Positions 1 through 64,000 of a stretch of DNA of 64,000 nucleotides are shown here, piece by piece. How positions within the stretch are numbered: the stretch's first letter is position 1; every line of letters starts with the position of its first letter. This DNA is from a bacterium. Lineage in GTDB: Bacteria > Bacillota > Clostridia > TANB77 > UBA1234. The notes beneath the pieces are model-generated. The model ran no database searches and had not been told where the DNA came from. It saw only the letters and a list, made by a program, of their open reading frames with translations. A program made the position numbers and the translations under genes. The stretch lies in contig CAVHNT010000044.1 in the NCBI GenBank assembly GCA_963637565.1, positions 519-64,518 on the forward strand. Direction: 5' to 3'.

Positions 1-441
1 CTAACGCCACTTGCAAGACTATAGAAAAAATTGTTAGTAGCATAGTATTTCTTACAATTTTGTATTATTCCAATTAAGTCTGTTTTGTTTCTATTGAATG
101 TAGGAAGTCCTGTTTGATTACTATTTAAATAAGCAACGGATTTTTTTAATGCTTTTCTTGTTGCGGACCCTACAATTCCGTCTTGAGATAGGTTATTATA
201 TTTTTGAAAATGTTTTACTGCATTTTTTGTTTTTGTTCCAAATATTCCGTCAACATCTATTGTATAGCCATTTTTCTTTAATAGGTCTTGTACCCACTTA
301 ACTCCTGTTCCTCTAGAACCATATTTTACGAGATAAGTTGGTTCTGTGTATGGACTTGTGTAAGCTGCAAATGAAATTGATGACATTGCGATTATCAGTA
401 CGAATACGGATATACTTAGCAATATTTTTTTTGACAATTTC
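1..441 (-). CDS. Secreted peptidoglycan-binding domain protein (PG_binding_1), 5' partial at window edge
   Basis: The minus-strand ORF starts at ATG 441 behind RBS AGGAGGTG. The N-terminus MKLSKKILLSISVFVLIIAMSSISFAAY is a signal peptide. The motif GSRGTGVKWVQDLLKKNGYTIDVDGIFGTKTKNAVKHFQKYNNLSQDGIVGSATRKAL is a classic PG_binding_1 repeat. The ORF runs off the window start. Confidence 0.6.
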
Positions 442-662
442 ATTATGTATCACCTCCTAGTAAACTTTGTTACGCTACATTTATATTGTAACATGAAATT
501 GAAATACTTGTTAATGCACAAATCTTGGAAGTATTGTAATTGTAAGGTAATGTTATATTTTTGCAAAATTAACATTTATTCTAATATGTTGAAAGGTATT
601 TGCTTTTATGGTATAAACTAATAGAGAAACTAATGAAAAATAATAAATATGAGGGGAAATAT

Positions 663-1331
663 ATGATTGAAAAAAAGCTTACGAATAAAAAATTAATCAT
701 TAAAAACTTAAAATGGGTTATTTTACTTTTTGGTGTTATTGGCTTTTTAGCATTGGCAGAAGATGTTTTTAATAAAGAAATAATGAAAGGAGATATTATT
801 GGATATAATCTTGTTTCAAATTTTCTAATATCAGATGTTGCAACTCCATTTGCGGTACTTATCACAAATTTTGGCGGACCAATAATGTTAGTTGGATTGA
901 CAGCTATTTTATTTATACTAATAAAAAACAAAAAGATTGGGATATCAATATTTGCAAATTTAGGTGTGATAATCATTCTTAATCAACTACTTAAACAAAT
1001 TCTTCAAAGACCAAGACCAACTGGTTATAGGCTAATTGAAGAAAGTGGTTATAGTTTTCCTTCAGGACATTCTATGGTTAGTATGGCTTTCTATGGATAC
1101 TTGATTTATCTGATATACAAGCATATAGAAAATAAATATTTAAAATGGACATTGATTTCAATATTAAGCATTTTAATTATTTTAATAGGAATTAGTAGAA
1201 TATATTTAGGTGTACATTATACGAGTGATGTTGCAGCAGGCTTTTTAATATCGGTTTCTTATTTGATGGCATATATTCCTATTGTAAACAAATTTTTGAC
1301 AAGGAGAAATGAAGATGAACTTGAGAAGTAA
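663..1331 (+). CDS. PAP2-family membrane phosphatase (undecaprenyl-diphosphate / phosphatidylglycerophosphate phosphatase-like)
   Basis: PAP2 motifs are present: KQILQRPRP, PSGHS and SRIYLGVHYTSDVAAG. The protein has several TM helices. RBS GAGGGG precedes the ATG at 663. Confidence 0.75.
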   Translation: MIEKKLTNKKLIIKNLKWVILLFGVIGFLALAEDVFNKEIMKGDIIGYNLVSNFLISDVATPFAVLITNFGGPIMLVGLTAILFILIKNKKIGISIFANLGVIIILNQLLKQILQRPRPTGYRLIEESGYSFPSGHSMVSMAFYGYLIYLIYKHIENKYLKWTLISILSILIILIGISRIYLGVHYTSDVAAGFLISVSYLMAYIPIVNKFLTRRNEDELEK

Positions 1332-1713
1332 AAGAAAGTTAAAAGTTAAGACTAAGAAGCTTATAAACAGTTTTAAATATGCTGGTGAAGGCTTTATATC
1401 ATCATTTAAAACAGAAAGAAATATGAAAATTCATATAATAATAATGCTACTTGTCATTTTAGCAGGAGTGTTGTTAAAAATAAATAAATTAGAATGGATT
1501 ATTTGTACAATATGCTTTGCTATTGTAATTGCGGGTGAAATGTTTAATACGGCGATTGAAACTGTTGTTAACATGATTACAACTGAAAAAAATGCAATGG
1601 CGAAAAACGCAAAGGACATATCTGCTGGTGCAGTTTTAATACTTGCTATCGGAGCTGCTGCAATAGGTCTTTCGATATTCGTTCCAAAGATATTAGAATA
1701 TATCGCACAGTAA
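1309..1713 (+). CDS. dgkA: Diacylglycerol kinase / undecaprenol kinase (DgkA family)
   Basis: DgkA signature FKYAGEGFISSFKTERNMKIH ... GEMFNTAIE is present. It is a small 3-TM protein. Its start overlaps the PAP2 gene end, so the two are likely translationally coupled. Confidence 0.75.
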   Translation: MKMNLRSKRKLKVKTKKLINSFKYAGEGFISSFKTERNMKIHIIIMLLVILAGVLLKINKLEWIICTICFAIVIAGEMFNTAIETVVNMITTEKNAMAKNAKDISAGAVLILAIGAAAIGLSIFVPKILEYIAQ

Positions 1714-1833
1714 AGAGGGAATAATCAATTGTAGATATTAAATTTAAAAATGACCATAAATAATCGCTTTCATTGGTATCAGAATGCAATGAACTTAATA
1801 TATATATTATATAAATTAAAAGGGGTTTGTATA

Positions 1834-3498
1834 ATGATTAATATCAATGAAAATACTGTGGCAGTTGAAACGTCTGCTGAATTAAAAAATGTTTTGGAAG
1901 CTAGTAACGATATAACTTATATATATTTGGCGAATGACATTACTTTAGAACAAGGAATAACAATTCTAGGGACAAAGGCACAAGTAACAATAGATGGACT
2001 CTATCCTGCCGACGAAACAGGGAAAATACATACATATACAGATATGAATAGTGCGGGTAGTGGAGATGCTATTGGTGTAAGAACCGCTAGTAACATACAT
2101 GTAAAAGTAAAAAACCTTAACGTCGTTGGAAAAAATTATTATGGGTTGATTTATGTATCTGAAACTTCTGCACACAAAGATGTAATTATTACTTATGAAA
2201 ATATAACATATAATGGTCCACAAATCACCTATCATCCTAGTGGACTTTCTATTTATCAAGATATGAACATAAACATAGTTGCCTCTACAGCTTCTCCTGC
2301 AAATGAGGTTGGAGAAGTTGGGAGTATTCAAATGGGTGGAAAAGTAGTAATAACACACAATGCGACTGGAGATTCAACATTTTGGTTTAGAGGAACAACA
2401 GGTACGCCATATATTGAAATACTGCAGGATGCTGATGTTTCTATAACCACCACAAGAGATATTGCATATACATCGAATTATTTAAAAGTCACTGTAAATA
2501 AGAATGCGAAATTTAACGTTAAAAGCAAATATGGATTCTTTAGAGATAATGGACATCAGGCATCTAGCATTTTAGTTGATGAAAATAGTGTGTTTTCAAT
2601 AATTCAAAGTCAGGCAAATGGTACTGTTGCAACATTAAATTGTCGAGGCGACTTCGAGGTGAATAGCGGTGCTACTATTTATTTAGAAGCTAATTATCAG
2701 AACTCGGCACCACTTATACTATTTAATACAACATCATCAAAGTTTAATATAAATAATCCTAAGAGTTTAATTCTATATAATAAAAGTTACAATTGTTTAG
2801 GTTTTGGAAATACCTCAACATTCAATATAAATTGTGGCAAACTTGATTATTGGGCAACATCTCCAGAGCTAATTGAAACAGGAAATATTGGCAATAATCC
2901 ACTGTATGCTTGGTATAAGTCAGGCACAGAAAACTTAAGTATGATTTCAAGTGTAACGTCGTCAAAAACAACAATAACAAGTACTAATTTAACAGATGAA
3001 GAAAAGACAAAGTTACCAGACTTGACTCTCTTAACATTTCAAACTGCAAAGACTATAAGGATTATGGAATTTGGAACTTTAGAATTATTAAGTGCACCAT
3101 CTAAAATAGAATTCCAGCGTCCAATAATAAAAGAAAATCCTCTTATACTTGGCAGGAAAAATGACGAAATAACTATATTAGTTAGTGATTCTAGAGTAAT
3201 TAGTTCGGAATGGTATTTATACGCGTATATAGAAAAACCACTCACGAGTTCAAATCAGAAATATACGTTAAAAGACTCACTAATTTTTGTGTCTGAAAGT
3301 GGAAAAATAAAAACGTTAAGTGATACTCCAACTCTAGTATACACAGGCAGTTCGAGTGGTGGAACATCGAAAACAACGGATATAAAATGGAATAAAACTG
3401 ATGGAATATTATTTCAAGTTATAGATGCTCTTTACAATGGAGAAACATATACTACTCCAATTAATTGGATTCTTACTGAAGAAAAAATAGAGTCTTGA
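1834..3498 (+). CDS. Hypothetical protein with predicted right-handed parallel beta-helix (pectin-lyase-like) repeats
   Basis: The likely start is M at 1834 (MININENTV) behind AAAGGGG. The sequence has repetitive N/T/S/G-rich short beta-strand segments and no signal peptide. It ends with a TGA stop, which shows TGA is a stop codon in this genome. Confidence 0.4.
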   Translation: MININENTVAVETSAELKNVLEASNDITYIYLANDITLEQGITILGTKAQVTIDGLYPADETGKIHTYTDMNSAGSGDAIGVRTASNIHVKVKNLNVVGKNYYGLIYVSETSAHKDVIITYENITYNGPQITYHPSGLSIYQDMNINIVASTASPANEVGEVGSIQMGGKVVITHNATGDSTFWFRGTTGTPYIEILQDADVSITTTRDIAYTSNYLKVTVNKNAKFNVKSKYGFFRDNGHQASSILVDENSVFSIIQSQANGTVATLNCRGDFEVNSGATIYLEANYQNSAPLILFNTTSSKFNINNPKSLILYNKSYNCLGFGNTSTFNINCGKLDYWATSPELIETGNIGNNPLYAWYKSGTENLSMISSVTSSKTTITSTNLTDEEKTKLPDLTLLTFQTAKTIRIMEFGTLELLSAPSKIEFQRPIIKENPLILGRKNDEITILVSDSRVISSEWYLYAYIEKPLTSSNQKYTLKDSLIFVSESGKIKTLSDTPTLVYTGSSSGGTSKTTDIKWNKTDGILFQVIDALYNGETYTTPINWILTEEKIES

Positions 3499-3540
3499 AA
3501 TCCATGAAGTGCTGTGAAAAAATTTGTATATTTATAGAAA

Positions 3541-3603
3541 AAGAAAGGGATGTATAAGTGATTACTATTAGTAATCTTTTTATAATCCCTTTCTTTATTT
3601 TTA
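3541..3603 (+). terminator. Putative intrinsic terminator (long hairpin + T-run) after beta-helix gene
   Basis: AAAGAAAGGGAT (3541-3552) pairs with ATCCCTTTCTTT (3585-3596). A nested palindrome ATTACTAtTAGTAAT lies in the loop. An ATTTTTAA tract follows. Confidence 0.45.
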
Positions 3604-3887
3604 ATTCTATATAATAGTAAAATTATTAAAAGTTAAAATTCAGCCTTAATTTCTTTTTTGAATTCTTATTATAAATGCAAATACGAATCTTATACTTGGT
3701 TTGTATTTTAGTACAATATTTAATAAATTTAATTCTGTATTTATTATAGCAATCCTCAAAATTATAAATAAATTTAACTTTGCAACGTTTACAGCAAGGC
3801 TTGTTATAAACCGTTACCAAATTGCTTTTATATATTTTGTTGTTACATTTAATTATAGCTATATTGTCTAACCTTTTCCAATTATCA

Positions 3888-4271
3888 CTAAACTTTTTGC
3901 ACTTGAAAAGTAACTGTTGCATCTTCAGTATTAGCAATAGTGTCTAGTTGAACAGTTAATAAACCAGTTGTAGGATCATAGGTGTATTCTGTAACAACGC
4001 CATTTACCATTACACTATCATCAACTAGTTTAATCAATGTTGGATCTAAAGTATCTGTAAATACTGGCTTTTCATAAGGACTATCAGCATTATTTGTGAT
4101 TGTAACGGTATACATCAAATTACCACTTGCCCAATTTTGCTTATCAGCTTTCTTAACGATAGTTAAACCAGCTATTAACTCAGTAATGACGGCTTCAGAA
4201 GTAAGTGTAGTTGGAACAGCCTCATAATCTCCCACAACATTGGCAATATTGCTTAGTTTTACATTTGCCAT
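3888..4271 (-). CDS. DUF11 (conserved repeat domain) protein, possible spore-surface/appendage-type protein
   Basis: The 127-aa protein resembles the single-copy DUF11 / B_ant-repeat fold (TVTITNN...TDTLDPTLIKLVDDSVMVNGV...TYDPTTGLLTV...ATVTFQV). It has no signal peptide and stands as its own transcription unit. Confidence 0.45.
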   Translation of the reverse strand: MANVKLSNIANVVGDYEAVPTTLTSEAVITELIAGLTIVKKADKQNWASGNLMYTVTITNNADSPYEKPVFTDTLDPTLIKLVDDSVMVNGVVTEYTYDPTTGLLTVQLDTIANTEDATVTFQVQKV

Positions 4272-4513
4272 AAAAAATCCTTCCTCTCAATATATATATG
4301 AGATATAATGAAAAAATGATAAAAATATGTCGAAAAAACTTTAATTCGAACGAAAAATTTATTTTCATTTCAATTGAAAAACACCCAGAACCGAAAACTT
4401 AAATTTTGAAGATTTTAAGCTTTCTTATGCAAATAAACGGCGTTATTGAAAGTTATCACCATTTGTGTTAAAATTCAACATGGTAGAATTTAATAATATA
4501 AGAGGGTGAAAAC

Positions 4514-5134
4514 GTGGACAGAAAAATAAAAAAAGAGTTAAAAGATTTTAAGAACTTTAAGAAAAACTTCGAGTTTATTCAAAAAGAAATAGTACAAGAA
4601 GGCGAAAATTTGTTTTGTGATGGTGAACTATTACAAAGAAGTGAAGAAAAGCCTATAGGCGAAACTGAAAAATGGATAAATGTTGGATATAAGTTAAAAG
4701 GTCCTTTCTCAAAGGTGTTGTCAAATCTCTTTCCTTATGAATTTGTTTTTCGAGGTAAACATTTAAATAGTATTGAAACTTTCTTCCAAGGAATAAAGAT
4801 TAAAGATAAAAATACCCAAGAATATGTATTTAAATATAGTGGATTGGATTCAAATAATATAAAGGCAGCAAGTGATTTTAATTGGAAAGAGTCTGGCATT
4901 GTGTACTGGCAAGGCAAAGAAATAAAGAGGGATAGTGACGAGTACGATAATCTAGTTGATGAACTATATATATCAGCTATACAAAATCCATTATACAGAA
5001 ATGTACTTAAAAATATTAATAAACCTATTATCCATTCTATAGGTGAAGTGGACAAAAAGAAAACTGTTTTTACTAGATATGAATTTGAGTTTATGCTTAA
5101 TTGTCTTGTTGAATTTTTAAAATTGGAGAGGTGA
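4514..5134 (+). CDS. NADAR / DUF1768 (YbiA-like N-glycosidase) domain protein
   Basis: A GTG start sits behind RBS AGAGGGTGA. The motif FSKVLSNLFPYEFVFRGKHLNSIETFFQGIK matches the YbiA/NADAR core (FSNF..P..F..GK...SxEHyFQAqK). The later PIIHSIGEVDKKKTVF matches the LVEHTEND.YWG region. Confidence 0.55.
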   Translation: MDRKIKKELKDFKNFKKNFEFIQKEIVQEGENLFCDGELLQRSEEKPIGETEKWINVGYKLKGPFSKVLSNLFPYEFVFRGKHLNSIETFFQGIKIKDKNTQEYVFKYSGLDSNNIKAASDFNWKESGIVYWQGKEIKRDSDEYDNLVDELYISAIQNPLYRNVLKNINKPIIHSIGEVDKKKTVFTRYEFEFMLNCLVEFLKLER

Positions 5135-5138
5135 TAAT

Positions 5139-5366
5139 ATGGAAAAATTAGAATTAAAGGATTTTGATTTGCTTGGTATTATAGATTTACAAGATGTATA
5201 TGGAATTGAATCTATGGTTACTCCTATTATGTCTGATGGAAAGATAATATCATATCTATCACGTTCTAAAGAATATTACAATGTAAAAAACATGAAGGAG
5301 TTATCTCAAACAAGAGAAAAATTAAAAGAATTATTAACAGAATCGGTATCTAAAAAAATTTTGTAA
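5139..5366 (+). CDS. Hypothetical small protein (75 aa), middle gene of the NADAR–PRTase cassette
   Basis: RBS GGAGAGGTG lies 6 nt upstream of the ATG. The gene is 5 nt after the NADAR gene and 11 nt before the PRTase gene. No motif recognised. Confidence 0.45.
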   Translation: MEKLELKDFDLLGIIDLQDVYGIESMVTPIMSDGKIISYLSRSKEYYNVKNMKELSQTREKLKELLTESVSKKIL

Positions 5367-5377
5367 TATTAGAATAT

Positions 5378-6391
5378 ATGCTTAATTGTTCTGCTAAAGT
5401 GTATTTTAAAAAATTTGAAGAATATATAAAGAATGGAAAAAAGGACAAATACAGAGCTGAATTACAACAGGCTGAAAAATGTTTGATAGAAGATACTACG
5501 AGTATGATATCAGTTTTGGAAGGAAAAAAAGTGGACAAAAGCTTTATTACAAATATATTGCCTGAGGGAAATGAAAATTGTGAACGTAGATTTATTGAAA
5601 TGGACAATAAGGCTATATTGTACCTTTTTGCGAAGGAAATTCAAAAACTAAATATTGGAAATAATTTCGAGGTTTTAACTCCAGGCTATGGAAGTGTGTA
5701 CATAGGTCCATTTCTTAAAATTATGTGTGGCTATAATTATAGTAACATGATGAAAAGCAAGTATATTGATGAAACAAATGGCACGATATCTCATTCTTTA
5801 GTAGATTTACTATCTAATGATAAAATGTTACATTCTGATGTTGGAATTTTGTTATTAGATGATAATATCGGCACTGGTTCTACAATGGTTGATATTAAAC
5901 AAAAGCTGAAAAAAATAGGAAAAAACAATGTGATGTCTGGCGCTGTTCAATATAATTGGAGAAATTATTATAGAGTTTCAATAGGAGAAAAAACGGATAT
6001 AGAAAGATTTGAAGTAGATGATTATGACTTTTTAACGCCACTTAATTATGCTGGACACAAATTGTATGAACATGCTGTAAATGCTTTGAACTCTAGTGGA
6101 ATGGAATATATTGAATATTTAAATACAAAGGGATACAGAATGAATGATAGGTATTGTGACATTGTAGGAGATTTACTTCGTGGCTTAACATGGGCTGGGA
6201 AAGCTAATTTAGAGCTTATTCCACTAAAGAAAAGTAATAATGAATTATGTGAAGTTCTTCCTAAATACAAACATGGACCATTTAGAGTAAGTAATACAAA
6301 TGCAAGACTAATGATACAATTCATGTATAAATCATTGCAAGACTTACTAGATAAAGATATTGATGATAAAGAGTATAGTAATAGAGAATGA
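5378..6391 (+). CDS. Phosphoribosyltransferase (PRTase type I fold)-domain protein of unknown specificity
   Basis: The PRPP-binding loop DVGILLLDDNIGTGSTMVDIKQKL matches the canonical VLLVDDvltTGxT motif. The 337-aa protein is longer than housekeeping PRTases and has extra N- and C-terminal regions. It is tightly linked to the upstream gene. Confidence 0.55.
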   Translation: MLNCSAKVYFKKFEEYIKNGKKDKYRAELQQAEKCLIEDTTSMISVLEGKKVDKSFITNILPEGNENCERRFIEMDNKAILYLFAKEIQKLNIGNNFEVLTPGYGSVYIGPFLKIMCGYNYSNMMKSKYIDETNGTISHSLVDLLSNDKMLHSDVGILLLDDNIGTGSTMVDIKQKLKKIGKNNVMSGAVQYNWRNYYRVSIGEKTDIERFEVDDYDFLTPLNYAGHKLYEHAVNALNSSGMEYIEYLNTKGYRMNDRYCDIVGDLLRGLTWAGKANLELIPLKKSNNELCEVLPKYKHGPFRVSNTNARLMIQFMYKSLQDLLDKDIDDKEYSNRE

Positions 6392-6706
6392 GAAGATTTT
6401 ATCTTGAATAAAGATGAAACAATTTTGCTACCAGTAGTGAACAAATTGCCTTTGACGCATAACATTATGTTATTAGAGAAAATAAAAGATAAAAAATAAG
6501 ATTTTTGTGTGCAAATAAAGTGGCGAATAATAAATATCAAAGGTTGCTTTAAATCATCAAATAGATATGAACTTGTACGAAGTAAAGGTGTTAACAGCTG
6601 AAAATAACACTGTCGGAAAAAAACACATTGATAATTTTTTAAATGAAGCAAGAATGATAGAGAATGGAAGTCGGTAAAAAGTATTAACTGAAAAAGGAGT
6701 AAGATT

Positions 6707-7153
6707 ATGGGAATAATATCATTAGCAAGTGGTAATTCATGTTGGAGAGGTTTGGATTATTATAAATATAAAAAGATTATTAAATTAAATAAAATAAATG
6801 AAAATGTGTATGAAAGTGTTGTAGAAGGAACTGATAAGTACAATGTGCATTTAGATATTGAACATCCTAGAAAATCTACATGTGATTGTCCTTTAGCTAA
6901 TGGTAAAAGAATAATATGTAAGCATATAGTTGCAACGTATTTTGAAGCTTTGCCAAGAGAAGCAAAAGAATTTGAAGAAGAACAGAAAAGATTACAACAA
7001 GAGTATGAAAAAGAGCAAGAGGAGGAATATAATAAAGCAATTAAATATTTAAACAAAATGACAAAGCAAGAATTAATTAACGAATTAATTCAAGTGCTCG
7101 ATTATGGACCCGAATGGCTATATAACGATTTTGTAAAAAGAAATCTATACTAG
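6707..7153 (+). CDS. SWIM zinc-finger domain protein
   Basis: The motif CDCPLANGKRIICKHIVA fits the SWIM signature CxCx(n)CxH. The protein has an acidic, coiled-coil C-terminus. RBS AAAGGAG is present. Confidence 0.5.
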   Translation: MGIISLASGNSCWRGLDYYKYKKIIKLNKINENVYESVVEGTDKYNVHLDIEHPRKSTCDCPLANGKRIICKHIVATYFEALPREAKEFEEEQKRLQQEYEKEQEEEYNKAIKYLNKMTKQELINELIQVLDYGPEWLYNDFVKRNLY

Positions 7154-7213
7154 AGATAAATTAAAAAATGTAAAAACAGTATTGAAAAAAATATAAATTG
7201 AAAAGGAGGAATA

Positions 7214-8068
7214 ATGAAGATAATTGAAAATAAATATTCTGACAATACTTTTGAAAATATAAAACATATTGATAATTATGGAAATGAATATTGATATGCC
7301 CGTGAATTACAAAAAGTATTGGAATACAAGGATTGGAGAAACTTTCAAAAAGTAATAGATAAAGCAGTTTTATCAGCAAATAACAGTGTCTCAAGTGAAG
7401 AAAATTGGGTTGTTGAGATCAACAAGCCAATAAAAACTGGTAAAGGAAAAGAAGAAATCATTAAAGATTATAAACTTTCAAGATATATATGTTATTTGAT
7501 AGTGCAAAATGCTGATCCAAATAAAGAAGTTGTTGCTTTAGGGCAAACATATTTTGCTATTCAAACGAGAAAGCAGGAAATAACTGAACAAGAATATGAC
7601 TCATTATCAGATGATGAGAAAAGATTTTATCAAAGAAAATTAACAAAGCAAGGTAACTATACACTTCAAAAAGTTGCTTCAGCTGCTGGTGTTAAAAATA
7701 TGGCTGAATTTCATAATGCAGGATATGAAGGATTATATAATGGCGAAACTGCTGATGATATTTTTAAAAGAAAAAAATTGCGTTATAGAGAAGATATTTT
7801 AGATAATATGAATGAAGATGAATTAGTAGCTAATTTATTTAGAATAAATCAAACTAAGCAAAAACTTTTAAAAGATAATGTACAAGGAGAAAAAGAAGCA
7901 AAAGATGTACATTATGAAGTTGGACAAAAAGTTAGAAAAACAATTGCAGATATCGGCGGAATGATGCCTGAAGAAATGCCAACACCTAAAAAGAGTTTGA
8001 AAGAACTAGAAAGAGAAAAGAAACAATTGGAAAACAAAGAGCAAAAGAAACTAGATGAAATGAAATAA
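7214..8068 (+). pseudogene. dinD: DNA-damage-inducible protein D (DinD) homologue interrupted by an in-frame TGA at 7292-7294
   Basis: The ATG at 7214 behind RBS AAAAGGAGG gives MKIIENKYSDNTFENIKHIDNYGNEY, then TGA, then YARELQKVLEYKDWRNFQKVIDKA...YICYLIVQNADPNKEVVALGQTYFAIQTRKQE. This matches the DinD family across the stop. The TGA sits where a conserved Trp (TGG) is expected (EYWSARDL in E. coli DinD). Confidence 0.6.
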
Positions 8069-8147
8069 AGATGTAATGAGAAATGATATGAGTGAAAGTG
8101 GATTTGCTTTAGAGCTGAAATATTTAATAAAATAAGGAAGTGAAAAA

Positions 8148-9071
8148 ATGGACATGTATCAAAAAAGAAAAATGAGACAAGAAATGAATAGTAGTGGAAA
8201 TAAAGAAGAAAATAGCAAAACAAGTATTAACTGGTACCCAGGCCACATGGCGAAGGCTAGGCGAGAAATTGAAGAAGCTATAAAATTGGTTGATGTTGTT
8301 ATAGAAATAGTAGATGCAAGAATTCCTAAATCAAGCAGGAATCCTGTGTTAAATGAAATAATATCGGACAAGCCAAGAGTTATAGTTTTAAATAAGACCG
8401 ACTTAGCAAATAGAAACGAAACCAAAAAGTGGATTGAGTATTTTAAAAAATATAATCAGGTGGCTATTGAAGTAAATTCAAATCAAGGAATTGGTGTTAA
8501 AGATGTTGTTAATGCTACTTATGATTTTATGAGTGAAATGCTTAAGAAAAAAGAAGAAAAAGGACAAGTTGGAGCATCTGTAAAGGCAATGATAGTAGGT
8601 ATTCCTAATGTTGGCAAATCGACCTTTATAAATAAGATTGCCGGTAAGTCGACAGCTGCAACTGGAAATAAACCTGGCGTGACTAAGAAAAATCAATGGG
8701 TTAGATTAAATGATAAGATACAATTATTAGATACTCCTGGTGTGCTATGGCCTAAATTTGAAGATGAAATTACAGCAAGGCATTTGGCATACATTGGTAC
8801 TATAAAGGACACTATATTGGATGTCGAAGAACTTGCACTACACTTGATTGAAGAATTATTGGTCTGTGATAAAGAAAAATTATTTGAAAGATATAAAATT
8901 TCAAATGATTTTGAATACGAAATGCCTGTTGAAGTAATGGAAGAGATTGGCAGAAAAAGAGGATGTTTAGTTAGAGGTGGAGAAATTGATTATACTAAAG
9001 TGGCTAATATTCTTTTAGACGAGTTTAGATGTGGAAAAATAGGAAATATAACACTAGAATGTGCTAAATAA
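8148..9071 (+). CDS. rbgA: Ribosome biogenesis GTPase A (YlqF/RbgA)
   Basis: INWYPGHMAKARREIEEAIKLVDVVIEIVDARIP is the circularly permuted GTPase signature. The motifs VLNKTDL and GIPNVGKST are present. Confidence 0.85.
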   Translation: MDMYQKRKMRQEMNSSGNKEENSKTSINWYPGHMAKARREIEEAIKLVDVVIEIVDARIPKSSRNPVLNEIISDKPRVIVLNKTDLANRNETKKWIEYFKKYNQVAIEVNSNQGIGVKDVVNATYDFMSEMLKKKEEKGQVGASVKAMIVGIPNVGKSTFINKIAGKSTAATGNKPGVTKKNQWVRLNDKIQLLDTPGVLWPKFEDEITARHLAYIGTIKDTILDVEELALHLIEELLVCDKEKLFERYKISNDFEYEMPVEVMEEIGRKRGCLVRGGEIDYTKVANILLDEFRCGKIGNITLECAK

Positions 9072-9086
9072 TATGAGGGATAAAAT

Positions 9087-9464
9087 ATGAAAAAAGAAGA
9101 TGTATTGCAGTATTCATCACTTGTTTTAGCGTATATGGGGGATGCTGTATATGAAAAATATATACGAGAATATGTTATTAAAGAAGGAAATTGTAATAAT
9201 GGCTTATTGCATAAAAAAAGCATAAAATATGTTAGTGCTAAAGGTCAATGCGAAATATTAAAAAGAATAGAAGAGAAATTAACAGAGGAAGAGAAGGATA
9301 TTGTTAGAAGAGGAAGAAATTCAAATCCACATTCTAGTGCTAAAAATGCAGATATAGTTGAGTATAAACACGCGACAGGATTTGAAGCATTAATTGGATA
9401 TTTATATTTGACTGAGCAAACAGAAAGACTTACGGAAGTGCTTAGTTGGTGTACAGAAAAATAA
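9087..9464 (+). CDS. mrnC: Mini-ribonuclease 3 (MrnC/YazC)
   Basis: LAYMGDAVYE, the RNase III-like catalytic signature, is present. The 125-aa size and the FEALIGYLYL motif fit. Confidence 0.75.
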   Translation: MKKEDVLQYSSLVLAYMGDAVYEKYIREYVIKEGNCNNGLLHKKSIKYVSAKGQCEILKRIEEKLTEEEKDIVRRGRNSNPHSSAKNADIVEYKHATGFEALIGYLYLTEQTERLTEVLSWCTEK

Positions 9465-9530
9465 AAGATAAAGATTAATATATTATTTAAAAAGATTTAA
9501 GTCAAAATAATATCAGAAATGTGCTTAAAA

Positions 9531-9575
9531 TTTTGCAAAAAGCTTGATTTCCGTAGAATAATATGGTAAAATTTG
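9531..9575 (+). promoter_or_regulatory. Putative sigma-A promoter of the rimP-nusA-infB operon
   Basis: TTGCAA is followed by a spacer and an extended -10 TGgTAAAAT. A leader hairpin at 9601-9624 follows. Confidence 0.4.
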
Positions 9576-9739
9576 CATAGCATAATAAAGAAGATACATG
9601 AAGAGTGAGGCACGCCTCACTCTTTACTTATGCAAAGGGAAAGTTAAATTTTTCTTCTACATAGAAACATTTAATTTAAACATAAGATTTTCTTAGAGCA
9701 GAGAATCAGAGATTTTCAACTTTCTTGAAGGAGGAATAT

Positions 9740-10204
9740 ATGACTAAATTGGAAAAAGAACTTGAAAAGATTATAGAGCCTATTGTTAATGGCTTAGGCT
9801 ATTCTTTATATGATATTGAGTATGTAAAAGAAGGCAAGGAATGGTTTTTAAGACTATATATTGATAATGAGAAAGGCATAGATTTAGATGACTGTGAAAA
9901 AGTGAGTAATGCAGTTAGTGATGAGCTTGACAAAGTTGATCCTATCGAATCTGCATATTCATTAGAAGTTTCTTCTTGTGGATTAGAAAGAAGATTAAGA
10001 GAAAAAAAACATTATGAAGCGGCACTACAAAAAGAAGTTGAAATCGGGCTTTTTAGAGCTATTGAAAAATCTAAGAAGATTATAGGAAAACTAGAAGAAG
10101 TTGATGATGAAAAAATAGTTGTTTCTGATGAAAACAAAAATAAAATAGAAATAAATTTTGATAATATATCAAATGCAAAAATATTATTTAATTGGGAGGA
10201 ATAA
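9740..10204 (+). CDS. rimP: Ribosome maturation factor RimP
   Basis: ATG 9740 sits behind GAAGGAGG. It has the RimP fold motifs and the conserved operon position before nusA. Confidence 0.85.
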   Translation: MTKLEKELEKIIEPIVNGLGYSLYDIEYVKEGKEWFLRLYIDNEKGIDLDDCEKVSNAVSDELDKVDPIESAYSLEVSSCGLERRLREKKHYEAALQKEVEIGLFRAIEKSKKIIGKLEEVDDEKIVVSDENKNKIEINFDNISNAKILFNWEE

Positions 10205-10209
10205 GAAAA

Positions 10210-11268
10210 ATGAATAAGGAATTTTTTGAAGCATTGGAAGAATTAAGTGTAGAGAAAGGAATAAATAAGGAGTATTTACTTGATGCAATTGAGTCAGCTT
10301 TGGTTACAGCTTATAAAAAGAATTTCAACTCACAAGAAAATGTGAAAATTGTTATAGATGAAGAAAAAGCTTCAATAAAAGTATATTCATTAAAAGAAGT
10401 TGTTGAAGAGGTTTTTGATCCAGCAATAGAAATATCTGTTGAATCAGCACAGAAGTACAAAAAGAGAGCTGAAATTGGTGATATAGTTGAGGTTGAAATT
10501 ACACCAAAAGATTTTGGAAGAATCTCTGCACAAACTGCTAAGCAAGTTATTATTCAAAAAATAAGAGAAGCTGAAAGAGAAATTGTTTTCAGTGAGTATT
10601 CTGATAGACAAGGCGAAATTGTTAGTGGGTTGGTTCAAAAGGTTGATAAAAATGTTATGATTGTTGATCTTGGAAAAATCGAAGGAATTATGACAGCCAA
10701 TGAGCAAATTGAGAGTGAAGAATATCATGTTAATGACAAAATAAAAGCTTATGTTTTAGAAGTACAAAAAAATAGCAAGGGTGTTCCTCAAATGTTGATT
10801 TCAAGAACTCATCCTGGATTTGTAAAGAGACTTTTTGAACTTGAGATTCCTGAAATTTATGAAGGGCTAATTGAAATAAAAAATATCGTTAGAGAAGCTG
10901 GTTCAAGAACTAAGATTGCAGTATATTCAAAAGATATGAATATTGATCCTGTTGGTTCTTGCGTTGGCCCAAGAGGAATAAGAATTCAAAATATATTAAA
11001 TGAATTAAGAAATGAAAAAATAGATGTTGTTGAATGGAGTGAAGATCCAGTTCAATATATAGCTTCTGCATTAAGCCCAGCTACGGTTTTAGCTGTTGAC
11101 ATCAATCAAGATGATATGTCATCAAAAGTTGTAGTACCAGATAATCAATTGTCTCTTGCAATTGGTAAAGATGGACAAAATGCAAGATTATCTGCAAAAC
11201 TTACTGGATGGAAAATTGATATAAAGAGTGAAAGTCAGATAAAAGAAGAAATGGGTACAAATAATTAG
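10210..11268 (+). CDS. nusA: Transcription termination/antitermination factor NusA
   Basis: The N-terminus MNKEFFEALEELSVEKGI is followed by S1 and KH domains (GDIVEVEI..., VGSCVGPRGIRIQNI). RBS GGGAGG is present. Confidence 0.9.
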   Translation: MNKEFFEALEELSVEKGINKEYLLDAIESALVTAYKKNFNSQENVKIVIDEEKASIKVYSLKEVVEEVFDPAIEISVESAQKYKKRAEIGDIVEVEITPKDFGRISAQTAKQVIIQKIREAEREIVFSEYSDRQGEIVSGLVQKVDKNVMIVDLGKIEGIMTANEQIESEEYHVNDKIKAYVLEVQKNSKGVPQMLISRTHPGFVKRLFELEIPEIYEGLIEIKNIVREAGSRTKIAVYSKDMNIDPVGSCVGPRGIRIQNILNELRNEKIDVVEWSEDPVQYIASALSPATVLAVDINQDDMSSKVVVPDNQLSLAIGKDGQNARLSAKLTGWKIDIKSESQIKEEMGTNN

Positions 11269-11287
11269 TTTTTAAGAAGGTGAATAT

Positions 11288-11551
11288 ATGAAAAAAATTC
11301 CATTAAGACGTTGCTTGGGGTGCTATGAATCTAAACCTAAGAAAGAATTATGCAGAGTTGTTAAAACTACAAATGGTGAGATTTGTATAGATAAAACAGG
11401 AAAGATTAATGGCAGAGGTGCATATATTTGTTATAATGTTGAGTGTTTAGAGAAGGCAATAAAAGCAAAAAGACTTGAGAAAGAATTTGAAACAAATATT
11501 TCAGATGAGATATATTCGAATTTAAGGAGAGATATATTAAGTGATAAATAA
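11288..11551 (+). CDS. ylxR: YlxR/RnpM (DUF448) RNA-binding protein
   Basis: PLRRCLGCYESKPKKELCRVV is the YlxR signature. It occupies the conserved position between nusA and infB. Confidence 0.8.
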   Translation: MKKIPLRRCLGCYESKPKKELCRVVKTTNGEICIDKTGKINGRGAYICYNVECLEKAIKAKRLEKEFETNISDEIYSNLRRDILSDK

Positions 11552-11864
11552 AGTTTTTTCTATGCTAGGTCTTTCTATGAAAGCTGGAAAGCTTGTGTGT
11601 GGAACTGATGTGTGTATTGAGAATATTAAAAATAACAAAGCATTTTTAATAGTAATTGCAGATGACGCATCAGAAAATACAAAAGAAAAATTTGAAAGAT
11701 TGTGCAAACAATATAAAGTAAATCTTATATATTTTGGAGATAAATTTTCTTTAAGTAGAGCGGTCGGCAAAGTTGATAAGGCTGTATATGCTGTTTTAGA
11801 TAAAGGGTTTAGTGAAAAAATATTGCAAATTGAAAAAGAGAATCAAAAGGGGGCTACAAATTAA
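11541..11864 (+). CDS. ylxQ: L7Ae-family ribosomal-protein-like protein (YlxQ)
   Basis: [16 protein letters not shown] ... [12 protein letters not shown] has the L7Ae/L30e fold. The start may be GTG 11541 or ATG 11562. Confidence 0.75.
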
Positions 11865-11865
11865 T

Positions 11866-14800
11866 ATGGGAAGAATGAAAGTACATGAATTAGCTAAAGA
11901 ATTGAATATGACAAGCAAGGAACTAATGGATAAATTAATTAAGTTAAATTATAACGTAAAGAGCCATTTGTCTACGCTTGAAGAAGATGAGGTTGAAAAA
12001 ATAAAAAAACAACTGAGAGAAAGTAATTCTAATTCGACTTCAAATGGTAAAAATGAAAAAGATGTTCCTAAAAAGGAAAAGAAGCCAATAGCTCCTGTTA
12101 TCATAAGAAGAGAGGTTACTAGAATAGAAAGTAGTAATCCACAAATTAAGAGAATGGATAGTAAAGAATCACCTAGAGACGAACTAGGTGTTGTTCAAAG
12201 AAGAACGGATACATCTATGAATATTAAATATAGAACCCCTCCAAGACAAATAGGAAGTATAACCCCTAAAGCAGAAACATCAAAAGCAGAGCCTGTAAAA
12301 AATGAAGTAAAGAAAGTTGAGTCTCTAAAAGTTGAATCTAAAAAAGAAGAAAATAAAGAGGAAATAATATCAAAAGAAAAAGTTATCGAAAATGTAGATA
12401 AAAAGAATATAGTAGTTAAAGAAGAAGTTAAAAAGGAAGAAACAAAGCCGATTGTGAAAGAAGAAGCAAAAGGCGAAAACAAGCCTAAAGAAATACCAGT
12501 ATTAAAGGATGAAGTTGAAGTGAAAAAAGAGCGACCAAAAATGGAATCTAATGAAAAGCAAAATAATAAGCCAAGATTTGAAAACAGAAATGTGGATAAT
12601 CAATATCAAAAGCAAAGACAAGATAATAATAGAAATAATCAAGAAAGATTTCAAAATAATAATCAAAATAGATATCAAAAATTTGATGGAAACAAAGATG
12701 GCAACAGGGATAATAGATTTGATAATAAGAGAAATGATAATAGATTCCAAAAAGATAATAAATTTCAAAATAATAAAGATCAGAGAAATAATAATGATGG
12801 CAACAGGCAAGGCGGCTATAATAAAGACCAACGTAAATTCAATAATAACAACAGACCTGCTCAAACTAGAGAAAATAAGGTAGAGAAAGATATAAAGGGG
12901 ATTATTGCTGCTAATACAGAAGTATCTACTAAAGAAGCAGGAAGAGAAGCCGTTAGAACTGGTTATAAAGATAAAGAAAAAGACAACAGAAAATTTGAGG
13001 AGTCAACCAAAAAGGTAAGTAAATCTAGAAGCTCTAGAGCAGAAAGGGACGACATCAACTATGATAAATTAAAAGATTTACAATCTGAAAGCAATTTCTC
13101 AAATATGTTTAATGATACAGACAGTAAAATGTTTGATTACTATGATTTATCTAGAGGCAAAGGCAAAAAGAAAAATAAGAAAAAGCCAACTGAAAGTAAA
13201 GAACATATTGATCAAAAAATATTTGAACTTACAGATATTGATTTGCCAGAAACTGTTACAGTTAAAGAGCTTGCTGAAAAATTGAAAAAACAAGCATCTG
13301 AAATTATAAAGAAATTAATGGGCTATGGTGTTTTAGCAACACTTAACAACGAATTAGATTTTGATACAGCATATTTAGTAGCTAGTGAATTTGGAGTAAC
13401 TGCTCATAAGAAAGAAACTTTATCTGATGAAGATATTCTATTTGATGATACAGATGATAATGAAGATGAATTAGTTCCAAGACCTCCAATAGTAGTTGTC
13501 ATGGGACATGTAGACCATGGTAAGACTTCACTTCTTGATGCAATCAGATCAACAAATGTAATAGAAAAAGAAGCTGGTGGTATTACACAACATATAGGTG
13601 CTTATAAAGTTGAAATAAATGGAAGAGAGATTACATTTATAGATACTCCTGGACACGAAGCTTTTACAGCTATGCGTGCAAGAGGAGCACAAGTTACAGA
13701 TGTTGCAATTATAGTTGTAGCAGCTGATGATGGTATAATGCCACAAACAATTGAAGCAATAAATCATGCTAAAGCAGCTGGAGTATCAATAATTGTTGCT
13801 ATAAACAAGATTGATAAAGAGGGTGCAAATATAGATAGAGTAAAACAAGAGATAATGGAATATGGTTTGGTACCTGAAGAATGGGGTGGCGACACAATTT
13901 GTGTTCCAATATCAGCAAAACAAAACAAGAACATTGACTCATTATTAGAAATGGTTTTACTTGTTGCTGACATGAAAGAATTGAAAGCAAATCCAAATAA
14001 ACAAGCAAAAGGAACAGTATTGGAAGCAAGACTTGATAAGAATACTGGTATTACAGCATCACTTCTTGTACAAAGAGGAACATTAAATATAGGTGATACA
14101 ATTGTTGTAGGAAGTGTAATAGGAAAAATCAGAGGAATGATAGATGACAAAGGACAAAAAGTTAAAGCTGCTGGTCCATCAACACCAGTTGAAGTTATCG
14201 GTCTTTCTGAAGTGCCAGAAGCTGGTGAAGTATTCTACGAAGTTGAAAATGAAAAAGTTGCAAAACACTTAATAGACAAGAGAAAACGTAAACAAAGAGA
14301 AGAAATGTTAAGAATGGCTGCACCGGTTACATTGGATAATCTATTCAATCAAATTGAAGAAGGTAAATTGAAAGATTTGAACATAATAATAAAAGCAGAC
14401 TTAGCAGGTTCTGTTCAAGCTTTAAAAGCTTCACTTGAAAAGATAAGAAATGAAGAAGCAAGAGTTAGAATTATTCATAGTAATGTTGGTGGAATTACAG
14501 AATCAGATATTACACTTGCAAAAGTAACAAATTCAATAATAATAGGATTTAATGTTAGAGCTGATTCAACAGCAAAATCGATGGCAGAAAAAGAAGGAGT
14601 ACAAATAAACTTATATTCAGTAATTTATAATGCTATTGATGATGTCACCGCAGCACTAAAAGGAATGCTAAAACCAAAATACAAAGAAGTAATTCAAGGT
14701 ACAGCAGAAGTAAGACAAACATTTAAAATTACTAATGTTGGTATGATTGCAGGATGCTATGTATTAGATGGAAAGATAGTAAGAAATTCTGGACTTCGTG

Positions 14801-14976
14801 TAATTAGAGATAATGTTGTAATTCATACAGGAAAGCTTTGTTCATTAAAGAGAATGAAAGATGATGCAAAAGAAGTTGCTGCTGGTTATGAATGTGGTGT
14901 TCAAATTGAGAACTACGAGGACATTAAAGTTGGTGACAAGATTGAATCATTCATACTAGAAGAAATTAAGCAGTAA
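11866..14976 (+). CDS. infB: Translation initiation factor IF-2
   Basis: ATG 11866 ([13 protein letters not shown]) sits behind AAGGGGG. The G-domain motifs are [24 protein letters not shown] and NKIDK. A long low-complexity K/E/N/R/Q-rich N-terminal region is present. Confidence 0.95.
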
Positions 14977-15016
14977 ATTCTATTGACTTTAAAGTAATAA
15001 AATTAGCAAGTCTTCA

Positions 15017-15051
15017 GCTGCCACTAAAAAGTAGCTGAAGACAACGTTGAC
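15017..15051 (+). terminator. Hairpin downstream of infB (possible terminator/processing site; no T-run)
   Basis: GTCTTCAGCT ... AGCTGAAGAC forms a perfect 10-bp stem with a 13-nt loop. Confidence 0.3.
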
Positions 15052-15111
15052 TAATGAGGTATTATAAATTCAAAAAATTATTTTGCATAATATACCAGAA
15101 AGGAACGTAAA

Positions 15112-15480
15112 ATGGAAAGAGTAGAAAGAATTGAAGAGGAAGTAAAGAAAATAGTTAGTAAGGCTATAGATAGAGATTTAAAAGATCCAAGACTTACAGG
15201 ACTTATAAGTGTTACAAAAGTGGATGTTTCGAGAGATTTGAAATATTGCAAAGTTTATGTAAGTATGTTAGGTGTTGCAGATCAAAAAGAGGCAATGGAT
15301 GCGTTAAAATCTTCAGCAGGTTTTGTAAGAAGAGAAATTGGTGCCAATATAAGAATGCATTCAACGCCAGAAGTTAAATTTGAATTTGATGATTCAATTG
15401 AATATGGAAATAAGATTCAAAAGATGATAAATGATTTAGATATTAAACCTATCGAAAACGATAGTGAAGAAGGGGACTAA
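15112..15480 (+). CDS. rbfA: Ribosome-binding factor A
   Basis: RVERIEEEVKKIVSKAI...LTGLISVTKVDVSRDLKYCKVYVS is the RbfA signature. Confidence 0.9.
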   Translation: MERVERIEEEVKKIVSKAIDRDLKDPRLTGLISVTKVDVSRDLKYCKVYVSMLGVADQKEAMDALKSSAGFVRREIGANIRMHSTPEVKFEFDDSIEYGNKIQKMINDLDIKPIENDSEEGD

Positions 15481-15483
15481 GTT

Positions 15484-16437
15484 ATGTCAGTTTTAGATAG
15501 TATAAAAGAAAAAATTGAAAATGCAAATTCAATTTTAATATTAACACATGAAAATCCCGATGGAGACGCAGTGGGTAGCTCTATAGGCTTTATGCATGGA
15601 TTAAAAAAATTAGAGAAAAATGTAGATGTATATATACCTGAACTAAGCAAAGTGTATGATTTTTTGCCTGGTTATGAAGAAGTAAAAACAAAGCTTACAG
15701 GAGATGAGGAATACGATTTGTGTATAGCTCTAGACAGCAGCGACGTTGAAAGACTTGGATTTGGAAAAGATTGGTTTAAGAAAATAGGAAACACTATTGT
15801 AATAGACCACCACATAACAAACCAAAACTTTGGGGATGCGAACTACGTTAATGCAGTTGCTTCATCAACTTGTCAAAATATCATTGTTATTTTAGCATCA
15901 CTTGAAGTAGCAATAAATAAAGACATGGCAACATGTATATATTCTGGAATGCTTACAGATACAGGCGGATTCAGATATAACGTTCAATCAGAAACATTTG
16001 AGTTTGCTGGAATGCTTTTGGAAACAGGAGTAGATATAGCTAAAATATATAGAAGATTGTTTGATGAAACGACTGAAGCAAGAACAAGACTATTAGCAAG
16101 GTCACTTAATAGATTAGAAATTCTAGAAAATGGCAAGATTGCATTTACCTACATAACACAACAAGATTTTGATGAACTGCATAACGAAGATGGAGATCAA
16201 GAAAATATTGTGAATTATGGAAGAAATATTGAAGGTGTGGAAGTATCGATATTCATAAGAGAAAAAGATGGAAACTATAAAATTAGTTTGAGATCAAATG
16301 AATATGTTGATGTATCAAGAATTGCTGCAAAGTATGCTGGTGGCGGACATATTAAAGCAGCAGGATTTGAACTTGCAATGCCTTTTGAACAAGCTAAAGA
16401 AACAGTTGTAAAAGAAATAGCTAGTCAACTTAGATAA
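15484..16437 (+). CDS. nrnA: DHH-family bifunctional oligoribonuclease / pAp phosphatase NrnA
   Basis: The motifs HENPDGDAVGS, DHH (IDHH) and a DHHA1 C-terminus with GGGH are present. It occupies the conserved position after rbfA. Confidence 0.85.
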   Translation: MSVLDSIKEKIENANSILILTHENPDGDAVGSSIGFMHGLKKLEKNVDVYIPELSKVYDFLPGYEEVKTKLTGDEEYDLCIALDSSDVERLGFGKDWFKKIGNTIVIDHHITNQNFGDANYVNAVASSTCQNIIVILASLEVAINKDMATCIYSGMLTDTGGFRYNVQSETFEFAGMLLETGVDIAKIYRRLFDETTEARTRLLARSLNRLEILENGKIAFTYITQQDFDELHNEDGDQENIVNYGRNIEGVEVSIFIREKDGNYKISLRSNEYVDVSRIAAKYAGGGHIKAAGFELAMPFEQAKETVVKEIASQLR

Positions 16438-16529
16438 GAAATAATCCCTTAGTTAAAAACTAAGGGATTATTAAAACGATATAAATAAAAAATTGCATGG
16501 ATACTATAAAAGAGGAGAGAAAATATCAA

Positions 16530-17357
16530 ATGTTAGACGGAATTTTAATCATAGATAAACCAGCCGGAATAACATCACATGATGTGGTTGCAAAGGTAAG
16601 AAAAGCATTAAAAACTAAAAAAGTAGGACATACAGGCACTCTGGATCCACTTGCAACAGGTGTATTAGTTGTGTGTGTTGAAAAAGCTACGAAACTTGTA
16701 AATTATTTGACATGTGATGAGAAAGTTTATGAAGTTGAAATGAAATTCGGAATAAAAACTGATACAGGTGATATAACAGGAAAAATAATTGATGAGGACA
16801 CTAACTATGAGATAGATATGAGTAAAATTCAAAGAACAATAAGTAAATTTATTGGAAAGCAAGAACAGATACCACCTATGTATTCTGCAATAAAAGTAAA
16901 TGGAAAAAAGTTATATGAATTAGCTCGTGAAGGAATTGAAATAGAACGAGAAGCAAGAAAAATTGAGATATTTGAAATAAAAAATATAGAATGGAAAGAC
17001 GAAATATTGAAATATACAGTGCATTGTTCAAAAGGAACGTACATAAGAAGTTTGTGCGAAGATATTGCAAGAGAGCTTGGAACTATAGGAACAATGACTA
17101 ACTTAAGAAGGATTCAATTAGGTAAATTTCAAATAAAAGATGCAATAAAAATAGAAGATATATCAGAAGAAAAAATAATATCAATAGAAAAACTTTTCGA
17201 CAAAGAAATTGATGTAAAAAACAATTTAAAAGAACTACTAAACGGTATGAAAATTCAGTGTATAAGACCAGATGGACTATACAAATTATACGCCGACAAA
17301 TTTATAGGTATAGGAAAAATAGAGAAGAATTATTTAAAAAGAGAAATAATTTTGTAG
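16530..17357 (+). CDS. truB: tRNA pseudouridine(55) synthase TruB
   Basis: GILIIDKPAGITSHDVVAKVRK...KVGHTGTLDPLATGVLVVCV is the TruB catalytic Asp motif region. Confidence 0.9.
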   Translation: MLDGILIIDKPAGITSHDVVAKVRKALKTKKVGHTGTLDPLATGVLVVCVEKATKLVNYLTCDEKVYEVEMKFGIKTDTGDITGKIIDEDTNYEIDMSKIQRTISKFIGKQEQIPPMYSAIKVNGKKLYELAREGIEIEREARKIEIFEIKNIEWKDEILKYTVHCSKGTYIRSLCEDIARELGTIGTMTNLRRIQLGKFQIKDAIKIEDISEEKIISIEKLFDKEIDVKNNLKELLNGMKIQCIRPDGLYKLYADKFIGIGKIEKNYLKREIIL

Positions 17358-17465
17358 AAAATGGAAAATGAAAAAATTTGCGAGAATACCTTAAATATGT
17401 AAAAATATAAATGTACTTAAGTAAGGGGAAGTATTGCTAGAAAAAATAATTTAAGGAGAATTTAT

Positions 17466-18779
17466 ATGATAAAGAAAAATGACGATTTGGAAGTGAACAT
17501 TTCTGATATAGGCTATGAAGGTGAAGGAATAGCCAAAATAGATGGATACACAACTTTTATAAAAGGTGGACTAAAAGGCGAAAAAGTAAAAATAAAAATG
17601 CTAAAAGTGAATAAAAATTTTGGCTTTGCAAAACTACTTGAAGTATTAGAAAGAAGTGATGAGAGAGAAGAGCCAGTTTGTGATGTTTTTGGAAAATGTG
17701 GTGGATGCAATTTACAACATATTAACTATGAAGCACAATTAGATTATAAGACAAGCATGGTAAAAAACACATTAAAAAAGGCCCTAGGATATGATGTTTA
17801 TGTTGAACAAACGATTGGAATGGGAATACCATACAATTACAGAAATAAAGCACAATATCCTGTGGTAGATGATAAAATAGGTTTCTTTGCGGGTAGAACA
17901 CATGCTTTAATTGAAAATGAAAAATGTTACATACAAAATGAAATATCAGATAAGCTTGCAAAAGACGCTTTTAAAATATTAAAAAAGCATAATATTACTT
18001 CATATAATGAGAAAAATGGAAAAGGTTGTTTAAGGCATATAATAACCAGAATTGGCATAAATACAGGCGAGCTAATGCTTATACTAGTAATAAACGAAAA
18101 AAATATAAAACATAAAGAAGAAATAGTTAGTGAACTAATTAAGAAATATCCAATGTTAAAATCAATAATTCAAAATATAAATTCAAAGAATACTAATGTG
18201 ATACTTGGAAATGAATGTATTACTTTGTATGGAGAAGGATATATAACAGACATACTAGGCGAATACAAATTTAAAATATCACCGCTGTCATTCTACCAAG
18301 TAAATCCAGTACAAACAGAAGTGTTGTACAACATAGCAAAAGAATATGCAAATTTGCAAGGAACAGAAACAGTATTTGATTTGTACTCAGGAATTGGAAC
18401 AATATCGATTTTTATAGCAGATAGTGCCAAAAAAGTATATGGGGTGGAAATAGTTGGACCTGCGGTTATTGATGCAAAAGAAAATGCCGAAATAAACGAG
18501 ATAAGAAATGTAGAATTCATACAAGGAGAAGCCGAAGTGATAGTTCCCCAAATGTATAAGGAAGGAAAAAAAGCAGATGTAGTGTTTGTAGATCCACCAA
18601 GAAAAGGCTGTGATGAAAGATTACTAAAAACAATAAAAGAGATGAAAGCTGAAAAAGTAGTATATATAAGCTGTAATCCAGCAACATTAGCAAGAGATTT
18701 GAGATATTTAACTGACAATGAGTATGAAATAGAAAAAGTACAACCAGTTGATATGTTTCCACAAACGCGGACATGTTGA
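17466..18779 (+). CDS. rlmD: 23S rRNA (uracil-C5)-methyltransferase RlmD/RumA family (TRAM + Fe-S + SAM MTase)
   Basis: It has an N-terminal TRAM domain, a Fe-S cysteine cluster CDVFGKCGGC, the SAM motif FDLYSGIGT and the C-terminal motif DPPRKG. Confidence 0.85.
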   Translation: MIKKNDDLEVNISDIGYEGEGIAKIDGYTTFIKGGLKGEKVKIKMLKVNKNFGFAKLLEVLERSDEREEPVCDVFGKCGGCNLQHINYEAQLDYKTSMVKNTLKKALGYDVYVEQTIGMGIPYNYRNKAQYPVVDDKIGFFAGRTHALIENEKCYIQNEISDKLAKDAFKILKKHNITSYNEKNGKGCLRHIITRIGINTGELMLILVINEKNIKHKEEIVSELIKKYPMLKSIIQNINSKNTNVILGNECITLYGEGYITDILGEYKFKISPLSFYQVNPVQTEVLYNIAKEYANLQGTETVFDLYSGIGTISIFIADSAKKVYGVEIVGPAVIDAKENAEINEIRNVEFIQGEAEVIVPQMYKEGKKADVVFVDPPRKGCDERLLKTIKEMKAEKVVYISCNPATLARDLRYLTDNEYEIEKVQPVDMFPQTRTC

Positions 18780-18993
18780 ATGTGTTGTGTTGCTATGTCG
18801 TAGAAGCTAGTTATATCAAGGCGTTTATAGAATTGGTATGTAGATAAAAATACTTATTTTTAATTAAAAATTGATAAATTATTTTGAACCTCGTTTGCGG
18901 AAGGTAGATGAAATTTTGTATACTTGTCAAGAATGTGAAACAAAATTTCAAAAATTAATTGTAATACTACAAGTGTGTACTAAGTGCTATGCA

Positions 18994-19032
18994 ACAGCAC
19001 ATTTACAATTTTATGTAAATGTGCTATAATAT
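18994..19032 (+). promoter_or_regulatory. Near-consensus sigma-70 promoter upstream of the GC-rich ORF
   Basis: TTTACA, a 17-nt spacer, then TATAAT. It lies about 140 nt upstream of GTG 19175. Confidence 0.55.
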
Positions 19033-19174
19033 TGCTGTGTCTTAAAGATTTAGACCATTCAATGCAGTTGTTAGACTAACACCTACGTTGGAAAAGTTTG
19101 ATTACATTTTGATAATCAGGCAAAAGCAAGCAATTACCCCAAAAAGGATAGAATAGGAGAAAGGGCAATAAAAA

Positions 19175-19531
19175 GTGAAGATTCGTAGTATGATTAGTTG
19201 TGGACCTCTGAGAGCTGGTCAGCTCTATGACGTGCAGCAGGCAGACGGAAATCTCGTTGTGCTGAAGGGTGTGCCAGGAATTTGGGAGACGGGCAATTTT
19301 GTGATTGAATCGCAACAGCCTGAAGTTTACCTGGCTATTGCCTACGAGTTTCCCATTGTTGGGTACCCCCTCAGTTGCAAAAAAATTGATGGGTGCCGTG
19401 AAACCGGAGAAGTAAGGATTCTTGAAACCATCACGACCTCTCCTGTTATGGCGATGAACTACATAGGTGGAAACATTTGGAGTGTTTTCACCTATAGTGG
19501 CAATCTGTACATCGTACAGGTAGTTGCTTGA
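19175..19531 (+). CDS. Hypothetical 118-aa protein, compositionally foreign (about 48% GC in a roughly 29% GC genome)
   Basis: A GTG start sits behind AGGAGAAAGG. Its codon usage is rich in G/C-ending codons, unlike its neighbours. It has its own promoter upstream and a hairpin+T-run downstream. No recognisable motif. Confidence 0.5.
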   Translation: MKIRSMISCGPLRAGQLYDVQQADGNLVVLKGVPGIWETGNFVIESQQPEVYLAIAYEFPIVGYPLSCKKIDGCRETGEVRILETITTSPVMAMNYIGGNIWSVFTYSGNLYIVQVVA

Positions 19532-19535
19532 TTAA

Positions 19536-19580
19536 AAAACAGCTTTGGTGACTTTTAGTTGCCAGAGCTATTTTTTATGT
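19536..19580 (+). terminator. Putative intrinsic terminator after GC-rich ORF
   Basis: CAGCTTTGG...CCAGAGCT is an imperfect stem, followed by ATTTTTTAT. Confidence 0.35.
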
Positions 19581-19731
19581 AATAGGAAAGTAACAAATTT
19601 GCAACTTTTTATGTATTAATTTTCTTTCCTATTGCATAAAAAACTTTAATTTATGCGAGAGATTTTCTTTCTTTCAGTCGAAAACTCTCGAGGGTCGAAA
19701 GAATGAAAATCGAAGATTTTCATCTTTCTTG
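19571..19731 (+). repeat. Composite palindromic intergenic repeat, copy 1 (module A 19571-19645 + module B 19653-19731)
   Basis: Module A is TTTTTATGTAATAGGAAAG-(loop)-CTTTCCTATTGCATAAAAAAC, with 15-bp arms. Module B is ATGCGAGAGATTTTCTTTCTTTCAGTCGAAAACTCTCGAGGGTCGAAAGAATGAAAATCGAAGATTTTCATCTTTCTTG, with two hairpins. The same sequence recurs at 21658-21818(-), 28994-29154(+), 50791-50867 (A only), 44518-44610 (degenerate) and 35653-35681 (B tail). Confidence 0.85.
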
Positions 19732-19806
19732 TCTATTACTAGTATTGAAAATATAGTGTTAATATATTAAGATAGATGTGTATTATAAAGATTATTATTT
19801 TAGGAG

Positions 19807-20406
19807 ATGGATAGATTGAAACTTATACTTGCATCAAATTCGAAATGGAGAAAGAAATTAATTAATATGGCAGGCTTTGATTGTGAGGTAATTCCAAGCA
19901 ATGTTTCGGAAAATATAGAGTTCAATTCGCCAGACGAATATGTTATGGAACTTTCAAGAAGAAAGGCAACAGAAGTGGCTGGTAAGTTAACAGAGGGGAT
20001 TGTAATTTCAGCTGATACGATTGGATATATGGATAATGAAAAATTTGAGAAACCAAAAAGCAGGGAAGAAGCTTTTAGAAACATAAAGAAGCTTTCAGGC
20101 AGAGTTAATTATGCTGTTACTGGTGTTACAATTATAGATATTGAAAAAAATAAGAAAACTACATTTGCAGAAAAAACGGAAGTTTATTTTAAAGAGATGT
20201 CGGATGAAGAAATAAATTGGTATATAGATAACGAAAAATCAGTATATGATTGTGCTTGTTACTCAATAGAAACAGCTGGTTCGTTATTTATTTCAAAAGT
20301 TGTGGGTAATTATACTAATATAGTTGGCTTGCCAATAAGTAGGATATACGAAGAAATTAGAAATTTTGGATATTCAATAAGTGACTTTCCAGTGGTAAAG
20401 GATTAG
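19807..20406 (+). CDS. maf: Maf-like nucleoside triphosphate pyrophosphatase (septum formation protein Maf)
   Basis: LILASNSKWRKKL...ISADTI are the Maf motifs. The true start may be TTG 19816, because GGAG abuts the ATG at 19807. Confidence 0.8.
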   Translation: MDRLKLILASNSKWRKKLINMAGFDCEVIPSNVSENIEFNSPDEYVMELSRRKATEVAGKLTEGIVISADTIGYMDNEKFEKPKSREEAFRNIKKLSGRVNYAVTGVTIIDIEKNKKTTFAEKTEVYFKEMSDEEINWYIDNEKSVYDCACYSIETAGSLFISKVVGNYTNIVGLPISRIYEEIRNFGYSISDFPVVKD

Positions 20407-20614
20407 TTAATAGCCTTTTGTGGCTGAAAAAACAAGAAAGATAAGAAAATAGCCTGCCTTTAAATGTTTTTCATTTAAAAGACAGGCCATTTTCATGTTG
20501 GTCAGTTTAACTTGTATTTAGTTTGGGCACATTCAAAATATTAATTTTGGTATAGAGTCCATCGACAGCAACATTAGTCAAAACATTTATTAGTTAAAAA
20601 TGCACAGATTAGGT

Positions 20615-21541
20615 TTAATGGATTAATTCCTGAACATTAATTGAAATGCTACTTGATGCTTCGAGGGTTTCGGATTCAGAAGAAAAGCCATTGCTAGCAC
20701 CATTGTAACTGATTTTCCTGGAAGCAAATACTTCTGCTAACTTAAGAGAATAGAGTGCATCATTATTCTTAAGATAGAAATGTAAGAAACTACTAAAGAG
20801 TGCATCACCAGCACCAATGGTATTAACAACATTTTCGTTATATACTGCTGAGAGTGAATACAGTTTGTCATGTTCTCTTTCGTACAAAAGTGCACCGTTT
20901 TTACCCAATCCGACAACAATGATTGAGAGATTGGGGTATAGATCCTTAAGTTGTAAAACAAAGCCAATTTGTTGACCTTGAATTCCTTCGTCACTGAGGA
21001 ACAAAATCGTTGCGTTAGACATGAATTCCTTATTGTAATCATCATGTACACTTCTTAGAACATGCACGTCCGTCGCAATTAACTTATTCGCTTCTCTTGC
21101 TAATCTTAGCAAAGGTCTGTTGAAATTAACGTTGCATGCCACAATCAAATCATATTTACTGATATCAACCGTGTGGAACGGAAATTGAGTAGCTTGAATA
21201 TCTTTCAAATCGGAGTAGATTTGGCGTTTTCCATCATCAGAGTGTAGCACTACTGAAGATGGAGTACCTTTGAGAACTTGGCGAATATTTTCCGTTTTGA
21301 TAGAGTCCTGTTGCAACGTATCGAGGATTATTCTGGCTGTTAAGTCGTTTCCTAACAGTGAAATCAGCGAAACATCGTCGGAAAGCGTAGAAAAGGACTT
21401 AGCAAGATTATATCCAACGCCACCAACATTCGAATTTACTCCGAAAGATGGGTAGCAGACTGGAAAGTAATTAATCGGAAAATTTCCAACTTTGACATTC
21501 GTCTCCACGTTTGCTAAGCCAGAAACAAGAACCTTTTTCAC
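20615..21541 (-). CDS. PfkB-family carbohydrate/nucleoside kinase (ribokinase-like)
   Basis: A GTG start sits behind AGGAGGG. The N-terminal motif is GNFPINYFP, and the C-terminal motif is VNTIGAGDALFSSFL (the PfkB DTxGAGD motif). Its GC content, about 40%, is higher than the flanks. Confidence 0.75.
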   Translation of the reverse strand: MKKVLVSGLANVETNVKVGNFPINYFPVCYPSFGVNSNVGGVGYNLAKSFSTLSDDVSLISLLGNDLTARIILDTLQQDSIKTENIRQVLKGTPSSVVLHSDDGKRQIYSDLKDIQATQFPFHTVDISKYDLIVACNVNFNRPLLRLAREANKLIATDVHVLRSVHDDYNKEFMSNATILFLSDEGIQGQQIGFVLQLKDLYPNLSIIVVGLGKNGALLYEREHDKLYSLSAVYNENVVNTIGAGDALFSSFLHFYLKNNDALYSLKLAEVFASRKISYNGASNGFSSESETLEASSSISINVQELIH

Positions 21542-21657
21542 AAAAATCCCTCCTGTTCAAAATTGTTCGAGCAGAAATACTAAAGGGTTTACTTGATAAC
21601 GAGACTACAATATTTTTCGCAAAATTGCAAGCTTTTTTTACAAGATTTTCTATTGTG

Positions 21658-21818
21658 CAAGAAAGATGAAAATCTTTGATTTTCATTCTTTCGACTCTCG
21701 AGAGTTTTCGACTGAAAGGAAGAAAATCTCTCGCAATAGAATAAAGTTTTTATACAATAGGAAAAATTTAATACATAAAAAGTTATAAATCTGCTACGTT
21801 CCTATTGTATAAAAAAAC
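21658..21818 (-). repeat. Composite palindromic intergenic repeat, copy 2 (inverted relative to copy 1)
   Basis: Its reverse complement reads TTTTTATACAATAGGAACGTAGCAGATTTATAAC...CCTATTGTATAAAAAC + ATTGCGAGAGATTTTCTTCCTTTCAGTCGAAAACTCTCGAGAGTCGAAAGAATGAAAATCAAAGATTTTCATCTTTCTTG. It is about 90% identical to copy 1. Confidence 0.85.
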
Positions 21819-21863
21819 GTGAGCTTTTCATATAATTGAAAACTCACGTTTTATTGATTTACA

Positions 21864-22793
21864 TTAACCTCTAAATGGCTCTAAATTGCTTAATACCCAG
21901 TCATGATCACCTTTAGTTATTATCGCACCACAATATTCACATTTTCCTGATGATGTTACGTTTGTTGGAGCACCACAGTTAGGGCAGTTAGATGTCTTCA
22001 TTTCTCCGTTACTTTCTTGAGTTTTTAAGCCCTTCTTTCTTATGAATGTCATTAAGTATGTTGTTGTTCTTCTTGTTGTAGCATCACCCTTTAATATTTT
22101 ACCTGTTTCTTCGTCTTTGATGTAGTCTATCATAGAAGAGTTAAGAAGAATTTTTAATGTGTCTTTGTCATTGTCTTGGCTAAATGAGTAAAGATTTGCG
22201 TAATTTACAGCAATTCTGTCCATTACATTTATTTGTTTCTTTTCAATGTATTGTTTTAATTGAGTTGAATGTTGCTCGAAAAGTTCTTCTGTTTCAAATG
22301 TTCTGATTTCTTCCCAATTTCTCTTAGTCCAACATTCTTGCAATTTTACAAATGTATTCTTTGCAGATGATAAGAATTTATCTTCGTTAAAGAATTCGTC
22401 GACAGCTTTAATATCCTCTAAAACTTTTTGAGAAGAGTATCTTGAAGTAGTATTATTGTTATAATTGCTGTTGTTATTATTTGTATGTGTATTATAGTTA
22501 GATGGTCCAGAAGGTTTATTCTTATTTTTGGTCAAAGCGACAATTATTATAATAACAATCACTGCAAGTACAAGAAATCCATTATCTTCTCCAGAGCTTG
22601 ATGAACCGTAATCCGAACTGCTCCAATCAGAGTCCCAACTAGAACTACTCCAATCAGAACTGCTCCAGTCAGACCCACCCCAATCAGAATCATAAGATTC
22701 AAAGTTTCCAACATCTGCAAGTGTTAGTGTTGTGAATGAAAGAGCAAGTATAAAAGTGAGGATAAGAGCCAATATCTTAAAATATTTTTTCAC
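21864..22793 (-). CDS. Tim44-like domain membrane protein with C-terminal zinc ribbon
   Basis: It has a signal peptide, then SDW/SSS low-complexity repeats, a TM helix (FLVLAVIVIIIIVAL), a Tim44-like region (FVKLQECWTKRNWEEIRTFETEELF...) and a C-terminal CPNCGAP...CEYCG ribbon. Confidence 0.5.
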   Translation of the reverse strand: MKKYFKILALILTFILALSFTTLTLADVGNFESYDSDWGGSDWSSSDWSSSSWDSDWSSSDYGSSSSGEDNGFLVLAVIVIIIIVALTKNKNKPSGPSNYNTHTNNNNSNYNNNTTSRYSSQKVLEDIKAVDEFFNEDKFLSSAKNTFVKLQECWTKRNWEEIRTFETEELFEQHSTQLKQYIEKKQINVMDRIAVNYANLYSFSQDNDKDTLKILLNSSMIDYIKDEETGKILKGDATTRRTTTYLMTFIRKKGLKTQESNGEMKTSNCPNCGAPTNVTSSGKCEYCGAIITKGDHDWVLSNLEPFRG

Positions 22794-22811
22794 TTATATT
22801 CCTCCTTTTAA

Positions 22812-24059
22812 TTATTGCAATTTTTGACCACAATTATTGCAGAATTTGCTATCTGGTTTTACAGCATTTTTGCAATTTGGACATTCTGTTATTTGTTGAG
22901 GCTTTGGGTTTCCACAATTGCTACAGAACTTTCCTGTGCATTTTGCACCACAAGAACATTCCCATTCTTCATCATTTGAAGTAACAACTGGTGTGCTTTC
23001 GGCAGTTTCATCAACTTTTGTGGTTGGAGCAGGAGTATTAACATTTGCTTGATTTGGAGTTGGGTTTGTATAGCTTACATTGTTTGCTACATTAGATGTA
23101 ACTCCTCCGAAAGTATTTCCTGAGGCCATGTTCATCATTCCAATTCCCATGAATCCATTTGCAGCACCATTTGAGTTAGAAGCAGCAGCTTCAACTGCAT
23201 TTGCGTAAGCACTTGTAAGTCTACCTTGTTGTTGATATTGATCTCCAGCAAGTTCGTACTCATCAATTTTTTTCTTAGATTCGTCTGTTAATGTAACGCT
23301 TTCAACAACGAAAGCAAGTAATTGAATGCCTCTGTCAGTTATAGTTGCATCAACTTCTTCTTTAGCCATGATTGCTCTAATTTCATCAGTTTTATTTGGT
23401 AAAGAAAGTGCTTCTATTTTATATTCATCTTCAGACAAGCTATTTAAAATGTTGCTAAATGCACCAACAACTTCAGAACGCATTTGTTCAACTAATTCGT
23501 CTTTTCTGTATACTGTTGCTGTACCACCAATCTTTTCCATAAAGATAGCAGGATTACTAATTTTGAACGTGTATGTACCAAAACACTTAATATCAAGTCT
23601 CATTGGTGTATATCCGCCCATTCTTGCGTTTAAAAGTGGATGACCCCAGTCTTTATATGGTACTGGATTTGGAGTGCCAAATTTATTTCCGATTATTTCT
23701 TTTACATTAAAGAAATAAACAGCTTGTTCTTTTGCAACCCCTCCACCAAATTTGAATCTAGTCCACATTTCTTTAAATACGGCTCCAAAGTCGCCACCGA
23801 AGAATGAAGGTGATGAGCTTGAATCAAAAGTATAATAACCAGATTCTGCTGTTGCATCTAAGATTTTACCATTATCATAAATAACAGCAACTTGACCAGG
23901 TGCAACCATGATGGCACTTCCTTTTGATATTATGCCATCATCTGTTGATACTCTTTTCATAAGAACATCATTTCCCATGTCTTCACATTTAATTACTCTT
24001 AAAAATTGATCACCAAAGGTACTACCTATGGCGCTTGTTGCAGCTTTAATTAATCCCAA
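22812..24059 (-). CDS. SPFH/band-7 domain protein (COG4260, YdjI-like) with C-terminal tandem zinc ribbons
   Basis: A TTG start sits behind AAAGGATG. It has an SPFH-like core and a C-terminal WECSCGAKCTGKFCSNCGNP...CPNCKNAV...CNNCGQ, which gives two or three CxxC ribbons. Confidence 0.55.
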   Translation of the reverse strand: MGLIKAATSAIGSTFGDQFLRVIKCEDMGNDVLMKRVSTDDGIISKGSAIMVAPGQVAVIYDNGKILDATAESGYYTFDSSSSPSFFGGDFGAVFKEMWTRFKFGGGVAKEQAVYFFNVKEIIGNKFGTPNPVPYKDWGHPLLNARMGGYTPMRLDIKCFGTYTFKISNPAIFMEKIGGTATVYRKDELVEQMRSEVVGAFSNILNSLSEDEYKIEALSLPNKTDEIRAIMAKEEVDATITDRGIQLLAFVVESVTLTDESKKKIDEYELAGDQYQQQGRLTSAYANAVEAAASNSNGAANGFMGIGMMNMASGNTFGGVTSNVANNVSYTNPTPNQANVNTPAPTTKVDETAESTPVVTSNDEEWECSCGAKCTGKFCSNCGNPKPQQITECPNCKNAVKPDSKFCNNCGQKLQ

Positions 24060-24284
24060 TGAAAATCATCCTTTCTATATTTCGATTTGTTATGACAAAA
24101 TTTGAATGCATATATATGATACTATTTTTTTTTCAAAAAAGCAATCAAACAGCTTTGTAATTTTTCGTTTAATATTTATTCAAAAAATTGTGCGTGTATA
24201 CAAAAAATTAATTCATGTAACAAAATTTTTCCTTCATTTGAAGAATATTTAGAATTGAAATTAAAAATTTTCATAATTCTGGTA

Positions 24285-25442
24285 TTAAATCATCTTCAAG
24301 TATATTTCATACATTTCTTTTACAGTATCATCCCAATTCTTATATAAATCTCTAAAAGCACCATCTGAAATTTTTTTATAAAGTTCATCATCAGTTATCA
24401 TTTTTTCGATTTGATTAGCGTAATCGTGGGTTGAGTTCTTAGCAATTATTCCATTAACGTTATTAGTAACTGTTGCAGTTGTTGCGGCACCTTCTATAAA
24501 GATTGTAGGTGTGTGTTGGGATGCTGCTTCTACTTGTACGAGCGAGCTTGCGTCATAAAGTGAAGGAAATAAGAAAAGATCTGCTCTTGCATAAATTTTT
24601 TTCATTAGCTCTCTATCGGTAATTCTGCCACATAGCAATACTTCGTTACCTAATTGTAGTTCTTTTATTTTTTCCTTTAATTTTTCCTCATCTTGTCCAC
24701 TGCCAACATATAGCATTTTAAATTTGAAACCCTTGTCTTTTAGCATTTTTAGTGACTCAACAATAAATAATACATTTTTTAATATATTTATTCTTCCAAC
24801 GAATAAAAATACTTTTTCATCATTTGAAATATTATATTTTTTATTAATTTCTTCCTTTGCAGCAACGATGTCTTCAACAGGTAGCATGTCTGTTGCGTTA
24901 TTAAGCACATCTGGTAATTTTTTTACACCATATTCTTCATGGAAAATCCTTGCAATTTCAGAATTTACGGCATAGCAATTATCGCATTTGTCAAACACCT
25001 TTACAATTTTATTTGTTAATATGTTAGCTATGAAATTTATTTTTGTTGCTCGCATAAAATCTTGTTTAAATTGACTGTGCATAGTTGCAATAACTGGAAT
25101 ATTATGCTTTTTAGCATAGTTTATGCCGATTTTTCCTATTGAAAAAGGTGAGTGAATATGGACAATATCTAAATCGCTTTTTTCTAATTCTTGCTTGAAT
25201 TTTTTATCTATAGCAGGGGCTGGAAGTGAGTAATCAATAAAAAATAAAGGTATTGATTTTGCACGAACCACCTTATATGGAAGAGTTGTATCGTCAAAAT
25301 CTTTTTTTGGTATGGCTGGTGCAAAAACTGTTACATCATTAAATTTAGCAAGTCTGCGTGCATAGTTATCTACCACCATTACTACCCCATCAATCATTGG
25401 AAAAAATGTATCTATAAATAATCCTATTTTTAATCTTTTCAT
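24285..25442 (-). CDS. Glycosyltransferase family 4 (GT4; glycolipid/diacylglycerol glycosyltransferase-like)
   Basis: It has a GT-B fold with the EX7E-like motif region FLFPSLYDASSLVQVEAASQHTP. The 385-aa size fits GT4. Confidence 0.7.
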   Translation of the reverse strand: MKRLKIGLFIDTFFPMIDGVVMVVDNYARRLAKFNDVTVFAPAIPKKDFDDTTLPYKVVRAKSIPLFFIDYSLPAPAIDKKFKQELEKSDLDIVHIHSPFSIGKIGINYAKKHNIPVIATMHSQFKQDFMRATKINFIANILTNKIVKVFDKCDNCYAVNSEIARIFHEEYGVKKLPDVLNNATDMLPVEDIVAAKEEINKKYNISNDEKVFLFVGRINILKNVLFIVESLKMLKDKGFKFKMLYVGSGQDEEKLKEKIKELQLGNEVLLCGRITDRELMKKIYARADLFLFPSLYDASSLVQVEAASQHTPTIFIEGAATTATVTNNVNGIIAKNSTHDYANQIEKMITDDELYKKISDGAFRDLYKNWDDTVKEMYEIYLKMI

Positions 25443-25645
25443 AAATCTACCCCTTCAATATTTTATTTTTAATAATATCAAAAACATTGTATCATTTGTT
25501 GCTAGTATTGTACAAGCATAAAACAATGTGGTATAACATGTTTGAAAAAATGTGAAAGAAGGTTGAAAAAGATGAAAGTATTATTTATTATACTAATTTA
25601 GTAAAAGAAAATGGTGGCAAATTTACAGCAAAATGGGTATATGGT

Positions 25646-25891
25646 ATGGTTGTTTATACTGATGATGGCACCAAAGAGTATACATGGAGCAAAGATCATT
25701 TTTATTTTGTAGACACACCTTGTAAAAGTAGAAATGTTGGCTATCCATTAGATTCGATAGCAATTGTTCCAGCTTTTAATAAATATCTGGCAGAACTAAC
25801 AGTGGAAGACAAAGCTGAATACAAAAAGAAAGATAAGATAGATGAGGTTGTTGATTTTATTGTAAATAGTTTAAAAAGTAAAGGAAGATAA
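25646..25891 (+). CDS. Hypothetical 81-aa protein (possibly a gene remnant)
   Basis: The ORF has no clear RBS. Its in-frame upstream extension lacks a start codon, and a short signal-peptide-like ORF (MKVLFIILI) sits in another frame just upstream. Confidence 0.25.
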   Translation: MVVYTDDGTKEYTWSKDHFYFVDTPCKSRNVGYPLDSIAIVPAFNKYLAELTVEDKAEYKKKDKIDEVVDFIVNSLKSKGR

Positions 25892-26085
25892 ATTATGATA
25901 GTGGCAGGTTTCTTGGCGTGAATGCAAGTGATGTAGAAAGAAATCAAGCAATCATTAAAAATTATTCTAAACGAGAAGAAATGCAAGCGTAGTGTGCGAA
26001 ATTGCTTACTATGATGAAGAAAATTTTATGGTTTAAAGAGGAAAAGTTTTGTTCTTAAACTTAATTAATACTCATAAAATGTATT

Positions 26086-26820
26086 ATGAAAAAAATTAGA
26101 ATATTTTTAGTTTTAATGTTAATAATTTTATGTTTTTTTATTGCTAAAAGTAGCAATTTAAATAGTAATGTTATGCCAGTATCAGCCATAACTATAAACG
26201 CGTATAACGCAGATAAAAAAATAGCATATTTAACATTTGATGACGGCCCTTCAAAGAATGTAACGCCCGAAATACTAGATATTCTTGAAGATTATAATAT
26301 TAAAGCATCATTTTTTGTTATTGGAATTAAAGCAAAAGAAAATCCAGAAATTCTAAAAAGAGAGTACGAAGAAGGACATTTTATAGGAAATCACACATAT
26401 ACACATAATAATAGAAAAATATATAGGTCAAAGGAAGCATTTTTGGAAGAACTAGAAGAAACTGATAAAACAATAGAAGAAATACTAGGAATAGAAAATT
26501 TTAGATGTAAAATTTTTAGATTTCCTAATGGATCTGTATCTAAAGCATATGCATATGAAAAAAAGCTTTGTTTCGGGTATTTAGACGAGATAGGCTATAA
26601 ATATGTGGATTGGAATGCGTTAAATAATGATTCTATTCGAAAATATACCAATGAACAACTATTAAAGAATTTAAAAGATACGGTAAAAGGCAAGAAAATT
26701 GTTATAGTATTGATGCATGACTCTGGTGATGTTAATAAAACATATGACGTTTTAGAAGATTCAATAAAGTTTTTAATTGATGAAGGCTTTGAATTTCGCA
26801 CATTATACGACTTTATTTAA
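26086..26820 (+). CDS. Polysaccharide deacetylase (NodB homology domain) with signal peptide
   Basis: YLTFDDGPS is the NodB motif 1, and HTYTH the NodB His motif. A signal peptide is present. Confidence 0.8.
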   Translation: MKKIRIFLVLMLIILCFFIAKSSNLNSNVMPVSAITINAYNADKKIAYLTFDDGPSKNVTPEILDILEDYNIKASFFVIGIKAKENPEILKREYEEGHFIGNHTYTHNNRKIYRSKEAFLEELEETDKTIEEILGIENFRCKIFRFPNGSVSKAYAYEKKLCFGYLDEIGYKYVDWNALNNDSIRKYTNEQLLKNLKDTVKGKKIVIVLMHDSGDVNKTYDVLEDSIKFLIDEGFEFRTLYDFI

Positions 26821-26963
26821 GAAATTACGACCGCAAGTTATGTAAATTTTTTTGACAAATGTTCAGTTTTTTATTGCATAATAACATTTTTATGATAAAA
26901 TCAAGAAAAAGAATCAAATTACATAATTACGACCGACCAATAATTTGGAAGGGAGGTATATAA

Positions 26964-27794
26964 ATGAAAGTTGCAGTCATTTCGGATATTCATGGAAACC
27001 TTGAAGCATTGAAGACAACCTTAAATGATATAAAGAAAAGAAATGTAGATAAGGTTATATGTCTTGGCGACATTATTGCGCGCGGGCATCATCCGCAGCA
27101 ATGCATAAATATTGTAAGAGCGGAATGTGATGTTGTTCTTAGAGGAAACTGTGATAGATTTTTTTCTAACACTTTTGATGGTTTTTCTTCTGAAATTGAA
27201 GAAAAAAGAATTCGTTGGGTTCAATCAATGCTATCGAAAGAAGATATGAAATATTTATCCTCTCTACCGTTTTCTTATGAGTTTTATATGAGTGGTAGCT
27301 TAGTGAGACTCTTTCATGCAACTCCAGAGAAAGACGATGAAACTGTTATAAATCAAGATGATTTTCAAACAAAGTATAGAATGTTTCTTCCAAGTAAGAA
27401 TACTATATCTGATAAAATAGCAGACGTTGTATTGTATGGACATATCCATTATCCTTACTTTGACAGTCTTTATAACAAAACATTAATAAATGTTGGGAGT
27501 GTTGGTAATGCGTGTGTAAGTATAAGAAATGACATTAAAGACAGTTGTGTTCTTGAAACCACAAGGGCAACATATTTTATCCTAGATGGAGAATGGATGA
27601 GTCGTGAATACAAAGAGGACATTGCATTTACCTTTGTTAAAATAACTTATGACATTGAAAAGGAGCTTGAAGATATAGAACTGAATGTTGAACCAGTGAT
27701 TTATGGAAAAGAGGTAAGAGAAGGTCGGTTTCGTAACATGAAGAAAATCATGAACAACTACAAGCGGCTTGGCATGGACATTGAAAACATATAA
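26964..27794 (+). CDS. Calcineurin-like metallophosphoesterase
   Basis: MKVAVISDIHGN, GDIIARG and GHIHYP are the metallophosphoesterase motifs. Confidence 0.75.
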   Translation: MKVAVISDIHGNLEALKTTLNDIKKRNVDKVICLGDIIARGHHPQQCINIVRAECDVVLRGNCDRFFSNTFDGFSSEIEEKRIRWVQSMLSKEDMKYLSSLPFSYEFYMSGSLVRLFHATPEKDDETVINQDDFQTKYRMFLPSKNTISDKIADVVLYGHIHYPYFDSLYNKTLINVGSVGNACVSIRNDIKDSCVLETTRATYFILDGEWMSREYKEDIAFTFVKITYDIEKELEDIELNVEPVIYGKEVREGRFRNMKKIMNNYKRLGMDIENI

Positions 27795-27813
27795 CAGAAG
27801 GGAGAATAAAAAG

Positions 27814-28956
27814 ATGTACGAATTATCGTTCAGAGAAACCCAGAAAATTGGTGAGATTGCTAAGAAGTTTAACATCGTTGAAGGAAAGATTGAGTGGATT
27901 CTTCCTATTGATAGTGGCAGAATTAATTATACTTATAAGATTGTTGTGAATACTGGAAATGATACTGTATCATATTTGCTTCAAAGAATTAATCATAATG
28001 TATTCAAATCTCCTGAAGAAGTAATGAATAATGCAATCTTGGTTACTAATCATATTAGGCAAAAGGGGAGAAATACAATTAAATTTATTGAAGTAAAACC
28101 TGGATATAGTGCTCATGAATATTTATATATTGATGATGAAAATGGTGAGAAGCATTATTGGCGACTTAGCGAGTTTATACATTCAGAAGTTTTTCAAAGT
28201 ATTACAAAGAAGGAAGATATGTATGTATTAGGAAATGTGATTTGTGATTTTTCTAAGATTTTAGAAGATTTTGATGCTAAATCTCTAAAAGAGACTATTC
28301 CTCAATTTCATAACACTAGAAAAAGATTTGAGAATCTTCTTGTATCGGTTGCTAATAATTTGCTTTCAAATAAAGATGAGCATCGTGCTATGAATCCAAT
28401 TGCCAAAGATGCAATTGAATTTGTTATTGCGAGAAGAGAGAAACTTTCTGAAATTGTTATTGCACTTGAAAATGGAACCATTCCATATAGAGTTACGCAC
28501 AACGATCCAAAATTGAATAATATTTTGTTTGACAGAAAGACAAACAAACCTATTTGTTTGATTGACTTGGATACTGTTATGCCAGGTTCTATACTATATG
28601 ATATTGGTGATGCAATTCGTTCGGGTGCAAATACTATTTCAGAAGAATCTAAAAATTATTCATCTGCAACTTTGGATATGGAGCTTTATTATGAATTTGT
28701 TAAAGGATGTTTAGACTCTAATATTCTTACTGAGGCAGAGGTAAAGTTAATACCGCTTTCGGTATGGACAATTACTTTGGAATTGGGTATGAGATTTTTA
28801 ATGGACTATATTGATGGAAACATTTATTTTCCTGTAGAATATGGAGAACAAAATCTTACTAGAGCTTGGATTCAGTTTTCCCTTGTAAAAAACATTGAAA
28901 GGCAATTTGATGATATGCAACAATTTATTGAGAAATATCAAAGAGATAAGATTTAA
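27814..28956 (+). CDS. Phosphotransferase (APH/choline-kinase-like) family kinase, possibly sugar 1-kinase
   Basis: ATG 27814 sits behind GAAGGGAG. The Brenner motif HNDPKLNNILFD and the motif LIDLDT are present. Confidence 0.6.
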   Translation: MYELSFRETQKIGEIAKKFNIVEGKIEWILPIDSGRINYTYKIVVNTGNDTVSYLLQRINHNVFKSPEEVMNNAILVTNHIRQKGRNTIKFIEVKPGYSAHEYLYIDDENGEKHYWRLSEFIHSEVFQSITKKEDMYVLGNVICDFSKILEDFDAKSLKETIPQFHNTRKRFENLLVSVANNLLSNKDEHRAMNPIAKDAIEFVIARREKLSEIVIALENGTIPYRVTHNDPKLNNILFDRKTNKPICLIDLDTVMPGSILYDIGDAIRSGANTISEESKNYSSATLDMELYYEFVKGCLDSNILTEAEVKLIPLSVWTITLELGMRFLMDYIDGNIYFPVEYGEQNLTRAWIQFSLVKNIERQFDDMQQFIEKYQRDKI

Positions 28957-28993
28957 AAAAGAGAGTGGTAAGGATTTATTTTCTTACCACTTG

Positions 28994-29154
28994 TTTTTAT
29001 GTAATAGGAAAGTAACAGATTTGCAACTTTTTGTGTGTTAATTTTCTTTCCTATTACATAAAAAACATTAATTTATGCGAGAGATTTTCTTCCTTTCGGT
29101 CGAAAATTCTCGAGGGACGAAAGAATGAAAATCGAAGACTTTCATTCTTTCTTG
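28994..29154 (+). repeat. Composite palindromic intergenic repeat, copy 3
   Basis: TTTTTATGTAATAGGAAAGTAACAGATTTGCAACTTTTTGTGTGTTAATTTTCTTTCCTATTACATAAAAAAC + ATGCGAGAGATTTTCTTCCTTTCGGTCGAAAATTCTCGAGGGACGAAAGAATGAAAATCGAAGACTTTCATTCTTTCTTG. It lies between two convergent genes. Confidence 0.85.
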
Positions 29155-29155
29155 T

Positions 29156-29482
29156 TCAGTTTTCACAGTCTTCAGGTTTAAATTCACAATCTACGAACAT
29201 TTTATCAACAATAGTTTTAGCATCAAATTCAATAGGAAATTCAACTTTCATTTTTTGAATTATTGTAAATTTGCAAGAACCATCACAAACGCCTTTGCAA
29301 CAATTATCGTGATTTTTCATAGAGATGATTGGATTTCCACAGCATTCGGTTTTAATTTTACCAACATTAATAGATGGCGTTGTAGTAACCGGAATACAAA
29401 CAGTTAAAAACTTTTCTATTTGTGCTTTACATTTGTTGAAATCTGGAAAGTTTTTTCCACACTCTTTCTCATCATCAAACAT
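29156..29482 (-). CDS. Hypothetical cysteine-rich small protein (possibly spore-coat associated)
   Basis: The 108-aa protein has 13 Cys (CCGNP, CCKGVCDGSC). It lies next to the Coat_F genes. Confidence 0.35.
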   Translation of the reverse strand: MFDDEKECGKNFPDFNKCKAQIEKFLTVCIPVTTTPSINVGKIKTECCGNPIISMKNHDNCCKGVCDGSCKFTIIQKMKVEFPIEFDAKTIVDKMFVDCEFKPEDCEN

Positions 29483-29593
29483 TTAATTCACATCCTTTAT
29501 AGTTTTTTAGAAAATTTCTTTTCTATATTAGAATATGAATTAAACTAGCCGAGTGTGAATTTTTTATGCAATATGAAAGCAATCTTTGACTTT

Positions 29594-29839
29594 TTATTGT
29601 GCACTAAATTTTTGCTTAGCACAATCAATTTTGTTTTGTTCTACTGGAGCTTCATTATACCAACCTTTTTCTGACATAAGATTGTAAATTTTATTTTGAA
29701 TATCTAAACTCTTATTTAAAGCATTTTGAAAAGTAGTATGAACTTCAGCTGTTGGAGATTCTATCATTCCGTGCATATATAAATCACAAACTCCTTTTAC
29801 TACCAAAAGTTCTTTTTCCATTAATTCTTTATCGCTCAT
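29594..29839 (-). CDS. Coat_F domain spore coat protein (CotF/YraD-like)
   Basis: ELLVVKGVCDLYMHGMIESPTAEVHTTFQNAL matches the Coat_F consensus. Confidence 0.6.
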   Translation of the reverse strand: MSDKELMEKELLVVKGVCDLYMHGMIESPTAEVHTTFQNALNKSLDIQNKIYNLMSEKGWYNEAPVEQNKIDCAKQKFSAQ

Positions 29840-29849
29840 TGTTACCTCC

Positions 29850-30023
29850 TTATAATAAATTAAAAAAACTATTATATAGTTCTGTATGTGTTTGTTCTAA
29901 CTCTTTTAGGTAATTTGAAAGAGTTTGATCAGCTAATTGATTTGCTGTTATTTTACTAGAAGATTGCATAAACTTTTCGTGTCCTAATGCATCTTCTACA
30001 TATAAAAGTTCTTTACTTGTCAT
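29850..30023 (-). CDS. Small Coat_F-like protein (YraE-like)
   Basis: The ATG (MTSKELLYVEDALGHEKF) sits behind AGGTGGTGA. It is a short helical protein paired with the downstream Coat_F gene. Confidence 0.45.
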   Translation of the reverse strand: MTSKELLYVEDALGHEKFMQSSSKITANQLADQTLSNYLKELEQTHTELYNSFFNLL

Positions 30024-30197
30024 ATATATCACCACCTAGAAAATATGTTTTCCAGATTTAATATAAATATTCTAAAAGAAAAAAATTTATAGGAAGAATA
30101 AATAATATAAAATAGACTAGCAAAGTTTAAGTTTGTATGGTATCATGATATATATGTACGATGTATTCAAAATCTGTATCTGGTTGGAGGAATAAAA

Positions 30198-30770
30198 TTG
30201 AAACATATACCTAATATTTTAACAGTTTTTAGAATTATTTTAATACCCTTTATAGTACTATCAATAGTAAATGGAAACTTTTTACTTTCAATTATTCTTT
30301 TCACAATCTCATCAATATCTGATATTTTAGATGGAGTAATAGCAAGAAAATTTGATTATATAAGTAATTTTGGAAAGCTTATGGATCCAGCTGCAGATAA
30401 GTTAACTCAAATATCGATTGTGTGTACATTGGGGATAAAAAATATAATACCAATATGGATTTTTGTAGTTCTAATATTAAAAGAACTTATAATGATGATT
30501 GGTGGATTATATTTGTACAAAAGAAAAGATTTTGTAGTTTATAGCAAATGGTATGGAAAGTGTACAACAGTATTGATATATATAGCTGTTGTAAGTTCAT
30601 TTTTGATAGAAGTAATACCAGCATTAGGAAAAAATATAATGATATTTGGATATAATATGTCTTTTGACGTAATAATATTCATTGTTGCATTGGTATTTGC
30701 ATTATTTTCATTATTAAGTTATATCCAAGAGTTTGGTGTTAATATTCTAAAAAACAGAAAAGACAAATAA
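30198..30770 (+). CDS. pgsA: CDP-diacylglycerol--glycerol-3-phosphate 3-phosphatidyltransferase
   Basis: A TTG start sits behind GGAGG. DILDGVIARKFDYISNFGKLMDPAADKL is the CDP-alcohol phosphatidyltransferase motif D(x)2DG(x)2AR...G(x)3D(x)3D. Confidence 0.85.
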   Translation: MKHIPNILTVFRIILIPFIVLSIVNGNFLLSIILFTISSISDILDGVIARKFDYISNFGKLMDPAADKLTQISIVCTLGIKNIIPIWIFVVLILKELIMMIGGLYLYKRKDFVVYSKWYGKCTTVLIYIAVVSSFLIEVIPALGKNIMIFGYNMSFDVIIFIVALVFALFSLLSYIQEFGVNILKNRKDK

Positions 30771-30830
30771 TTGTAAAATTTAAAGACCGTTTGAAACATA
30801 ATGGTCTTTAAAATATTGAAAGGAAAGAAT

Positions 30831-32093
30831 ATGAGTGAAATTAAAATAATGGGTGGAGGATTAGCAGGAACAGAAGCTGCATATCAAATCGCCAAGAGGG
30901 GTATAAAAGTAAAGCTATATGAAATGAAACCAAAAAAATTTTCACCAGCACATTCAAACAAGAATTTAGCAGAGATAGTTTGTAGTAATTCATTGAAATC
31001 AAATAGTATAACTAACGCTTGTGGACTATTAAAAGAGGAACTTAGAAGATTGGATTCACTTTTGATAAAATGTGCTGACGAAACAAAAGTACCAGCTGGT
31101 CAAGCTTTGGCAGTTGATAGAGAAAAATTTTCTGAACTTGTTACACAAAAAATAGAGGAAAATCCAAACATTGAATTAATTCATGAAGAAGTGGAAAAAA
31201 TCGAAAGTGATGATATAACAATAATAGCCACAGGTCCACTTACATCAGAAAGTTTATCTGAAGAAATTGCTAGAATAACAGGTAAAGAAAAATTGTTTTT
31301 TTATGATGCAGCTGCACCAATTGTTTTAAAGGATTCAATTAATATGGAAAAAGCTTTTACTGCAGACAGATATGGCAAAGGAGAAAGTGACTATATAAAT
31401 TGTCCAATGACAAAAGAAGAATATGATAAATTTTATAACGAATTAATAAATGCAGAAATTGTGAATAAACATGAGTTTGAAAAAGGAAATTTGTTTGAAG
31501 GATGTATGCCAATAGAAGAAATGGCACGACGTGGTTCGCAAACATTAACTTTTGGACCACTTAAGCCAGTGGGATTCGATAAAAAATATTATGCAGTAGT
31601 ACAATTAAGACAGGATAATAAAGAAGATACAATGTATAATCTTGTGGGATTCCAAACAAATTTAAAATTTGGAGAACAAGCAAGAGTATTTAAACTTATT
31701 CCAGCATTAGAAAACGCTGAATTTGTAAAATATGGTGTAATGCATAGAAATACATATATAAACTCTAGCGAATTGTTAGATGAAACTTATAATTTGAAAG
31801 GAACAAATATTTATTTTGCAGGTCAAATATCTGGTGTAGAGGGATATGTTGAATCTATAGCATCTGGATATGTAGCAGCAATTAATGCTGTTCAGAGAAT
31901 AAATAATGGTGATAAAATTGTTTTTTCTGATGAAACAATAATTGGAGCACTTGCCAAATATATATCTACTCCAAATAAAGATTTTCAACCAATGAATGCG
32001 AACTTTGGAATATTAAATTCGGACAAAAAAATTAAAAATAAGATTGAAAGATATGAATATTTAGCAAATCGATCATTAGCACACTTTGAATAG
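30831..32093 (+). CDS. trmFO: Methylenetetrahydrofolate--tRNA-(uracil54-C5)-methyltransferase TrmFO
   Basis: [21 protein letters not shown] is the FAD-binding motif. SNSLKS and a conserved Cys are present. Confidence 0.85.
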
Positions 32094-32110
32094 AAAAAAA
32101 GGAGGTACTT

Positions 32111-33358
32111 ATGAAAAAAATATTATTAACATTAGTTTTGGGCATGTTTTTGATATCTAGCACTGTGTTTGCTGGAAGTGTAAACGTACAGTTAAATGGA
32201 AAAAATATAGACTTTACAGATGAAAAGGGAAATAAGGTTGAAGCACAAATTATAAACTCAAGAACAATGGTGCCAATGAGAAAAATATTTGAACTTTTGG
32301 GAGCATCAATAGAATGGAATGGAGAAACTCGAACCGTTTTAGCAACTAAAAATAATACAACTATAAAATTACAAATTGGTAATGAAATAGCTGAAGTAAA
32401 TAAGAACGGAAAAAATGAAAGAATAAAACTTGATTCAAAACCAATTATAATGAATAGCAGAACTTTGGTGCCTCTTAGATTTATATCTGAAAGTTTAGAC
32501 AAACAAGTAGGCTGGGACAGTGAGAATCAAACCGCAATAATAATTGATTACGATTATTTCTTGGAAAAAATAAAAGTTAACACACCTACCTTTTATAAAG
32601 CACTTACAACCATACCAACACAAAGTGCTACAATACAAATTACAAGAAATTATAACGATTTAACAAATAGTACAAATAATACCACTTCCACAGTTTATGC
32701 AACATTAACTCAAAAAGCAACTAATAAGCAAAATATACTAATAAATTTTAGTGGAAATTCATTGCTATTTAAAGAAATAGTTGAAGAGGGATGGGGAGAT
32801 ATAGCATTAGATGTAACTTACGATAATAATGGGGTAACGTATACAACACAATCACCAATACTTTCAAAAATGTTGAATTCAAATAGAAAAACATATGATG
32901 AACTTGGACTTGTTGGAAGATATAATACGTCTTTTTCAGAGCTTGCTAAGGAATTGTTAAAAATAAATGAGAACAATTTAAATGTAAATACATTTAGTAG
33001 AATCAGAGAAGAATATGATAATTTTTTAAAACTATTTTCTATTTCAGAAAGCAATGGAGTATCAACTATTAAGGCAAATGAAATAAAATATTCCAATGCA
33101 AACAATGTATACATTGATTATACAAAATTTGACAACATAATTGTTGAAAATGAATTTCTTCAAGTATATAATTTAATCAACAAATTATTATTTAATTATG
33201 ATGTGAGTATGGATGAGTTATTATATGATACATCAAATATAAGTGTAGACTTAATTTCACAGGTTCAAGATGATAATATAATAACAAATATAACAATTAA
33301 ATTACAAAATGATTATAACGAGTTGTACACATATGTAATTAAAATTAATAAAAAATAA
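32111..33358 (+). CDS. Copper amine oxidase N-terminal domain (Cu_amine_oxidN1) secreted protein, paralogue 1
   Basis: It has a signal peptide, then INSRTMVPMRKIFELLGASIEWNGETRTV and a second copy NSRTLVPLRFISESL. These are the tandem 'stalk' domains. Confidence 0.7.
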   Translation: MKKILLTLVLGMFLISSTVFAGSVNVQLNGKNIDFTDEKGNKVEAQIINSRTMVPMRKIFELLGASIEWNGETRTVLATKNNTTIKLQIGNEIAEVNKNGKNERIKLDSKPIIMNSRTLVPLRFISESLDKQVGWDSENQTAIIIDYDYFLEKIKVNTPTFYKALTTIPTQSATIQITRNYNDLTNSTNNTTSTVYATLTQKATNKQNILINFSGNSLLFKEIVEEGWGDIALDVTYDNNGVTYTTQSPILSKMLNSNRKTYDELGLVGRYNTSFSELAKELLKINENNLNVNTFSRIREEYDNFLKLFSISESNGVSTIKANEIKYSNANNVYIDYTKFDNIIVENEFLQVYNLINKLLFNYDVSMDELLYDTSNISVDLISQVQDDNIITNITIKLQNDYNELYTYVIKINKK

Positions 33359-33374
33359 ATAGGAGGTGCTTATT

Positions 33375-34736
33375 ATGAAAAATTCAAAAATAATTGCATT
33401 AATATTGTCAATGAGTATGATACTTTCAATGTTTACTATGGTATTTGCTTATGATATGACAACACAAAATGATATGCTACTTATATCACAAAATCCATTT
33501 GCAGATGACTCTATTAAAGTATTAGTAAATGATCAACAAATTGATTTTACTGATGAAAATGGAAATGTAGTTGAACCTAAAATTATAAATAGTAGAACAA
33601 TGGTACCAATGAGAAAAATATTTGAAGTTTTTGGTGCTAATGTTGAATGGGAAGGAACAACACAAACAATAACAGCAACAACAGAAAGTAAAACTTTAGT
33701 TCTACAAATAAATAATCAAGAAGCAACGGTTAAAAGCGGAGATACAGAAGAAAAAATAATGTTGGATTCCGCACCAGTTATATATGATAGTAGAACATTA
33801 GTACCAGTTAGGTTTATAGCTGAATCATTAGAATTACATGTCGATTGGGTGCCTGAAACAAGAACTGTTGTAATTTTGGATTCAAGTTTCATATATGATA
33901 GATTACAAAAAGAAACACCAAATTTGTATGAGTTTATGAGCTACGAAGGTATAACACCAGAAACACTTCAGACTGCATTTAAAGCAAACGCAACATTAAA
34001 TTATAAAGATTCAGATAAGAATATTACAAATTTAAAATCAGTTTTAAATGGTGTTATTAAGTATGGTTCAAATAAGATGTTTGTAGACATGACTTTGAAA
34101 ACAACTGGAAAAGGTACTTTATTAGATACTTTGAAAGAAAATGGATTTGATGATATTTCACTAAGCAAAATTGCAGATTTTAGTGAAAAAGTTATATATA
34201 TAAAATCATCTCTATTAGAATCAGAGATAGGGAAGAAGTGGGCAAAACTTAATTCAACAGAAGTTTTTGATAAATATAACACGATTTTATCTAGCAAAAC
34301 TTCATTTAAAGATACAATTGAAACAGCACTTAATGAGATGAAATTAACTGAAAATTCTTATTCTGAAATTAATAATGTGTTGGATTATGTATGTGCATTT
34401 GCTAATGATAAGTATTTAAAAGTATCAGGAAGAACAACAAAAACATATACATATGAAATAGATTTAGACGATATTATTGAAATATTAGATTTAAATATTA
34501 CGAGAGCAGAATTAAAAGAAGAAAATCAAATATCTGATGCTAGTATAAAGATTTCTACAAAAGTTAAAGATGGTTATGCAACAGACACAAGCTTGGCTAT
34601 GTCTTTAAAAATTGAAGATGATGCTGAACAAGTTGAAATAAAACTTGATTTAAGCCAAAGTGTTGAAAAAATAAATGAAGCAATTACAATCAACATACCA
34701 ATTGAAAGAAATGTGGTAAATATAAGTGAAATGTAA
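33375..34736 (+). CDS. Copper amine oxidase N-terminal domain secreted protein, paralogue 2
   Basis: ATG 33375 sits behind AGGAGGTG. It has the same INSRTMVPMRKIFEVFGANVEWEGTTQTI / DSRTLVPVRFIAESL domains, with a divergent C-terminus. Confidence 0.7.
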   Translation: MKNSKIIALILSMSMILSMFTMVFAYDMTTQNDMLLISQNPFADDSIKVLVNDQQIDFTDENGNVVEPKIINSRTMVPMRKIFEVFGANVEWEGTTQTITATTESKTLVLQINNQEATVKSGDTEEKIMLDSAPVIYDSRTLVPVRFIAESLELHVDWVPETRTVVILDSSFIYDRLQKETPNLYEFMSYEGITPETLQTAFKANATLNYKDSDKNITNLKSVLNGVIKYGSNKMFVDMTLKTTGKGTLLDTLKENGFDDISLSKIADFSEKVIYIKSSLLESEIGKKWAKLNSTEVFDKYNTILSSKTSFKDTIETALNEMKLTENSYSEINNVLDYVCAFANDKYLKVSGRTTKTYTYEIDLDDIIEILDLNITRAELKEENQISDASIKISTKVKDGYATDTSLAMSLKIEDDAEQVEIKLDLSQSVEKINEAITINIPIERNVVNISEM

Positions 34737-34814
34737 TTTAAAAGGAAAATAAAGGTATAAAAACCTCTTTTAGGGAAATAATCATATTAAAAATAACCCT
34801 AAAGGAGGTTTTTT

Positions 34815-35564
34815 ATGAAAAGAAAAGTTTTTATAATTAGTATACTAACAATGTTATTATTTGTTTCTTTAAATGCTACAAATACAGAGGCAATGACTTA
34901 TTATGAGAATGTAAATTTCGTTACTGGAATGGTTACTGCGAGTGCACTTAATGTAAGATGTGGACCAGGAACAAAATACAAAGCAATAGGGATGATTTAC
35001 AAAAATGAATATGTAAGGGTTTTTGCAAAGGTCGGAGATTGGTACGTTATTCAAACAAATAGCGATTTGATAGGTGCGGTTAGCAAAAAATATATAAAGA
35101 ACGCAACCAGCAGTTCAAGTCAGGGTGGAAATACATCAAGCAACACAAATAATACTAACACATCAGATTCATTATCTGGATATAGTACAGATGAAAAAGA
35201 ATTGTTAAATCTTATAAATGAGCAAAGAAAAGCATATGGCTTACCAGAACTTTCTTTTAATAGCGAATTACAAAGAGTAGCAAAGGCCAAGGCACAAGAT
35301 TTAGTAGCAAATAACTATTTTTCACATAATTCTCCAACATATGGAAGTCCATTTGATATGATGAAATCATTTGGAATAACTTACAAAACGGCAGGAGAAA
35401 ATATTGCAGGAAACTCTACTTTAAAAGGGGCTGTAGATGCATGGATGAATTCAACTGGTCATAGAGAAAACATACTAAATAATGCATATAATTATACAGG
35501 AATTGGTGTTGTGGATTCTCCAAAGTATGGAAAGATAATGGTTCAAATGTTTATAGGAAAGTAA
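34815..35564 (+). CDS. Secreted SH3b + CAP (SCP/PR-1, YkwD-like) domain protein
   Basis: It has a signal peptide, an SH3b-like region (ALNVRCGPGTKYKAIGMIYKNEYVRV...GDWYVIQ), an S/N/T linker and a CAP domain (YFSHNSP...GENIA...W...S.GHRENIL). Confidence 0.7.
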   Translation: MKRKVFIISILTMLLFVSLNATNTEAMTYYENVNFVTGMVTASALNVRCGPGTKYKAIGMIYKNEYVRVFAKVGDWYVIQTNSDLIGAVSKKYIKNATSSSSQGGNTSSNTNNTNTSDSLSGYSTDEKELLNLINEQRKAYGLPELSFNSELQRVAKAKAQDLVANNYFSHNSPTYGSPFDMMKSFGITYKTAGENIAGNSTLKGAVDAWMNSTGHRENILNNAYNYTGIGVVDSPKYGKIMVQMFIGK

Positions 35565-35590
35565 AAAATAGAGGTACGAATTATTTTATT

Positions 35591-35650
35591 CGTGCCTCTA
35601 CAGACTGTTGACAAACCCTTATGCTTTTCACACGAGGTTTGTTAACAGTC
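35591..35650. terminator. Bidirectional terminator hairpin between convergent genes
   Basis: CAGACTGTTGACAAACC ... GGTTTGTTAACAGTCTG is a 17-bp stem with 1 mismatch. A T-run lies on the left and A/T-rich sequence on the right. Confidence 0.5.
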
Positions 35651-35670
35651 TGACTGAAAAGCTTTGATTT

Positions 35671-36714
35671 TCATCTTTCTTGATTTTCTTGTGCAAAAGA
35701 ATTATTTATTACTTTATCGAAAGGAGCGACTTTATTCAATTCACCAGCTTCAGTTATTACCTTTTGCAATAGATTGAATGATTCTTCACTCATAACAGGG
35801 GTTTCATTCCAAACATCAATCTCTTTGTAATGTTCAATTGCTTTTGTAAGAATGTCTATATCTGTGTCAGGAAAAGACGATACAACAGCATTTGCAATTT
35901 CAGAAGCAGAGTGTGAATTTACATAGTTTAATCCTTTCTTTATCGCATTGACAAAATGTGATATTGTATCCTTATTGTTTTCAATATAGCTCTTTTTAGC
36001 AAAGTATGATGTGTATGGAATTTCATCAGTTGATGCACCAACAGCTGCAACAATATATCCTTGATTATTTAGTTCCAAGCTAGATGCTGTTGGTTCAAAA
36101 ACTGTTACAAAATCTCCGGTGCCTGAAACGAATGCACTCGTCATTGCATCAAAACTTATTGATGTGTCTAAGTTTAAATCTTCTTTTGGATTTATTTCGT
36201 TTTGCTTTAATACATATTCAAATGTCATGTATGGAACTCCACCAGTTCTTCCTGGCAATATATGTTTTCCTTTTAACATATTCCAATTAAAATCTGAAAT
36301 TTTTTCTCTTGCAACTAACATTGAACCATCTCTTTTGGTTAATTGGGCAAACACCTCAGTATAGTCAGAAGCACCTTCATTATATACATATATTGCGGCT
36401 TCTGGTCCTGCAAAACCAATATCAACTTGATTTGATAAGACTGCCGTCATTACATTGTTAGCTCCGCCACCGTTTATCAATTCTATTTCCAATCCTTCTT
36501 CTTTAAAGAACCCTAGATTAATTGCAACGTATTGTGGAGCATAAAAAACAGAATGCGTTACTTCACTAACTGTAATTTTTTGTACCTTGGTTTCAGGTGT
36601 ATCACCAGAATTTATTACTTGATGGTTTAAATTATCTTTTTTGCAAATCAAAGCAATAGTAATTACAATTACGACTGCCATGATAGAGATTAAAGTATAA
36701 GTTAATCTTCTCAT
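35671..36714 (-). CDS. ABC transporter substrate-binding protein (NMT1/THI5/SsuA-like)
   Basis: An N-terminal TM/signal anchor is followed by an NMT1-like periplasmic binding fold (VFYAPQYVAINLGFFKEEGLEIELI...). Confidence 0.7.
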   Translation of the reverse strand: MRRLTYTLISIMAVVIVITIALICKKDNLNHQVINSGDTPETKVQKITVSEVTHSVFYAPQYVAINLGFFKEEGLEIELINGGGANNVMTAVLSNQVDIGFAGPEAAIYVYNEGASDYTEVFAQLTKRDGSMLVAREKISDFNWNMLKGKHILPGRTGGVPYMTFEYVLKQNEINPKEDLNLDTSISFDAMTSAFVSGTGDFVTVFEPTASSLELNNQGYIVAAVGASTDEIPYTSYFAKKSYIENNKDTISHFVNAIKKGLNYVNSHSASEIANAVVSSFPDTDIDILTKAIEHYKEIDVWNETPVMSEESFNLLQKVITEAGELNKVAPFDKVINNSFAQENQER

Positions 36715-36862
36715 ATATACCTCCTCATATAAGTGAACTTACTTATATATTATTATGCGATTATAAATAAAATGTGCCAATTTTAATTTTGACTTTATCT
36801 AATTGAAGTTAAATAGATAGAGACGTGTTAAAATTGACACAACCATATGATAACTTTATCTT

Positions 36863-37681
36863 TTAAACTTTAACATGCATTATAAATCTCATAATAACCT
36901 TTTCTAGTAGGATAACTGATTTATACATCAATGCTGCGACAATTCCAAGGATTATTACGCTGGTCATAACTAAATCAAGTTTAAAAACTTGCCCTCCATA
37001 TACTATTAAGTATCCAAGACCTGCTTTGGAAACCAGAAACTCGCCCGAAATTACACCAACAAGTGAAAGTCCTATATTAACTTTCATAGCATTTATAAGT
37101 GATGAAATGTTAGAAGGAAAGACAATCTTACTAAAAATTTGCCACTTGTTTGCATTAAAAGTGTTCGCCATTTTAATTAAATTTTTATCTGTTGATGTAA
37201 AACCATTTAACATTTCTAGAATTGTGACTATTATAGAAATAGCAAGTGCCATTACTATTATTGCGGATGTCCCGGCTCCAGCCCAAACAATTATAATAGG
37301 TCCGAGAGCAACTTTAGGTAGACTGTGTAAAATAATTAGAAATGGTTCTGCTACCTTTGAGGCAAAATCTGACCACCAGAGTAAAAAGGCGATTATAGTT
37401 CCTAATAGTGTTCCAAGTAAAAATCCTACTAAAGTTTCATAACATGTTATTCCAACATGCAATAATAAGTTGTTTGATGAAAAATTTAACATTGTGTTCA
37501 ATATACGCGAGGGTTGGCTAGTTATAAATGGATTTATAACACCAATGTTTCCTAGTATTTCCCATAGAAGAATGAAGGTAACAAGTATAAAAAGTTGAGT
37601 AAATAAAATTTTATATTTTCTTTTTTTCTTATTTTTTAAAAATGATTTTCTTTCATCAGAAATTGTATTATCCATTGGCAT
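36863..37681 (-). CDS. ABC transporter permease (SsuC/TauC-like, BPD_transp_1)
   Basis: It has six TM helices and the EAA-like loop motif region. Confidence 0.75.
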   Translation of the reverse strand: MPMDNTISDERKSFLKNKKKRKYKILFTQLFILVTFILLWEILGNIGVINPFITSQPSRILNTMLNFSSNNLLLHVGITCYETLVGFLLGTLLGTIIAFLLWWSDFASKVAEPFLIILHSLPKVALGPIIIVWAGAGTSAIIVMALAISIIVTILEMLNGFTSTDKNLIKMANTFNANKWQIFSKIVFPSNISSLINAMKVNIGLSLVGVISGEFLVSKAGLGYLIVYGGQVFKLDLVMTSVIILGIVAALMYKSVILLEKVIMRFIMHVKV

Positions 37682-38436
37682 TTAACTCCTTCCAAATGCA
37701 ATCAAAATACTTACTGAAAGCAGGATCTTCTCTGCAATTTAAAGGAGTTCTGTTTGAAATGTCAAAATTAATATCATAAACATTCTTTATTACAGCTGGT
37801 CTTTTAGAAAGTACAATGATTTTATCAGACATGCTTATACTTTCTGGAATATCATGCGTTACCATTATTGCGGTTTTATGTTCGTTTTTGATTATGCTAT
37901 AAACATCATTTGTGACATCTAAACGAGTTTGGTAATCAAGTGCAGAAAAGGCTTCATCTAGTAGAAGGTAGGAGGGCTTGGTAGCTAATGTTCTTATAAG
38001 TGCAACTCTTTGCTTCATTCCACCTGAAAGTTGAGATGGATATTTGTCAATAAACTCCCCGAAGTCCATATGTGTTTAGAAGGTTTAATGCATATTTCTT
38101 ACTTTCTTCGTTTAACATATTTTTAATTTCAAGACCTATAAGTACGTTTTTATACACTGTTCTCCAATCTAATAAATAATCTTTTTGAAGCATATATCCA
38201 ATGTTTTCTATTTTTCCTGTAATATCTTTTCCATCCAAAATCACATTGCCTGATGACGGCATTTCTAATCCTGCTATTATAGAAAGCAAAGTCGATTTAC
38301 CGCATCCACTTGGACCAACTATGCTAATAAAATCACCTTGTTTAAAAGAATAAGAAAAATCTTTGATTGCTAGAACTTCGCCATTAATGTCTTGATAGAC
38401 TTTTGAAATCTTATTCAAGACTAATCCATTTTTCAT
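37668..38436 (-). pseudogene. ABC transporter ATP-binding protein split by a +1 frameshift in a G4/C4 homopolymer (two ORFs 38047-38436 and 37668-38069)
   Basis: The upstream half carries Walker A GPSGCGKST and ends ...LLNTYGLRGVY*. The downstream half begins MDFGEFIDKYPSQLSGGMKQR and has Walker B LLLDEAFSALD. Removing one G from CGGGGAG (plus strand CTCCCCG, about 38054-38058) restores a continuous ...LLNTYGLREFIDKYPSQLSGG.... Confidence 0.7.
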
Positions 38437-38581
38437 ATTGTATTCCTCCTTGAGTAAGCATTTATGCTACATATTATGAAAAAATAAGCGTAATTGTGAC
38501 AAAATGTCTATTGATACTTCTCTTTATTGTATTGCATAATTTGAAAAAGTAAGACATACACTTTCTTTGAGGTGATTTAAG

Positions 38582-39793
38582 TTGAAAAGAATAATTGCTA
38601 GTGTATTAGCTGTTTTTATCATATTTTTAAGTTTCGCAAATGGAATTGTTTTTGGATTTGATAGTGAAAATCTAGATGAAGATTTAACTCAAGAGGAACT
38701 TGCGGCAGTTGTTAATATGAAAGGAAAGCCAAGCATATTATCAAGGTCTGCCCTTGTTTATGACAGAAAATATAAAAAAATATTATATGAAAAAAATATT
38801 GATGAGAAGGTTCCAAATGCGTCAACAACCAAAATATTAACAGCTATAGTTGCATATGAGAATGCTGACATAAATGATGAAGTTGTTATAAGCGAAAGGG
38901 CAGCCAGTATTGGTGGTTCAACAATTAACTTGAGAAAAGGAAATAAAGTCCTTTTAGGTGACTTAATGAAAGGATTACTTATTTGTTCTGGAAATGACGC
39001 TGCAATAGCAATAGCGGAACATGTTTCTGGAAGTGCTGAAGATTTTTGTGTTGAAATGAATAAGAAAGCAAAAGAAATCGGTGCAAATAACACAAATTTT
39101 GTTACGCCGCATGGACTAGATAATGATTTACATTATACAACGGCAAGAGATTTGTTATTAATTGCAGACTATTTGCTAAATATCGAATATCTTGCAAATA
39201 TAGTTAATATGCGAGATGCAACCATAAAAATAGACACATACGAAAAAAATCTACATAACACAAATGAAATGCTATCAATATACAAGGAAGCAAATGGTTT
39301 GAAAACTGGGTACACGAGTAAAGCTGGAAGGTGTTTAGTTACATCTATAACAAGGAATGATAGACAGGTTATTTCGATTGTTTTGGGATGTGATACTAAG
39401 AAACAAAGAACAAGTGAAAGTATTCAACTGTTGAATTATGCATATAATAACTTTGAAGTTGTTGATATATATGAGAATATGAAAAAATCTTTTATAATTA
39501 ATGTGGAAAAAAGTAAAAACAGAATATACGAAATAAATATAAATGGTAAGAAAGAAATGTTGCTACCTATTGGAGAAAAAGAAGATATATTGTATGAGTA
39601 CGATTTGAAAAAAGATATGTCTGCACCAGTTTTTAAAGGGGAAAAAATAGGAAGTATAGTTATAAAGAGCCCTAAAGACGTAATTGAAACGTTAGAAATA
39701 AGAATGCCTAAATCAATAAAACGAAAAAGTGTAATAGAGTACTTTAATAAGATAATTGGTAGTCAGCTTGAATATGTGTTAATAAATGTTTAG
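38582..39793 (+). CDS. D-alanyl-D-alanine carboxypeptidase (peptidase S11, DacA/DacF-like)
   Basis: It has a signal peptide and the S11 motifs SxxK (ASTTK), SxN (SGND) and KTG (KTGYT). A TTG start sits behind GAGGTGA. Confidence 0.85.
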   Translation: MKRIIASVLAVFIIFLSFANGIVFGFDSENLDEDLTQEELAAVVNMKGKPSILSRSALVYDRKYKKILYEKNIDEKVPNASTTKILTAIVAYENADINDEVVISERAASIGGSTINLRKGNKVLLGDLMKGLLICSGNDAAIAIAEHVSGSAEDFCVEMNKKAKEIGANNTNFVTPHGLDNDLHYTTARDLLLIADYLLNIEYLANIVNMRDATIKIDTYEKNLHNTNEMLSIYKEANGLKTGYTSKAGRCLVTSITRNDRQVISIVLGCDTKKQRTSESIQLLNYAYNNFEVVDIYENMKKSFIINVEKSKNRIYEININGKKEMLLPIGEKEDILYEYDLKKDMSAPVFKGEKIGSIVIKSPKDVIETLEIRMPKSIKRKSVIEYFNKIIGSQLEYVLINV

Positions 39794-39914
39794 TATTATC
39801 ATTTTTTTTGAAATTATTTACCCATTAAAAAGCATTTTGTTGTTGAAATATGCTTAAAATTGTAGTATCATATGTGTGGGGAATTATCTTCTAGTATAAT
39901 TCGAAGGAGGATAT

Positions 39915-40439
39915 ATGAAAAACAAAGAAATAAGAAAAATACTTGTTGTTATAATGTCTTTGGCAATGATTATAGCATTTAATTCGACTGTGCTTGCAAC
40001 AATTGGATCTGTTTCAGCCAATAGTTCAATAGATACAGTTGATATGCCATTACCACCGGTAGATGATGATAACAATAAAAATGATGAGCTAGTACCTGAT
40101 GCTTCAAATAAAAAAGAGAATGATATGACAGAAGCTGGCGAAACAGTTGTTGGGAGAATTAGTAGAAAAGAAAAAAGAATAGCAGAATTGACAGATAAAT
40201 ATAATGATGAGGTATATGGTAAAGTTGCATACTATTTAGAAGTTGCACAAAAATATAGTTTACCAATATGTTTTATAGGAATAGCTATGGGTTCTTTTAA
40301 TTTTTTGATAGTGGGCAATAAGAAACTTGACAAAAAAGAACAAGGTTATGGCTGGATAGTAGGATTTGTAATAGGGTTAGTAGTTTTTAATGTAATGCCT
40401 TTATTATTTGCATTGTTTGTTGCTGGCAGAGGTGCTTAA
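39915..40439 (+). CDS. Hypothetical exported/membrane protein
   Basis: RBS AAGGAGG is present. It has a signal peptide and two C-terminal TM helices. No motif recognised. Confidence 0.45.
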   Translation: MKNKEIRKILVVIMSLAMIIAFNSTVLATIGSVSANSSIDTVDMPLPPVDDDNNKNDELVPDASNKKENDMTEAGETVVGRISRKEKRIAELTDKYNDEVYGKVAYYLEVAQKYSLPICFIGIAMGSFNFLIVGNKKLDKKEQGYGWIVGFVIGLVVFNVMPLLFALFVAGRGA

Positions 40440-40531
40440 GAATAATGCAAAAGGACTTTTTGTCCAAATGATATTAATTTGTAATTTAGTTGTAGATTTA
40501 TACTAAAGCATAAATAGGAAGGTGAATGATA

Positions 40532-43438
40532 ATGAAAGTACTTTTCGCTATGGGAAATGACCAAGTGTCAACAAATGTTGCCAATAGGTATTATGAAAAA
40601 TATGGAGAGGTTTTAGAATATAAGAATGTGTTCTTTTTTAAAGCTCTAATTGAAGAAGTAAAAAGAGATAAAACATATGACAGGATTGTAATAAGTGAGG
40701 AATTAGAACAATTTAGAGCAAAGGATTTAGAACAAGTAGATAGGTATTTATTTAATAGCATTGACAAGATAACAGATGAGATTCAGGACTCAGATATTAT
40801 ATTTATATGTTCAGATAGAAGAGAAAAAGGAGACGCTTTTGTAAGTAAGTTGTTTAGTATAGGTATTTACAACTTATTGCTTGGAGACGACAGAAATGTA
40901 AATCCTCTTTGTGAAATAATAAAAAAGCCTAAGAATAAAAGGGAAGCAAAACAGTATTTAAATATAGATGCATCATCAATTGTTAATACTTCGATGACAA
41001 CAGATGATGAGGTTGATGAATTCCAGATGAGAAGTATATTAAGCTTTTATGAAGGAATAAGAAATCAACCTGAAAAGTATTTGGAAACTTTTGACAGAAT
41101 AGCAGAGCAGTATAGCAGAAAACAATTAAAAATCATAGTTTCAATGCTACCAAAACAAATCACTGATGTGGTGTTACAGGCAGATAGATATAAGTATTTA
41201 GCATCTTTACCGCAACAAGATGCACCTACTCAAGTTGCCCAACCAACTCCTGTAAAAGAGCAAAAATCGAAGAGTGGAGGCTTTTTGGGTGTCTTTAGAA
41301 GGCATAAAGTAGAGCAACTTCAACCAAAAGTTGAAAAACAAGTTCCACCAGTGCAATCTATACAACAAGGTGGACAAGTTGATTTGAGTAGCAACGAGGA
41401 TGAGCAAAAGCAAGCAGAATTAATGGCTCGAGCTCGTGAAGAAGCTAAAGCGAGAGAAAAAGCCGAAGTCGAAGCCAAAAAGCAAGCAGAGCTTGCAGCT
41501 AAAGCAAAAGCTGAGGTAGAAGCAAGACAACAAGCAGAACTTGCAGCTAAAGCAAAAGCCGAAGTCGAAGCAAGGCAACAAGCAGAACTTGCAGCTAAAG
41601 CAAAAGCTGAGGTAGAAACAAGACAGCAAGCAGAACTTGCAGCCAAAGCAAAAGCTGAAGCAGAGGCAAGACAGCAAGCAGAGCTTGCAGCTAAAGCAAA
41701 AGCTGAAGCAGAGGCAAGACAGCAAGCAGAGCTTGCAGCTAAAGCAAAAGCTGAAGCAGAGGCAAGACAGCAAGCAGAGCTTGCAGCTAAAGCAAAAGCT
41801 GAAGCAGAGGCAAGACAGCAAGCAGAGCTTGCAGCTAAAGCAAAAGCTGAAGCAGAGGCAAGACAGCAAGCAGAGCTTGCAGCTAAAGCAAAAGCTGAAG
41901 CAGAGGCAAGACAGCAAGCAGAACTTGCAGCTAAAGCAAAAGCTGAAGCAGAGGCAAGACAGCAAGCAGAACTTGCAGCTAAAGCAAAAGCTGAAGCAGA
42001 GGCAAGACATAAAGCTGAATTAGATAAAATAGCTGCTGAAAGAAGAGAAAAAGAAAAACTTGCAGAATTAGCAAAAATAGAAGAACAAGAAAAGATTAAT
42101 GATATAGAAAAAGCCAAAAAAGATGCTGAACTTGCTGCAAAAGAACGTTTAGATCAAATGGCTAAAAATGAAAATGTAATTATAGAAGTAAAACCTAACT
42201 TGAATGCACCAGATAGACCAGTAGAACCTATTAAAAATGTACAACCAGTTTTACAAAAAACTTCTGATGCCATAAAAGCAAATTCTGAAAACAAGCAGCA
42301 AGAAACGACTACAACTAAAAAAGAAGAAGTTGTTAAAAATATTCAAGAAAACAAAAATGCAAATTTAGCTGTTGATGAAAGTCGTCAACAAAGTGTTAAA
42401 CCAAATTCAGTTGCTGTTTCAGAAGATGAGAAGAGAATGAAGGCAGAACAAGAAAAATTAGCAATGGAACAAAAGAGAATTAAAGAGGAACAGGCTAAGT
42501 TAGAGGAAGAAAAGAAAAGGTTAAGAGAAGAGCAAGAAAAACTTATAAATGCTCAAAATCAATTAAAAGCTAATGCTACAAATGAGTATAGTGCGCCACA
42601 ATATACTAATACTCCAGCAAATACACAAATTGCTCCTCTTGATTATAAAAAGATGGTTGTTTTTGTTGGTGCAAACAAAGTTGGTACAACATTTATTACA
42701 AATGCAATAGCTCACTCAATGGCAAATGCGAAGATAAATACATCAATATTGGATATGACTAGAGATAGAAGCATGTTTTATTTATACAATCAAAATGATA
42801 AAACATTAAGAAAAAGAGCAGAAGAGTGTATGCAAAAAGTAATGGATGGAGACGATTGCTATTTAGAAACAACAAATAGATATTTAAAAGTATACACCAC
42901 AATTCCAGGAACACTGACAGACCCACGAAGGGGTTATAAGCATAAAGCAATTATAGAAACAGTTAAATCAAACTGCAACTTAACGATTGTTGATGCTGAT
43001 TTTACAACACCAATTGATTACTTTGATCAAGCAAATGAAGTATATTTAGTCCAAGATTTAGATTTATTAAAAATGCCTGATACTACTCTATTTTTAAGAG
43101 AGTTAAAAAATAGAGGAATGGACATGAAAAAAATAAGAATAATAATTAATAAGTATGTAAAAACATCACTATCACAAAAACAAATTGTTCAGACATTATC
43201 ATCTTATAGTGATCCTAGTATGTCGTTTTATGATACGGTATTACCAGGAAAAGTCATGTCGTATATAGTACCTTACAACCTAAACAATTATGCTAAATAT
43301 GTTGATTCTGTTTGTAGTGGAGTGCTAAGTTACAAAGGATATTCAGCCGATTTTATGCAAGCAATAGACGAAATTGGCTCGGCAATATTTCCAAAAAATA
43401 ATCCTACTGGAAAAACTTCAAGGAGATTTTTTGGATAA
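40532..43438 (+). CDS. Large repeat-containing protein: N-terminal receiver-like domain, 16-aa tandem coiled-coil repeats, C-terminal degenerate ParA/MinD (CpaE/TadZ-like) domain
   Basis: The N-terminus is MKVLFAMGNDQ.... There are about 12 near-identical AELAAKAKAEAEARQQ units. The C-terminus has KKMVVFVGANKVGTTFITNAIAHS (a deviant P-loop) ... NLTIVDADFTTP (Walker-B-like) ... IRIIINKY. Confidence 0.5.
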   Translation: MKVLFAMGNDQVSTNVANRYYEKYGEVLEYKNVFFFKALIEEVKRDKTYDRIVISEELEQFRAKDLEQVDRYLFNSIDKITDEIQDSDIIFICSDRREKGDAFVSKLFSIGIYNLLLGDDRNVNPLCEIIKKPKNKREAKQYLNIDASSIVNTSMTTDDEVDEFQMRSILSFYEGIRNQPEKYLETFDRIAEQYSRKQLKIIVSMLPKQITDVVLQADRYKYLASLPQQDAPTQVAQPTPVKEQKSKSGGFLGVFRRHKVEQLQPKVEKQVPPVQSIQQGGQVDLSSNEDEQKQAELMARAREEAKAREKAEVEAKKQAELAAKAKAEVEARQQAELAAKAKAEVEARQQAELAAKAKAEVETRQQAELAAKAKAEAEARQQAELAAKAKAEAEARQQAELAAKAKAEAEARQQAELAAKAKAEAEARQQAELAAKAKAEAEARQQAELAAKAKAEAEARQQAELAAKAKAEAEARQQAELAAKAKAEAEARHKAELDKIAAERREKEKLAELAKIEEQEKINDIEKAKKDAELAAKERLDQMAKNENVIIEVKPNLNAPDRPVEPIKNVQPVLQKTSDAIKANSENKQQETTTTKKEEVVKNIQENKNANLAVDESRQQSVKPNSVAVSEDEKRMKAEQEKLAMEQKRIKEEQAKLEEEKKRLREEQEKLINAQNQLKANATNEYSAPQYTNTPANTQIAPLDYKKMVVFVGANKVGTTFITNAIAHSMANAKINTSILDMTRDRSMFYLYNQNDKTLRKRAEECMQKVMDGDDCYLETTNRYLKVYTTIPGTLTDPRRGYKHKAIIETVKSNCNLTIVDADFTTPIDYFDQANEVYLVQDLDLLKMPDTTLFLRELKNRGMDMKKIRIIINKYVKTSLSQKQIVQTLSSYSDPSMSFYDTVLPGKVMSYIVPYNLNNYAKYVDSVCSGVLSYKGYSADFMQAIDEIGSAIFPKNNPTGKTSRRFFG
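41435..42010 (+). repeat. 48-bp tandem repeat array (about 12 units) inside CDS 40532-43438
   Basis: The unit is GCAGAGCTTGCAGCTAAAGCAAAAGCTGAAGCAGAGGCAAGACAGCAA. Five consecutive units (41675-41914) are 100% identical, and the outer units carry 1-4 substitutions. Confidence 0.9.
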
Positions 43439-43450
43439 AGGAGGGATAAA

Positions 43451-43711
43451 ATGGATTCAGAGAATACAATATTTTTTAAGGTGGAAAAAGAAAAGAAAGC
43501 TAATTCGAAGCAAATATTAAGACAAGTATATGAAGCATTAGTTGAAAAGGGCTATGATCCAATAAATCAGATTGTTGGATATATTCTTTCTGGAGATCCA
43601 ACATATATAACTAGCCATAAAGATTCAAGAAGTTTGATCCGTCAATTAGAAAGAGATGAACTTCTAGAAGAACTAGTAAAAGAATATATTGGAGTTAACG
43701 AAGAAAAATGA
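43451..43711 (+). CDS. ireB: UPF0297 protein IreB (YrzL)
   Basis: [53 protein letters not shown] matches the IreB/YrzL family. Confidence 0.85.
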
Positions 43712-44118
43712 GAATAATTGGTTTAGACTATGGAGAAGCAAGAACTGGTGTTGCGATATCTGACGCATTAGGTATAACTGCACAGGGACTTGAATCTATT
43801 GAGCATGGCGAAAGTGAAAAAAAACTGTTGAACAGACTTGAAGAAATCATAAAAGAACATAATGTAGAAAAAATCGTTATAGGATATCCACTAAATATGA
43901 ATGCAACTAAAGGCCCAAGAGTTCAAAAAACAGACAAGTTTATTGAGAAACTTGTAAATAGATTTCACTTAGAAGTGATTAAAATAGATGAACGATTGAC
44001 AACGGTTTCTGCACATAGAACAATGCAAGAGCTAGCTATAGGTAAAGACAAAAAAAGAAAGATTGTAGATACTATATCTGCTCAATACATATTGCAGATG
44101 TATCTAGATAGAAATTAA
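43708..44118 (+). CDS. ruvX: Putative pre-16S rRNA nuclease / Holliday junction resolvase-like YqgF (RuvX)
   Basis: [19 protein letters not shown]...[13 protein letters not shown] are the YqgF motifs. Confidence 0.9.
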
Positions 44119-44139
44119 AAGAAATGAAAGGAGAAAAAA

Positions 44140-44457
44140 ATGGACGATAACATGAACAATAATGATGAATTTGAAGGAATGGAAGATTTTGATGAATTAG
44201 ACAATAAAATCATATTAAATGATGAAGATGGAAATGAAGTTGAATTTGAATTCTTAGATGTAGTAGAAGTTGACGGAACAGAATATGTTGTATTATTACC
44301 AGTAGAAGAAGCTGATAAAGGCGAAGTAGTAATATTCAGAATCGAAGGCGAAGGTGAAGATGAAAGTTACGTTAGCCTAGAAGATGAAGAAGAAGCAGAA
44401 AAAGTATTCGAAGCATTTAAAGAAAAGACAAAAGACGAATTTGACTTTGTAGACTAA
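44140..44457 (+). CDS. DUF1292 family acidic protein (YrzB)
   Basis: It is a small, very acidic protein in the conserved position after ruvX. Confidence 0.7.
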   Translation: MDDNMNNNDEFEGMEDFDELDNKIILNDEDGNEVEFEFLDVVEVDGTEYVVLLPVEEADKGEVVIFRIEGEGEDESYVSLEDEEEAEKVFEAFKEKTKDEFDFVD

Positions 44458-44477
44458 TTTAGAGTAGTTAAAATTGA

Positions 44478-44506
44478 CTCGTATGGATTAAAACCATGCG
44501 AGTTTT
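44478..44506 (+). terminator. Intrinsic terminator after DUF1292 gene
   Basis: The hairpin CTCGTATGG-ATTAAAA-CCATGCGAG is followed by TTTTTCT. Confidence 0.5.
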
Positions 44507-44517
44507 TCTATGTTAGA

Positions 44518-44610
44518 GTTTTTTTTCCTTTCATTAGAAAACTTTCGAAGGTAAAATCGGATATTTTCTTCTTTCTTGTGCGACAGGAAAATAACAGGAT
44601 TTTGCAATTC
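44518..44610 (+). repeat. Degenerate copy of the composite intergenic repeat (B-like then A-like fragment)
   Basis: CCTTTCATTAGAAAACTTTCGAAGGTAAAATCGGATATTTTCTTCTTTCTTG resembles module B. GACAGGAAAATAACAGGATTTTGCAA resembles the module A left arm. Confidence 0.5.
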
Positions 44611-44622
44611 TGTAAACATAAT

Positions 44623-44651
44623 TATTGAAAAATATGGAAAATTATAGTATA
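44623..44651 (+). promoter_or_regulatory. Consensus sigma-A promoter (TTGAAA-17-TATAAT)
   Basis: TTGAAAAATATGGAAAATTATAGTATAAT precedes the YnbB-like gene. Confidence 0.55.
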
Positions 44652-44678
44652 ATGTGTCGAGATGAAAGGATGGGTAAA

Positions 44679-45899
44679 ATGGATGAATTAATAGGACAAT
44701 TAGAGGAAGATATAAAAGAACAATTTGAAATAAATGAAAAGATTGAGTTTGAAAATTCCAAAAAGGTGTTAGAGGCTTTTAAAAAGTATCAAATAAGTGA
44801 AGCACATTTACATGGAACCACAGGTTACGGATATGACGATATGGGAAGAGATGCAATAGAAAAAGTGTATGCTGAAATATTTAAAGCTGAGGATGCTTTA
44901 GTAAGAATGCAATTTATCTCAGGTACACATACAATATCTACAACTATGTTTGGAATATTAAGACCTGGAGATACAGTGCTTAGTATAAATGGAAAGCCTT
45001 ATGATACTCTTGACGAAACGTTAGGAGTAAGGGAAAATCCAAGTTCTTTAAAGGCTTTGGGTGTAAAATATGAACAAATAGATTTATTGTCAAATAATAA
45101 ATTTGATTTGAAGGCTATAGAAAGAAGAGTTGCCGAAAAGAATGTAAAGCTAGTAATAATGCAACGTTCAAGAGGTTATGCTTATAGAAATGCATTTTTA
45201 ATAAGTGAATTAGAAGAAGCCATAAATGTTGTAAAGAAAGCAGATCCAAATACTTTAGTTATGGTTGATAATTGCTATGGGGAATTTACTGAAGAAAGAG
45301 AGCCAATTGAAGCTGGAGCAGATGTCGCTGTTGGTTCACTTATTAAAAATATAGGTGGTGGAATCGCACCAACAGGTGGATATGTAGTTGGAAAAAAAGA
45401 GCTTATTGAATTAATAAGTGACAGATATAGCGCACCAGGTTTAGGCAAAGAAGGTGGTGCGACTTTTGATTTTAATAGAAAAGTATTGCAGGGATTGTTT
45501 TTTGCACCACATATTGTTTGTGAAAGCAAAAAAATAGGAATATTTGCTGCGAGATTGTTAGAAAAACTAGGATATGAAGTTTCACCAAGATATGATGAGA
45601 AAAGATCAGATATAGTGCAAATGATTAAATTTAGAGATCCTAATAAACTAATTAAGTTTTGTCAAGGAATACAATCAAATTCACCAGTAGATTCTTTTGC
45701 AATGCCAGAGCCTTGTGATATGGCTGGATATGACAGTAAAATTATAATGGCAGCAGGAGCATTTACATCTGGTTCTTCAATAGAACTAAGTTGTGACGGT
45801 CCATTAAGAGAGCCATATGTAGGTTATTTGCAAGGTGGGCTTACATATAATTATGGAAAAATTGCTGTAATTGAAACAGTAAAGAAAATGAATGAGTAG
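44679..45899 (+). CDS. Aluminium-resistance-family PLP-dependent enzyme (YnbB / Met_gamma_lyase family)
   Basis: LHGTTGYGYDDMGRD...FISGTHTI...GSLIKNIGGGIAPTGGY are the family motifs. The start may be 44670 or 44679. Confidence 0.7.
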   Translation: MDELIGQLEEDIKEQFEINEKIEFENSKKVLEAFKKYQISEAHLHGTTGYGYDDMGRDAIEKVYAEIFKAEDALVRMQFISGTHTISTTMFGILRPGDTVLSINGKPYDTLDETLGVRENPSSLKALGVKYEQIDLLSNNKFDLKAIERRVAEKNVKLVIMQRSRGYAYRNAFLISELEEAINVVKKADPNTLVMVDNCYGEFTEEREPIEAGADVAVGSLIKNIGGGIAPTGGYVVGKKELIELISDRYSAPGLGKEGGATFDFNRKVLQGLFFAPHIVCESKKIGIFAARLLEKLGYEVSPRYDEKRSDIVQMIKFRDPNKLIKFCQGIQSNSPVDSFAMPEPCDMAGYDSKIIMAAGAFTSGSSIELSCDGPLREPYVGYLQGGLTYNYGKIAVIETVKKMNE

Positions 45900-45908
45900 G
45901 AGAAAAAA

Positions 45909-47141
45909 ATGGACGTTATTGTAATTGGCGGTGGTGCTGCTGGAATGATGGCAGCCATAATGTCTGCTAGAAATGGAAATAATGTTACTATACTTGAAAA
46001 AATGAGAAGTATGGGAAGGAAGTTATCTATCACAGGTAAAGGTAGATGTAATATAACAAATGCTACCGACATGGAAAATTTCATAAAAAATGTTCCTGGA
46101 AATGGAAAGTTTTTGTACAGTGCTTTTAGCCAATTTACTAATCAAGATGTGATAAACTTTTTTAATGAAATAGGAGTGAAGACAAAAGTAGAGAGGGGAG
46201 AAAGAGTATTTCCTGTTTCAGATAGTGCTATGGAAGTTATAGATAAACTAAAAAAAGAACTAGAAAAAAGAAAAGTTAAAGTCATTGTAAATTCAAAAGT
46301 TGAAGAAATCTTAGTTGAAAACGGCTGTGTAACTGGCGTAAGATCAGAAAATAATATATATAAGTGTGATAAAGTAATTTTAGCGACTGGAGGAAAAAGC
46401 TATCCTTCAACGGGTTCAACTGGTGATGGTTACAAAATGGCAGAAGCTTTGGAACATACAATAGTAAAACCAAAAGCATCATTAGTACCTCTAGAATTGT
46501 ATGAAAAAGATATAATTGAATTACAAGGACTTTCATTAAAAAATGTATCTATAAAATTAGTAGATAATCAAAAAGTTGTGTATGAAGACTTCGGAGAAAT
46601 GTTATTTACACATTTTGGCGTATCGGGACCAATAGTATTAAGCTCAAGTGCACATTTATTAAGAGTGAAAAATATAGAGGAAAAATTGAAAAACAAAGAT
46701 ATTGTATTTTCAATAGATTTAAAGCCCGCATTAACATTTGAAAAATTAGATACAAGGATACAAAGAGATTTTGAAAAATATACAAGAAAACAATTTAAGA
46801 ACAGTTTGAATGATTTGTTACCAAGTAAGATGATAGATTACATTATAAAAAAATCTGATATACCAGAGGATAAGCAAACAGATCAATTAACAAAAGAGGA
46901 AAGACGAAAGTTAGTACAATTATTAAAGAACTTAGAGTTTAAAGTAAAAGGATTTAGACCAATAGAAGAAGCTATAATAACAGCTGGTGGCATAAACATC
47001 AAGGAAATAAATTCATCAACGATGGAATCTAAATTAGTAAAAGGACTTTATTTCGCTGGAGAAATAATAGATGTAGATGCTTATACAGGGGGATTTAATC
47101 TACAGATAGCATTTAGTACCGCATATATAGCAGCAAAGTAA
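45909..47141 (+). CDS. HI0933/YhiN-family NAD(P)/FAD-dependent oxidoreductase
   Basis: MDVIVIGGGAAGMMAAI is an FAD Rossmann motif. TGKGRCNITN is the HI0933-family signature. Confidence 0.8.
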   Translation: MDVIVIGGGAAGMMAAIMSARNGNNVTILEKMRSMGRKLSITGKGRCNITNATDMENFIKNVPGNGKFLYSAFSQFTNQDVINFFNEIGVKTKVERGERVFPVSDSAMEVIDKLKKELEKRKVKVIVNSKVEEILVENGCVTGVRSENNIYKCDKVILATGGKSYPSTGSTGDGYKMAEALEHTIVKPKASLVPLELYEKDIIELQGLSLKNVSIKLVDNQKVVYEDFGEMLFTHFGVSGPIVLSSSAHLLRVKNIEEKLKNKDIVFSIDLKPALTFEKLDTRIQRDFEKYTRKQFKNSLNDLLPSKMIDYIIKKSDIPEDKQTDQLTKEERRKLVQLLKNLEFKVKGFRPIEEAIITAGGINIKEINSSTMESKLVKGLYFAGEIIDVDAYTGGFNLQIAFSTAYIAAK

Positions 47142-47222
47142 TGTCGAAAAATGACGAACGAAAAAGCTTGAAAAAACACTATAAAAATATAAAATTGTAA
47201 ATTAAAGGGAGAAAAAATATAT

Positions 47223-47843
47223 ATGCTAAATACTTTCTATACTATAAAAGAAGATGAATATTCAGCAGAACTTATAGAAAAAAAATCAAAATTCATTGCA
47301 ACTTTACTAAAAGTGTCGTCTGAAGAACAAGCTGTTGAAATTATTGAAAAGATAAGAAAAAAGTATAGAGATGCTAAGCATAATGTATTTGCTTACCGAA
47401 TTGCTAACACACTAGAAAGATATAGTGATGACGGTGAACCAAGTGGAACAGCAGGAGTACCAATATTAGATATTTTAAGAGGCGAAAAACTTGAAAATGT
47501 TTTAGTAGTTGTTACACGTTACTTTGGTGGAATACTATTAGGTACAGGTGGGTTAGTAAGGGCATACAGTACAGTTGCAAAACAAGCAATAGCTGATGCT
47601 GTTAAGATAGAAATGAAATTAAGCAATGAATATGAGGTCGTAGTAGATTACAATTTCCATAACATTTTGCAACATTACTTTAGGGAAAATTCAATAATTA
47701 TTAAAGATACTATTTTTTCTGATAAAGTTAGCATTAATATCATTGTATATACTGAAAAATCAGAAGGTTTAATGGATAAAATTATTGAAAAAACAGAGGG
47801 AACAGCGAAAGTGATATTAAAAGAAACATATTATCACGAATAA
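47223..47843 (+). CDS. YigZ/IMPACT family protein (UPF0029)
   Basis: KKSKFIATL...HNVFAYRI...GEPSGTAGVPIL...VVVTRYFGGILLGTGGLVRAY are the YigZ motifs. Confidence 0.8.
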   Translation: MLNTFYTIKEDEYSAELIEKKSKFIATLLKVSSEEQAVEIIEKIRKKYRDAKHNVFAYRIANTLERYSDDGEPSGTAGVPILDILRGEKLENVLVVVTRYFGGILLGTGGLVRAYSTVAKQAIADAVKIEMKLSNEYEVVVDYNFHNILQHYFRENSIIIKDTIFSDKVSINIIVYTEKSEGLMDKIIEKTEGTAKVILKETYYHE

Positions 47844-47866
47844 ATGGAAAAATATTACAATTTAAT

Positions 47867-47895
47867 ATTGCTTTTTCCAAATTTTGGTAGTATAC
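47867..47895 (+). promoter_or_regulatory. Putative sigma-A promoter upstream of spo0A
   Basis: TTGCTT, a 17-nt spacer, then TATACT. A 0A-box-like TGTCAAA lies downstream. Confidence 0.35.
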
Positions 47896-47977
47896 TTTGG
47901 ATGTAGTGATAAAGTAACTTATTTGGCGTACAATAAAATGTCAAATAAGGACTAAAATGTTAGGAGGAATTTGAAAA

Positions 47978-48775
47978 ATGCAAGAAAAAATTAAAGTTGT
48001 AATAGCAGATGACAACGTAGAATTTGCAGAAATAGTTAAAAATTTTCTGAATCAAAAAGAGGATATTGAAGTAATAGATATAGCAAAGGATGGAGAAGAA
48101 GCTGTTAAGATATTAAAAGAAAAAGAACCAGATGTAGCACTGCTTGATGTTATAATGCCACAATTAGATGGAATAGGCGTTCTTGAAAAGTTAAATGCAA
48201 TGCCTAAAAAGTTAAAAACTAATTTCATAATGTTATCAGCAATTGGTCAAGATATTATAACACAAAAGACAGTTGTGCTTGGTGCACAGTACTATATGCT
48301 AAAACCTTTTGATTTGGAATTACTTGCAAAAAGGCTAAGAGAAATAAAACATGGTATGGTAGAAGCTCCTAAATATGTTGGAATACCACTAAAAAAATCT
48401 ACATACATAACAGATGGAAAAGATACCCTTGAAACATCAATAACAAATATAATACATGAAGTTGGCGTACCTGCTCACATAAAAGGTTATCAATACATAA
48501 GAGAAGCAATTACATTAGCTGTAAATGATATGGATGTAATTAATTCTATCACGAAACAATTGTATCCGACACTTGCAAAGAAATTCAAAACAACTCCATC
48601 AAGAGTAGAAAGGGCAATACGTCACGCAATAGAAGTTGCATGGACTCGTGGTAGTATGGATGCAAATAATGAAATGTTCGGAAACACAATATCAGCCACC
48701 AAAGGCAAGCCAACGAATTCAGAATTCATAGCAATGATAGCAGATAAGCTAAGACTTGAAATGAAATCAGCATAA
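47978..48775 (+). CDS. spo0A: Stage 0 sporulation protein A (master sporulation response regulator)
   Basis: A receiver domain (VVIADDN...DVIMPQLDG) is followed by the Spo0A-specific C-terminus [15 protein letters not shown]...[33 protein letters not shown]. Confidence 0.95.
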
Positions 48776-48899
48776 TGCTTGTGTGAGAACGATTACAAGA
48801 TTTAATAAACCTATAAAGTCTATAAAAATACATATAAAAATCCACAATGAAACCAATAAATATAAAAAGTAAAAGCCTATAAACTTTTATGATTTATGG

Positions 48900-48940
48900 G
48901 GTAAGAAAATAAAAAACTTTTCCAATTTATTTAAGAATTT
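48900..48940 (+). repeat. 41-bp direct repeat, copy 1 (identical copy at 50130-50170)
   Basis: GGTAAGAAAATAAAAAACTTTTCCAATTTATTTAAGAATTT recurs exactly at 50130-50170. Confidence 0.9.
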
Positions 48941-49001
48941 GTTTTACAAGTTAAAAACAAATTTTAAGTAAAGGGGAGAAGTTTTTTGTAATATAATTAA
49001 G

Positions 49002-49193
49002 TTGCAACACCAAAATATAAAACGAAAGAAGGCAATTATCAAGGCAAAAGAAAATAAAATTTTTGGAAATGGAACAATAGATAATTTGGTGGTGGTTGGA
49101 ATAGATGGAACAGGGATAGATGTTATTGTAGAAGATGCAATATACTTAGAAGAAAAATTTTTAAAGATTCCTGATTGGTTACGAAAAATTTGA
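49002..49193 (+). CDS. Hypothetical small protein (63 aa, TTG start)
   Basis: The ORF has weak start signals and no recognised motif. Confidence 0.25.
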   Translation: MQHQNIKRKKAIIKAKENKIFGNGTIDNLVVVGIDGTGIDVIVEDAIYLEEKFLKIPDWLRKI

Positions 49194-49268
49194 CAAAATA
49201 TATTAAAGGTAGTACAATTAATGTAATAATTGTCGTAAAGCTTTTAATTTAGAGGGGAGAGGATAACT

Positions 49269-50045
49269 ATGAAAAATATTGATTTAATGTTAGTTAGAGG
49301 GCATGAAATCTCTTTTGAAATTGTTGATAACGAAAAGGGTAATAGTGAAATAACAGCAATTTCAGATAGTACGGCTAGAATTCTTTGGCTTGAACTAAAT
49401 AGAGCTGGTAAAGTAATTCATTCTAAAGAAAAAGGTGCAAATGGAACTCGTCTTGAAAAAAAAGTTATATTAGGTGGAACTGCTACCAAGGAAACAGGCT
49501 ATTTAAATTATAAAAATACAAAAGTTGGAGAATTTGAGATACAGAATATTAGAGGCCTTGAAGGAAAAAAGGTTAAAGAAATTTCTAGGTTTGATAATGG
49601 GTTGGAAGTTGAAGAGGAAATGAATTCGTTTGGTGGAAATAATCAAAATTATATGAAAAAAGTTAATGGTATTCCTGCTTTTTCTATGAGACGAACGGAT
49701 GATGGAATTACACTTACTCGTTATGATCGTGTGGGTAACAAACTTGAGGACTTTTATTATGATAAGTATGGAATGCCGGTGGATAGAAATGGTATAAATT
49801 TTCCGGGTGTGTATGGATATGAAACACTGGATAGTATAGACATGGACAATGAATATGTAATGGCAGATTTGATTTTAAATGATTTTGTTCAAGATATAGG
49901 TATACCTATAGATATGAGAGATATGGTGAGAGAGACAGAACAAACGAGATATAAAGAAACCCCTGTAGTAAGTATAGTAAAGGAAAATATTATGGAGAAT
50001 ATTAGGACAATTGGAGATAATGAAAAAGACACAGATGATAGATAA
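49269..50045 (+). CDS. Hypothetical protein (258 aa)
   Basis: RBS GAGGGGAGAGG is present. No recognised motif. It lies inside the segment bounded by the 41-bp direct repeats. Confidence 0.45.
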   Translation: MKNIDLMLVRGHEISFEIVDNEKGNSEITAISDSTARILWLELNRAGKVIHSKEKGANGTRLEKKVILGGTATKETGYLNYKNTKVGEFEIQNIRGLEGKKVKEISRFDNGLEVEEEMNSFGGNNQNYMKKVNGIPAFSMRRTDDGITLTRYDRVGNKLEDFYYDKYGMPVDRNGINFPGVYGYETLDSIDMDNEYVMADLILNDFVQDIGIPIDMRDMVRETEQTRYKETPVVSIVKENIMENIRTIGDNEKDTDDR

Positions 50046-50129
50046 AAAATATATGCATACTAATTAATCTTGACATGTACTCTTTATTTGCTTTATATTG
50101 AAGAAACTTTTCAAAGTAATAATTTGGTT

Positions 50130-50170
50130 GGTAAGAAAATAAAAAACTTTTCCAATTTATTTAAGAATTT
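50130..50170 (+). repeat. 41-bp direct repeat, copy 2
   Basis: It is identical to 48900-48940. Confidence 0.9.
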
Positions 50171-50179
50171 TGGTGCAAT

Positions 50180-50208
50180 TTAGTTTACAGTGATAAAGAC
50201 CTATGATA
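50180..50208 (+). promoter_or_regulatory. Sigma-A-like promoter (TTTACA-17-TATACT) upstream of ankyrin gene
   Basis: TTTACAGTGATAAAGACCTATGATATACT. Confidence 0.45.
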
Positions 50209-50272
50209 TACTGTCAACGAAATGTGTAACTATTGAGCATTCCTTTGCAATTAAAAAGGAGGAGAGCTTACC

Positions 50273-50761
50273 ATGAACGTAAAGAAAAAGATTGTTACTA
50301 TTGTTTCAAAAGATGCTTTTACTAAAAAAGATTTATTGGAAAGTATTAAAAATGGATTAATTCCGGATAATGCGATTTCATGGGCAGCAGAAAATGGACA
50401 CACAGAATTGGTGGAGCTACTTGTTTCTAAAGAAGCAGATATTATTGAAAATCGAAATTATCCATTAGAACTAGCATCAAGAAATGGTCATACCGATATT
50501 GTAAAGCTATTGATTGACAGTGGTGCAAGGACGTATGATAGTGAATTGGATGAAGGGTATTGTCTTAGATTGGCTGCAAATGAAGGACATGTGGAGATTA
50601 TAAAATTACTTCTTGATGCTGGTGCAAATCCAGTTGCAGACAATTATCATGCACTATATTTAGCTTTAACTAAACAAAATAATGAAATAGTTGAAATTTT
50701 GCTTGATGCGATATGTCAAAAAAGAACTAGTGTTGTACAAAAAGTTGAGAATAATGTCTAA
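50273..50761 (+). CDS. Ankyrin-repeat protein
   Basis: It has 3-4 ANK repeats (AAENGHTELVELLVSKEADI..., ASRNGHTDIVKLLIDSGA..., AANEGHVEIIKLLLDAGANP). Confidence 0.8.
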   Translation: MNVKKKIVTIVSKDAFTKKDLLESIKNGLIPDNAISWAAENGHTELVELLVSKEADIIENRNYPLELASRNGHTDIVKLLIDSGARTYDSELDEGYCLRLAANEGHVEIIKLLLDAGANPVADNYHALYLALTKQNNEIVEILLDAICQKRTSVVQKVENNV

Positions 50762-50765
50762 AAAA

Positions 50766-50800
50766 TAAAGATGGGCAGTAGATTTTAATTCTACTGCTTA
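50766..50800 (+). terminator. Intrinsic terminator after ankyrin gene
   Basis: The hairpin GCAGTAGA-TTTTAAT-TCTACTGC is followed by TTATTTTTAT. Confidence 0.55.
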
Positions 50801-50867
50801 TTTTTATGTAATAGGGAAGTAACAGAATTGCAACCTTTTATGTATTGATTTTTATCTTTCCTGTACA
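50791..50867 (+). repeat. Solo module-A copy of the intergenic palindromic repeat
   Basis: TTTTTATGTAATAGGGAAGTAACAGAATTGCAACCTTTTATGTATTGATTTTTATCTTTCCTGTACAATACAAA. The right arm is partly degenerate. Confidence 0.7.
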
Positions 50868-50945
50868 ATACAAATTAAGCAAAATAATTTCTATTATATT
50901 TTGTAACAAAGTGATAAAATAGAGAGAAGAAATGGGGGAAATTGT

Positions 50946-51989
50946 ATGAAGAAAACCATTATGTTGACAATTTTAGCAATTTATGTTATACTCATTTGCG
51001 TTGGTTGCAAGAGCGGAAGATTATTTATGGGTAGTGATAATCTTGAAGAAAATAGACAAACTATAAATAATGAAAAATATGATTTTGTACCATCAGGCGA
51101 ATATGAGGTTTCAAGTGGGGATGAGACTTCATCTGGTGAGGAAGAAATCGAAGATAATAATGAAATTACGGAAAACTTTGTGTACAATGAATCGGGAAAG
51201 ATAATAATAGCAATGTTTCACAGATTTGCGGATAAGGATCTTGATGAATGGACGCGTTCTTATGATAATTTTTATAATGATTTAAAGTATTTATACGAGC
51301 ATAACTATCGTACTATTTCTTTGAATGATTATATAAATAATGATATAAAGGTTCCTGTAGGATGTACGCCGATTGTTTTTACGTTTGATGATGGCTCAAA
51401 AGGTCAATTTAATTTGATAAAAGATGAGAATGGAGAATTGGTTGCAAATCCTAAATCTGCGGTTGGTATCATGGAAAGGTTTTATGAAGAACATCCTGAT
51501 TTTGGATTAAATGGTACGTTTTTTATTAACTCTAGTTCTTTTTTCACGGGTGAAGGAACTAACGAAGAAAAGCTTAAATATTTGATTGACAGAGGATTTG
51601 AAATAGGAAATCATACGAGCACTCATGTGAATTTTAGTAAAGCCACTCCAGAAACAATACAAAAAGAGGTTGGAACTGTTGCAAACTTAGTAAGAAAGTT
51701 GGCTGACGGTTATGAAATTTCTGCACTTGCGTTACCTTATGGAATTTCATCAAAAGAATATAAATCATATATAGCTAAAGGCGAATTTGATGGGCAAAAG
51801 TATGAAAATAAAGTTATTTTGCTTGTGGGGGCAAATCCTGCACTTCCATCAAATAACGAAAAGGTTAATTTGTTAGCACTTCCAAGGGTTCGTGCGACAG
51901 GTGGTGGAAAGAGTGTTGAATGTGATTTGTATTATTGGCTTGATGTAATGGATAAGAATCCAAAAATGAAATATGAAAGAATATCATAA
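50946..51989 (+). CDS. Polysaccharide deacetylase family lipoprotein (NodB domain)
   Basis: The lipobox is LICVGC. The NodB motifs are FTFDDGS and NHTSTH. An acidic S/E-rich linker is present. Confidence 0.75.
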   Translation: MKKTIMLTILAIYVILICVGCKSGRLFMGSDNLEENRQTINNEKYDFVPSGEYEVSSGDETSSGEEEIEDNNEITENFVYNESGKIIIAMFHRFADKDLDEWTRSYDNFYNDLKYLYEHNYRTISLNDYINNDIKVPVGCTPIVFTFDDGSKGQFNLIKDENGELVANPKSAVGIMERFYEEHPDFGLNGTFFINSSSFFTGEGTNEEKLKYLIDRGFEIGNHTSTHVNFSKATPETIQKEVGTVANLVRKLADGYEISALALPYGISSKEYKSYIAKGEFDGQKYENKVILLVGANPALPSNNEKVNLLALPRVRATGGGKSVECDLYYWLDVMDKNPKMKYERIS

Positions 51990-52015
51990 ATTAATATATG
52001 AAAGGAGAAATTTTT

Positions 52016-53962
52016 TTGACAGAAGAATTAAAAACAAATGAAAATGTGCCTAAGAAAAATAGACCATTTAGAAGAAATAACAACAAAAAGAAAATGTTAA
52101 GTAATTATTCAACGCAGCAAGTGGCACCTGCTTTTGAAGAGAATACTACGAATGAGGGAAAAGAAATAAAAGAAGCGAAAGAAGTAAAGAAAAGCTTTAG
52201 AAGGCCAAGAAAAAGTGCGAAAAAAGATGTCGATACTAAGGCAGAAGAAAAAGCTGTTAGTGTATCAGAGCTAAAAACTTCAAAAGGTATTAAGATAGCA
52301 CGCGACAGACTTAAAATTATTCCTTTAGGTGGTCTTGAAGAAGTAGGAAAGAATATGACAGTATTCGAGTATGGAAATGAAATGATTCTTGTTGACTGTG
52401 GTGTTGCCTTTCCAGAAGATGAGATGTTGGGCGTTGACTTAGTTATACCAGATTTTTCTTATTTAACTAAAAATAAAGAAAAACTAAAAGCAATGGTAAT
52501 AACACACGGACATGAAGACCATATCGGTTCGATTCCTTATGTATTAAAGGAAATAAATGTTCCAATATATGCAACCCGTTTGACTCTTGGATTAATAAAA
52601 AACAAACTAGAAGAGCACAAATTAGTAAGAAGTACGTCAATGAAATGTGTTAAAGCTGGTGATGTTATCACATTAGGAAATTTTAAAATAGAGTTTATAA
52701 GGGTAAATCACAGTATAGCTGATTCTGTTGCACTTGCAATCACAACTCCTGTAGGAACTGTTGTGCATACAGGTGACTTTAAGATTGACTATACTCCAAT
52801 AGATGGTAATTTGATTGATCTTGCTAGATTTGCAGAACTTGGTAAAAAAGGTGTTCTTGCATTGATGTCAGATAGTACAAACTCTGAAAGACCTGGTTAC
52901 ACAATGTCTGAAAGTAGTGTTGGAAAAGTGTTTGATGGAATATTTGCAGATTGTAAAAAAAGAATTATTGTAGCAACATTTGCTTCGAATATTCACAGAG
53001 TTCAACAAATTGTTAATTCGGCAATGAAAAATAATAGAAAAGTTGCAATATGTGGTAGAAGCATGGAAAATGTAATGAATGTTGCAATAGAGCTTGGCTA
53101 CTTAGATATACCAGAAGGTGTATTAATAGATATTGATGAAATCGACAATTATGCACCAGAACGTTTAACACTTATTACAACTGGTAGTCAAGGCGAAGAA
53201 ATGTCAGGACTTTCAAGAATGGCATCTGGTACACACAGAAAAGTTACTATAACAAATCAAGACTTGGTAATTATTTCTGCAACACCAATTCCAGGTAACG
53301 AAAAATTAGTTTCTAATGTAATTGACGATTTGTTTAAGATTGGTGCAGAAGTTATATATCATACTTTGAAAGATATCCATGTTTCAGGACATGCATGCCA
53401 AGAGGAACAAAAGCTAATACTTTCACTTGTTAAACCAAAATACTTTATACCTGTACACGGTGAGTTTAGACATTTGCAAGCTCATGGTGAAACTGCTATA
53501 AAAGTTGGTGTTGACCCTAATAATGTTATAATGCTTGCTAATGGTAAAGTTTTAGAGTTGGACAAGAATTTCTGTAAGGTAACAGGAACAGTTCCTGCAG
53601 GTCAAATATTAGTTGATGGACTAGGTGTTGGAGATGTTGGAAATATTGTATTAAGAGATAGACAACACTTATCACAAGATGGCTTGATAATTGTAGTTAT
53701 TGCAATGGACAATAAAACAGGAAAAGTAATGGCCGGACCAGATGTTATCTCAAGAGGATTTGTATATGTTAGAGAATCTGAAGATTTAATGGTAGGAATG
53801 CGTAAAGAAATCTTAAAAGATATTGAAAAAATACAAGATAGTGGAATTAAAGATTGGAGTACAATAAAGAATACTATAAGAGATACAGTACATGATTTTG
53901 TATTTTCGAAGACTAGAAGAAATCCAATGATTATTCCAATCATATCTGAGATAAATGAATAA
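52016..53962 (+). CDS. rnj: Ribonuclease J
   Basis: A TTG start sits behind AAAGGAG (alternatively the ATG at 51998). It has a basic N-terminal extension, then LKIIPLGGLEEVGKNMTVFEYGNEMILVDCG ... ITHGHEDHIG, which is the metallo-beta-lactamase/beta-CASP fold. Confidence 0.85.
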   Translation: MTEELKTNENVPKKNRPFRRNNNKKKMLSNYSTQQVAPAFEENTTNEGKEIKEAKEVKKSFRRPRKSAKKDVDTKAEEKAVSVSELKTSKGIKIARDRLKIIPLGGLEEVGKNMTVFEYGNEMILVDCGVAFPEDEMLGVDLVIPDFSYLTKNKEKLKAMVITHGHEDHIGSIPYVLKEINVPIYATRLTLGLIKNKLEEHKLVRSTSMKCVKAGDVITLGNFKIEFIRVNHSIADSVALAITTPVGTVVHTGDFKIDYTPIDGNLIDLARFAELGKKGVLALMSDSTNSERPGYTMSESSVGKVFDGIFADCKKRIIVATFASNIHRVQQIVNSAMKNNRKVAICGRSMENVMNVAIELGYLDIPEGVLIDIDEIDNYAPERLTLITTGSQGEEMSGLSRMASGTHRKVTITNQDLVIISATPIPGNEKLVSNVIDDLFKIGAEVIYHTLKDIHVSGHACQEEQKLILSLVKPKYFIPVHGEFRHLQAHGETAIKVGVDPNNVIMLANGKVLELDKNFCKVTGTVPAGQILVDGLGVGDVGNIVLRDRQHLSQDGLIIVVIAMDNKTGKVMAGPDVISRGFVYVRESEDLMVGMRKEILKDIEKIQDSGIKDWSTIKNTIRDTVHDFVFSKTRRNPMIIPIISEINE

Positions 53963-54004
53963 TAAATTTAATATGAAATAGAATTCTAAAATTAGGAGGA
54001 AAGC

Positions 54005-54862
54005 ATGAATTACTTAAAAGACATTTTAAGAGGAATACTAATAGGTGTAGCTAATGTTATACCGGGAGTTAGTGGAGGAACAATAGCACTTTCACTTGGA
54101 GTGTACGAAAAGATTTTGTCAGCAATAAACAATTTTAGAAAAGATTTAAAGGGAAGTATAAAAACACTATTCCCTTACGCAATAGGTGTGGTTATTGGAA
54201 TAATCTGTTTGGCATTTGGAATTGAATGGCTTCTTAGCAAATATCCAATTCCCACAATAACAGCATTTATAGGTTTGGTACTAGGCGGATTGCCTTCAAT
54301 TTATGTAAGAGTAAAAAATGAAAAAATTAAGTGGACACATATTGTTTCATTCATACTTTTTGCATTAGTTATAATAGTGCCAACAATAATTAGTGCACAA
54401 ATTGTTGGTGTTGGGCATTTTGTTGAATTTAGCTTTATTTCAGTTTTATTGATGTTTGCTTTAGGACTTATTTCGGCAATTAGTATGGTAGTTCCAGGGG
54501 TCAGTGGCTCTATGGTACTTATGATGCTAGGATATTACGAAACAATTTTGCATACTATCAACGTATGTGTTAAGTCATTGGCTAAATTTGATTTTGGTGC
54601 AATGTTTCAAACATTTGGTATATTAGTTCCATTTGGAATAGGCGTGTTATTAGGAATACTTATAGCTTCGAGAGTGATAGAAAAATTGTTGCAAAAATAT
54701 CCAAACACTACAATTTGGGGTATAATTGCATTAGTTGCCACTTCACCTTTTGCTATGTTATATGGACGTGACTATGGTGACACTACATTAATTTTAGTAT
54801 TAGTGTCAATTATCACATTTGTTGCAGGCTTTTATACAGCATATAAATTATCAAAAAAATAA
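54005..54862 (+). CDS. DUF368 family membrane protein (putative undecaprenyl-phosphate translocase, PopT-like)
   Basis: The motifs PGVSGGTIALSLGVYE and PGVSGSMVLMMLGYYE form the DUF368 internal duplication. Confidence 0.7.
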   Translation: MNYLKDILRGILIGVANVIPGVSGGTIALSLGVYEKILSAINNFRKDLKGSIKTLFPYAIGVVIGIICLAFGIEWLLSKYPIPTITAFIGLVLGGLPSIYVRVKNEKIKWTHIVSFILFALVIIVPTIISAQIVGVGHFVEFSFISVLLMFALGLISAISMVVPGVSGSMVLMMLGYYETILHTINVCVKSLAKFDFGAMFQTFGILVPFGIGVLLGILIASRVIEKLLQKYPNTTIWGIIALVATSPFAMLYGRDYGDTTLILVLVSIITFVAGFYTAYKLSKK

Positions 54863-54927
54863 ATGCGAAATTAAGAATGAAAACTATATTTTCAATTTCA
54901 TGAAATTTAGAAGGAGGAATATATAAA

Positions 54928-56571
54928 ATGAGTAAGGAATTAGCAGATTTGGTGTTTCCGAATATAGACAAAACACCAGAATATTACGAAGAATTATATC
55001 CAAAAAGAAATTTAAAAGAAGGAGCTGTTGTAACTAGATTTGCACCAAGCCCTACGGGATTTATACATATTGGTTCTTTATTTACAGCAAATTTTGCAAG
55101 TCGTTTTGCAAGACAAACAGGTGGTGTATACTATCTAAGAATAGAAGATACAGATGGAAAAAGAGAAGTTGAAAATGGTATACCACTTATAATAAATGGT
55201 TTAAAGGTATTTGATGTAAAATTTGATGAAGGTCCAACAGATGAAAATCATGAAAGTGGAAATTATGGTCCATACATACAAAGTAAAAGAAAAGAAATAT
55301 ATCAAGCATATGCAAAATCTTTGGTTGAAAAAGGTTTAGCATATCCTTGTTTTTGCAGTGAAGATGAACTAAATGAAATAAGAGAAAAACAAGAAAAACT
55401 AAAAATTAGACCTGGATATTATGGACAATTTGCAAGATGCAGAACAATGAGTGAAGCTCAAATGATTGAAAGAATAAAGAATGGTGAAAAGTTCATAATA
55501 AGATTAAAATCACCAGGAAATCCTAACAAAAAAGTAAGGTATACAGATCTTATAAGAGGAACAATAGAATTCCCTGAAAATGATCAAGATATAGTTATTA
55601 TAAAATCTGATGGATTACCAACTTATCATTTTGCACATGCAATAGATGATCATCTAATGAGAACAACACATGTAATAAGAGGCGAAGAATGGTTATCTTC
55701 AGTTCCATTACATTTGCAATTGTTTGAAATGTTAGGATTTGAGATTCCTACTTATGTTCATATGCCAACAATAATGAAAGATGATAATGGAAGTAAGAGA
55801 AAGATTAGTAAGAGAAAAGATCCAGAAGCTGCAGCAAGCTATTATAAAGAAAATGGAATACCAAAAGAGGCAGTATTAGATTACCTATTAAATATATTAA
55901 ACTCAAATTATGAAAGTTGGAGAAAAGAAAATCCAAAAGCTTCAAGTTATGATTTTGTTATATCTCCAGAAAAAATAAGCGTAAGTGGTGCAATGTTTGA
56001 TTTAGTAAAACTTGCAGATGTTTCAAAGAATACAATTGCCAACTTTACTGCTGAAGAAGTATATAATCAAGGCTCAGAATGGGCTGAAGAGTTCGATAAA
56101 GAATTGGCAGAATTAATGAAAGCTCATAAAGATTTTACTATAGGTATATTGAATATCGAAAGAACTGGAACAAAAATAAGAAAAGATATTTCAAAATGGT
56201 CAGACTTAAGAGAAAATTTAGAGTATTTATATGATGAAGTTTTCTTTGAAAAACATCATGATGATGAGTGGCAAAACATAACTGACAAAGAAGCAATAAA
56301 AGCAATACTTGCAGAATATTTAAACATGTATGATGAGAATGATGATAAAGACACATGGTTTAATAAAATAAAAGACTTATCAGAAAAACATGGATATGCA
56401 AGAGAAGTAAAGGAATATAAAAAGAATCCTGAAAACTTCAAAGGTCATGTTGGTGATGTGAGTACAGTAATAAGGGTTGCTTTAACAGGCAGAAAAAACA
56501 CACCAGATTTATATGAGATATTGAAGCTTATGGGTAAAGAAAGAATAGCAAAGAGGTTTGCAAGAATATAG
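54928..56571 (+). CDS. gltX: Glutamate--tRNA ligase (class I aaRS; long-form GluRS)
   Basis: TRFAPSPTGFIHIGS is the HIGH motif, and KISKRK the KMSKS motif. The 547-aa protein has an extended C-terminal domain. GlnRS cannot be fully excluded. Confidence 0.7.
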   Translation: MSKELADLVFPNIDKTPEYYEELYPKRNLKEGAVVTRFAPSPTGFIHIGSLFTANFASRFARQTGGVYYLRIEDTDGKREVENGIPLIINGLKVFDVKFDEGPTDENHESGNYGPYIQSKRKEIYQAYAKSLVEKGLAYPCFCSEDELNEIREKQEKLKIRPGYYGQFARCRTMSEAQMIERIKNGEKFIIRLKSPGNPNKKVRYTDLIRGTIEFPENDQDIVIIKSDGLPTYHFAHAIDDHLMRTTHVIRGEEWLSSVPLHLQLFEMLGFEIPTYVHMPTIMKDDNGSKRKISKRKDPEAAASYYKENGIPKEAVLDYLLNILNSNYESWRKENPKASSYDFVISPEKISVSGAMFDLVKLADVSKNTIANFTAEEVYNQGSEWAEEFDKELAELMKAHKDFTIGILNIERTGTKIRKDISKWSDLRENLEYLYDEVFFEKHHDDEWQNITDKEAIKAILAEYLNMYDENDDKDTWFNKIKDLSEKHGYAREVKEYKKNPENFKGHVGDVSTVIRVALTGRKNTPDLYEILKLMGKERIAKRFARI

Positions 56572-56706
56572 TTTTGTAATATTGAGAAAAGAACAGTTAT
56601 ATGTTTAATTAATTTTAAATATATCCTGTTCTTTTTATTGTATATAACTTATTATAATTGGAAAAAATTATCATATAAAATAGCTTGTGAAAGGAGCAAA
56701 TTTGGT

Positions 56707-57009
56707 ATGATAACAAACATTAATAAAAAGGTAATATGTGTTAAAGATATTCCATCAAATATAATTGAGGAAGCAATATTTATTTTAAAAACAGATGTTA
56801 CTTCTTCTAATGAAAAAGTTGAAAAGAAGAGAAAAGAAATAATAGAAGGTGAAGCACAAAATTTTTTAAAAGATTATATGGATGATATTCCAGAATATGA
56901 GATTGATGAAGAGAAGAAGGACTTTAAAAGTGTCAAGATTAAGTCAATTCTTATCACTATTGGTGCAGTAGTTTTGTGTTATTTGGTTTCTTTGCTATTC
57001 AAACTATAA
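56707..57009 (+). CDS. Hypothetical small protein with C-terminal TM anchor
   Basis: The ATG sits behind GAAAGGAG. The C-terminal motif is ILITIGAVVLCYLVSLLF. Confidence 0.4.
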   Translation: MITNINKKVICVKDIPSNIIEEAIFILKTDVTSSNEKVEKKRKEIIEGEAQNFLKDYMDDIPEYEIDEEKKDFKSVKIKSILITIGAVVLCYLVSLLFKL

Positions 57010-57087
57010 TAAAATTCAATCGATGATATTTTTCTGTTGAATAAAAATAAAGGTCAAGCATATATTTGTAACTAGGAGGCGATAAAT

Positions 57088-57918
57088 ATGGAAACAACAA
57101 TAGACAGAACTAGTTATAGACGAAGTAATATTAAGTGCGAAGTTAAGGAAAGAAAAAAGACTAAATTAGTGAAGATATTTTACAATGAAATAATTGCAGC
57201 AATGTCAATATTAGTTGCAGTACTTATTATAAAACTTTTTGATTTAAAAACAGCGTCTGATTGGATTAAGCAGAACATTGAAAATGGTATATCATACGAA
57301 ACTTTAGCTTTAAATGTAAAGGAAAGAGCAACAAAAATAGTGAATAATTTTTTAAAAGTATATGAATCAGGAGATGTTTCTAAAAACAAATTTGATGAAT
57401 CGAATTTGGAAGTGAAAGTAAATGAAAGCAATTTAATAAATTTGAGTGGCGAAAGTACTGTGTTTGAATATGAAAGTGCAGTTGAGGGAATTAATCAACT
57501 CTCAGAAGATGCAAAGTATATAAAAGAAAATTATAAATTGTTAATGCCTTTGAAAGGTACAGTTACTTCGAAGTTTGGTTGTAGAGTTGATAATAATCCA
57601 ATAGTAAGCAATTATCATACAGGTCTGGACATTGCTGCTAATATCGGAACAACTATAAGTTCTGTTCTAGATGGAACAGTGACTGAAGCTGGAAATATAA
57701 GTGGATATGGAAAGTGTGTGATGATAAAGAAGGATGAAATATTAGTTGTATATGCTCATTGCTCAAAGATTAATGTAAAAAAAGGTCAGAAAATCGTGCA
57801 AGGGGATAAAATAGGAGAAGTAGGGATGACCGGAAATGCTACTGGTCCACACCTTCATTTGGAAATCAGATATGAGGGTAGGTATGTGAATCCCGAAGAT
57901 ATTTTTGAATGTCAATAA
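57088..57918 (+). CDS. M23 family metallopeptidase, SpoIVFA-position membrane protein
   Basis: An N-terminal TM segment is followed by the M23 motifs HTGLDIAA and GPHLHLEI. It is translationally coupled to the downstream S2P gene, as in spoIVFA-spoIVFB. Confidence 0.65.
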   Translation: METTIDRTSYRRSNIKCEVKERKKTKLVKIFYNEIIAAMSILVAVLIIKLFDLKTASDWIKQNIENGISYETLALNVKERATKIVNNFLKVYESGDVSKNKFDESNLEVKVNESNLINLSGESTVFEYESAVEGINQLSEDAKYIKENYKLLMPLKGTVTSKFGCRVDNNPIVSNYHTGLDIAANIGTTISSVLDGTVTEAGNISGYGKCVMIKKDEILVVYAHCSKINVKKGQKIVQGDKIGEVGMTGNATGPHLHLEIRYEGRYVNPEDIFECQ

Positions 57919-58496
57919 AAATTCATATATATTTAATATTGATGGCTGCGTATATGTTTGCTATTGGTAAGATAGAAATGTTTGCATATTATTATTTATT
58001 TGTGTTAATGCACGAACTATCGCATATATTAGTGGCTTTAATTTTAGTGGTTGATGTAAAAGAGATAGAATTATTACCAATAGGAATCAATGCAAAATAT
58101 GAAAATAAAATTTCGTTAATTAGGGAACTAATTATAAGTCTTGCTGGACCAATTGCAAGTATTCTTTTTGCAATCGCTTTTGAAAATAAAGTATTTGTTT
58201 TTATGAATATATGTATTGCAGTGTTTAATTTAATTCCAATATATCCTTTAGATGGAGGAAGAATACTACAAAGTACTTTAAAGATAATATTTGGAGAATA
58301 CACTGGAAAAAAACTAAGTTATACAATAACAAAATTTTTCTTGATAATTTTGTCATTAGTTTCATTATTTTTGGCGGCCTATGCTCAAAATTACTATTTT
58401 ATAATACTAACAATATATGTGCTTTATATAGCAAAAGAAGAGGTGAAAAAAGAGCACTTTTATGGAATAATTAACTATTTACAAATTGACGAATAA
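57909..58496 (+). CDS. spoIVFB: Site-2 protease (M50B), pro-sigma-K processing enzyme SpoIVFB-like
   Basis: The HExxH motif is HELSHILVA. NLIPIYPLDGGRIL is the LDG motif. It is a short-form S2P (195 aa) that overlaps the upstream gene. Confidence 0.7.
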   Translation: MSIKIHIYLILMAAYMFAIGKIEMFAYYYLFVLMHELSHILVALILVVDVKEIELLPIGINAKYENKISLIRELIISLAGPIASILFAIAFENKVFVFMNICIAVFNLIPIYPLDGGRILQSTLKIIFGEYTGKKLSYTITKFFLIILSLVSLFLAAYAQNYYFIILTIYVLYIAKEEVKKEHFYGIINYLQIDE

Positions 58497-58524
58497 AGAT
58501 TAAACTAAATATGAGGTGGAATGG

Positions 58525-61500
58525 ATGAAAACTAATGAAAAAGGATATTCGCTAAATGTTTTAGTTATAACAATAGCTGTTATGCTTATTCTTACGACTA
58601 CAGCTATATTAACGGTTAAGAATTTGACTGGAGATAGAGAGATAGCAAACTTCATGAATGATATACAAGAAGTTGAAATATATGCAAAAGACTATTATTC
58701 TAGGAAAAAAGTTTTGCCAATTAGATATGATGAAAATAATCCAATGGTATTTAATATGAATGATGCCATGCAACTTCAAGTTGATGAGGGAGACGAAGGC
58801 GATTATTACGAAATTGATTTGGATAAATTGGGAAAGATAAAGCTTTCAGATAATGAGCGTGGATACATACTAAACGAAAATTCTCTAAAAGTTTATGTTA
58901 AAGAACCAATAAAATATAACGGAGTAGAGTATTATACTTTGACAAAAGAATTGCTTGGAATAGATAAGGTGTATGGAAAAAGCGATTCATTTGAAATTCG
59001 CGTAACAGGAAATTCAATAATGTGGACTTCTTCGTGCCAATTGATGGTGTCAATACCTGATCGTGAAGATATAGATGGAAAATGGATATTTAAATACTAT
59101 GATAAAGGTCCTATTACGGCTAAAGAATTTAAAAATTTTGGAACATTCTTTGAGTATGGTAAACCCATCGAAGTAGATAAAAATGGTATTTATAGCATTT
59201 ATGTACAAAATGATGAAGGCTTTGCAAAGGTTGTAAACATTGTTGTTACTAAGATTGATGATGTTTCGCCATACATATATTTAGATGGAAACAAGATTGT
59301 TGCAATGGATGAAGAAACAGGAATAAAAGAAATTAGATACAAGATTTTAGATTATACTATTCCTGAAAATGAACGTTTAAAAAAAATTGAAACATATGTA
59401 CAAGGCGTAGCTGAAAATCTTCCAAGTTCAGCAAACGGTGACTGGACATACCTAGAAGCTTATACTGGTGTGAAAGTCGGAAATCCTAACATGGGAAAAA
59501 TGATTACAACATATAAATCAGAGTATGAAGAATATTTAGAAAAATATTCACAAATAGATGCTGATCCTTCTGGAGACTTAACAGAGTTAGATGATGAATA
59601 TCCACAATTTCAACATAACGGAATTATGTATGGTGATAATGAAAAAAACATAGCCTTATATGTTGGAGACGACGCCGAAAACGGTAGTGTAACTAGCAAA
59701 GATGGATTAACTATGATGATTGTGTCGAGAAAAATGTTACTAGAGAATAATCTTGTGGATACTATAATAAAACCACTCAATAGTGCAAGAGTGGTAATAA
59801 ATGATGGAGAAAAATATACAGGGGAAAAAGAGGTAAATTTAGTAATAAAAGCACAAGGCGCAGAGTCAATGTTTATTACAACAGATTCAACAGTTACTCC
59901 TGAGGCAAATGATTGGGTAGAATTTAAAACTATAGTAAATAACTATAATCTTGGAGTTGAAAATGGAAAAGCAACTGTGTATGTTTTTGTGACAGCAAAT
60001 CAAATAGAAGATGGAACATTAAAATATATTATGGTTTCAGATGACATATATGTAGATACCACTAAACCAACTAAAGAAGCACCAACAGTAAAAATGTTAG
60101 ATAACAACAGAATTAAGGTTACAAGTAATCAAAAAGATGATGGTAGTGGAATTGCTAAAATTGAGTTTGGATATAAAAAAGAAGTAGATAAAGCATACAC
60201 TTGGAAAAATAGTTTGGACAATATAGTTTTGGAATCTGGAGTAAAATACACGATAAAAACTAGAGCAACTGACCATGTTGGAAATATTCAAGAATCTGAT
60301 GAGGCCGAAATTGAAGCAGATATTCAAATAACAAGAATAGTTCCTAATGAACCTGCTATGGCTACAGGAATGAAGGCAATAGCTTGGGATTCTGATATGA
60401 AGGAGTTTGAAATAGATTCAAGCACTTGGAAAACGAATACAGGAACAAAACTTACATGGTATGAGTATTTAGAAGATGAGAATAATACAGATTCCAGAAA
60501 AAACATATGGGCAAATGCAAAAACATCTGATGGAAGTTATTGGGTATGGATACCAAGATTTGCATATAAAATAACTTATTATACAGATTCAGCAAAAACT
60601 AAAGTAAAAGGTTATTATCAAAACTCTGCTTCTGATGGTATACATTATTACAACAGTGATGGGACAACCATTGCAACAGATCCAGAAAATGTAAAATCAC
60701 AATATGTGAATATTGATGTTATTTTCTTATCTGGTACATCTAATTCACAATATAGAGAACAAAATGAAACTACAAAATTGTCAGTTATAAAAGAATTGCC
60801 AGCTAATTACATAGTTCATCCAGCTTTTCAAAGAGCTTCTTCAAATGCAACAAATAATCTTTTAGGAAAATGGAGTAGTGAATTAACAGGAATATGGGTA
60901 GCAAAGTTTGAAGCAAGTAGAAGTGATGCAACTTTTACAAGTATAGGAAGTACAGAAAAAATAAAGTCTGTACCAAGTGTTAAGAGTGTTACAGGAATAT
61001 CAATAAATGATGCTTATAAATATTCATTAGAAATGCTACCAACAATGTATTCACATCTAATGAAAAATAGTGAGTGGGGAGCAGTTTCATATCTAGCACA
61101 TAGTGCATATGGAAGAAATGGAAATGAAGTATTAAGTAATAGAATTTCAGATATAATTACTGGTGCAGGTGGCTCAACAAGTGATAGTACATATACATGT
61201 ACTGAAGATAAATTCAAAAGTACATATGCATACAACGCACAAGATAACGGAGACAAAAAGAGTGGAATATACGCAAGCACCACAGGAAATGTATCTGGAA
61301 TATATGATATGGCTGGTGGAGCAAATGAATTTGTTGCCACATATTTGAATAATGGTAATGATGTATTAGCAACAAACGGAAAAGCATTAGTTAATGAAGA
61401 AACTATTGCAAACAGAGAGATATATAGCCCAGCATCAACAGATCAACCAGTAAATAATTACAGGCGAAACGGAATAAATGATGGAGTGTATGGAACAGCT

Positions 61501-64000: not shown

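Follow-up and report, generated by a model that had tools for sequence, protein, structure and literature searches.

Does the stretch at positions 4514–6391 of the window (the whole 64,000-nucleotide stretch of DNA analysed here) encode a conflict system built from a NADAR protein and a phosphoribosyltransferase (PRTase), and of how many genes does it consist? The original prediction described a cassette of three genes, one for an enzyme forming N-ribosyl bonds and another for an enzyme cleaving them, and took this pairing for the logic of a toxin–antitoxin or nucleotide-depletion defence pair.

Two genes and a frameshift

Three same-strand ORFs of 206 aa (GTG start), 75 aa, and 337 aa are present at the locus (Table 1), with intergenic gaps of 4 and 11 nt rather than the 5 and 11 nt initially reported. 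The peptides first quoted as NADAR core (LSNLFPYEFVFRGKHLNSIETFFQGIK) and PRPP-binding loop (VGILLLDDNIGTGSTMVDIK) are found within ORF1 and ORF3, respectively. The real number of genes, however, is two, as ORF2 and ORF3 are the halves of a single gene encoding a protein of ~417 aa. Approximately 170 homologues (414–431 aa) are collinear with ORF2 plus ORF3, and homologue P0001 (99% identical) runs unbroken over the junction of the two (...TESVSKKNFVILEYMLNCSAKV). Four conspecific contigs have eight adenines at the lesion, with all other positions of the surrounding 81 nt matching the window exactly. As read from the sequence, ORF1 and ORF2 each have an upstream Shine-Dalgarno motif, and the ATG of ORF3 (5378) has none. 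Since ORF2 holds the family-invariant RSKEYYN.K, it represents the N-terminal part of the enzyme rather than a small protein of its own, so no gene annotation is warranted for the 75-aa middle ORF in the window; likewise, the supposedly atypically long 337-aa protein is the 3′ part of the ~417-aa gene.

A sequencing error as the sole cause of the frameshift was rejected on account of an independent MAG (L010), which has the same A7 and an extra T near window position 5624, with six in-frame stops separating the two indels. Direct translation of its PRTase gene gives 91 out-of-frame codons, which tblastn bridges at 78% identity. Because L010 shares A7 and carries the second indel, A7 is a genuine pseudogene allele. 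Another, independent disruption in locus L029 was considered and rejected, the run of 10 Ns there being a scaffold gap. Judging from its sequence, the PRTase gene of the window is inactivated, leaving an intact "orphan" NADAR gene.

Table 1. Coordinates of features at the locus and in its surroundings (positions of the window)
Feature	Position	Strand	Remarks
Apparently exchanged accessory block (pair, DUF1016_N remnant, SWIM ORF)	4136..7149	.	blastn of the window against L001, L028, L030, and L010
Best sigma-70-like promoter match 5′ of gene 1	4446..4474	+	TTGAAA-17-TAAAAT, extended −10 TG; consensus match only, 23 such sites in the region against 17.7 expected by chance
Gene 1, predicted NADAR-fold N-glycosidase, gp30.3/AdfN subfamily	4514..5134	+	206 aa, intact
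Predicted NADAR catalytic motif SIETFFQGIK	4769..4798	+	Predicted from motif and spacing; E88 and K95 invariant in alignment A1
His174 codon (IIHSIG)	5033..5035	+	H174 invariant in alignment A1
Gene 2, single PRTase-family gene (~417 aa)	5139..6391	+	Frameshift pseudogene in the window
Gene 2, 5′ fragment (ORF2)	5139..5366	+	75 codons; N-terminal beta-hairpin, invariant RSKEYYN.K, start of first long helix; ends at TAA made by the frameshift
Lesion in gene 2	5352..5358	+	A7 tract against A8 in intact alleles, 1-nt deletion
Gene 2, 3′ fragment (ORF3)	5378..6391	+	337 codons; helical bundle, PRTase core, C-terminal helices
Predicted PRPP-binding loop VGILLLDDNIGTGSTM	5840..5887	+	Four hydrophobic residues, two acidic residues, G/T-rich turn; DD codons 5858–5863

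Families and motifs of the two proteins

The assignment of gene 1 to YbiA/NADAR (DUF1768) holds for the superfamily but not for the family: the gene matches the sister family PF08010 (gp30.3/AdfN) with 97.7 bits against a cutoff of 36 (residues 67–197, profile positions 5–135 of 138), and PF08719 (NADAR/DUF1768) gives no match at E ≤ 1. According to the fold search, the protein has a YbiA-like alpha+beta fold; searching the PDB by sequence profile, with the NADAR alignment as query, returned no match, so that only the fold search succeeded. An N-terminal extension of 66 aa comprises one helix and three strands. The motif of gene 1 conforms to S.E..(F/Y)Q..K, with E88, Q92, and K95 invariant in 30 homologues. 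E88 and K95, seven residues apart, probably correspond to the catalytic E36 and K43 of T4 AdfN, of which the mutants E36A and K43A are inactive (bioRxiv 10.1101/2024.07.11.602962); of the two catalytic residues, the Glu contacts the distal ribose and the Lys contacts phosphate (PMC11543638). As for H174, which sits in a short strand ahead of the last helix in the model, it would be the subfamily-defining His, located where YbiA-type proteins have a catalytic Glu and DarG1-type proteins an Asp, an equivalence based on position and not on superposition. Such a His signature marks the NADARs of gp30.3/AdfN type, and gp30.3 proteins form the phage branch of the superfamily (PMC11125620). Guanine-ADPr is hydrolysed by all tested NADAR subfamilies, T4 gp30.3 included (PMC11125620; bioRxiv 10.1101/2024.07.11.602962). 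No DarT-like gene is present in the locus.

The PRPP-binding loop of gene 2 is canonical, as originally predicted: the 13-residue type I PRTase motif ILLLDDNIGTGST is present and invariant in alignment A2 (D241, D242, N243, G245, T246, G247, and T249), and the loop is kept in nearly all distant and fused relatives. The DDN.GTG.T loop, PG.G, and IE.DNK are all retained by the family, distant relatives included. The gene 2 product has the five-stranded Rossmann-like core of type I PRTases, and the structures nearest to it are solved metabolic PRTases. Regarding sequence profiles, it is unusual, and an ordinary purine/pyrimidine PRTase or ComF homologue is excluded, as its only weak matches (PF00156, HGPRT/PurF, and retron III-A PRTase) all fall on the PRPP loop. 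The PF00156 match has 18.6 bits, below the cutoff of 26.3 (some homologues carry a precomputed PF00156 match), and all NCBIfam matches have 10–19 bits, with cutoffs of 113–500. PADLOC, NCBIfam, and PHROGs give matches at the level of the PRPP loop or nothing, and the protein belongs to none of the named families (APRT, HGPRT, OPRT, UPRT, ComF, Prs, and PurF). Judged by their motifs (E88, K95, and H174 in NADAR; the loop together with PG.G and IE.DNK in PRTase), both proteins appear capable of catalysis.

With 128 representatives, the PRTase family is a small one. Its distant members include fusions to HisA/HisF TIM barrels (PF00977), and other fusions involve a kinase-like domain or a 445-aa N-terminal domain. 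The HisA/F-fused branch is distant and has no NADAR; one of its genes is flanked by a gene resembling small-molecule kinases and by one for a HAD hydrolase, the three forming an operon that looks biosynthetic.

Linkage of the pair and its possible role

According to the gene-neighbourhood comparison, which covers 36 fetched loci and the window (18 GTDB species representatives and at least 6 unrelated flanking contexts), NADAR and PRTase are strictly co-conserved rather than scattered. NADAR is adjacent to PRTase on the same strand, usually 0–10 nt away, in every locus with PRTase. Both gene orders occur, with PRTase preceding NADAR in L040, and an 830-aa fusion protein ending in a PRTase-family module overlaps the NADAR start in L038/39. 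Neither inversion of the gene order nor fusion has separated the two, which indicates direct functional coupling. PRTase is never seen without NADAR, and NADAR is found alone in L037 and in 1,237 phage genomes, which is the pattern expected of a dangerous enzyme that depends on a neutraliser. A phage origin of PRTase was considered and rejected, as the gene occurs in 0 of 50,697 phage genomes and in a single IMG/VR contig with the pair at the contig end. Only a narrow set of uncultured gut Clostridia has this family, and part of the co-conservation could thus be plain vertical synteny.

The surroundings of the pair in the window mostly agree with the initial description, as a DAGK_prokar gene (dgkA) and an RbgA-type GTPase gene (rbgA) flank the region, with DUF11 and SWIM ORFs between them. 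The alleged dinD pseudogene at 7319–8068, however, is a near-full-length match to the PADLOC candidate PDC-S13 (E = 2e-80, profile positions 36–276 of 281), and its pseudogene status is not obvious; the ORFs beside the pair that match PADLOC defence candidates also include one for PDC-S62 (5e-15). The block at 4136–7149 is 96.8–97.8% identical to other genomes, in comparison with only 85–90% for their flanking core DNA (blastn), and this ~3-kb block looks like an accessory segment that was exchanged recently. Strains differ in the cargo they carry between dgkA and rbgA; a dgkA-anchored search for conspecific genomes with or without the pair returned only contigs of ~1.2–1.5 kb. No intrinsic terminator was found 3′ of the pair, and Rfam reveals no riboswitch or known leader RNA in the leaders.

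As none of these results overturns the idea of an N-ribosyl bond maker and breaker, it survives as the leading hypothesis: the pair itself, the folds, and the linkage stand, and what falls away is the 75-aa third gene, along with a working PRTase in the window. With moderate confidence we regard the locus as a two-gene toxin/antitoxin-like or abortive-defence conflict module, inactivated in the window. The long protein would be a PRPP-dependent phosphoribosyltransferase attaching 5-phosphoribose to a nucleobase nitrogen, in a nucleotide or in nucleic acid; alternatively, it may drain or derail PRPP and purine metabolism like ShosT, and in both cases it would be toxic. The upstream AdfN/gp30.3-type NADAR would hydrolyse the N-ribosyl linkage made by PRTase, acting enzymatically on its product in the manner of a type IV antitoxin such as DarG1 and keeping the cell safe, until some trigger unbalances the pair.

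This reading draws on the linkage itself, on a pairing that withstands rearrangement, and on the existence of NADAR-only but not of PRTase-only loci; two tightly linked, co-oriented genes co-inherited across contexts are a trait of type IV-like toxin–antitoxin systems. It is also consistent with the accessory behaviour in the window (exchanged block, PDC-S13 and PDC-S62 neighbours, variable cargo) and with the decay of the effector gene both there and in L010. The apparent catalytic competence of both proteins speaks for it as well, as do the precedents of DS-32, DarT1/DarG1, YarT/YbiA, and ShosT, and by analogy the pair may act against phage. However, there is no similarity in sequence or profile to either DS-32 protein, PADLOC matches are limited to the loop, and the distant relatives reside in the biosynthetic-looking operon. 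Housekeeping genes surround most loci, integrase and transposase genes being absent from their vicinity, and the narrow clade leaves room for vertical synteny. Besides, NADAR is more conserved than PRTase in the same loci (59–68% and 47–54% identity, respectively), which is unusual for an antitoxin.

The gene neighbours further complicate the picture. In 13 of the 18 species representatives, as well as in L007/8 and L031-36, the pair has a gene for a YjjX-type NTPase (NTPase_I-T, PF01931) next to it, with otherwise different flanks. In L014 this gene lies downstream, so rearrangement has not broken the adjacency; from locus to locus, the NTPases are only 44–70% identical. Other nucleotide-metabolism genes are also frequent, the further neighbours being NrdD, a Tmk-like gene, a PHP phosphoesterase, an ENPP-type phosphodiesterase, a HAD/PGP phosphatase, and a Nudix gene. 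These neighbours speak against a conflict module and for a metabolic operon with no conflict role, serving nucleotide or cofactor damage control or salvage, which we consider possible but rather unlikely. Together with the NTPase, NADAR would then cleave an aberrant N-ribosyl-5′-phosphate compound, as YbiA does for riboflavin intermediates, and PRTase would re-use or make a base-ribose-phosphate intermediate. The HisA/HisF fusions of distant family members, the housekeeping chromosomal settings, and the established role of YbiA-type NADARs as metabolic N-glycosidases (cited in PMC11125620 and PMC9503650) fit such an operon, which would represent a hitherto uncharacterised route of nucleotide repair in gut Clostridia that are abundant but uncultured. 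The literature search returned nothing on YjjX with NADAR or on PRTase-CE. The NTPase, however, is absent from the clade of the window, from three other lineages, and from the entire 64-kb window, and is thus not obligatory; it also lies 100–800 nt from the pair, which itself is tightly coupled. Moreover, PRTase and an N-glycosidase acting on the same bond would form a futile cycle unless their substrates differ. A metabolic role also fits poorly with an apparently recent lateral exchange of the block in the window, next to defence-candidate ORFs and with a decaying PRTase gene, with the known role of the AdfN-type subfamily in conflict, and with the lack of a riboswitch or known leader RNA.

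A joint scheme, improbable as a whole, would assign a part to each of these genes. PRTase would phosphoribosylate a nitrogen of a nucleobase, be it in a nucleotide, in RNA, or in DNA, as a PRPP-dependent counterpart of guanine ADP-ribosylation, and the His-type NADAR would be its dedicated eraser. The pair would be the native toxin–antitoxin context from which T4-like phages captured AdfN (gp30.3), and the YjjX-type NTPase would form a second layer that destroys the non-canonical nucleotide made by the system.

It is quite improbable that NADAR is the only important gene of the two, being a stand-alone immunity or repair enzyme that removes ADP-ribose or similar adducts from DNA or RNA guanine after attack by foreign ART toxins, with PRTase an accessory (regulator or sensor) or merely co-transcribed. 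The guanine-ADPr activity of the tested subfamilies, T4 gp30.3 among them, would suit this role, as would a NADAR that is better conserved than PRTase, intact in the window beside a broken PRTase gene, and solitary in L037. The strong conservation of the PRTase catalytic loop, however, argues against it, as does a PRTase that never occurs without NADAR and a pairing that outlasts inversion and fusion. In L010, where PRTase is already dead, the 5′ end of NADAR is lost as well, which suggests little stand-alone value of NADAR in that lineage.

Finally, a genuine three-gene cassette with the 75-aa protein as third component (adaptor, small antitoxin, or regulator) is almost certainly wrong: ORF2 does have a good Shine-Dalgarno motif and an ATG, and its peptide would be translated in the window strain, but one continuous protein of 414–431 aa is encoded in all 22 other distinct loci and by the database homologues, the AF2 model packs residues 1–75 with the rest of the protein into one compact fold (pTM 0.90), the split is a 1-nt homopolymer deletion, ORF3 has no ribosome-binding site, and the sole other genome with the split (L010) has gathered more damage. 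The message for the window itself is modest, as its effector gene is dead.

Comparison with known systems

Among metabolic enzymes, the NADAR protein YbiA of E. coli hydrolyses N-(5-phosphoribosyl)amine-type metabolites of the riboflavin pathway, but gene 1 does not belong to the YbiA (Glu) subfamily. The succession of HisG and HisA offers a similar logic, as HisA/HisF barrels process N-(5′-phosphoribosyl) adducts made by a PRTase, and distant PRTase-family members are fused to such barrels; the window locus, however, has no histidine- or riboflavin-pathway genes.

As for the PRTase effectors, ShosT (Shosta), PsyrT, and the retron type III-A PRTase resemble gene 2 in having a type I PRTase core with a canonical PRPP loop inside a larger protein. 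ShosT is a PRTase toxin whose toxicity needs PRPP binding and the DD of the PRPP loop. The similarity, however, is limited to the loop (PADLOC PRTase_III-A, E = 6e-4 over 45 residues; PsyrT, E = 2e-3 with a distant relative of the window PRTase), and neither a DprA-like partner (ShosA/PsyrA) nor a reverse transcriptase with ncRNA is found within ±5 kb of the pair in the window or the other loci according to ORFs, Pfam, and Rfam. Being small, structurally confident, and motif-rich, with informative fusions, the family may make the acceptor of PRTase defence effectors more approachable.

DarT1-DarG1 (DarTG1) and YarT-YbiA are also two-gene operons, in which NADAR is an enzymatic type IV-like antitoxin, the role proposed for gene 1; it reverses an N-glycosidic base modification, and these systems have anti-phage roles (PMC11125620; PMC11543638). 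Their toxins, however, are NAD+-dependent ADP-ribosyltransferases, whereas the partner here is a presumably PRPP-dependent PRTase-fold protein and the locus has no ART. T4 gp30.3, or AdfN (anti-DarT factor NADAR), is an orphan encoded by phage; it does not have the N-terminal extension and is at most 35% identical to gene 1. In contrast, gene 1 is chromosomal, has the 66-aa extension, and is accompanied by an obligate-looking PRTase partner carried by no phage genome searched. If the pair is a conflict system, the AdfN/gp30.3 subfamily, known so far only as a phage counter-defence gene, would have a setting in bacteria and a defined partner there; domestication of a bacterial antitoxin by phages was proposed by the AdfN authors, and the window pair bears directly on this idea.

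The closest parallel concerns the claim that this arrangement is not a described system, which needs qualifying, as there is an analogous, already validated anti-phage pair of NADAR and PRTase. DS-32 ("NADR", DefensePredictor) protects E. coli from phage (bioRxiv 10.1101/2025.01.08.631726; PMC13092281; 2025/26), and its authors suggest toxin–antitoxin-like partner swapping relative to DarTG1. Both systems consist of two same-strand genes, overlapping in DS-32, for a PRTase core with extra domains (~340–420 aa) and a NADAR of ~205 aa. The sequences nevertheless show no homology to the E. coli proteins WP_000097610.1 (PRTase, DS-32A) and WP_032260665.1 (NADAR, DS-32B), as BLASTP (E ≥ 2.6) and hhalign (probability of 0.2% for the PRTases and 0.7% for the NADARs) are negative, also against a 30-sequence DS-32A profile; at that low probability of 0.7%, hhalign aligns SIETFFQGIK of gene 1 with SSEILYQACR of DS-32B. 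DS-32A belongs to PF24390, which the window PRTase does not match, and DS-32B to PF08719, as opposed to PF08010 for gene 1, the superfamily being common to both by fold. The gene order is opposite, and DS-32 comes from Proteobacteria, the window pair from gut Clostridia. On these sequence comparisons the window pair looks analogous to DS-32 rather than homologous. If it is a conflict system, it would be a second, independently evolved NADAR and PRTase pair, which would argue for a PRPP-dependent effector combined with a product-erasing N-glycosidase as a general solution rather than a peculiarity of DS-32.

Gene count and state of the PRTase gene

The cassette comprises two genes, a NADAR gene and a phosphoribosyltransferase (PRTase) gene, and the second is disrupted in the window. 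The original prediction counted three. Its coordinates hold, since three plus-strand ORFs lie where it placed them (see table) and both peptides it quoted are found in the window, but ORF2 and ORF3 are a single frameshifted gene. This conclusion is based on homologue lengths, one full-length homologue, a homopolymer difference, an N-terminal motif, and a structural model. A search with ORF3 yields ~170 homologues, nearly all of 414-431 aa, compared with 337 aa for ORF3. The database homologue P0001 (417 aa) has 99% identity to ORF3, starts with the exact ORF2 sequence, and continues uninterrupted across the junction (...TESVSKKNFVILEYMLNCSAKV...). In the window, one frame ends there with ...TESVSKKIL and a stop, and the next frame gives KNFVILEYMLNCSAKV.... 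DNA alignment reveals A7 in the window (5352-5358) versus A8 in four conspecific contigs, the sole difference across 82 alignment columns. The N-terminal 75 residues of the PRTase also contain the invariant family motif RSKEYYN.K, kept even by very distant relatives, and the AlphaFold model folds residues 1-75 and the remainder into one compact structure (pLDDT 88, pTM 0.90). The separate 75-aa middle gene is thus rejected as a frameshift artefact. ORF1 and ORF2 are spaced by 4 nt, and ORF2 and ORF3 by 11 nt; Shine-Dalgarno-like GGAG/GAGG sequences can be read 5' of ORF1 and of ORF2, and only A/T-rich sequence upstream of the ORF3 ATG.

Random sequencing error is rejected as the sole source of A7, since direct translation of L010, an independently assembled MAG (HGM13621) and GTDB species representative, reveals the same allele. 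A7 is therefore inherited, and in the lineage of the window the PRTase exists as a pseudogene, although low-level transcriptional slippage may occur on the A-run. The L010 gene also carries an extra T ~270 nt downstream of A7, with six stop codons between, and its NADAR gene has the start and first ~15 codons replaced, upstream of window-equivalent position 4558. The extra T is a T-run insertion, and the entire L010 module is in decay. In all 22 other distinct loci the PRTase frame is open (417-431 codons). An apparent second independent break, in L029, is rejected: the "split" reported by the gene caller is a run of 10 Ns, i.e., a scaffold gap. Similarly, tblastn reports a single full-length HSP ("78% identity") spanning the doubly frameshifted L010 gene, the out-of-frame stretch being bridged. 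Both tblastn continuity and gene-caller splits are misleading here without direct translation and alignment.

Coordinates of the features, in the window or, where prefixed L, in loci of other genomes
Feature	Coordinates	Strand	Description
ORF1 (NADAR)	4514-5134	+	206 aa, GTG start
ORF2 (PRTase, first part)	5139-5366	+	75 aa
ORF3 (PRTase, remainder)	5378-6391	+	337 aa
Pectate-lyase-like adhesive-domain protein (PF20585)	1750-3498	+	582 aa, between dgkA and pair
DUF11 protein	3888-4271	-	127 aa, between dgkA and pair
SWIM zinc-finger ORF	6707-7153	+	148 aa; PADLOC PDC-S62, E=5e-15
DinD-like ORF	7319-8068	+	249 aa, TTG start; PADLOC PDC-S13, E=2e-80
DUF1016_N remnant	6389-6420; L028:4876-4989		37 aa in other strains
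Decaying module	L010:4376-6254		
NTPase gene	L007:4743-5258; L031:4732-5244; L034:4601-5101		upstream of pair
NTPase gene	L012, L013, L015-L017, L019, L021-L026		upstream of pair
NTPase gene	L014:6373-6837		downstream of pair
NADAR gene without PRTase	L037:4001-6164		followed by 118-aa and 332-aa ORFs
PRTase fusion	L038:1507-3999		upstream of NADAR
PRTase-HisA/F locus	L041:4418-7275		three overlapping genes
Genes downstream of pair	L034-L036:7333-13269		phosphodiesterase and other genes

Linkage of the pair and its two protein families

The pairing is real and co-conserved, and it is enzymatically plausible. Every fetched PRTase locus has a NADAR gene directly adjacent on the same strand, and the flanks are mutually unrelated between loci: the pair lies between dgkA and SWIM-rbgA, holB-PSP1-ferredoxin and LPG synthase, MatE/Cmk-NTPase and DXS, AMP-ligase-NTPase and HAD, or PHP-NTPase and ENPP. 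In the reciprocal direction, divergent NADAR homologues served as the starting point for finding PRTase neighbours. L040 and L038/39 were rejected as NADAR loci without a PRTase, having one directly upstream, of 395 aa in L040 and as an 830-aa fusion in L038/39, whose stop overlaps the NADAR start. A single locus (L037) has NADAR alone, the +/-4 kb around it being free of PRTase-family genes. The dependence is thus asymmetric: the PRTase always occurs with NADAR, but NADAR not always with the PRTase. The L037 NADAR (61% identity) is followed by a 118-aa ORF and a 332-aa Endonuclease_NS_2 protein. As for the fusions (L038, P0377, P0383, P0396, and P0401; ~800-830 aa), they join a ~445-aa N-terminal region, whose only Pfam signal is a faint GLAA-B beta-barrel match, to a PRTase-family module.

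In the Pfam search gene 1 matches PF08010 (Phage_30_3, E=6.5e-28) and has no match to PF08719. Published work assigns the gp30.3 proteins to a phage branch within the NADAR superfamily, marked by His in the last strand, versus Glu in YbiA and Asp in DarG1 (PMC11125620; PMC11543638). T4 gp30.3 is now AdfN, an orphan antitoxin-like enzyme that strips guanine ADP-ribosylation, defeats DarTG1, and needs E36 and K43 (bioRxiv 10.1101/2024.07.11.602962). In the homologue alignment E88 and K95 of gene 1 (SIETFFQGIK), spaced as in AdfN, are invariant, as is H174. In contrast to AdfN, gene 1 has a 66-aa N-terminal extension. Homologues sharing <=35% identity with it are encoded by 1,237 phage genomes, most of them T4-like.

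For the intact PRTase all profile matches are sub-threshold and confined to the PRPP loop, including PF00156 (18.6 bits versus a cutoff of 26.3) and weak matches to Prs, HGPRT, ComF, and APRT; the retron III-A PRTase profile gives E=6e-4 across 45 residues. The loop ILLLDDNIGTGST is canonical and invariant in the family alignment, as are the PGYG and IEMDNK motifs, and in the AlphaFold model the PRTase core is surrounded by a hairpin at the N-terminus, a helical bundle, and helices at the C-terminus. The family is small, with 128 relatives among 1.84 billion cluster representatives in an exhaustive HMM search (56 of them below 1e-30), and no established name for it was found. The 18 GTDB species representatives that carry it are all uncultured gut Clostridia, and none of 50,697 phage genomes has it.

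Conflict or metabolism

The 3-kb block 4136-7149, comprising the pair together with a DUF1016_N remnant and the SWIM ORF, has 96.8-97.8% identity to L001, L028, L030, and L010, compared with 85% for PAP2/dgkA, 90% for rbgA, and 86% for rimP-infB in the flanking core DNA (1-1797 and 8127-13170). This contrast of ~97% with 85-90% implies that the dgkA-rbgA islet has probably moved laterally, or recombined, between diverged genomes in the recent past. Its cargo varies by strain: the adhesin-like, DUF11, and DinD-like genes of the window are missing from L028, and L028/L030 retain a ~200-bp remnant of the PF20585 gene (window 3283-3488). The DinD-like ORF, present also in L010 and absent from L028/L030, had been labelled a pseudogene; it looks largely intact, spanning positions 36-276 of the 281 in the PDC-S13 profile, and a second match is to the N-terminal part of a model named "Type I specificity subunit". 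The SWIM match is limited to the N-terminal ~115 of 566 PDC-S62 positions, and this ORF may have lost the rest of a longer protein or may be a domain in its own right. Both profiles are PADLOC defence-candidate families, and such neighbours favour an accessory or conflict role for the pair. The DUF1016_N (YhcG-type nuclease) remnant overlaps the PRTase stop in other strains, and the window copy is shortened further by the loss of 2 nt near 6407; its truncation again indicates that genes in the islet are decaying.

A metabolic role is a credible alternative, and two observations sit less easily with defence alone. In 13 of the 18 species representatives the pair has as its neighbour a YjjX/Mj0226-type NTPase gene (166-171 aa; PF01931 NTPase_I-T), with inter-locus identity of only 44-70% and variable outer flanks; none is found in the window's clade or within the 64-kb window. 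In addition, distant PRTase-family members (P0391, P0411, P0392, P0417, and P0445) carry a C-terminally fused HisA/HisF TIM barrel (PF00977), some also with an N-terminal kinase-like domain (APH/RIO1/TCAD9). In L041, genes for a kinase-like protein, a PRTase-HisA/F fusion, and a HAD hydrolase overlap in this order, with no NADAR nearby. Since the established substrates of HisA/HisF-type barrels are N-(5'-phosphoribosyl) adducts, the fusions suggest an N-phosphoribosyl-amine type of product, which NADAR would hydrolyse or a HisA-like partner rearrange. Such a product fits conflict and metabolism alike. Downstream of the pair, the single lineage of L034-L036 has mixed nucleotide-processing and conflict-type genes. 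A gene for an ENPP-type phosphodiesterase is intact in L036 and fragmented in L034/L035; with it are an ORF of the metallo-beta-lactamase fold that gives a faint Apyc1-like match, and an ADP-ribosylglycohydrolase+DUF6508 gene (L034) or a RelB/YafQ pair (L035/L036).

Comparison with known systems

Of the toxin/immunity or anti-phage module originally proposed, the pairing stands, but the putative effector is dead here, and a defence pair of NADAR and PRTase has already been described. DS-32, an E. coli PRTase+NADAR pair that protects against phage (DefensePredictor; bioRxiv 10.1101/2025.01.08.631726; PMC13092281), is the nearest described system in logic. Both of its sequences, taken from the paper's tables, were compared with the window proteins: BLASTP gives no match, hhalign nothing significant, and a 30-sequence DS-32A (PRTase) profile against the 44-sequence window PRTase family a probability of 0.2%. 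The window proteins also match neither PF24390 (DS-32A) nor PF08719 (DS-32B, NADAR). We consider it rather unlikely that the pair performs PRPP-dependent base phosphoribosylation erased by the AdfN-type NADAR and gave rise to the AdfN of phages. With DarTG1 and YarT-YbiA the window pair would have in common a NADAR as antitoxin, but the toxins of those systems are ARTs, and in ShosT a PRTase is a PRPP-dependent toxin. As for DS-32, both pairs have the same two folds, similar size, and tight coupling; because these comparisons are negative, the window pair is, judged by sequence, an analogue of DS-32 and not a member of its family.

Follow-up and report, generated by a model that had tools for sequence, protein, structure and literature searches.

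A self-contained GC-rich gene unit upstream of maf in AT-rich Clostridia: a predicted SH3-like protein, a predicted tightly folded mRNA and exchanged allele classes

The stretch of DNA analysed here, called the window throughout, comprises 64,000 nucleotides of a Clostridia genome. Judged by its sequence signals, the region 18997-19576 is one self-contained gene unit consisting of a promoter, a leader, an ORF and a terminator (Table 1). Its neighbours are housekeeping genes encoding TruB, an RlmD-like protein, Maf and PfkB, together with a gene for a Tim44-like protein. All four elements were found where a sequence-only reading of the window had placed them, and promoter, terminator and ORF as read from the sequence agree with its description of an independently transcribed gene of deviant composition.

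Table 1. Features of the gene unit and its predicted mRNA structure in the window.
Feature	Position	Strand	Remarks
Palindrome GCACATTTACA-N6-TGTAAATGTGC	18997..19024	+	11-bp arms; spans the -35 hexamer and the promoter spacer; read from the sequence
Putative sigma-A-type promoter	19002..19030	+	-35 TTTACA 19002-19007, 17-nt spacer, -10 TATAAT 19025-19030
5' untranslated leader	19037..19174	+	~138 nt, assuming transcription from 7 nt downstream of the -10 hexamer
Long-range helix, 5' strand CAAGCAAUUACC (predicted)	19127..19138	+	in the leader; pairs with the ORF end
Shine-Dalgarno AAAGGG	~19160-19165	+	weak
Protein-coding ORF	19175-19531	+	GTG start (not ATG), 118 codons/118 aa, TGA stop 19529-19531
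Predicted conserved ORF hairpins (examples)	19186-19210, 19211-19226, 19235-19264, 19288-19303	+	mRNA chain
Further predicted ORF hairpins	19371-19389, 19463-19495, 19496-19528	+	mRNA chain
Long-range helix, 3' strand GGUAGUUGCUUG (predicted)	19519..19530	+	covers the final codons and reaches into the stop codon
Putative intrinsic terminator	19534..19576	+	core stem 19541-19569, 13 pairs, then T-run

The promoter at 19002-19030 matches the sigma-A consensus at 11 of 12 positions and carries a TG extension (19022-19023), in line with the near-consensus promoter proposed before. Seven promoter-like sites were found between 18500 and 20200, which is about the number expected from shuffled sequences (6.6, sd 2.7); only the quality of the TTTACA-17-TATAAT site, the best of the seven, stands out. 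Its spacer contains the motif TTATGTAAA, which occurs a single time in the window. The palindrome around the promoter may act as an operator or have a structural role. It marks, at 18997, the left edge of homology and synteny with relatives, in which an A>G change in one arm is matched by a T>C change that keeps its symmetry. No further copies of its core TTTACA-N6-TGTAAA (up to one mismatch) above chance were detected in the window. A regulon sharing the palindrome or the spacer motif was considered and rejected, as copies in the window do not exceed chance.

The leader is close to the approximately 140 nt estimated earlier. Three hairpins (19039-19055, 19058-19092 and 19096-19121) are predicted in all alleles. 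Among the four near-identical leaders, one pair has changed on both sides and is still paired, and several changes are wobble-compatible. The stability of the leader alone is at the level of shuffled sequences (z -0.29), and it has no Rfam match; a riboswitch, for which folding of the leader had been recommended, thus finds no support. Leaders of other subfamilies are non-homologous except for one 5' hairpin. Searches for known RNAs were likewise negative: Rfam gave no match at gathering thresholds in the whole 64-kb window, nothing above chance-level hits to microRNAs or sRNAs when 18800-19800 was searched at E up to 10, and only tRNAs on four family loci, while a tRNA/tmRNA scan of the window returned no matches.

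The core stem at 19541-19569, the sole terminator-like site in 18500-20200, is lengthened to approximately 20 pairs by pairing of an A-tract with the T-tract. This helix (helix 18 of a four-allele consensus) has 20 pairs with 98.7% of cells paired and one two-sided change with pairing kept. The A/T symmetry suggests that the terminator could stop transcription from either direction. A consensus scan, which weak promoters could escape, detected no minus-strand promoter-like sites within 19037-19577; the sole minus-strand site (19789-19761) lies in the maf promoter region. As noticed previously, the T-run merges into a repeat of approximately 160 nt (19572-19731) with other copies in the window. 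This repeat is absent at this site in close relatives. By sequence comparison it is a separate insertion, and the association drawn earlier between gene and repeat is not supported.

The ORF has a GC content of 46.8% and a GC3 of 0.47. With the 60 ORFs in the window that reach 100 aa and do not overlap as reference set (mean GC 31.0%, sd 3.4; mean GC3 0.205, sd 0.051), it is the top outlier in both measures (GC, z 4.6; GC3, z 5.2). Rare codons, defined as those below 10% of their synonymous family, make up 21% of it compared to a median of 4.5%. Sliding-window GC peaks at 41-45% over 19000-19600 and is about 30% around it. The GC anomaly was thus confirmed, and the "about 48%" first given for the ORF was slightly too high.

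Several lines of sequence evidence indicate that the ORF encodes a real protein. Differences between alleles are distributed 13/12/50 over the three codon positions, dN/dS is 0.06-0.11 and all alleles have an ORF of the same length. Homologues with only about 30% identity align over the whole length and share invariant columns. The product of 118 aa appears soluble, with no hydrophobic segment found by inspection. A structure model based on a 35-sequence alignment is confident and all beta, with two SH3-like beta-barrels; it supersedes an earlier, poor model from three sequences (pLDDT 51). The model superposes on SH3 domains, as expected of a small SH3-like beta-barrel fold. Foldseek searches against PDB and BFVD revealed no significant full-length match, the best viral fold match being cd.1 (E 4.8e-3, TM 0.44). 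Small SH3-like barrels usually act by binding a partner. Going by the model, the protein most likely binds a partner, either nucleic acid or a peptide.

The statement that the protein matches no family held for Pfam, NCBIfam, PHROGs and PADLOC. Relaxed searches of Pfam at E up to 10 with the window protein, and of PADLOC at E up to 0.1 with the window protein and five relatives, gave no match either. Two uncharacterised Pfam families touch the outer edge of the family. PF27001 (Phage_T4_Y07B) has precomputed weak matches on one distant subgroup only (e.g. P0008 and P0044) and no precomputed entry recorded for the window protein. PF20111 (DUF6501) matches two distant relatives at 19.1 and 21.7 bits, below its gathering threshold of 23.8 bits; at E up to 0.1, no match was obtained for any aligned member (n=35). 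The likeness to these families and to T4-like small early proteins (cd.1) is weak and confined to the N-terminal SH3-like barrel, and all related matches lie under curated thresholds. A literature search on Y07B, DUF6501, PF27001 and PF20111 found nothing relevant.

A family profile search collected 40 proteins, and a search for remote homologues gave 16 matches in 1.84 billion representatives. A second family copy was not detected in the window by tblastn. The promoter layout, including the spacer motif, also precedes members with only about 30% protein identity. From the sequences recovered, the family is uncharacterised and has been found so far only in AT-rich Clostridia, in gut and other metagenomes. 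Its distribution is patchy and its genomic contexts vary. In the main subfamily the unit is 92-99% identical, while the flanks appeared unalignable, and the neighbour is less conserved than the gene. We do not claim a mobile element here, since the flank divergence partly reflects faster-evolving syntenic neighbours; terminal repeats or target duplications were not identified in this subfamily.

Among close relatives, the unit is situated directly upstream of maf in 17 of 17 loci recovered from three related lineages (including L001-L011 and L038-L040), a count obtained with genomes retrieved via the protein itself, so that genomes of the same clade without the unit would escape. The three background lineages carrying it at this site differ by approximately 3-5%. 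Sister species (Maf 84-88% identical; L041 and L043) have no unit and no tblastn or blastn trace of it; in L043 the truB-rlmD-X-maf synteny is kept with a TetR gene in the slot. The unit is accordingly accessory at the genus scale, being present throughout the clade of the window and absent from the next sister species.

The ORF occurs in at least four discrete, deeply diverged allele classes that are approximately 15-24% apart in nucleotide sequence. Between classes, the ORF dS is 0.73-1.84, compared to 0.00-0.25 for maf and pfkB. One such pair is L007 (P0002) and L038 (P0054), with a dS of 0.00-0.03 in the flanks and 0.93 in the ORF. Within a class, only 0-1 differences in 357 nt were counted, fewer than in the flanks. 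The divergent block ends in the leader on one side and approximately 45 nt before the stop codon on the other. In lineage B, flank similarity is not partitioned by allele, and two alleles segregate in one human-gut population. The mismatch between gene and flank divergence implies horizontal exchange of alleles. Taken together, these data suggest balancing selection or repeated replacement of alleles, as is seen at conflict loci and at loci of strain-specific interaction.

The discrete classes with nearly identical flanks, the sharp boundaries, the low diversity within classes and the independence of allele and background are also features of loci with balanced or mosaic alleles, such as pherotype, bacteriocin-immunity and restriction-specificity loci. 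Unlike these, the gene in the window encodes a single small cytoplasmic protein with a dN/dS of approximately 0.07 and has no partner gene, secretion signal or known specificity determinant.

All four allele classes have retained a GC content of 47-49% and a GC3 of approximately 0.47-0.54, despite dS values of 0.7-1.8. About 20 distant family loci have 8-18 points more GC than their own flanks (38-43% versus 25-30%), again in other AT-rich hosts. The family was not found in any GC-rich host, phage or plasmid. As the GC excess outlasts saturating synonymous divergence and is common to distant members, its reading as a scar of transfer is not supported.

Folding predictions offer another explanation for the composition. 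The whole transcript has a minimum free energy of -177.5 kcal/mol (z -5.99 versus dinucleotide shuffles). Compared to synonymous-codon shuffles, the ORF gave z values of -3.6 to -4.9 in all four alleles; control gene segments (n=26) analysed with the same statistic had a mean of -0.46 (sd 1.10) and a minimum of -2.93. Folds of the sense strand contain 14-23 G-U pairs, and their stability exceeds that of the antisense strand by 27-33 kcal/mol. In the four-allele consensus fold, 96.3% of the cells are paired. Two-sided changes with pairing kept numbered 15, compared to 5.8 (sd 1.9) in shuffles (0/500) and 1-4 with slid partners, in a test that comprises four alleles only and uses a structure derived from those same sequences.

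The predicted ORF hairpins form a chain along the mRNA, and the leader is predicted to pair with the end of the ORF in a long-range helix. This helix is present in the minimum free energy fold of each of the four alleles separately and in the consensus fold, and the changes in it between alleles (G-U/G-C or U-G/U-A/A-U) keep the pairing. For the central part of the ORF, the consensus structures from three and from four alleles disagree. The ribosome-binding site is left open in the predicted fold. According to these models, the mRNA is folded far tighter than protein sequence and codon usage require. We infer that the GC excess results from selection for a base-paired mRNA and not from recent foreign origin. 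The extra structure is absent in L018, L033 and L015 (z about -0.7); since L018 and L033 are nevertheless GC-rich, specific hairpins cannot fully account for the GC excess.

When a gene is GC-rich and its genome AT-rich, the usual interpretation is recent horizontal transfer, and the sequence-only reading had proposed exactly this: a recently acquired, moron-like insertion. On this view, the GC content would simply be that of the donor, still ahead of any decay to the level of the host. The unit is indeed the strongest compositional outlier in the window, brings its own promoter and terminator, begins its homology with relatives exactly at the promoter palindrome and is missing from the sister species, and the divergences of gene and flanks disagree. 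These observations uphold horizontal acquisition insofar as the unit is accessory and its alleles are exchanged. They do not extend to "recent". All close relatives retrieved, which were found via the protein itself, carry the gene upstream of maf with 47-49% GC, and similar-GC homologues at this position in close relatives are what the sequence-only reading itself had named as evidence against its proposal. Recently acquired genomic islands are expected to be absent from close relatives and to drift in composition towards the host, and neither was seen in the loci recovered. The unit occupies the same site in three backgrounds, its four alleles differ by saturated dS at undiminished GC3, distant members in AT-rich hosts show the same excess and no GC-rich source of the family was found. 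The moron comparison fares no better. Phage morons are independent promoter-gene-terminator units inserted between prophage genes, and the unit resembles them, on its sequence, as a single gene with its own strong promoter and terminator, with a composition unlike its surroundings, a patchy presence among relatives and a function unrelated to its neighbours. Unlike a moron, it lies outside a prophage, next to truB, rlmD, maf and pfkB, it stays at one chromosomal site across several lineages, and the family has no relatives among 50,697 phage records searched by tblastn, viral contigs or plasmids. Recent acquisition is therefore improbable. Far less credible are two further explanations. Large non-coding RNAs of AT-rich genomes classically stand out as strongly folded, GC-rich transcripts flanked by a promoter and a terminator, and if the unit were one of them, the ORF would be fortuitous. 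The three-periodic substitutions refute this, and the low dN/dS, the constant ORF length, the full-length alignment of remote homologues, the confident protein model and the lack of an Rfam match also speak against it. Local hypermutation of the ORF, by transcription or by template switching at near-palindromes, would account for dN and dS both being 5- to 12-fold above the neighbours at a similar ratio, and the region is rich in hairpins. It is largely refuted and very improbable, given that the classes are discrete, that diversity within them is below that of the flanks and that the main-subfamily gene is less diverged than its neighbour.

The remaining alternatives assign a function to the folded transcript or to the polymorphism. 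An abundant, highly folded 540-nt RNA might itself be functional, for example in regulation, as a decoy or by partnering the protein that it encodes, which would then be only one of two products. Excess structure with covariation in all four alleles, its restriction to the sense strand with many G-U pairs, the predicted long-range helix between leader and ORF end and the combination of a strong promoter with a weak Shine-Dalgarno sequence and a GTG start are consistent with such a dual role. It is, however, unlikely: Rfam gave no match, no target or partner is known to bind it, the main subfamily lacks extra structure in spite of its high GC content, and strong purifying selection on the protein already accounts for much of the conservation. 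Similarly doubtful is a conflict or addiction module, i.e. a selfish or defensive single-gene system with frequency-dependent polymorphism and a stable, poorly translated mRNA; the sequence-only reading had pointed in this direction by naming immunity and toxin genes as typical of such loci. Discrete, deeply diverged alleles segregating in one population, the patchy distribution in varying contexts and a self-contained unit of atypical composition would fit this idea, as would an mRNA predicted to fold back on itself like those of hok-type toxins. The hok/sok type I toxin mRNAs are stable, folded back and poorly translated, and type I toxin peptides are small, hydrophobic and usually under 60 aa. 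The likeness includes the very compact predicted mRNA with its helix from the 5' leader to the coding 3' end, and weak translation signals behind a strong promoter in a small accessory unit. In contrast to hok/sok, the 118 aa encoded here form a soluble beta protein and no small membrane peptide, the consensus scan found no antisense RNA gene or promoter in the unit, and the open ribosome-binding site in the predicted fold differs as well. Against a conflict module in general speak the absence of a PADLOC match and of a detectable partner gene within the unit, a dN/dS of about 0.07 without a sign of diversifying selection on the protein, and a main-subfamily gene more conserved than its neighbour.

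The explanation that we prefer, at slightly better than even confidence, is a self-contained SH3-like gene unit, the GC content of which is set by selection for a folded mRNA and the allele classes of which recombine. The near-consensus sigma-A promoter inside the palindrome would drive a transcript of approximately 540 nt that would fold into the 5' hairpins, a chain of hairpins through the ORF, the leader-stop helix and the long terminator stem. Selection for base-pairing would hold the ORF at 47-49% GC in a genome of 31% GC. The tight fold would probably give a long-lived mRNA, and the weak Shine-Dalgarno sequence, the GTG start and the fold would make for slow translation. The small cytoplasmic protein would act by binding a nucleic acid or peptide partner. 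Homologous recombination would move the allele classes between almost identical genomes, with breakpoints falling in two conserved parts, the leader and the 3' end. A more far-reaching proposal, which we consider speculative and rather unlikely, is a new class of RNA-protein modules in gut Clostridia. The folded mRNA would be the working partner of its own SH3-like protein, for example in autoregulation or in an antitoxin-like role, and the allele classes would be co-evolving specificities maintained by balancing selection and exchanged by recombination.

The deviant GC content of this unit is stable, family-wide and coincident with conserved predicted mRNA structure, and may report selection on RNA instead of foreign origin. 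This is relevant to methods for finding genomic islands, and screens of GC-rich intergenic regions for non-coding RNAs could mistake such units for non-coding RNAs. The unit belongs to a Clostridia-specific family of small, predicted two-barrel SH3-like proteins with a clear regulatory signature, a spacer motif shared at approximately 30% protein identity. At least two old alleles with near-identical flanks in one human-gut population constitute the pattern expected at loci of strain interaction or conflict. If the reading as an RNA-protein module were true, the unit would be a new element of conflict or strain recognition, with a GC content set by RNA structure and not by ancestry.

The ORF has a GC content of 46.8% and a GC3 of 0.47, making it the most extreme of 60 non-overlapping window ORFs of at least 100 aa (mean GC 31.0%, sd 3.4; mean GC3 0.205, sd 0.051), with z values of 4.6 for GC and 5.2 for GC3. 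Codons rare in window genes account for 21% of the ORF compared with a median of 4.5%, and the anomaly is also present in sliding-window GC, which peaks at 41-45% across 19000-19600. Transcription starting, as inferred, about 7 nt past the -10 hexamer gives a leader of 138 nt. The T-run of the terminator merges into a ~160-nt repeat with further window copies. The sequence-only reading had described a GC-deviant ORF with its own promoter, a leader of about 140 nt and a terminator running into a repeat, all of which are in place; its interpretation, a recently acquired moron-like gene, was supported only in part. Taken alone, the gene is an ordinary-looking hypothetical. The second-strongest GC3 outlier of the window is the pfkB-family kinase gene (20615-21541, minus strand; GC 38%, GC3 0.34), whose first 357 nt also form a somewhat more stable fold than their synonymous shuffles (z -2.2).

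Features of the ORF unit and of the adjoining repeat family (window positions)
Feature	Position	Strand	Description
Palindrome	18997-19024		11-bp arms, formed by -35 hexamer and spacer; window's clade
Promoter	19002-19030	+	TTTACA-17-TATAAT; 11/12 consensus positions, TG extension
ORF	19175-19531	+	118 codons, GTG start
Sturdiest ORF helices	19186-19226, 19235-19264, 19288-19303, 19371-19389, 19463-19495, 19496-19528	+	predicted; terminator also among the sturdiest
Terminator-like hairpin and T-run	19541-19569		sole such site within 18500-20200
MITE-like intergenic repeat	19572-19731, 28994-29145, 21658-21816 (inverted), 50792-50852; weak 24119-24179		~160 nt, internal hairpins

The MITE-like repeat begins inside the T-run of terminators and is missing at this site in the close relatives L001, L007 and L038. 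It is a separate mobile element outside the ORF unit. Related copies occur in the sister species L043 (2796-2903, 5' of maf, and 1603-1680). Elsewhere in the window, a tandem array at 41316-42131, reported by the search as 12 overlapping 288-nt copies with 48-nt spacing, comprises about 17 units of 48 nt that are 62-85% identical to the reference copy, and probably encodes a repetitive protein segment.

Near relatives of the window protein at first formed three clusters (100%, 83% and 81% identity), within one of which a fourth allele class was uncovered. All full-length calls have 118 aa, dN/dS between alleles is 0.06-0.11, and nucleotide differences at codon positions 1/2/3 amount to 13/12/50 or 19/7/58. 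Searching 1.84 billion representative proteins with a profile retrieved 16 proteins at E <=1e-3, most of 120-135 aa, which align over the full length and share invariant L12, G15, Y18, L30, G35, F42, A54, T88 and Y112; the family profile, used in a further search, yielded 40 proteins. The family had no significant match in Pfam, NCBIfam, PHROGs or PADLOC, in agreement with the earlier statement that the protein matches no recognised family. Its only sequence links, weak matches to PF27001 (Phage_T4_Y07B) and sub-threshold matches to DUF6501, lead to families that are themselves uncharacterised, and a literature search found no paper mentioning either. By inspection, neither a signal peptide nor a membrane segment was seen in the window protein. 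In the family proteins P0004, P0006, P0012, P0013, P0017 (157-246 aa) and P0015 (793 aa), the C-terminal barrel is doubled or the domains form part of a far longer chain, so each barrel acts as a module in its own right. The distant AT-rich P0044 subgroup (L015-L017, 5001-5390; GC 24.9%, no excess over host) shows weak precomputed PF27001 matches, a sub-threshold PF16773 Phage_SSB match (18.9 bits, cut-off 25) and no extra mRNA structure (z -0.7).

Related human-gut metagenome assemblies yielded 17 loci, each with the unit immediately 5' of maf-pfkB-Tim44-Band_7; among 185,579 GTDB species representatives, a single one, a Clostridia MAG, carries it. In the relatives, the gene 5' of the unit codes for a Big_2 protein (1,500-1,800 aa); the window has truB-rlmD there, and homology between them starts precisely at the promoter palindrome. 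A second search was run through Maf, so that absence was not judged solely from loci retrieved via the protein. The sister species L041 and L043, with Maf 88% and 84% identical, showed no trace of the unit (L043 1-3600 and L041 1800-3600 compared with window 16497-20406). L041 has TraX directly 5' of maf, and L043 reads truB-rlmD-TetR-maf, its TetR-family gene filling the slot held by the ORF unit in the window. What lies between rlmD and maf thus varies within the genus, and the unit is accessory at genus scale: the ancestor of the window's clade acquired it, or other lineages lost it. It predates the split of this clade. At two unrelated loci, tRNA genes lie just 5' of the family unit (L019 3431-3596; L012 3290-3370); as tRNA genes are common integration sites, this adjacency may be relevant to the unit's mobility.

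Between alleles, the ORF shows 76-85% nucleotide identity and a dS of 0.73-1.84, whereas maf and pfkB of the same genome pairs have a dS of 0.00-0.25; dN/dS is alike in all three genes. Identity between L001 and L007 stays at 97-99% over 8 kb, apart from the ORF (74-84%), a stretch between two genes and the 5' portion of the Big_2 gene. The latter two hot spots are located at 6230-6380, between pfkB and Tim44, where the window holds the inverted repeat copy, and at 1-700, the N-terminal part of the giant Big_2 surface protein (<60% identical). Flank comparison revealed three backgrounds. Lineage A carries allele P0003 and lineage C, that of the window, P0001; in lineage B, P0002 and P0054 occur together on flanks that are 98-99.3% identical and unsorted by allele. 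The divergent block between L007 and L038 begins at the ribosome-binding site and ends ~45 nt short of the stop codon. Such limits indicate recombination whose breakpoints fell within the leader and the 3' hairpin, both of which are conserved. The main subfamily displays the opposite disagreement, a family gene dS of 0.06-0.21 versus 0.44-0.77 for the upstream neighbour. Both patterns show a gene with a history separate from its neighbours; the cause could be balancing selection or repeated replacement.

The whole transcript (19037-19577) has an MFE of -177.5 kcal/mol compared with -141.5 (sd 6.0) in dinucleotide shuffles (z -5.99). Synonymous-codon shuffles preserve protein, codon usage and GC and are thus a strict control; against these, the window ORF reached z -3.6 and -4.4 in two runs, and the other alleles -3.7 to -4.2 (L001), -4.3 to -4.9 (L007) and -4.6 (L038), while 26 control segments from other window genes averaged -0.46 (sd 1.10, minimum -2.93). 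The ORF sense strand is 27-33 kcal/mol more stable than the antisense, with 14-23 G-U pairs, an asymmetry suggesting that the structure is one of RNA and not of DNA. The four-allele consensus fold contains 127 pairs, with 96.3% of cells paired. Pairs kept although both sides changed numbered 15, three of them in helix 19463-19495, versus 5.8 (sd 1.9) in column shuffles (0/500) and 1-4 with slid partners, in a structure derived from these same four sequences. Pairing of 19127-19138 in the leader with 19519-19530 (last codons and stop) is predicted in each allele's MFE fold and in the consensus, and leaves the ribosome-binding site open; the three-allele and four-allele consensus folds disagree over the central ORF. 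Extra structure is present in the family members L012 and L019 (z -2.9 and -3.3) and lacking in L018 and L033, which are GC-rich. Translation signals are weak in the window's clade (AAAGGG and GTG), compared with AAGGAGG and ATG in the main subfamily. The suggested riboswitch in the leader found no support. In the main subfamily, a conserved ~110-nt element without an Rfam match lies 3' of the family-gene terminator (L026 ~3450-3580; same place in L018, L024, L029, L030 and L034). It has its own promoter-like site, ends in ...GGCACCA and is followed by locus-specific terminator hairpins; it is a candidate for a small RNA or leader not yet described.

The GC excess is shared by ~20 loci with distant members (~25-38% identical to the window protein; gene GC 38-43%, flanks 25-30%), the L015 subgroup being the sole exception. 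Within the window's clade, GC is 47-49% in each of the four alleles even though synonymous sites are saturated. An excess that survives such change is unlikely to be a transient transfer scar, from which we infer that selection holds the composition. Alternatively, the alleles could have come in one by one from a source pool richer in GC; no such pool was found. The promoter layout is likewise family-wide: TTGACA/TTGCAA/TTTACA, a spacer with TTATGTAAA and a TRTG-type -16 element, and TATAAT, after which the transcripts open with a hairpin. Palindrome symmetry is kept in relatives through a paired A>G / T>C change, and the window holds no further copy of the palindrome/spacer motif. The palindrome is a candidate operator or structural element.

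On balance we lean towards a long-resident accessory unit with a folded mRNA under selection, a partner-binding protein of two SH3-like barrels and recombining old alleles. The unit would yield an abundant, heavily base-paired, probably long-lived and slowly translated mRNA, its GC-rich composition kept for the most part through RNA-level selection. The product would be a small cytoplasmic protein acting through partner binding, and the ORF would persist as several old alleles shuffled among strains by recombination. The unit shares with morons the autonomous promoter-gene-terminator layout and deviant composition, but it fails their defining test, location in a phage: the locus is not a prophage, and collections of phages, plasmids and viral contigs contain no member of the family. 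Its position 5' of maf in 17 related loci and its GC despite synonymous saturation also speak against recency, and we consider a recent moron-like transfer unlikely.

A conflict or addiction module is somewhat less improbable, yet still doubtful. Like hok-type type I toxin mRNAs, the mRNA is predicted to be compact and folded back and has weak translation signals, but the unit lacks a small hydrophobic peptide and a detectable antisense RNA. A dual-function RNA is about equally doubtful. Local hypermutation would produce divergent ORFs, but these differ by only 0-1 nt in 357 within a class, which excludes an ongoing process and makes this account very improbable. Slighter still is the chance of a non-coding RNA with a chance ORF, ruled out by codon-position bias, low dN/dS and constant length. 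The population pattern of the preferred accessory unit resembles balanced allele loci, which differ from it in having a partner gene and a known specificity function. Because of these mismatches with morons, hok-type mRNAs, balanced loci and the Pfam families, the unit is filed under none of them. What is unusual, and jointly testable, is the combination of a family-shared GC excess that persists despite synonymous saturation, a conserved surplus of mRNA structure including a predicted pairing of 5' leader and 3' ORF end, a promoter motif retained across ~30% protein identity, and old alleles segregating within one gut population.

What the first reader, a model, noticed from the sequence alone, without database searches (positions are those of the whole stretch)
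19571..19731. Abundant composite palindromic intergenic repeat family (REP/PATE-like), at least 6 copies in 64 kb
Seen in sequence: an approximately 160-bp bipartite element recurs at 19571-19731(+), 21658-21818(-), 28994-29154(+), 50791-50867 (module A only), 44518-44610 (degenerate) and 35653-35681 (module B tail). Full copies are about 90% identical. Module A is a 15-bp-arm palindrome, TTTTTATGTAATAGGAAAG / CTTTCCTATTGCATAAAAA, around a 33-nt loop. Module B holds two hairpins, one centred on CTCGAG, and ends in TTTTCATCTTTCTTG. T-run, palindrome and A-run are symmetric, so these are not simple terminators. The modules occur together and separately, which is the behaviour of mobile miniature palindromic elements (REP/BIME, RUP/BOX-like, or IS200/IS605-derived PATEs). 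I do not recognise this sequence as a named repeat family.
Basis: seen in the sequence. Interest (0 to 1): 0.7.

Follow-up and report, generated by a model that had tools for sequence, protein, structure and literature searches.

The report
Terminator-homing mosaic repeat in gut Clostridia
A real, previously unnamed ~155-base hairpin-rich repeat has multiplied in a few uncultured human-gut Clostridia, and almost every copy sits directly behind a gene's transcription-terminator hairpin in the same orientation, which points to a small parasitic DNA element that homes to terminators.

Summary
Three full copies (19571-19731 +, 21658-21817 -, 28994-29154 +; 89-93% identical), one module-A-only copy (50801-50874) and several decayed relics are in the window. 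None matches any Rfam family.

The family is genome-wide. Exact-pattern scans found 68 loci in four uncultured Clostridia genomes assembled from metagenomes (MAGs) and 47 loci in human-gut metagenome assemblies, many at contig ends. Phage, viral and plasmid collections gave no match.

The unit has three parts:
- Module A, a 20-bp-stem palindrome with a 33-nt loop.
- A T-rich linker.
- Module B, which holds two hairpins and ends in CTTTCTTG.

New findings:
- The 5' end abuts a unique GC-rich hairpin plus T-run. 82% of upstream windows fold at -10 kcal/mol or below, against 4% of random windows.
- The element lies in the sense orientation of the upstream gene.
- At window 62547-62571 the terminator is empty, while relatives (91-97% identical) carry the whole A+B unit there.
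- The unit has no terminal inverted repeats and shows no target duplication.
- Stem A shows compensatory changes.

A REP-associated transposase (RAYT) exists in a relative, but it is flanked by its own GTAG-tagged REPs, not by this element.

Verdict: a new, lineage-restricted, non-autonomous mosaic repeat that homes to terminators. The enzyme that moves it is unknown.

The parts
19541..19569 (+). Unique terminator hairpin of the upstream gene (ORF 19175-19531). It is the landing site of copy 1, not part of the repeat.
   Evidence: Terminator scan, (13-bp stem followed by ATTTTTTATG). Fold.
19571..19643 (+). Copy 1, module A. A palindrome of 19-20 bp arms (TTTTTTATGTAATAGGAAAG / CTTTCCTATTGCATAAAAAA) around a 33-nt loop.
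   Evidence: modA nhmmer E=1.2e-19.
19644..19652 (+). Copy 1, T-rich linker CTTTAATTT.
   Evidence: Alignment A7.
19653..19731 (+). Copy 1, module B. HP1 spans 19656-19667/19680-19690. HP2 spans 19697-19711/19715-19728. The tail is CTTTCTTG.
   Evidence: modB nhmmer E=8.8e-29.
21818..21849 (-). Unique terminator hairpin of the upstream minus-strand gene (ORF 21864-22793). Landing site of copy 2.
   Evidence: (-14.6 kcal/mol).
21658..21817 (-). Copy 2, full A+B on the minus strand. A is 21747-21817, the linker is 21737-21746 and B is 21658-21736.
   Evidence: (E=8.9e-52).
28964..28991 (+). Unique terminator hairpin of the upstream gene (ORF 27769-28956). Landing site of copy 3.
   Evidence: (-15.9 kcal/mol).
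28994..29154 (+). Copy 3, full A+B. A is 28994-29065, the linker is 29066-29074 and B is 29075-29154. Its 3' end lies 1 nt from the stop codon of the convergent ORF 29156-29482(-).
   Evidence: (E=7.8e-56).
50775..50797 (+). Unique terminator hairpin of the upstream gene (ORF 50273-50761, ankyrin-repeat protein). Landing site of copy 4.
   Evidence: (-13.4 kcal/mol).
50801..50874 (+). Copy 4, module A only, with a degenerate right arm (CTTTCCTGTACAATACAAA). Module B is absent.
   Evidence: E=1.4e-13.
44477..44578 (+). Terminator hairpin (44477-44503) followed by a decayed module B (44507-44578).
   Evidence: (E=2.5e-7).
35652..35682 (+). Relic holding only HP2 plus the tail. GATTTTCATCTTTCTTG is exact.
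   Evidence: tail model E=6e-6.
9701..9727 (+). Weak relic of the HP2 tail just before a ribosome-binding site. The stretch upstream, from about 9640, looks like a decayed and internally deleted A+B.
   Evidence: 1 mismatch; E=0.002, weak.
62547..62571 (+). EMPTY landing site: the terminator AGACGGTCTTTGATCGTCT plus T6. In relatives L077 and L102 a complete A+B unit follows this T-run.

Best explanation
This is a non-autonomous, hairpin-rich mosaic repeat of about 155 nt (module A, linker, module B). It has multiplied in a small clade of uncultured human-gut Clostridia.

Shown by tool results:
- It is multi-copy and dispersed.
- Its 5' end sits immediately 3' of a unique GC-rich stem-loop plus T-tract. 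This is usually the intrinsic terminator of a co-directional gene. In one copy it is a REP hairpin.
- Its orientation is locked to that hairpin.
- The whole A+B unit is present or absent at one orthologous terminator in close relatives.
- It has no terminal inverted repeats, and no target duplication is visible at that site.
- The arms of module A co-vary.
- Copies decay in place into B-only, A-only and tail-only relics.

Inferred:
- Copies are made by a trans-acting enzyme that recognises a folded stem-loop plus T-tract on single-stranded nucleic acid. This is the logic used by Y1/HUH single-strand transposases and by class C group II intron ribonucleoproteins. The element's own hairpins would be the cis signals.
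- Landing behind terminators makes insertions nearly neutral.
- B-alone copies probably arise by deletion of palindrome A between the TTTATG repeats that flank it (TTTTTATGtaat... and AATTTATGcgag...).
- Arrays arise by repeated insertion at the same hairpin, or behind HP2 plus its T-rich tail.

The enzyme has not been identified.
For: Dispersal:
- Three full copies plus relics lie in the 64 kb window.
- 68 loci were found in MAGs HGM13616 and HGM13621 and in two Hadza MAGs.
- 47 loci were found in gut metagenome assemblies.
- nhmmer gives 192 non-redundant hits in about 0.95 Mb of held sequence.
- Contigs break at the repeat.

Terminator association:
- The 45 nt upstream of the 5' end fold at a median of -15 kcal/mol. 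82% fold at -10 or below (n=40), against a median of -3.9 and 3.8% for 500 random windows.
- The hairpin sequences are all different.
- Five of about nine strong hairpin-plus-T-run sites in the window are occupied.

Orientation:
- The upstream gene is co-directional for 38 of 48 copies.
- Between tandem genes there are 31 sense copies and 5 antisense copies.

Gain or loss:
- The window terminator at 62547-62571 is empty.
- L077 and L102 are 91-97% identical in the flanks and carry a full A+B starting right after the same T-run.

Independent events and decay at shared sites:
- L032 and L067 carry copies in opposite orientations at the same site.
- L057 carries a full copy where L030 has a deleted derivative.
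- The orthologous copies L005 and L056 are roughly 70% alike by eye, while their flanks are 88.7% identical.

Structure:
- 96.6% of stem cells pair. Three pairs change on both sides in 33 cells, and 0 of 500 shuffles reach that.
- The single-copy fold has z=-8.25.

Arrays:
- About 25% of B 3' ends are followed by the left arm of A, against a 1.7% background.
- B-B tandems occur.

Not a known RNA: no Rfam match.
Against: - No mobilising gene was found. No IS-like repeat above 250 bp occurs among the 117 loci. No Y1 transposase lies next to A/B.
- Only one clean filled/empty pair exists. It is not a pure insertion, because about 20 nt of the window (GATAATAATTATAAGAAATA) is missing from the filled allele.
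- The T-run is also the outer part of stem A. Part of the 'terminator T-tract' could therefore be brought in by the element.
- Module B is almost invariant among copies. One orthologous pair of B copies (L042/L069, roughly 93% alike by eye) is more conserved than its flanks (81.5% identical). This could mean selection or gene conversion rather than recent transposition.
- The loci were chosen because they carry the repeat, so counts outside the window are biased.
Confidence: 0.6

Rival explanations
1. It is a functional RNA module of 3' regions. Read-through transcripts of the upstream gene would fold into A, HP1 and HP2. These would act as a back-up terminator, an insulator or a block to 3' exonucleases. 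Selection, not transposition, would keep the copies alike.
For: - The element is in sense orientation to the upstream gene.
- HP2 followed by CUUUCUUG resembles a weak terminator. In one diverged copy (L037) HP2 is followed by TTTTTATT.
- HP1 mismatches lean towards G-T over A-C (36:9) on the sense strand.
- Module B is nearly invariant.
- The fold is strong.
Against: - The element lies after a complete hairpin plus T-tract, so little transcription should reach it.
- Module A is flanked by a T-run on its 5' side and an A-run on its 3' side. That is the wrong arrangement for termination on either strand.
- G-T versus A-C counts are symmetric in A (26:32) and in HP2 (16:15).
- A housekeeping terminator is filled in one lineage and empty in another.
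- Relics decay freely.
- There is no Rfam match.
- No promoter signal lies inside the element above shuffled expectation.
Confidence: 0.15
2. It is a palindrome-associated transposable element (PATE) derived from an IS200/IS605-family insertion sequence. It would keep only the end hairpins and be moved as single-stranded DNA by a Y1 TnpA encoded elsewhere in the genome, inserting 3' of a T-rich target.
For: - It has no terminal inverted repeats, and no target duplication is visible.
- Hairpins lie close to both ends.
- Insertion is strictly oriented, 3' of a short T-rich sequence.
- A Y1-family gene exists in a related genome.
Against: - That Y1 gene is a RAYT bracketed by its own GTAG REPs.
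- No tnpA lies next to an A/B end in 0.95 Mb.
- The two end hairpins (A and HP2) are unrelated in sequence. In the IS608 paradigm, as I recall it, one TnpA binds similar hairpins at both ends.
- Stem A starts right at the junction, which leaves no room for a guide sequence 5' of the hairpin foot.
Confidence: 0.12
3. It belongs to a REP/BIME system mobilised by a REP-associated tyrosine transposase (RAYT).
For: - The architecture is mosaic like that of BIMEs, and the element is extragenic at gene 3' ends.
- A RAYT (NCBIfam NF047646, E=2e-17) is present in the HGM13616 lineage.
Against: - The RAYT is flanked by GTAGCGGAGCACAnnGTGCTCCAT palindromes, which are a different family.
- A/B has no invariant GTAG or CGTC tag. 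GACG alternates with GTCG.
- The units are 70-155 nt, not 20-40.
- The window holds the A/B element but none of those REPs.
Confidence: 0.04
4. It is a drastically reduced class C group II intron, or an RNA mobilised by such an intron's reverse transcriptase. Those introns also insert just after terminator stem-loops in sense orientation.
For: - Site geometry and orientation match those reported for IIC introns. Splice sites lie 3-11 nt after the stem-loop, and the introns lie downstream of an inverted repeat followed by T's (PMC1702495).
- Module starts resemble the intron 5' motif GUGYG: GUGCG or AUGCG for B and GUGUA for A.
Against: - There is no match to the group II intron models in Rfam, even at E<=10.
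- HP2 lacks the features of domain V as I recall them (the AGC triad, a 3'-strand bulge and a GNRA loop).
- 155 nt is far below any known ribozyme core.
- No reverse-transcriptase gene was seen, although this was not searched systematically.
- Partial copies are discrete modules, not graded 5' truncations.
Confidence: 0.05

Closest known systems
REP/BIME (bacterial interspersed mosaic elements) of enterobacteria and pseudomonads
   Same: - Both are extragenic and lie at the 3' ends of genes.
- Both are built from palindromic units combined with other short motifs in variable mosaics and arrays.
- Both are high-copy and lineage-restricted.
   Different: - REPs are 20-40 bp with an invariant GTAG or CGTC tag and a cognate RAYT (PMC3733652, abstract). 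The units here are 70-155 nt and untagged.
- The only RAYT found has other REPs.
- The fixed sense orientation behind a pre-existing terminator is not, to my knowledge, a REP trait.
BOX elements of Streptococcus pneumoniae (boxA-boxB(n)-boxC) (own knowledge)
   Same: - Both are modular intergenic repeats in a Firmicute.
- Modules occur together, alone or repeated.
- Both have strong predicted folding, and no transposase is encoded.
   Different: There is no sequence similarity. To my knowledge BOX elements are not reported to be locked behind terminators in one orientation.
bcr1 and related Bacillus cereus group repeats
   Same: - The size is similar. BCR repeats range from 100 to 400 bp, and I recall bcr1 as about 155 bp.
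- Both reach tens to more than 100 copies and are restricted to one clade.
- Mobility of the BCR repeats is linked to a TTTAT motif (PMC6542083). Both modules here begin with TTTAT(G).
   Different: - bcr1 has, as I recall, terminal inverted repeats and a duplicated TTTAT. Here the A+B unit has neither.
- There is no sequence similarity.
Class C (IIC) group II introns
   Same: They occupy the same landing site, just downstream of a terminator stem-loop plus T's, in the same sense orientation (PMC1702495).
   Different: They are ribozyme and reverse-transcriptase retroelements. This element has no recognisable intron domains and no coding capacity.
IS200/IS605-derived PATEs
   Same: They have no terminal inverted repeats and no target duplication, carry hairpins near their ends, and insert in one orientation 3' of a short target (own knowledge).
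   Different: No cognate tnpA was found, and the two end hairpins are dissimilar.

Membership tests
REP / RAYT (REPtron) | A short (20-40 bp) imperfect palindrome | tested here: not met
   Module A is about 72 nt. HP1 is about 35 nt and HP2 about 32 nt, and both are embedded in a unit of 79-155 nt.
REP / RAYT (REPtron) | An invariant GTAG or CGTC tetranucleotide at one end of the palindrome | tested here: not met
   There is no GTAG in the consensus. The only CGTC (on the reverse strand, from GGGACG) alternates with GGGTCG among otherwise near-identical copies.
REP / RAYT (REPtron) | A RAYT gene flanked by copies of the repeat | tested here: not met
   The RAYT at L104 8074-8529 (NF047646, E=2e-17) is flanked by GTAGCGGA.CACA..GTGCTCCAT REPs, not by A/B. 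No second RAYT occurs in the held sequence. Whole genomes could not be searched.
TIR-type MITE (moved by a DDE transposase) | Terminal inverted repeats at the two ends of the mobile unit | tested here: not met
   The unit that is present or absent is A+B. Its ends, TTATGTAATAGG... and ...CATCTTTCTTG, are not inverted repeats. Only module A on its own is a palindrome.
TIR-type MITE (moved by a DDE transposase) | A target-site duplication flanking the copies | tested here: inconclusive
   No direct repeat is seen at the filled site (CGTCTTTTTT | unit | ATAAATCACA). However, the alleles also differ by a 20-nt indel. The 3' flanks of other copies share no repeat with their 5' flanks.
IS200/IS605-derived PATE | No TIR, no TSD, and hairpins near both ends | tested here: met
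IS200/IS605-derived PATE | Oriented insertion 3' of a conserved short target | tested here: met
   The element always lies 3' of a T-run that follows a hairpin, in sense orientation.
IS200/IS605-derived PATE | A full-length partner in the same genome with the same ends and a Y1 tnpA | not testable with these tools
   None occurs in 0.95 Mb of flanking sequence.
Class C group II intron | Ribozyme domains, especially domains V and VI | tested here: not met
   No match to the Rfam group II intron models at E<=10 in 19400-19900 or at gathering threshold across the window.
Class C group II intron | A location a few nt after a terminator stem-loop, in sense orientation | tested here: met
   Compared with PMC1702495.
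Known structured RNA (riboswitch, leader or sRNA) | A match to a curated covariance model | tested here: not met
   There are 0 matches at gathering threshold in the window. The best match in 19400-19900 has E=0.18 and is a miRNA model.

The most novel reading that the evidence does not exclude
The element could represent a previously undescribed way for a tiny non-coding element to move: structure-directed homing to any stem-loop followed by a T-tract. On this reading every module junction follows one rule:
- terminator | A
- terminator | B
- REP hairpin | A
- HP2-CTTTCTTG | B
- HP2-CTTTCTTG | A

The internal A-run of module A pairs with the target T-run, so it could act as a guide. The machinery would be an unknown single-strand or RNA-based system unrelated to RAYT, IS200/IS605 TnpA or group II introns.
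Probability: 0.15. Interest if true: 0.8.

Novelty: new variant of a known kind. Interest (0 to 1): 0.45.

Why it matters
Small interspersed repeats shape bacterial intergenic regions, break assemblies and can alter the 3'-end processing of neighbouring genes. For most families without terminal inverted repeats, the way they spread is unknown.

This family gives an unusually clean rule: insert right after a terminator stem-loop and its T-tract, in sense orientation. It also gives a natural filled/empty pair, so a hairpin-recognising mobilisation mechanism becomes testable.

Practically, the repeat explains why metagenome-assembled genomes of this gut Clostridia clade fragment at these sites. 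It also offers a lineage marker.

It is not a new regulatory RNA class on present evidence.

Tried and rejected
1. Riboswitch, leader or known sRNA. Rfam gave nothing at gathering threshold or at E<=10.
2. 5' leader or promoter of the downstream gene. This was suggested by copies 1 and 2 facing the convergent maf and pfkB genes. It is rejected because copy 3 lies between convergent genes. Plausible promoters lie downstream of the element, and promoter-like hits do not exceed the shuffled expectation.
3. A 17-codon ORF in module B (MREIFFLSVENSRGTKE). It has no ribosome-binding site. The start codon is lost (ATA, ATC) or a premature TGA appears in otherwise intact copies.
4. Composite transposon (copies 1 and 2 as inverted repeats around maf-pfkB). 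The only evidence is that a short-read contig ends in both repeats. Other copies do not bracket modules.
5. Phage or plasmid origin. There are no hits in viral contigs, phage records or plasmid records.
6. Autonomous partner. All-against-all BLAST of the loci found only orthologous or overlapping contigs. The RAYT hit belongs to another repeat family.
7. Strain-level empty sites through exact-protein look-ups. The window's proteins occur only in one sample, SRR13434665.
8. dif/Xer-like or attC-like site. Only short AT-rich word resemblances were seen by eye, with no proper spacer or consensus. This was not pursued.
9. A mutually exclusive 'switch' pairing (CTTTCG...CGAAAG across CTCGAG). The two variable positions do not co-vary.

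Full report
OBSERVATION

The repeat is real.
- The repeat finder reports 19572-19723 vs 28994-29145 at 93% identity. The inverted pairs joining 19571-19731 to 21658-21816 are 85-89% complementary.
- A profile built from the three copies recovers them at E=6e-56, 9e-52 and 8e-56. It also recovers a module-A-only copy at 50794-50874 (E=7e-11) and a decayed module B at 44471-44581 (E=9e-8).
- The 17-nt tail GATTTTCATCTTTCTTG is exact at 35666-35682 and has one mismatch at 9711-9727.
- Long sub-patterns have an expected count of 0.00 in shuffled sequence.
- One copy folds at -66.6 kcal/mol, with z=-8.25 against dinucleotide shuffles.
- No Rfam family reaches its threshold anywhere in the window. 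At E<=10 only noise appears around copy 1.

ANATOMY

- Module A is a palindrome with 19-20 bp arms (TTTTTTATGTAATAGGAAAG ... CTTTCCTATTACAYAAAAAA). Its 33-nt loop has a fixed orientation.
- A T-rich linker follows (CTTTAATTT or CTTTATTCT).
- Module B (about 79 nt) starts ATGCGAGAG. It holds HP1 (CGAGAG-A-TTTTC / GAAAACTCTCG, 12-nt loop) and HP2 (GAAAG-A-ATGAAAATC / GATTTTCAT-CTTTC, 3-nt loop). It ends CTTTCTTG, after which the flanks diverge at once.
- CTCGAG is part of the 3' arm of HP1, not a hairpin centre.

DISTRIBUTION

- One scan of 185,579 species-representative genomes with a 25-mer from HP1 returned 68 loci. All are in uncultured human-gut Clostridia MAGs: HGM13616, HGM13621 and two Hadza MAGs. 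Very many lie within 100 nt of a contig end.
- A scan of metagenome contigs with HP2 plus the tail returned 47 loci, all from human-gut assemblies.
- Viral contigs, phage records and plasmid records gave nothing.
- The only public contig that encodes the window's Maf protein exactly is a 1982-bp contig ending in the two inverted copies.
- The window itself is unbiased. It carries three full copies, one A-only copy and two to four relics in 64 kb.
- The observed forms are A+B (commonest), B alone, A alone, B-B tandems and B followed by A.

KEY NEW FEATURE: THE LANDING SITE

In its true orientation the element begins directly after a GC-rich hairpin and a T-run. The hairpin sequence is different at every locus.
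- The 45 nt upstream fold at a median of -15 kcal/mol, and 82% fold at -10 or below (n=40). For 500 random windows the median is -3.9 and 3.8% reach -10.
- The neighbouring gene on that side is co-directional for 38 of 48 copies. Between tandem genes the element is in sense 31 times and antisense 5 times.
- In the window, five of about nine strong hairpin-plus-T-run sites are occupied.
- In one locus the hairpin in front of module A is a REP rather than a gene terminator (L007).

GAIN AND LOSS

- Contigs L077 and L102 are 91-97% identical to window 58525-64000.
- At the terminator AAAAAGACGGTCTTTGATCGTCTTTTTT the window continues into the spacer and promoter of the next gene. L077 and L102 instead carry a complete A+B that starts within the T-run (T6 becomes T8-ATGTAATAGG) and ends CTTTCTTG|ATAAATCACA.
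- No direct repeat flanks the unit, and the unit has no terminal inverted repeats.
- The alleles also differ by about 20 nt of AT-rich spacer, so this is not a perfectly clean insertion.

Other orthologous comparisons show turnover.
- L032 and L067 carry copies in opposite orientations behind the same gene.
- L057 carries a full copy where L030 has a deletion derivative.
- The orthologous copies L005 and L056 have diverged to roughly 70% identity (my estimate by eye from the alignment) while their flanks are 88.7% identical.
- One orthologous pair of B copies (L042/L069, roughly 93% alike by eye) is more conserved than its flanks (81.5%). This suggests re-insertion, gene conversion or constraint.

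STRUCTURE

On 48 distinct full copies, 96.6% of stem cells form standard pairs.
- Three adjacent pairs in stem A change on both sides (AT/GC, GC/AT, UA/CG) in 33 cells. No shuffle out of 500 reaches that.
- The B helices hardly vary, which says nothing either way.
- G-T and A-C mismatches are balanced in A (26:32) and in HP2 (16:15). They lean towards G-T in HP1 (36:9). This is a weak hint of sense-strand RNA pairing, and it rests on related copies.
- The loops flip. The HP2 loop occurs as GAA/TTC and AAA/TTT. One copy (L103) has the 33-nt loop of A inverted. This is expected for inverted repeats that recombine or fold as DNA.

HOW IT MOST LIKELY WORKS

The facts shown here are:
- a dispersed, multi-copy element;
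- a 5' end that abuts unique hairpins plus a T-tract;
- a locked orientation;
- presence or absence of the whole unit;
- no TIR and no visible TSD;
- decay in place.

These fit a non-autonomous selfish element, copied in trans by an enzyme that reads a folded stem-loop plus T-tract on single-stranded nucleic acid. That last step is inference.

B-alone copies also abut terminators as TTTTTT-ATGCGAG. This is what deletion of palindrome A between its flanking TTTATG repeats would leave. About 25% of B 3' ends run straight into a left arm of A, against a 1.7% background. Together with the B-B tandems, this is what repeated insertion at one hairpin, or behind HP2 and its T-rich tail, would produce.

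An alternative reading is that A and B are separate elements, each homing to a hairpin plus T-tract. That reading is not excluded.

RIVALS

- RNA module. A functional 3' RNA module (back-up terminator or stabiliser) is supported by the sense orientation, the terminator-like HP2 and the invariance of B. Against it: the element lies after a complete terminator. Module A is flanked by T's on its 5' side and A's on its 3' side, so it cannot terminate on either strand. It is absent from a housekeeping terminator in one lineage, and relics decay.
- RAYT/REP. I found a RAYT in the HGM13616 lineage (L104 8074-8529; Pfam Y1_Tnp E=2.9e-4; NCBIfam REP-associated tyrosine transposase E=2e-17). It is bracketed by GTAGCGGA.CACA..GTGCTCCAT palindromes. 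That is a separate, classical REP family with about 15 copies in the loci and none in the window. A/B has no invariant GTAG or CGTC tag.
- IS200/IS605 PATE. The formal features fit, but no partner was found and the two end hairpins are unrelated.
- TIR-type MITE. It fails on terminal repeats.
- Reduced IIC group II intron. The site and orientation match published IIC behaviour (PMC1702495), and the module starts resemble GUGYG. There are no ribozyme domains.

COMPARISON AND NOVELTY

In kind this is an interspersed mosaic intergenic repeat, like BIMEs, BOX or the bcr repeats. BCR mobility is linked to a TTTAT motif (PMC6542083). The element meets the definition of none of these families and has no sequence match outside a narrow clade of uncultured gut Clostridia.

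The strict, oriented placement behind terminator stem-loops is, to my knowledge, documented for IIC introns but not for a 155-nt non-coding repeat. I therefore rate it a new variant of a known kind.

It is of moderate interest. It is solidly real and mechanistically suggestive. However, the host is uncultured, the mobilising enzyme is unknown, and no regulatory function is shown.

LIMITS

- The loci were selected by exact patterns from the repeat itself.
- Only one filled/empty pair is available.
- Whole genomes could not be searched for partners.
- No expression data were available.
The RAYT call rests on the Pfam and NCBIfam results.

Noticed in passing
L104 7887-8556 (relative of the window's organism; ENA ORSL01004120): A classic REPtron. 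A 151-aa REP-associated tyrosine transposase (8074-8529; NCBIfam NF047646 E=2e-17; HUH motif NHIHIIL, Tyr motif SYYDHII) is bracketed by GTAG-headed palindromes GTAGCGGA.CACA..GTGCTCCAT in inverted orientation. About 15 further copies of this REP occur in the loci, including three in tandem at 157-nt spacing in L099. None occurs in the window.
   Followed up: partly
L007 281-302 with 161-285: A copy of that REP hairpin, followed by T7, serves as the hairpin directly in front of module A. The landing site may therefore be any stem-loop plus T-tract, not only gene terminators. The orthologous site in L056 lacks both the REP and the element.
   Followed up: partly
L103 4361-4528; HP2 loops in many loci (e.g. 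L013, L018, window 21658-21817): Flip variants. One copy has the 33-nt loop of module A inverted relative to module B. The 3-nt HP2 loop occurs as GAA or TTC and as AAA or TTT, which are reverse-complement pairs. This indicates inversion or template switching across the palindromes.
   Followed up: no
window 41316-42131: A 48-nt tandem repeat (about 17 units, 62-85% identical to a reference) lies inside the 970-aa ORF 40526-43438. It corresponds to a 16-residue repeat protein.
   Followed up: no
window 30801-34736: Three adjacent ORFs of similar size (430, 415 and 456 aa) share repeated DNA segments (for example 32193-32391 vs 33526-33724 at 71%). They look like tandem paralogues.
   Followed up: no
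L059 3430-3650 and L055 4955-5250: A different unit of about 100 nt (GCACACATTACAATCATCTAAAGTAATAAGAAAAAATTTTTCGCTTGGCATGGTTAGGTTAGGAGAAAA...) is repeated in tandem, twice in L059 and three times in L055, next to a module B copy. Its nature is unknown.
   Followed up: no
window 3527-3609: A near-perfect 83-nt palindrome (41-nt arms, 73% complementary, 1-nt spacer) lies between convergent ORFs 1750-3498(+) and 3626-3937(-). It is probably a bidirectional terminator region and is unrelated to the repeat family.
   Followed up: no
window 35600-35651: Upstream of the HP2 tail relic lies an unrelated long hairpin (CAGACTGTTGACAAACC...GGTTTGTTAACAGTCTG) where HP1 would be. The HP2-plus-tail module may combine with other hairpins.
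   Followed up: no

Follow-up and report, generated by a model that had tools for sequence, protein, structure and literature searches.

What does a perfectly repeated 48-bp sequence encode in the middle of a large cytoplasmic protein, and does the number of its copies matter? This question is raised by a tandem array in the 64-kb stretch of DNA analysed here (64,000 nucleotides, hereafter the window). The array lies entirely within an ORF of 970 amino acids (40526-43438, + strand; taken from the ORF list), for which an identical protein on a 76.7-kb contig is present at NCBI. Eleven in-frame units of 48 nt occupy positions 41483 to 42010 (+), each encoding 16 amino acids (QAELAAKAKAEAEARQ); translated in frame with the 970-aa ORF, the units read QAELAAKAKAE[A/V]E[A/T]R[Q/H]. 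They are preceded by a degenerate twelfth unit (REEAKAREKAEVEAKK, 41435-41482, +), which is the first of the array and differs from the majority unit at 18 of 48 nucleotides. The initial annotation, which had placed about 12 units with five consecutive identical ones at 41435-42010, was exact in this respect (11 units plus the degenerate one). TRF reported a single array at 41481-42009 (period 48, 11.0 copies, 95% matches, 0 indels, score 918), and the next best tandem repeat in the window scored at most 95.

The five identical units (41675-41914, +) start at 41675, 41723, 41771, 41819, and 41867, match over all 48 nt with 0 mismatches each, and form the most recent core of the array. A chance origin is ruled out by such a tandem of five identical 48-mers. 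The units flanking the core deviate from it by 1 to 7 nt, so that the array grades from diverged units at its edges into identical ones, and the longest stretch of self-identity at a shift of 48 nt is 230 nt. Codons departing from the majority unit number 20, of which 15 are synonymous. The mean identity among units is 93.5% within the array and 82.5% to the array of the sister lineage, compared to 91-93% in the flanks; this homogenization bears out the recent concerted expansion that had been proposed for the array. A change in unit number would not shift the frame, as had also been stated. The array is arranged head to tail and in frame, with a length that is a multiple of three and high nucleotide identity, as expected for a VNTR. 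It is a genuine in-frame coding minisatellite, ordinary as a repeat; what is unusual is that it lies in a linker between two domains of a cytoplasmic protein. Each unit contains a 6-bp hairpin (GCAAGC-AGA-GCTTGC), but a hairpin-driven mechanism was rejected as unsupported, because three units fold no better than shuffled sequences (z -1.1). ORFs on the opposite strand and in the +1 frame of the array (265, 196, and 128 aa) were dismissed as by-products of the repeat, and Rfam and tRNA scans of the 64-kb window gave no matches.

The encoded segment had been described initially as a coiled coil, a view that was not supported. Among the 193 residues of the array, 59 opposite-charge pairs at i/i+4 spacing face only 2 like-charge pairs. 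The composition is 40% alanine and 40% charged residues, with 7.8% large hydrophobic residues and one leucine per 16 residues. The hydrophobicity spectrum of the array has no peak near 3.5 residues, and the leucine positions rotate by 160 degrees per unit, spiralling round the helix. Dense opposite-charge i/i+4 pairs without a hydrophobic seam are the pattern of ER/K-type single alpha-helices, whereas the hydrophobic a/d positions and the 3.5-residue period of a heptad coiled coil are missing. The array therefore fits a single alpha-helix or a TolA-like spacer, which would be helical and presumably monomeric. A canonical two- or three-stranded coiled coil that dimerizes the protein, with the unit number setting the length of a dimeric stalk, appears distinctly improbable. 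It would agree with the dimeric action of ParA/MinD-type domains, with the ability of Ala-rich helices to pack as "alacoils", and with weak compositional matches in Pfam and NCBIfam to fibrinogen-binding and TolA repeat proteins. However, apart from the missing hydrophobic periodicity and the low content of large hydrophobic residues, a 16-residue repeat is incommensurate with heptads or hendecads and puts successive leucines 160 degrees apart, and the sole heptad-spaced segment of the linker is a separate, non-repeated helix (residues 632-680). The charge content, which is below that of classical ER/K helices (40%, with 40% Ala), may nevertheless leave room for an Ala-based bundle or self-association.

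Long Ala/Glu/Lys-rich helices joining two modules, with i/i+4 salt-bridge ladders as in the array, are known from TolA domain II and from the ER/K single alpha-helices (SAHs) of myosin, INCENP, and the KER region of CAF-1. SAH domains bridge domains and serve as spacers or springs (PMC4183817, PMC4571873, PMC10335832), and TolA domain II comprises 110-335 residues depending on the species (PMC12204202). Classical SAHs contain less alanine and more charge than the array. The 970-aa protein differs from these systems in being cytoplasmic and in belonging to a Gram-positive-type lineage. It matches the TolA model TIGR02794 of NCBIfam with 37.2 bits, below the cutoff of 59.45, and lacks both the membrane anchor and domain III of TolA, its N-terminus being a receiver-like fold. 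The net charge of the array is zero and there is no basic face, so that DNA binding as by the CAF-1 KER helix is unlikely. As a helix, the 11 units would span about 26 nm; the arithmetic of 2.4 nm per unit given in the initial annotation is right for an alpha-helix. The 16-aa period is kept across lineages whose C-terminal domains are about 57-60% identical, which could point to a role of the helix beyond spacing.

Which modules are joined by this linker was examined by structure prediction and sequence comparison. In sequence searches of Pfam, NCBIfam, and PDB, neither the full-length protein nor the individual domains gave more than compositional or sub-threshold matches (TolA, Fibrinogen_BP, and a faint CbiA). 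The protein is cytoplasmic: a signal peptide and a transmembrane segment are absent, and the N-terminus forms strand 1 of the receiver-like fold. The N-terminal domain (residues 1-229; 40526-41212, +) consists of a receiver (CheY-like) fold up to about residue 145 and a bundle of five short helices (residues 165-225). Its phospho-acceptor pocket is not conserved, with KVLFAMGND after strand 1 and DRIVISEEL at strand 3. Strand 1 is followed by A-M-G-N-D, of which Ala alone is invariant, and strand 3 (RIVIS) by an invariant Glu instead of Asp; the fold is thus that of a receiver, but the acidic pocket and the phospho-acceptor Asp are missing, as judged by inspection without structural superposition. 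The C-terminal domain (residues 696-970; 42611-43435, +) was predicted by AF2 to adopt a ParA/MinD fold (pLDDT 83.8, pTM 0.84). Foldseek retrieved ParA, Soj, MinD, FleN, BcsQ, and FlhG from PDB (E 3e-9 to 1e-6, TM 0.6-0.7, probability 1.0), whereas neither CbiA, ParA, nor AAA_31 of Pfam reached the gathering score (5 of 20 family members gave CbiA with E at least 0.067). An atypical P-loop, GANKVGTT, is located at 42668-42691 and corresponds to GxxKxGT[ST] in the family (sequence logo of 141 sequences). The domain further contains an invariant Asp in each of ILDMTRD and IVDADFTTP, an IINKY motif, and a tail ending in RRFFG. The two domains are about 465 residues apart, of which the array accounts for 193. 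Its position between two globular domains, as initially described, was thereby corroborated.

Upstream of the array, a Q/P-rich low-complexity segment (residues 230-295) carries the motif GGFLGVFRRHK (41276-41308, +), which is found in 12 of 85 full-length family members, is conserved in the subclade of the window, and resembles the protein's own C-terminal tail; it might take part in membrane binding. Downstream, the array continues into an E/K-rich, non-repeated helical segment as judged by composition (residues 496-547; 42011-42166, +), which is conserved in the close relatives L011, L012, and L013 as in the window. It is followed by an N/K/V-rich low-complexity segment (residues 548-631) with the conserved motif VIIEVKPNLNAPDRP (42176-42220, +), shared with L011, L012, L013, L015, L016, and L005; the AT-hook clade has a related motif, P-V-[VI]-I-P-S. 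The charged helix at residues 632-680 (42419-42565, +) has L/I every 7 residues (peak of the hydrophobicity spectrum at 7.0-7.1 residues) and is conserved across the subclade; no other linker segment shows heptad spacing. This helix may mediate dimerization.

The order of an atypical receiver followed by a ParA-like domain is shared, at the level of fold only, with TadZ/CpaE (TadZ of E. rectale, 3fkq; N-terminal domains of CpaE, 4myr and 4n0p). In contrast to the about 465 residues found here, the linker of TadZ/CpaE is short. Their genes reside in tad/cpa loci together with CpaF/TadA and TadB/C, whereas the 970-aa gene has no tad/cpa genes nearby; the deviant Walker A motif is KGGxxGK[ST] rather than GxxKxGT[ST], and sequence similarity to the 970-aa protein is not detectable. 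MinD, ParA, FlhG, and BcsQ have the same fold as the C-terminal domain (TM 0.6-0.7), with conservation of an N-K motif and of the switch I and Walker B Asp residues. However, the C-terminal domain has neither the signature lysine nor the canonical lysine of the P-loop, and in the same polypeptide a giant linker joins it to a receiver-like domain. The basic-hydrophobic tail (RRFFG) presumably resembles the amphipathic membrane tails of the MinD type.

The gene directly upstream encodes a 174-aa protein (39915-40439, +) that has two transmembrane helices at its C-terminus and, in addition, either a signal peptide or a further transmembrane segment, and that belongs to no Pfam or NCBIfam family. 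This gene always adjoins the 970-aa gene, as seen from synteny in the subclade and at some distant loci. Downstream, Pfam assigned ireB, ruvX, and a DUF1292 gene (43451-44504, +). The gaps of 12 nt or overlaps between these genes and the position of the first terminator-like hairpin (44476-44504, terminator scan) indicate that they are probably co-transcribed with the 970-aa gene as a single unit. The ireB-ruvX pair follows at 55 of 57 loci; further neighbours encode an ABC transporter and a PBP5-type carboxypeptidase. Tad pilus genes were not found in the window, where no ORF of at least 380 aa matches a secretion ATPase family, nor was a paralogue of either domain found elsewhere in the window.

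Full-length orthologues of 565-1012 aa were identified in 57 species representatives. The family comprises 352 clusters at 50% identity, is not covered by a Pfam model, and is hosted by uncultured gut Clostridia. Hits to the C-terminal domain with a length of 250-320 aa, which resembled stand-alone CpaE-like proteins, turned out to be fragments starting within the linker. The tether carries AT-hooks in most family members and a putative salt-bridged single helix in the clade of the window, and its length ranges from 57 to 865 aa among 85 full-length members. Arrays with a period of 48 nt, and also of 45, 51, 63, 66, 81, 87, and 90 nt, are present at the same linker position in 2-12 copies in nearly all long-linker species; none was found in the clade of about 580 aa. 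The search for homologues with different unit counts, which had been proposed as a check, thus gave a positive result. The sister lineage (92-93% nucleotide identity) has 6 units versus 12 in the window. Six units were found in each of two independent samples of this lineage (L011 and L001); they are mutually diverged by 6-13 nt and therefore resolvable by short reads. In a second species (98% nucleotide identity between samples), the 8 units of L012 compare with at least 11 in L003 and with 10 or more in L004, and the arrays of L003 and L004 include variant units ending in ARK and AGARE that are absent from L012; as short-read assemblies may collapse or break perfect repeats, some of the counts given for relatives are minimum values. 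Neither the 90% cluster look-up nor a look-up of contigs with the exact protein turned up another sample of the lineage of the window, and a metagenome scan with a conserved flank returned only L068, the same assembly as L011 (100% identical).

The copy number of the window has to be read as assembled, and identical units might have been mis-resolved, leaving the true array shorter or longer. Typical short reads do not span the perfect stretch of 230-240 nt, and the source is a 76.7-kb contig whose sequencing technology is not stated. In nearly all other assemblies, the gene is interrupted or gapped at the array: of nine metagenome scaffolds, eight carry an N gap within the 16-aa repeats, and the ninth (L005) breaks in a separate proline-rich repeat of the same linker. 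However, the array of the window is in frame with 0 indels, its units change from diverged at the edges to identical inside, like those of natural minisatellites, and arrays of up to 12 units were assembled in other species (L026 and L027). An assembly artefact as the source of the copy number is unlikely; it would alter the count and not the existence of the array.

Variable in-frame repeats in bacterial proteins are known, for example, from the streptococcal alpha C/Rib and M proteins and from mycoplasma Lmp, which are surface proteins under immune selection. Their units are near-identical and of a multiple-of-three length, strains differ in copy number, and the repeats undergo concerted evolution. 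The 970-aa protein, in contrast, is cytoplasmic and carries its repeat as an interdomain linker. An adaptive contingency locus, in which frequent slippage changes the spacer, spacer length tunes the distance between the domains, and selection maintains a length-variable ruler, has accordingly lost the usual driver, surface or antigenic variation. The perfect identity over 240 nt would be a substrate for high-frequency slippage, close relatives do differ in unit number, the subclade as a whole has kept the 16-aa period, and several lineages have independently retained highly homogenized, assembly-breaking arrays. Against this stand linkers of 57-865 aa with unrelated sequence (AT-hooks, proline repeats, other periods), the identical count of six in both samples of the sister lineage, and the lack of a phenotype or a partner distance for the array to measure; we regard such a locus as improbable, though deserving some weight. 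For the tunable molecular ruler suggested in the initial annotation, no evidence was found, and the range of orthologue linkers argues for loose constraint.

The preferred explanation, to which as a whole we assign a probability of about 0.62, is a coding minisatellite that encodes a tether of the single-alpha-helix or TolA-domain-II type, was recently amplified, and has a weakly selected copy number. Its units would form an Ala/Glu/Lys/Arg/Gln-rich helix stabilized by i/i+4 salt bridges, and the resulting rod would act as a semi-rigid tether between the receiver-like and the ParA/MinD-fold domain, extended by about 2.4 nm per unit. In the lineage of the window, the unit number rose from roughly 6 to 12 through the recent amplification of one unit type. 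This probably happened by slipped-strand mispairing or by unequal exchange among near-identical units, and the same process would homogenize arrays within lineages while differentiating them between lineages (concerted evolution). With linkers of 57-865 aa tolerated among orthologues, selection on the copy number is probably weak, and variation in this number would reflect drift in a tolerant tether rather than a tuned ruler. The data directly show the anatomy and frame of the repeat, both domain folds, the charge pattern, the lineage differences, and the spread of linker lengths across the family, whereas helicity and monomeric state of the array, slippage, tether function, and weak selection on length are what we infer here; from the sequences compared, linker length looks loosely constrained rather than tuned.

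In the TANB77 order, to which the host organisms may belong and which is a clade of current clinical interest, a Tad-like pilus cluster has been described in which a TadZ-like protein of 231 aa and a CpaE-like protein of 280 aa are encoded separately (PMC11680825). Because the array breaks or gaps the gene in nearly every short-read assembly, the entries in public collections are almost exclusively fragments from either end of the protein, N- or C-terminal, and for this reason the family went unrecognized. With tethers of 57 to 865 aa, its orthologous members form a natural series that could be used for testing the effect of linker length on a ParA/MinD-type module. A more far-reaching and unlikely reading is that of an undescribed cell-organizing family, in which a rapidly evolving tether separates a TadZ-like receiver module from a ParA-like module that binds nucleotides and has its P-loop lysine relocated. 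The family might then be a fused paralogue of the TadZ-like and CpaE-like proteins of the TANB77 pilus cluster. On this reading, the distance covered by the ParA-like module from an anchor at the membrane, the pole, or the nucleoid would depend on the length of the tether, which is set by the repeat number.

The 970-aa protein is encoded at positions 40526-43438 (plus strand), the sole long ORF and the frame used for the array. The single strong repeat of the 64-kb window was located within it at 41481-42009 by Tandem Repeats Finder (TRF; period 48, 11.0 copies, 95% matches, no indels, score 918); all other repeats in the window score 95 or lower. In the frame of the ORF, positions 41483-42010 split into 11 units with the translation QAELAAKAKAE[A/V]E[A/T]R[Q/H]. 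The five that span 41675-41914 share one sequence, from which the outer units deviate by 1-7 nt, and 41435-41482 is a degenerate twelfth copy. At a 48-nt shift, the longest stretch of self-identity is 230 nt. Fifteen of the 20 codons departing from the majority unit are synonymous. The repeat finding of the initial annotation (about 12 units, five of them identical, at 41435-42010) is real, and its description is accurate, the coordinates being exact according to TRF and a unit-by-unit reading.

No model in Pfam or NCBIfam scored above threshold for the 970-aa protein; the sole matches were compositional, between the array and TolA or fibrinogen-binding repeat proteins. A sequence search of solved structures with each terminal domain gave no match. 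The domain structures were predicted from the homologue alignments A1 and A2, yielding two confident models. Residues 696-970 are predicted to adopt a ParA/MinD fold (pLDDT 84, pTM 0.84), and Foldseek matched this model to ParA, Soj, MinD, FleN, BcsQ, and FlhG (TM 0.6-0.7). The P-loop reads G-x-x-K-x-G-T-[ST] family-wide and GANKVGTT in the window; Thr takes the place of the canonical GK[ST] lysine and is preceded, three residues earlier, by a lysine. The family invariably has an N-K motif and the Asp equivalents of switch I and Walker B. In the N-terminal receiver-like domain, neither an acidic pocket nor a phospho-acceptor Asp is present, as judged by inspection of alignment and model. The domain order is the same as in TadZ/CpaE, but the receiver pocket, the P-loop, and the genomic context all differ, and no pilus genes were found near the 970-aa gene. 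By analogy with TadZ/CpaE, MinD, and FlhG, we infer a role in localisation or scaffolding. A conserved Tad-like pilus cluster is described for the order TANB77 (PMC11680825); its TadZ-like protein (231 aa) and its CpaE-like protein (280 aa) are separate, and in size they agree with the two domains of the 970-aa protein.

The two domains are approximately 465 residues apart. From the N-terminal side, the linker consists of a Q/P-rich segment that contains GGFLGVFRRHK, the array (193 residues), an E/K-rich helix without repeats, an N/K/V-rich segment containing the motif VIIEVKPNLNAPDRP, and a conserved charged helix with Leu or Ile every seven residues (residues 632-680). The array contains 40% Ala, 40% charged, and 7.8% large hydrophobic residues. 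Its i/i+4 charge pairs are opposite in 59 cases and like in two; overall the array is neutral and lacks a basic face. Its large hydrophobics are few, a 3.5-residue hydrophobic periodicity is absent, and the position of the single Leu per unit turns 160 degrees from unit to unit. This pattern is typical of a single alpha-helix held by salt bridges, or of a rod like TolA domain II, and not of a heptad coiled coil; the coiled coil proposed initially is therefore unsupported. If helical, the array would measure 2.4 nm per unit and about 26 nm for 11 units. The basic-hydrophobic motif GGFLGVFRRHK after the N-terminal domain (41276-41308) and the similar C-terminal tail ...RRFFG (43421-43435) are conserved in the window's subclade. 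Both presumably resemble the amphipathic membrane-targeting tails of the MinD type and may mediate membrane binding.

Word-indexed searches retrieved only about 20 clusters per domain, all of them fragments, because the repeat breaks assemblies: a run of N lies inside the 16-aa array in eight of the nine retrieved metagenome scaffolds. In the ninth (L005, GCA_964400015.1), the gap (5778-5877) is located in a second, proline-rich linker repeat (PNVNPVAPKVN...); therefore, several kinds of tandem repeat accumulate in the linkers of the family. An exhaustive profile search yielded 352 cluster representatives (E <= 0.001), many of them fragments, with lengths of 113 to 1434 aa among the 150 matches listed. 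All 57 carriers identified by scanning one genome per species are MAGs of uncultured gut Clostridia, 'Clostridium sp. CAG:465' and 'CAG:1219' among them. In 85 full-length proteins both domains are constant, and the linker ranges from 57 to 865 aa. AT-hooks (RGRPRK), mostly exactly two, occur in the linker of about 60 of these 85 proteins and suggest DNA contact; none was found in the window's clade. In P0028-P0034 and other AT-hook members, the hook takes the form KRRGRPRKNP, often alongside ILPGFE-type repeats. Judging by sequence, AT-hooks and ILPGFE-type repeats have been replaced in the window's clade by a predicted A/E/K helical array.

Nearly all long-linker species carry tandem repeats at the same linker position, with a period of mostly 48 nt (also 45, 51, 63, 66, 81, 87, or 90 nt); none was found in the linker of the ~580-aa clade. 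Among the species compared, the window array has the highest score and unit identity. As the initial annotation had anticipated, homologues differ in unit number (2 to 12 copies), although the counts come partly from short-read assemblies, which can mis-size perfect repeats. The closest relatives, L011 and L001 (flanks 91-93% identical to the window; L068 duplicates the L011 assembly), have six units each, which are mutually diverged by 6-13 nt and therefore resolvable by short reads. In P0021, a third fragment from the sister lineage, the units are ordered differently again, and the sequence stops within the array. Three assemblies of a second species, with flanks 98-99.8% identical, contain eight (L012), at least 11 (L003), and at least 10 units (L004), and L003 and L004 contain variant units absent from L012. 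In the collections searched, the lineage of the window is represented by a single sample. Unit identity is 93.5% within the window array versus 82.5% to the sister array, which points to recent amplification of one unit type in the window's lineage.

In 55 of the 57 loci, ireB-ruvX is located directly downstream of the receiver/ParA-like gene. The gene immediately upstream always encodes a small membrane protein; the one in the window (39915-40439, plus strand) has 174 aa, a signal peptide or transmembrane segment at its N-terminus, two C-terminal transmembrane helices, and no known family, and may be a partner of the 970-aa protein. A scan from the 970-aa gene through the end of the DUF1292 gene detected no terminator-like site. 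The short-linker clade has a further gene inserted after the receiver/ParA-like gene and ahead of ireB (L042, 7910-8968; also L033-L067). It encodes a transmembrane GGDEF-domain protein (PF00990, 51.8 bits), in which YTGSR replaces the GGDEF motif, and hints at a link to c-di-GMP signalling.

Elsewhere in the window, an ABC-transporter ATPase (37668-38436, minus strand) is divided between two overlapping ORFs of 129 and 133 aa that each cover one half of PF00005; the reading frame switches at a CGGGG run near 38047-38069. L001, L003, and L004 are called with this split too, which indicates a conserved frameshift; the gene would be an ancient pseudogene or, possibly, subject to programmed frameshifting. 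IF-2 (11812-14976, plus strand) is unusually long (1054 aa), with 24-nt and 18-nt short tandem repeats in its N-terminal extension (12634-12776). No tRNA genes or Rfam families at gathering score were detected in 1-64000, a stretch including infB, gltX, the RNase J gene, and spo0A among other housekeeping genes. Sporulation-type genes on the plus strand (57088-58496 and 47978-48775) comprise spo0A and an M23 peptidase/M50 protease pair resembling spoIVFA/spoIVFB; by gene content, the host is probably a spore-former.

The best-supported reading of the array is a coding minisatellite whose product is a helical tether within a tolerant linker between the domains, and which would grow and shrink through misalignment of near-identical units. 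In E. coli, replication slippage and unequal recombination both act on tandem repeats of this size. Linker length varies approximately 15-fold across orthologues with unrelated linker chemistries, which argues that length is weakly constrained; the 'tunable molecular ruler' suggested in the initial annotation is therefore possible but unsupported. The repeat itself belongs to a well-known kind. Of more interest is the by-product of its analysis, an unrecognised family of proteins that combine a receiver-like with a ParA-like domain, which stayed out of view because short-read assembly fails at its repeats.
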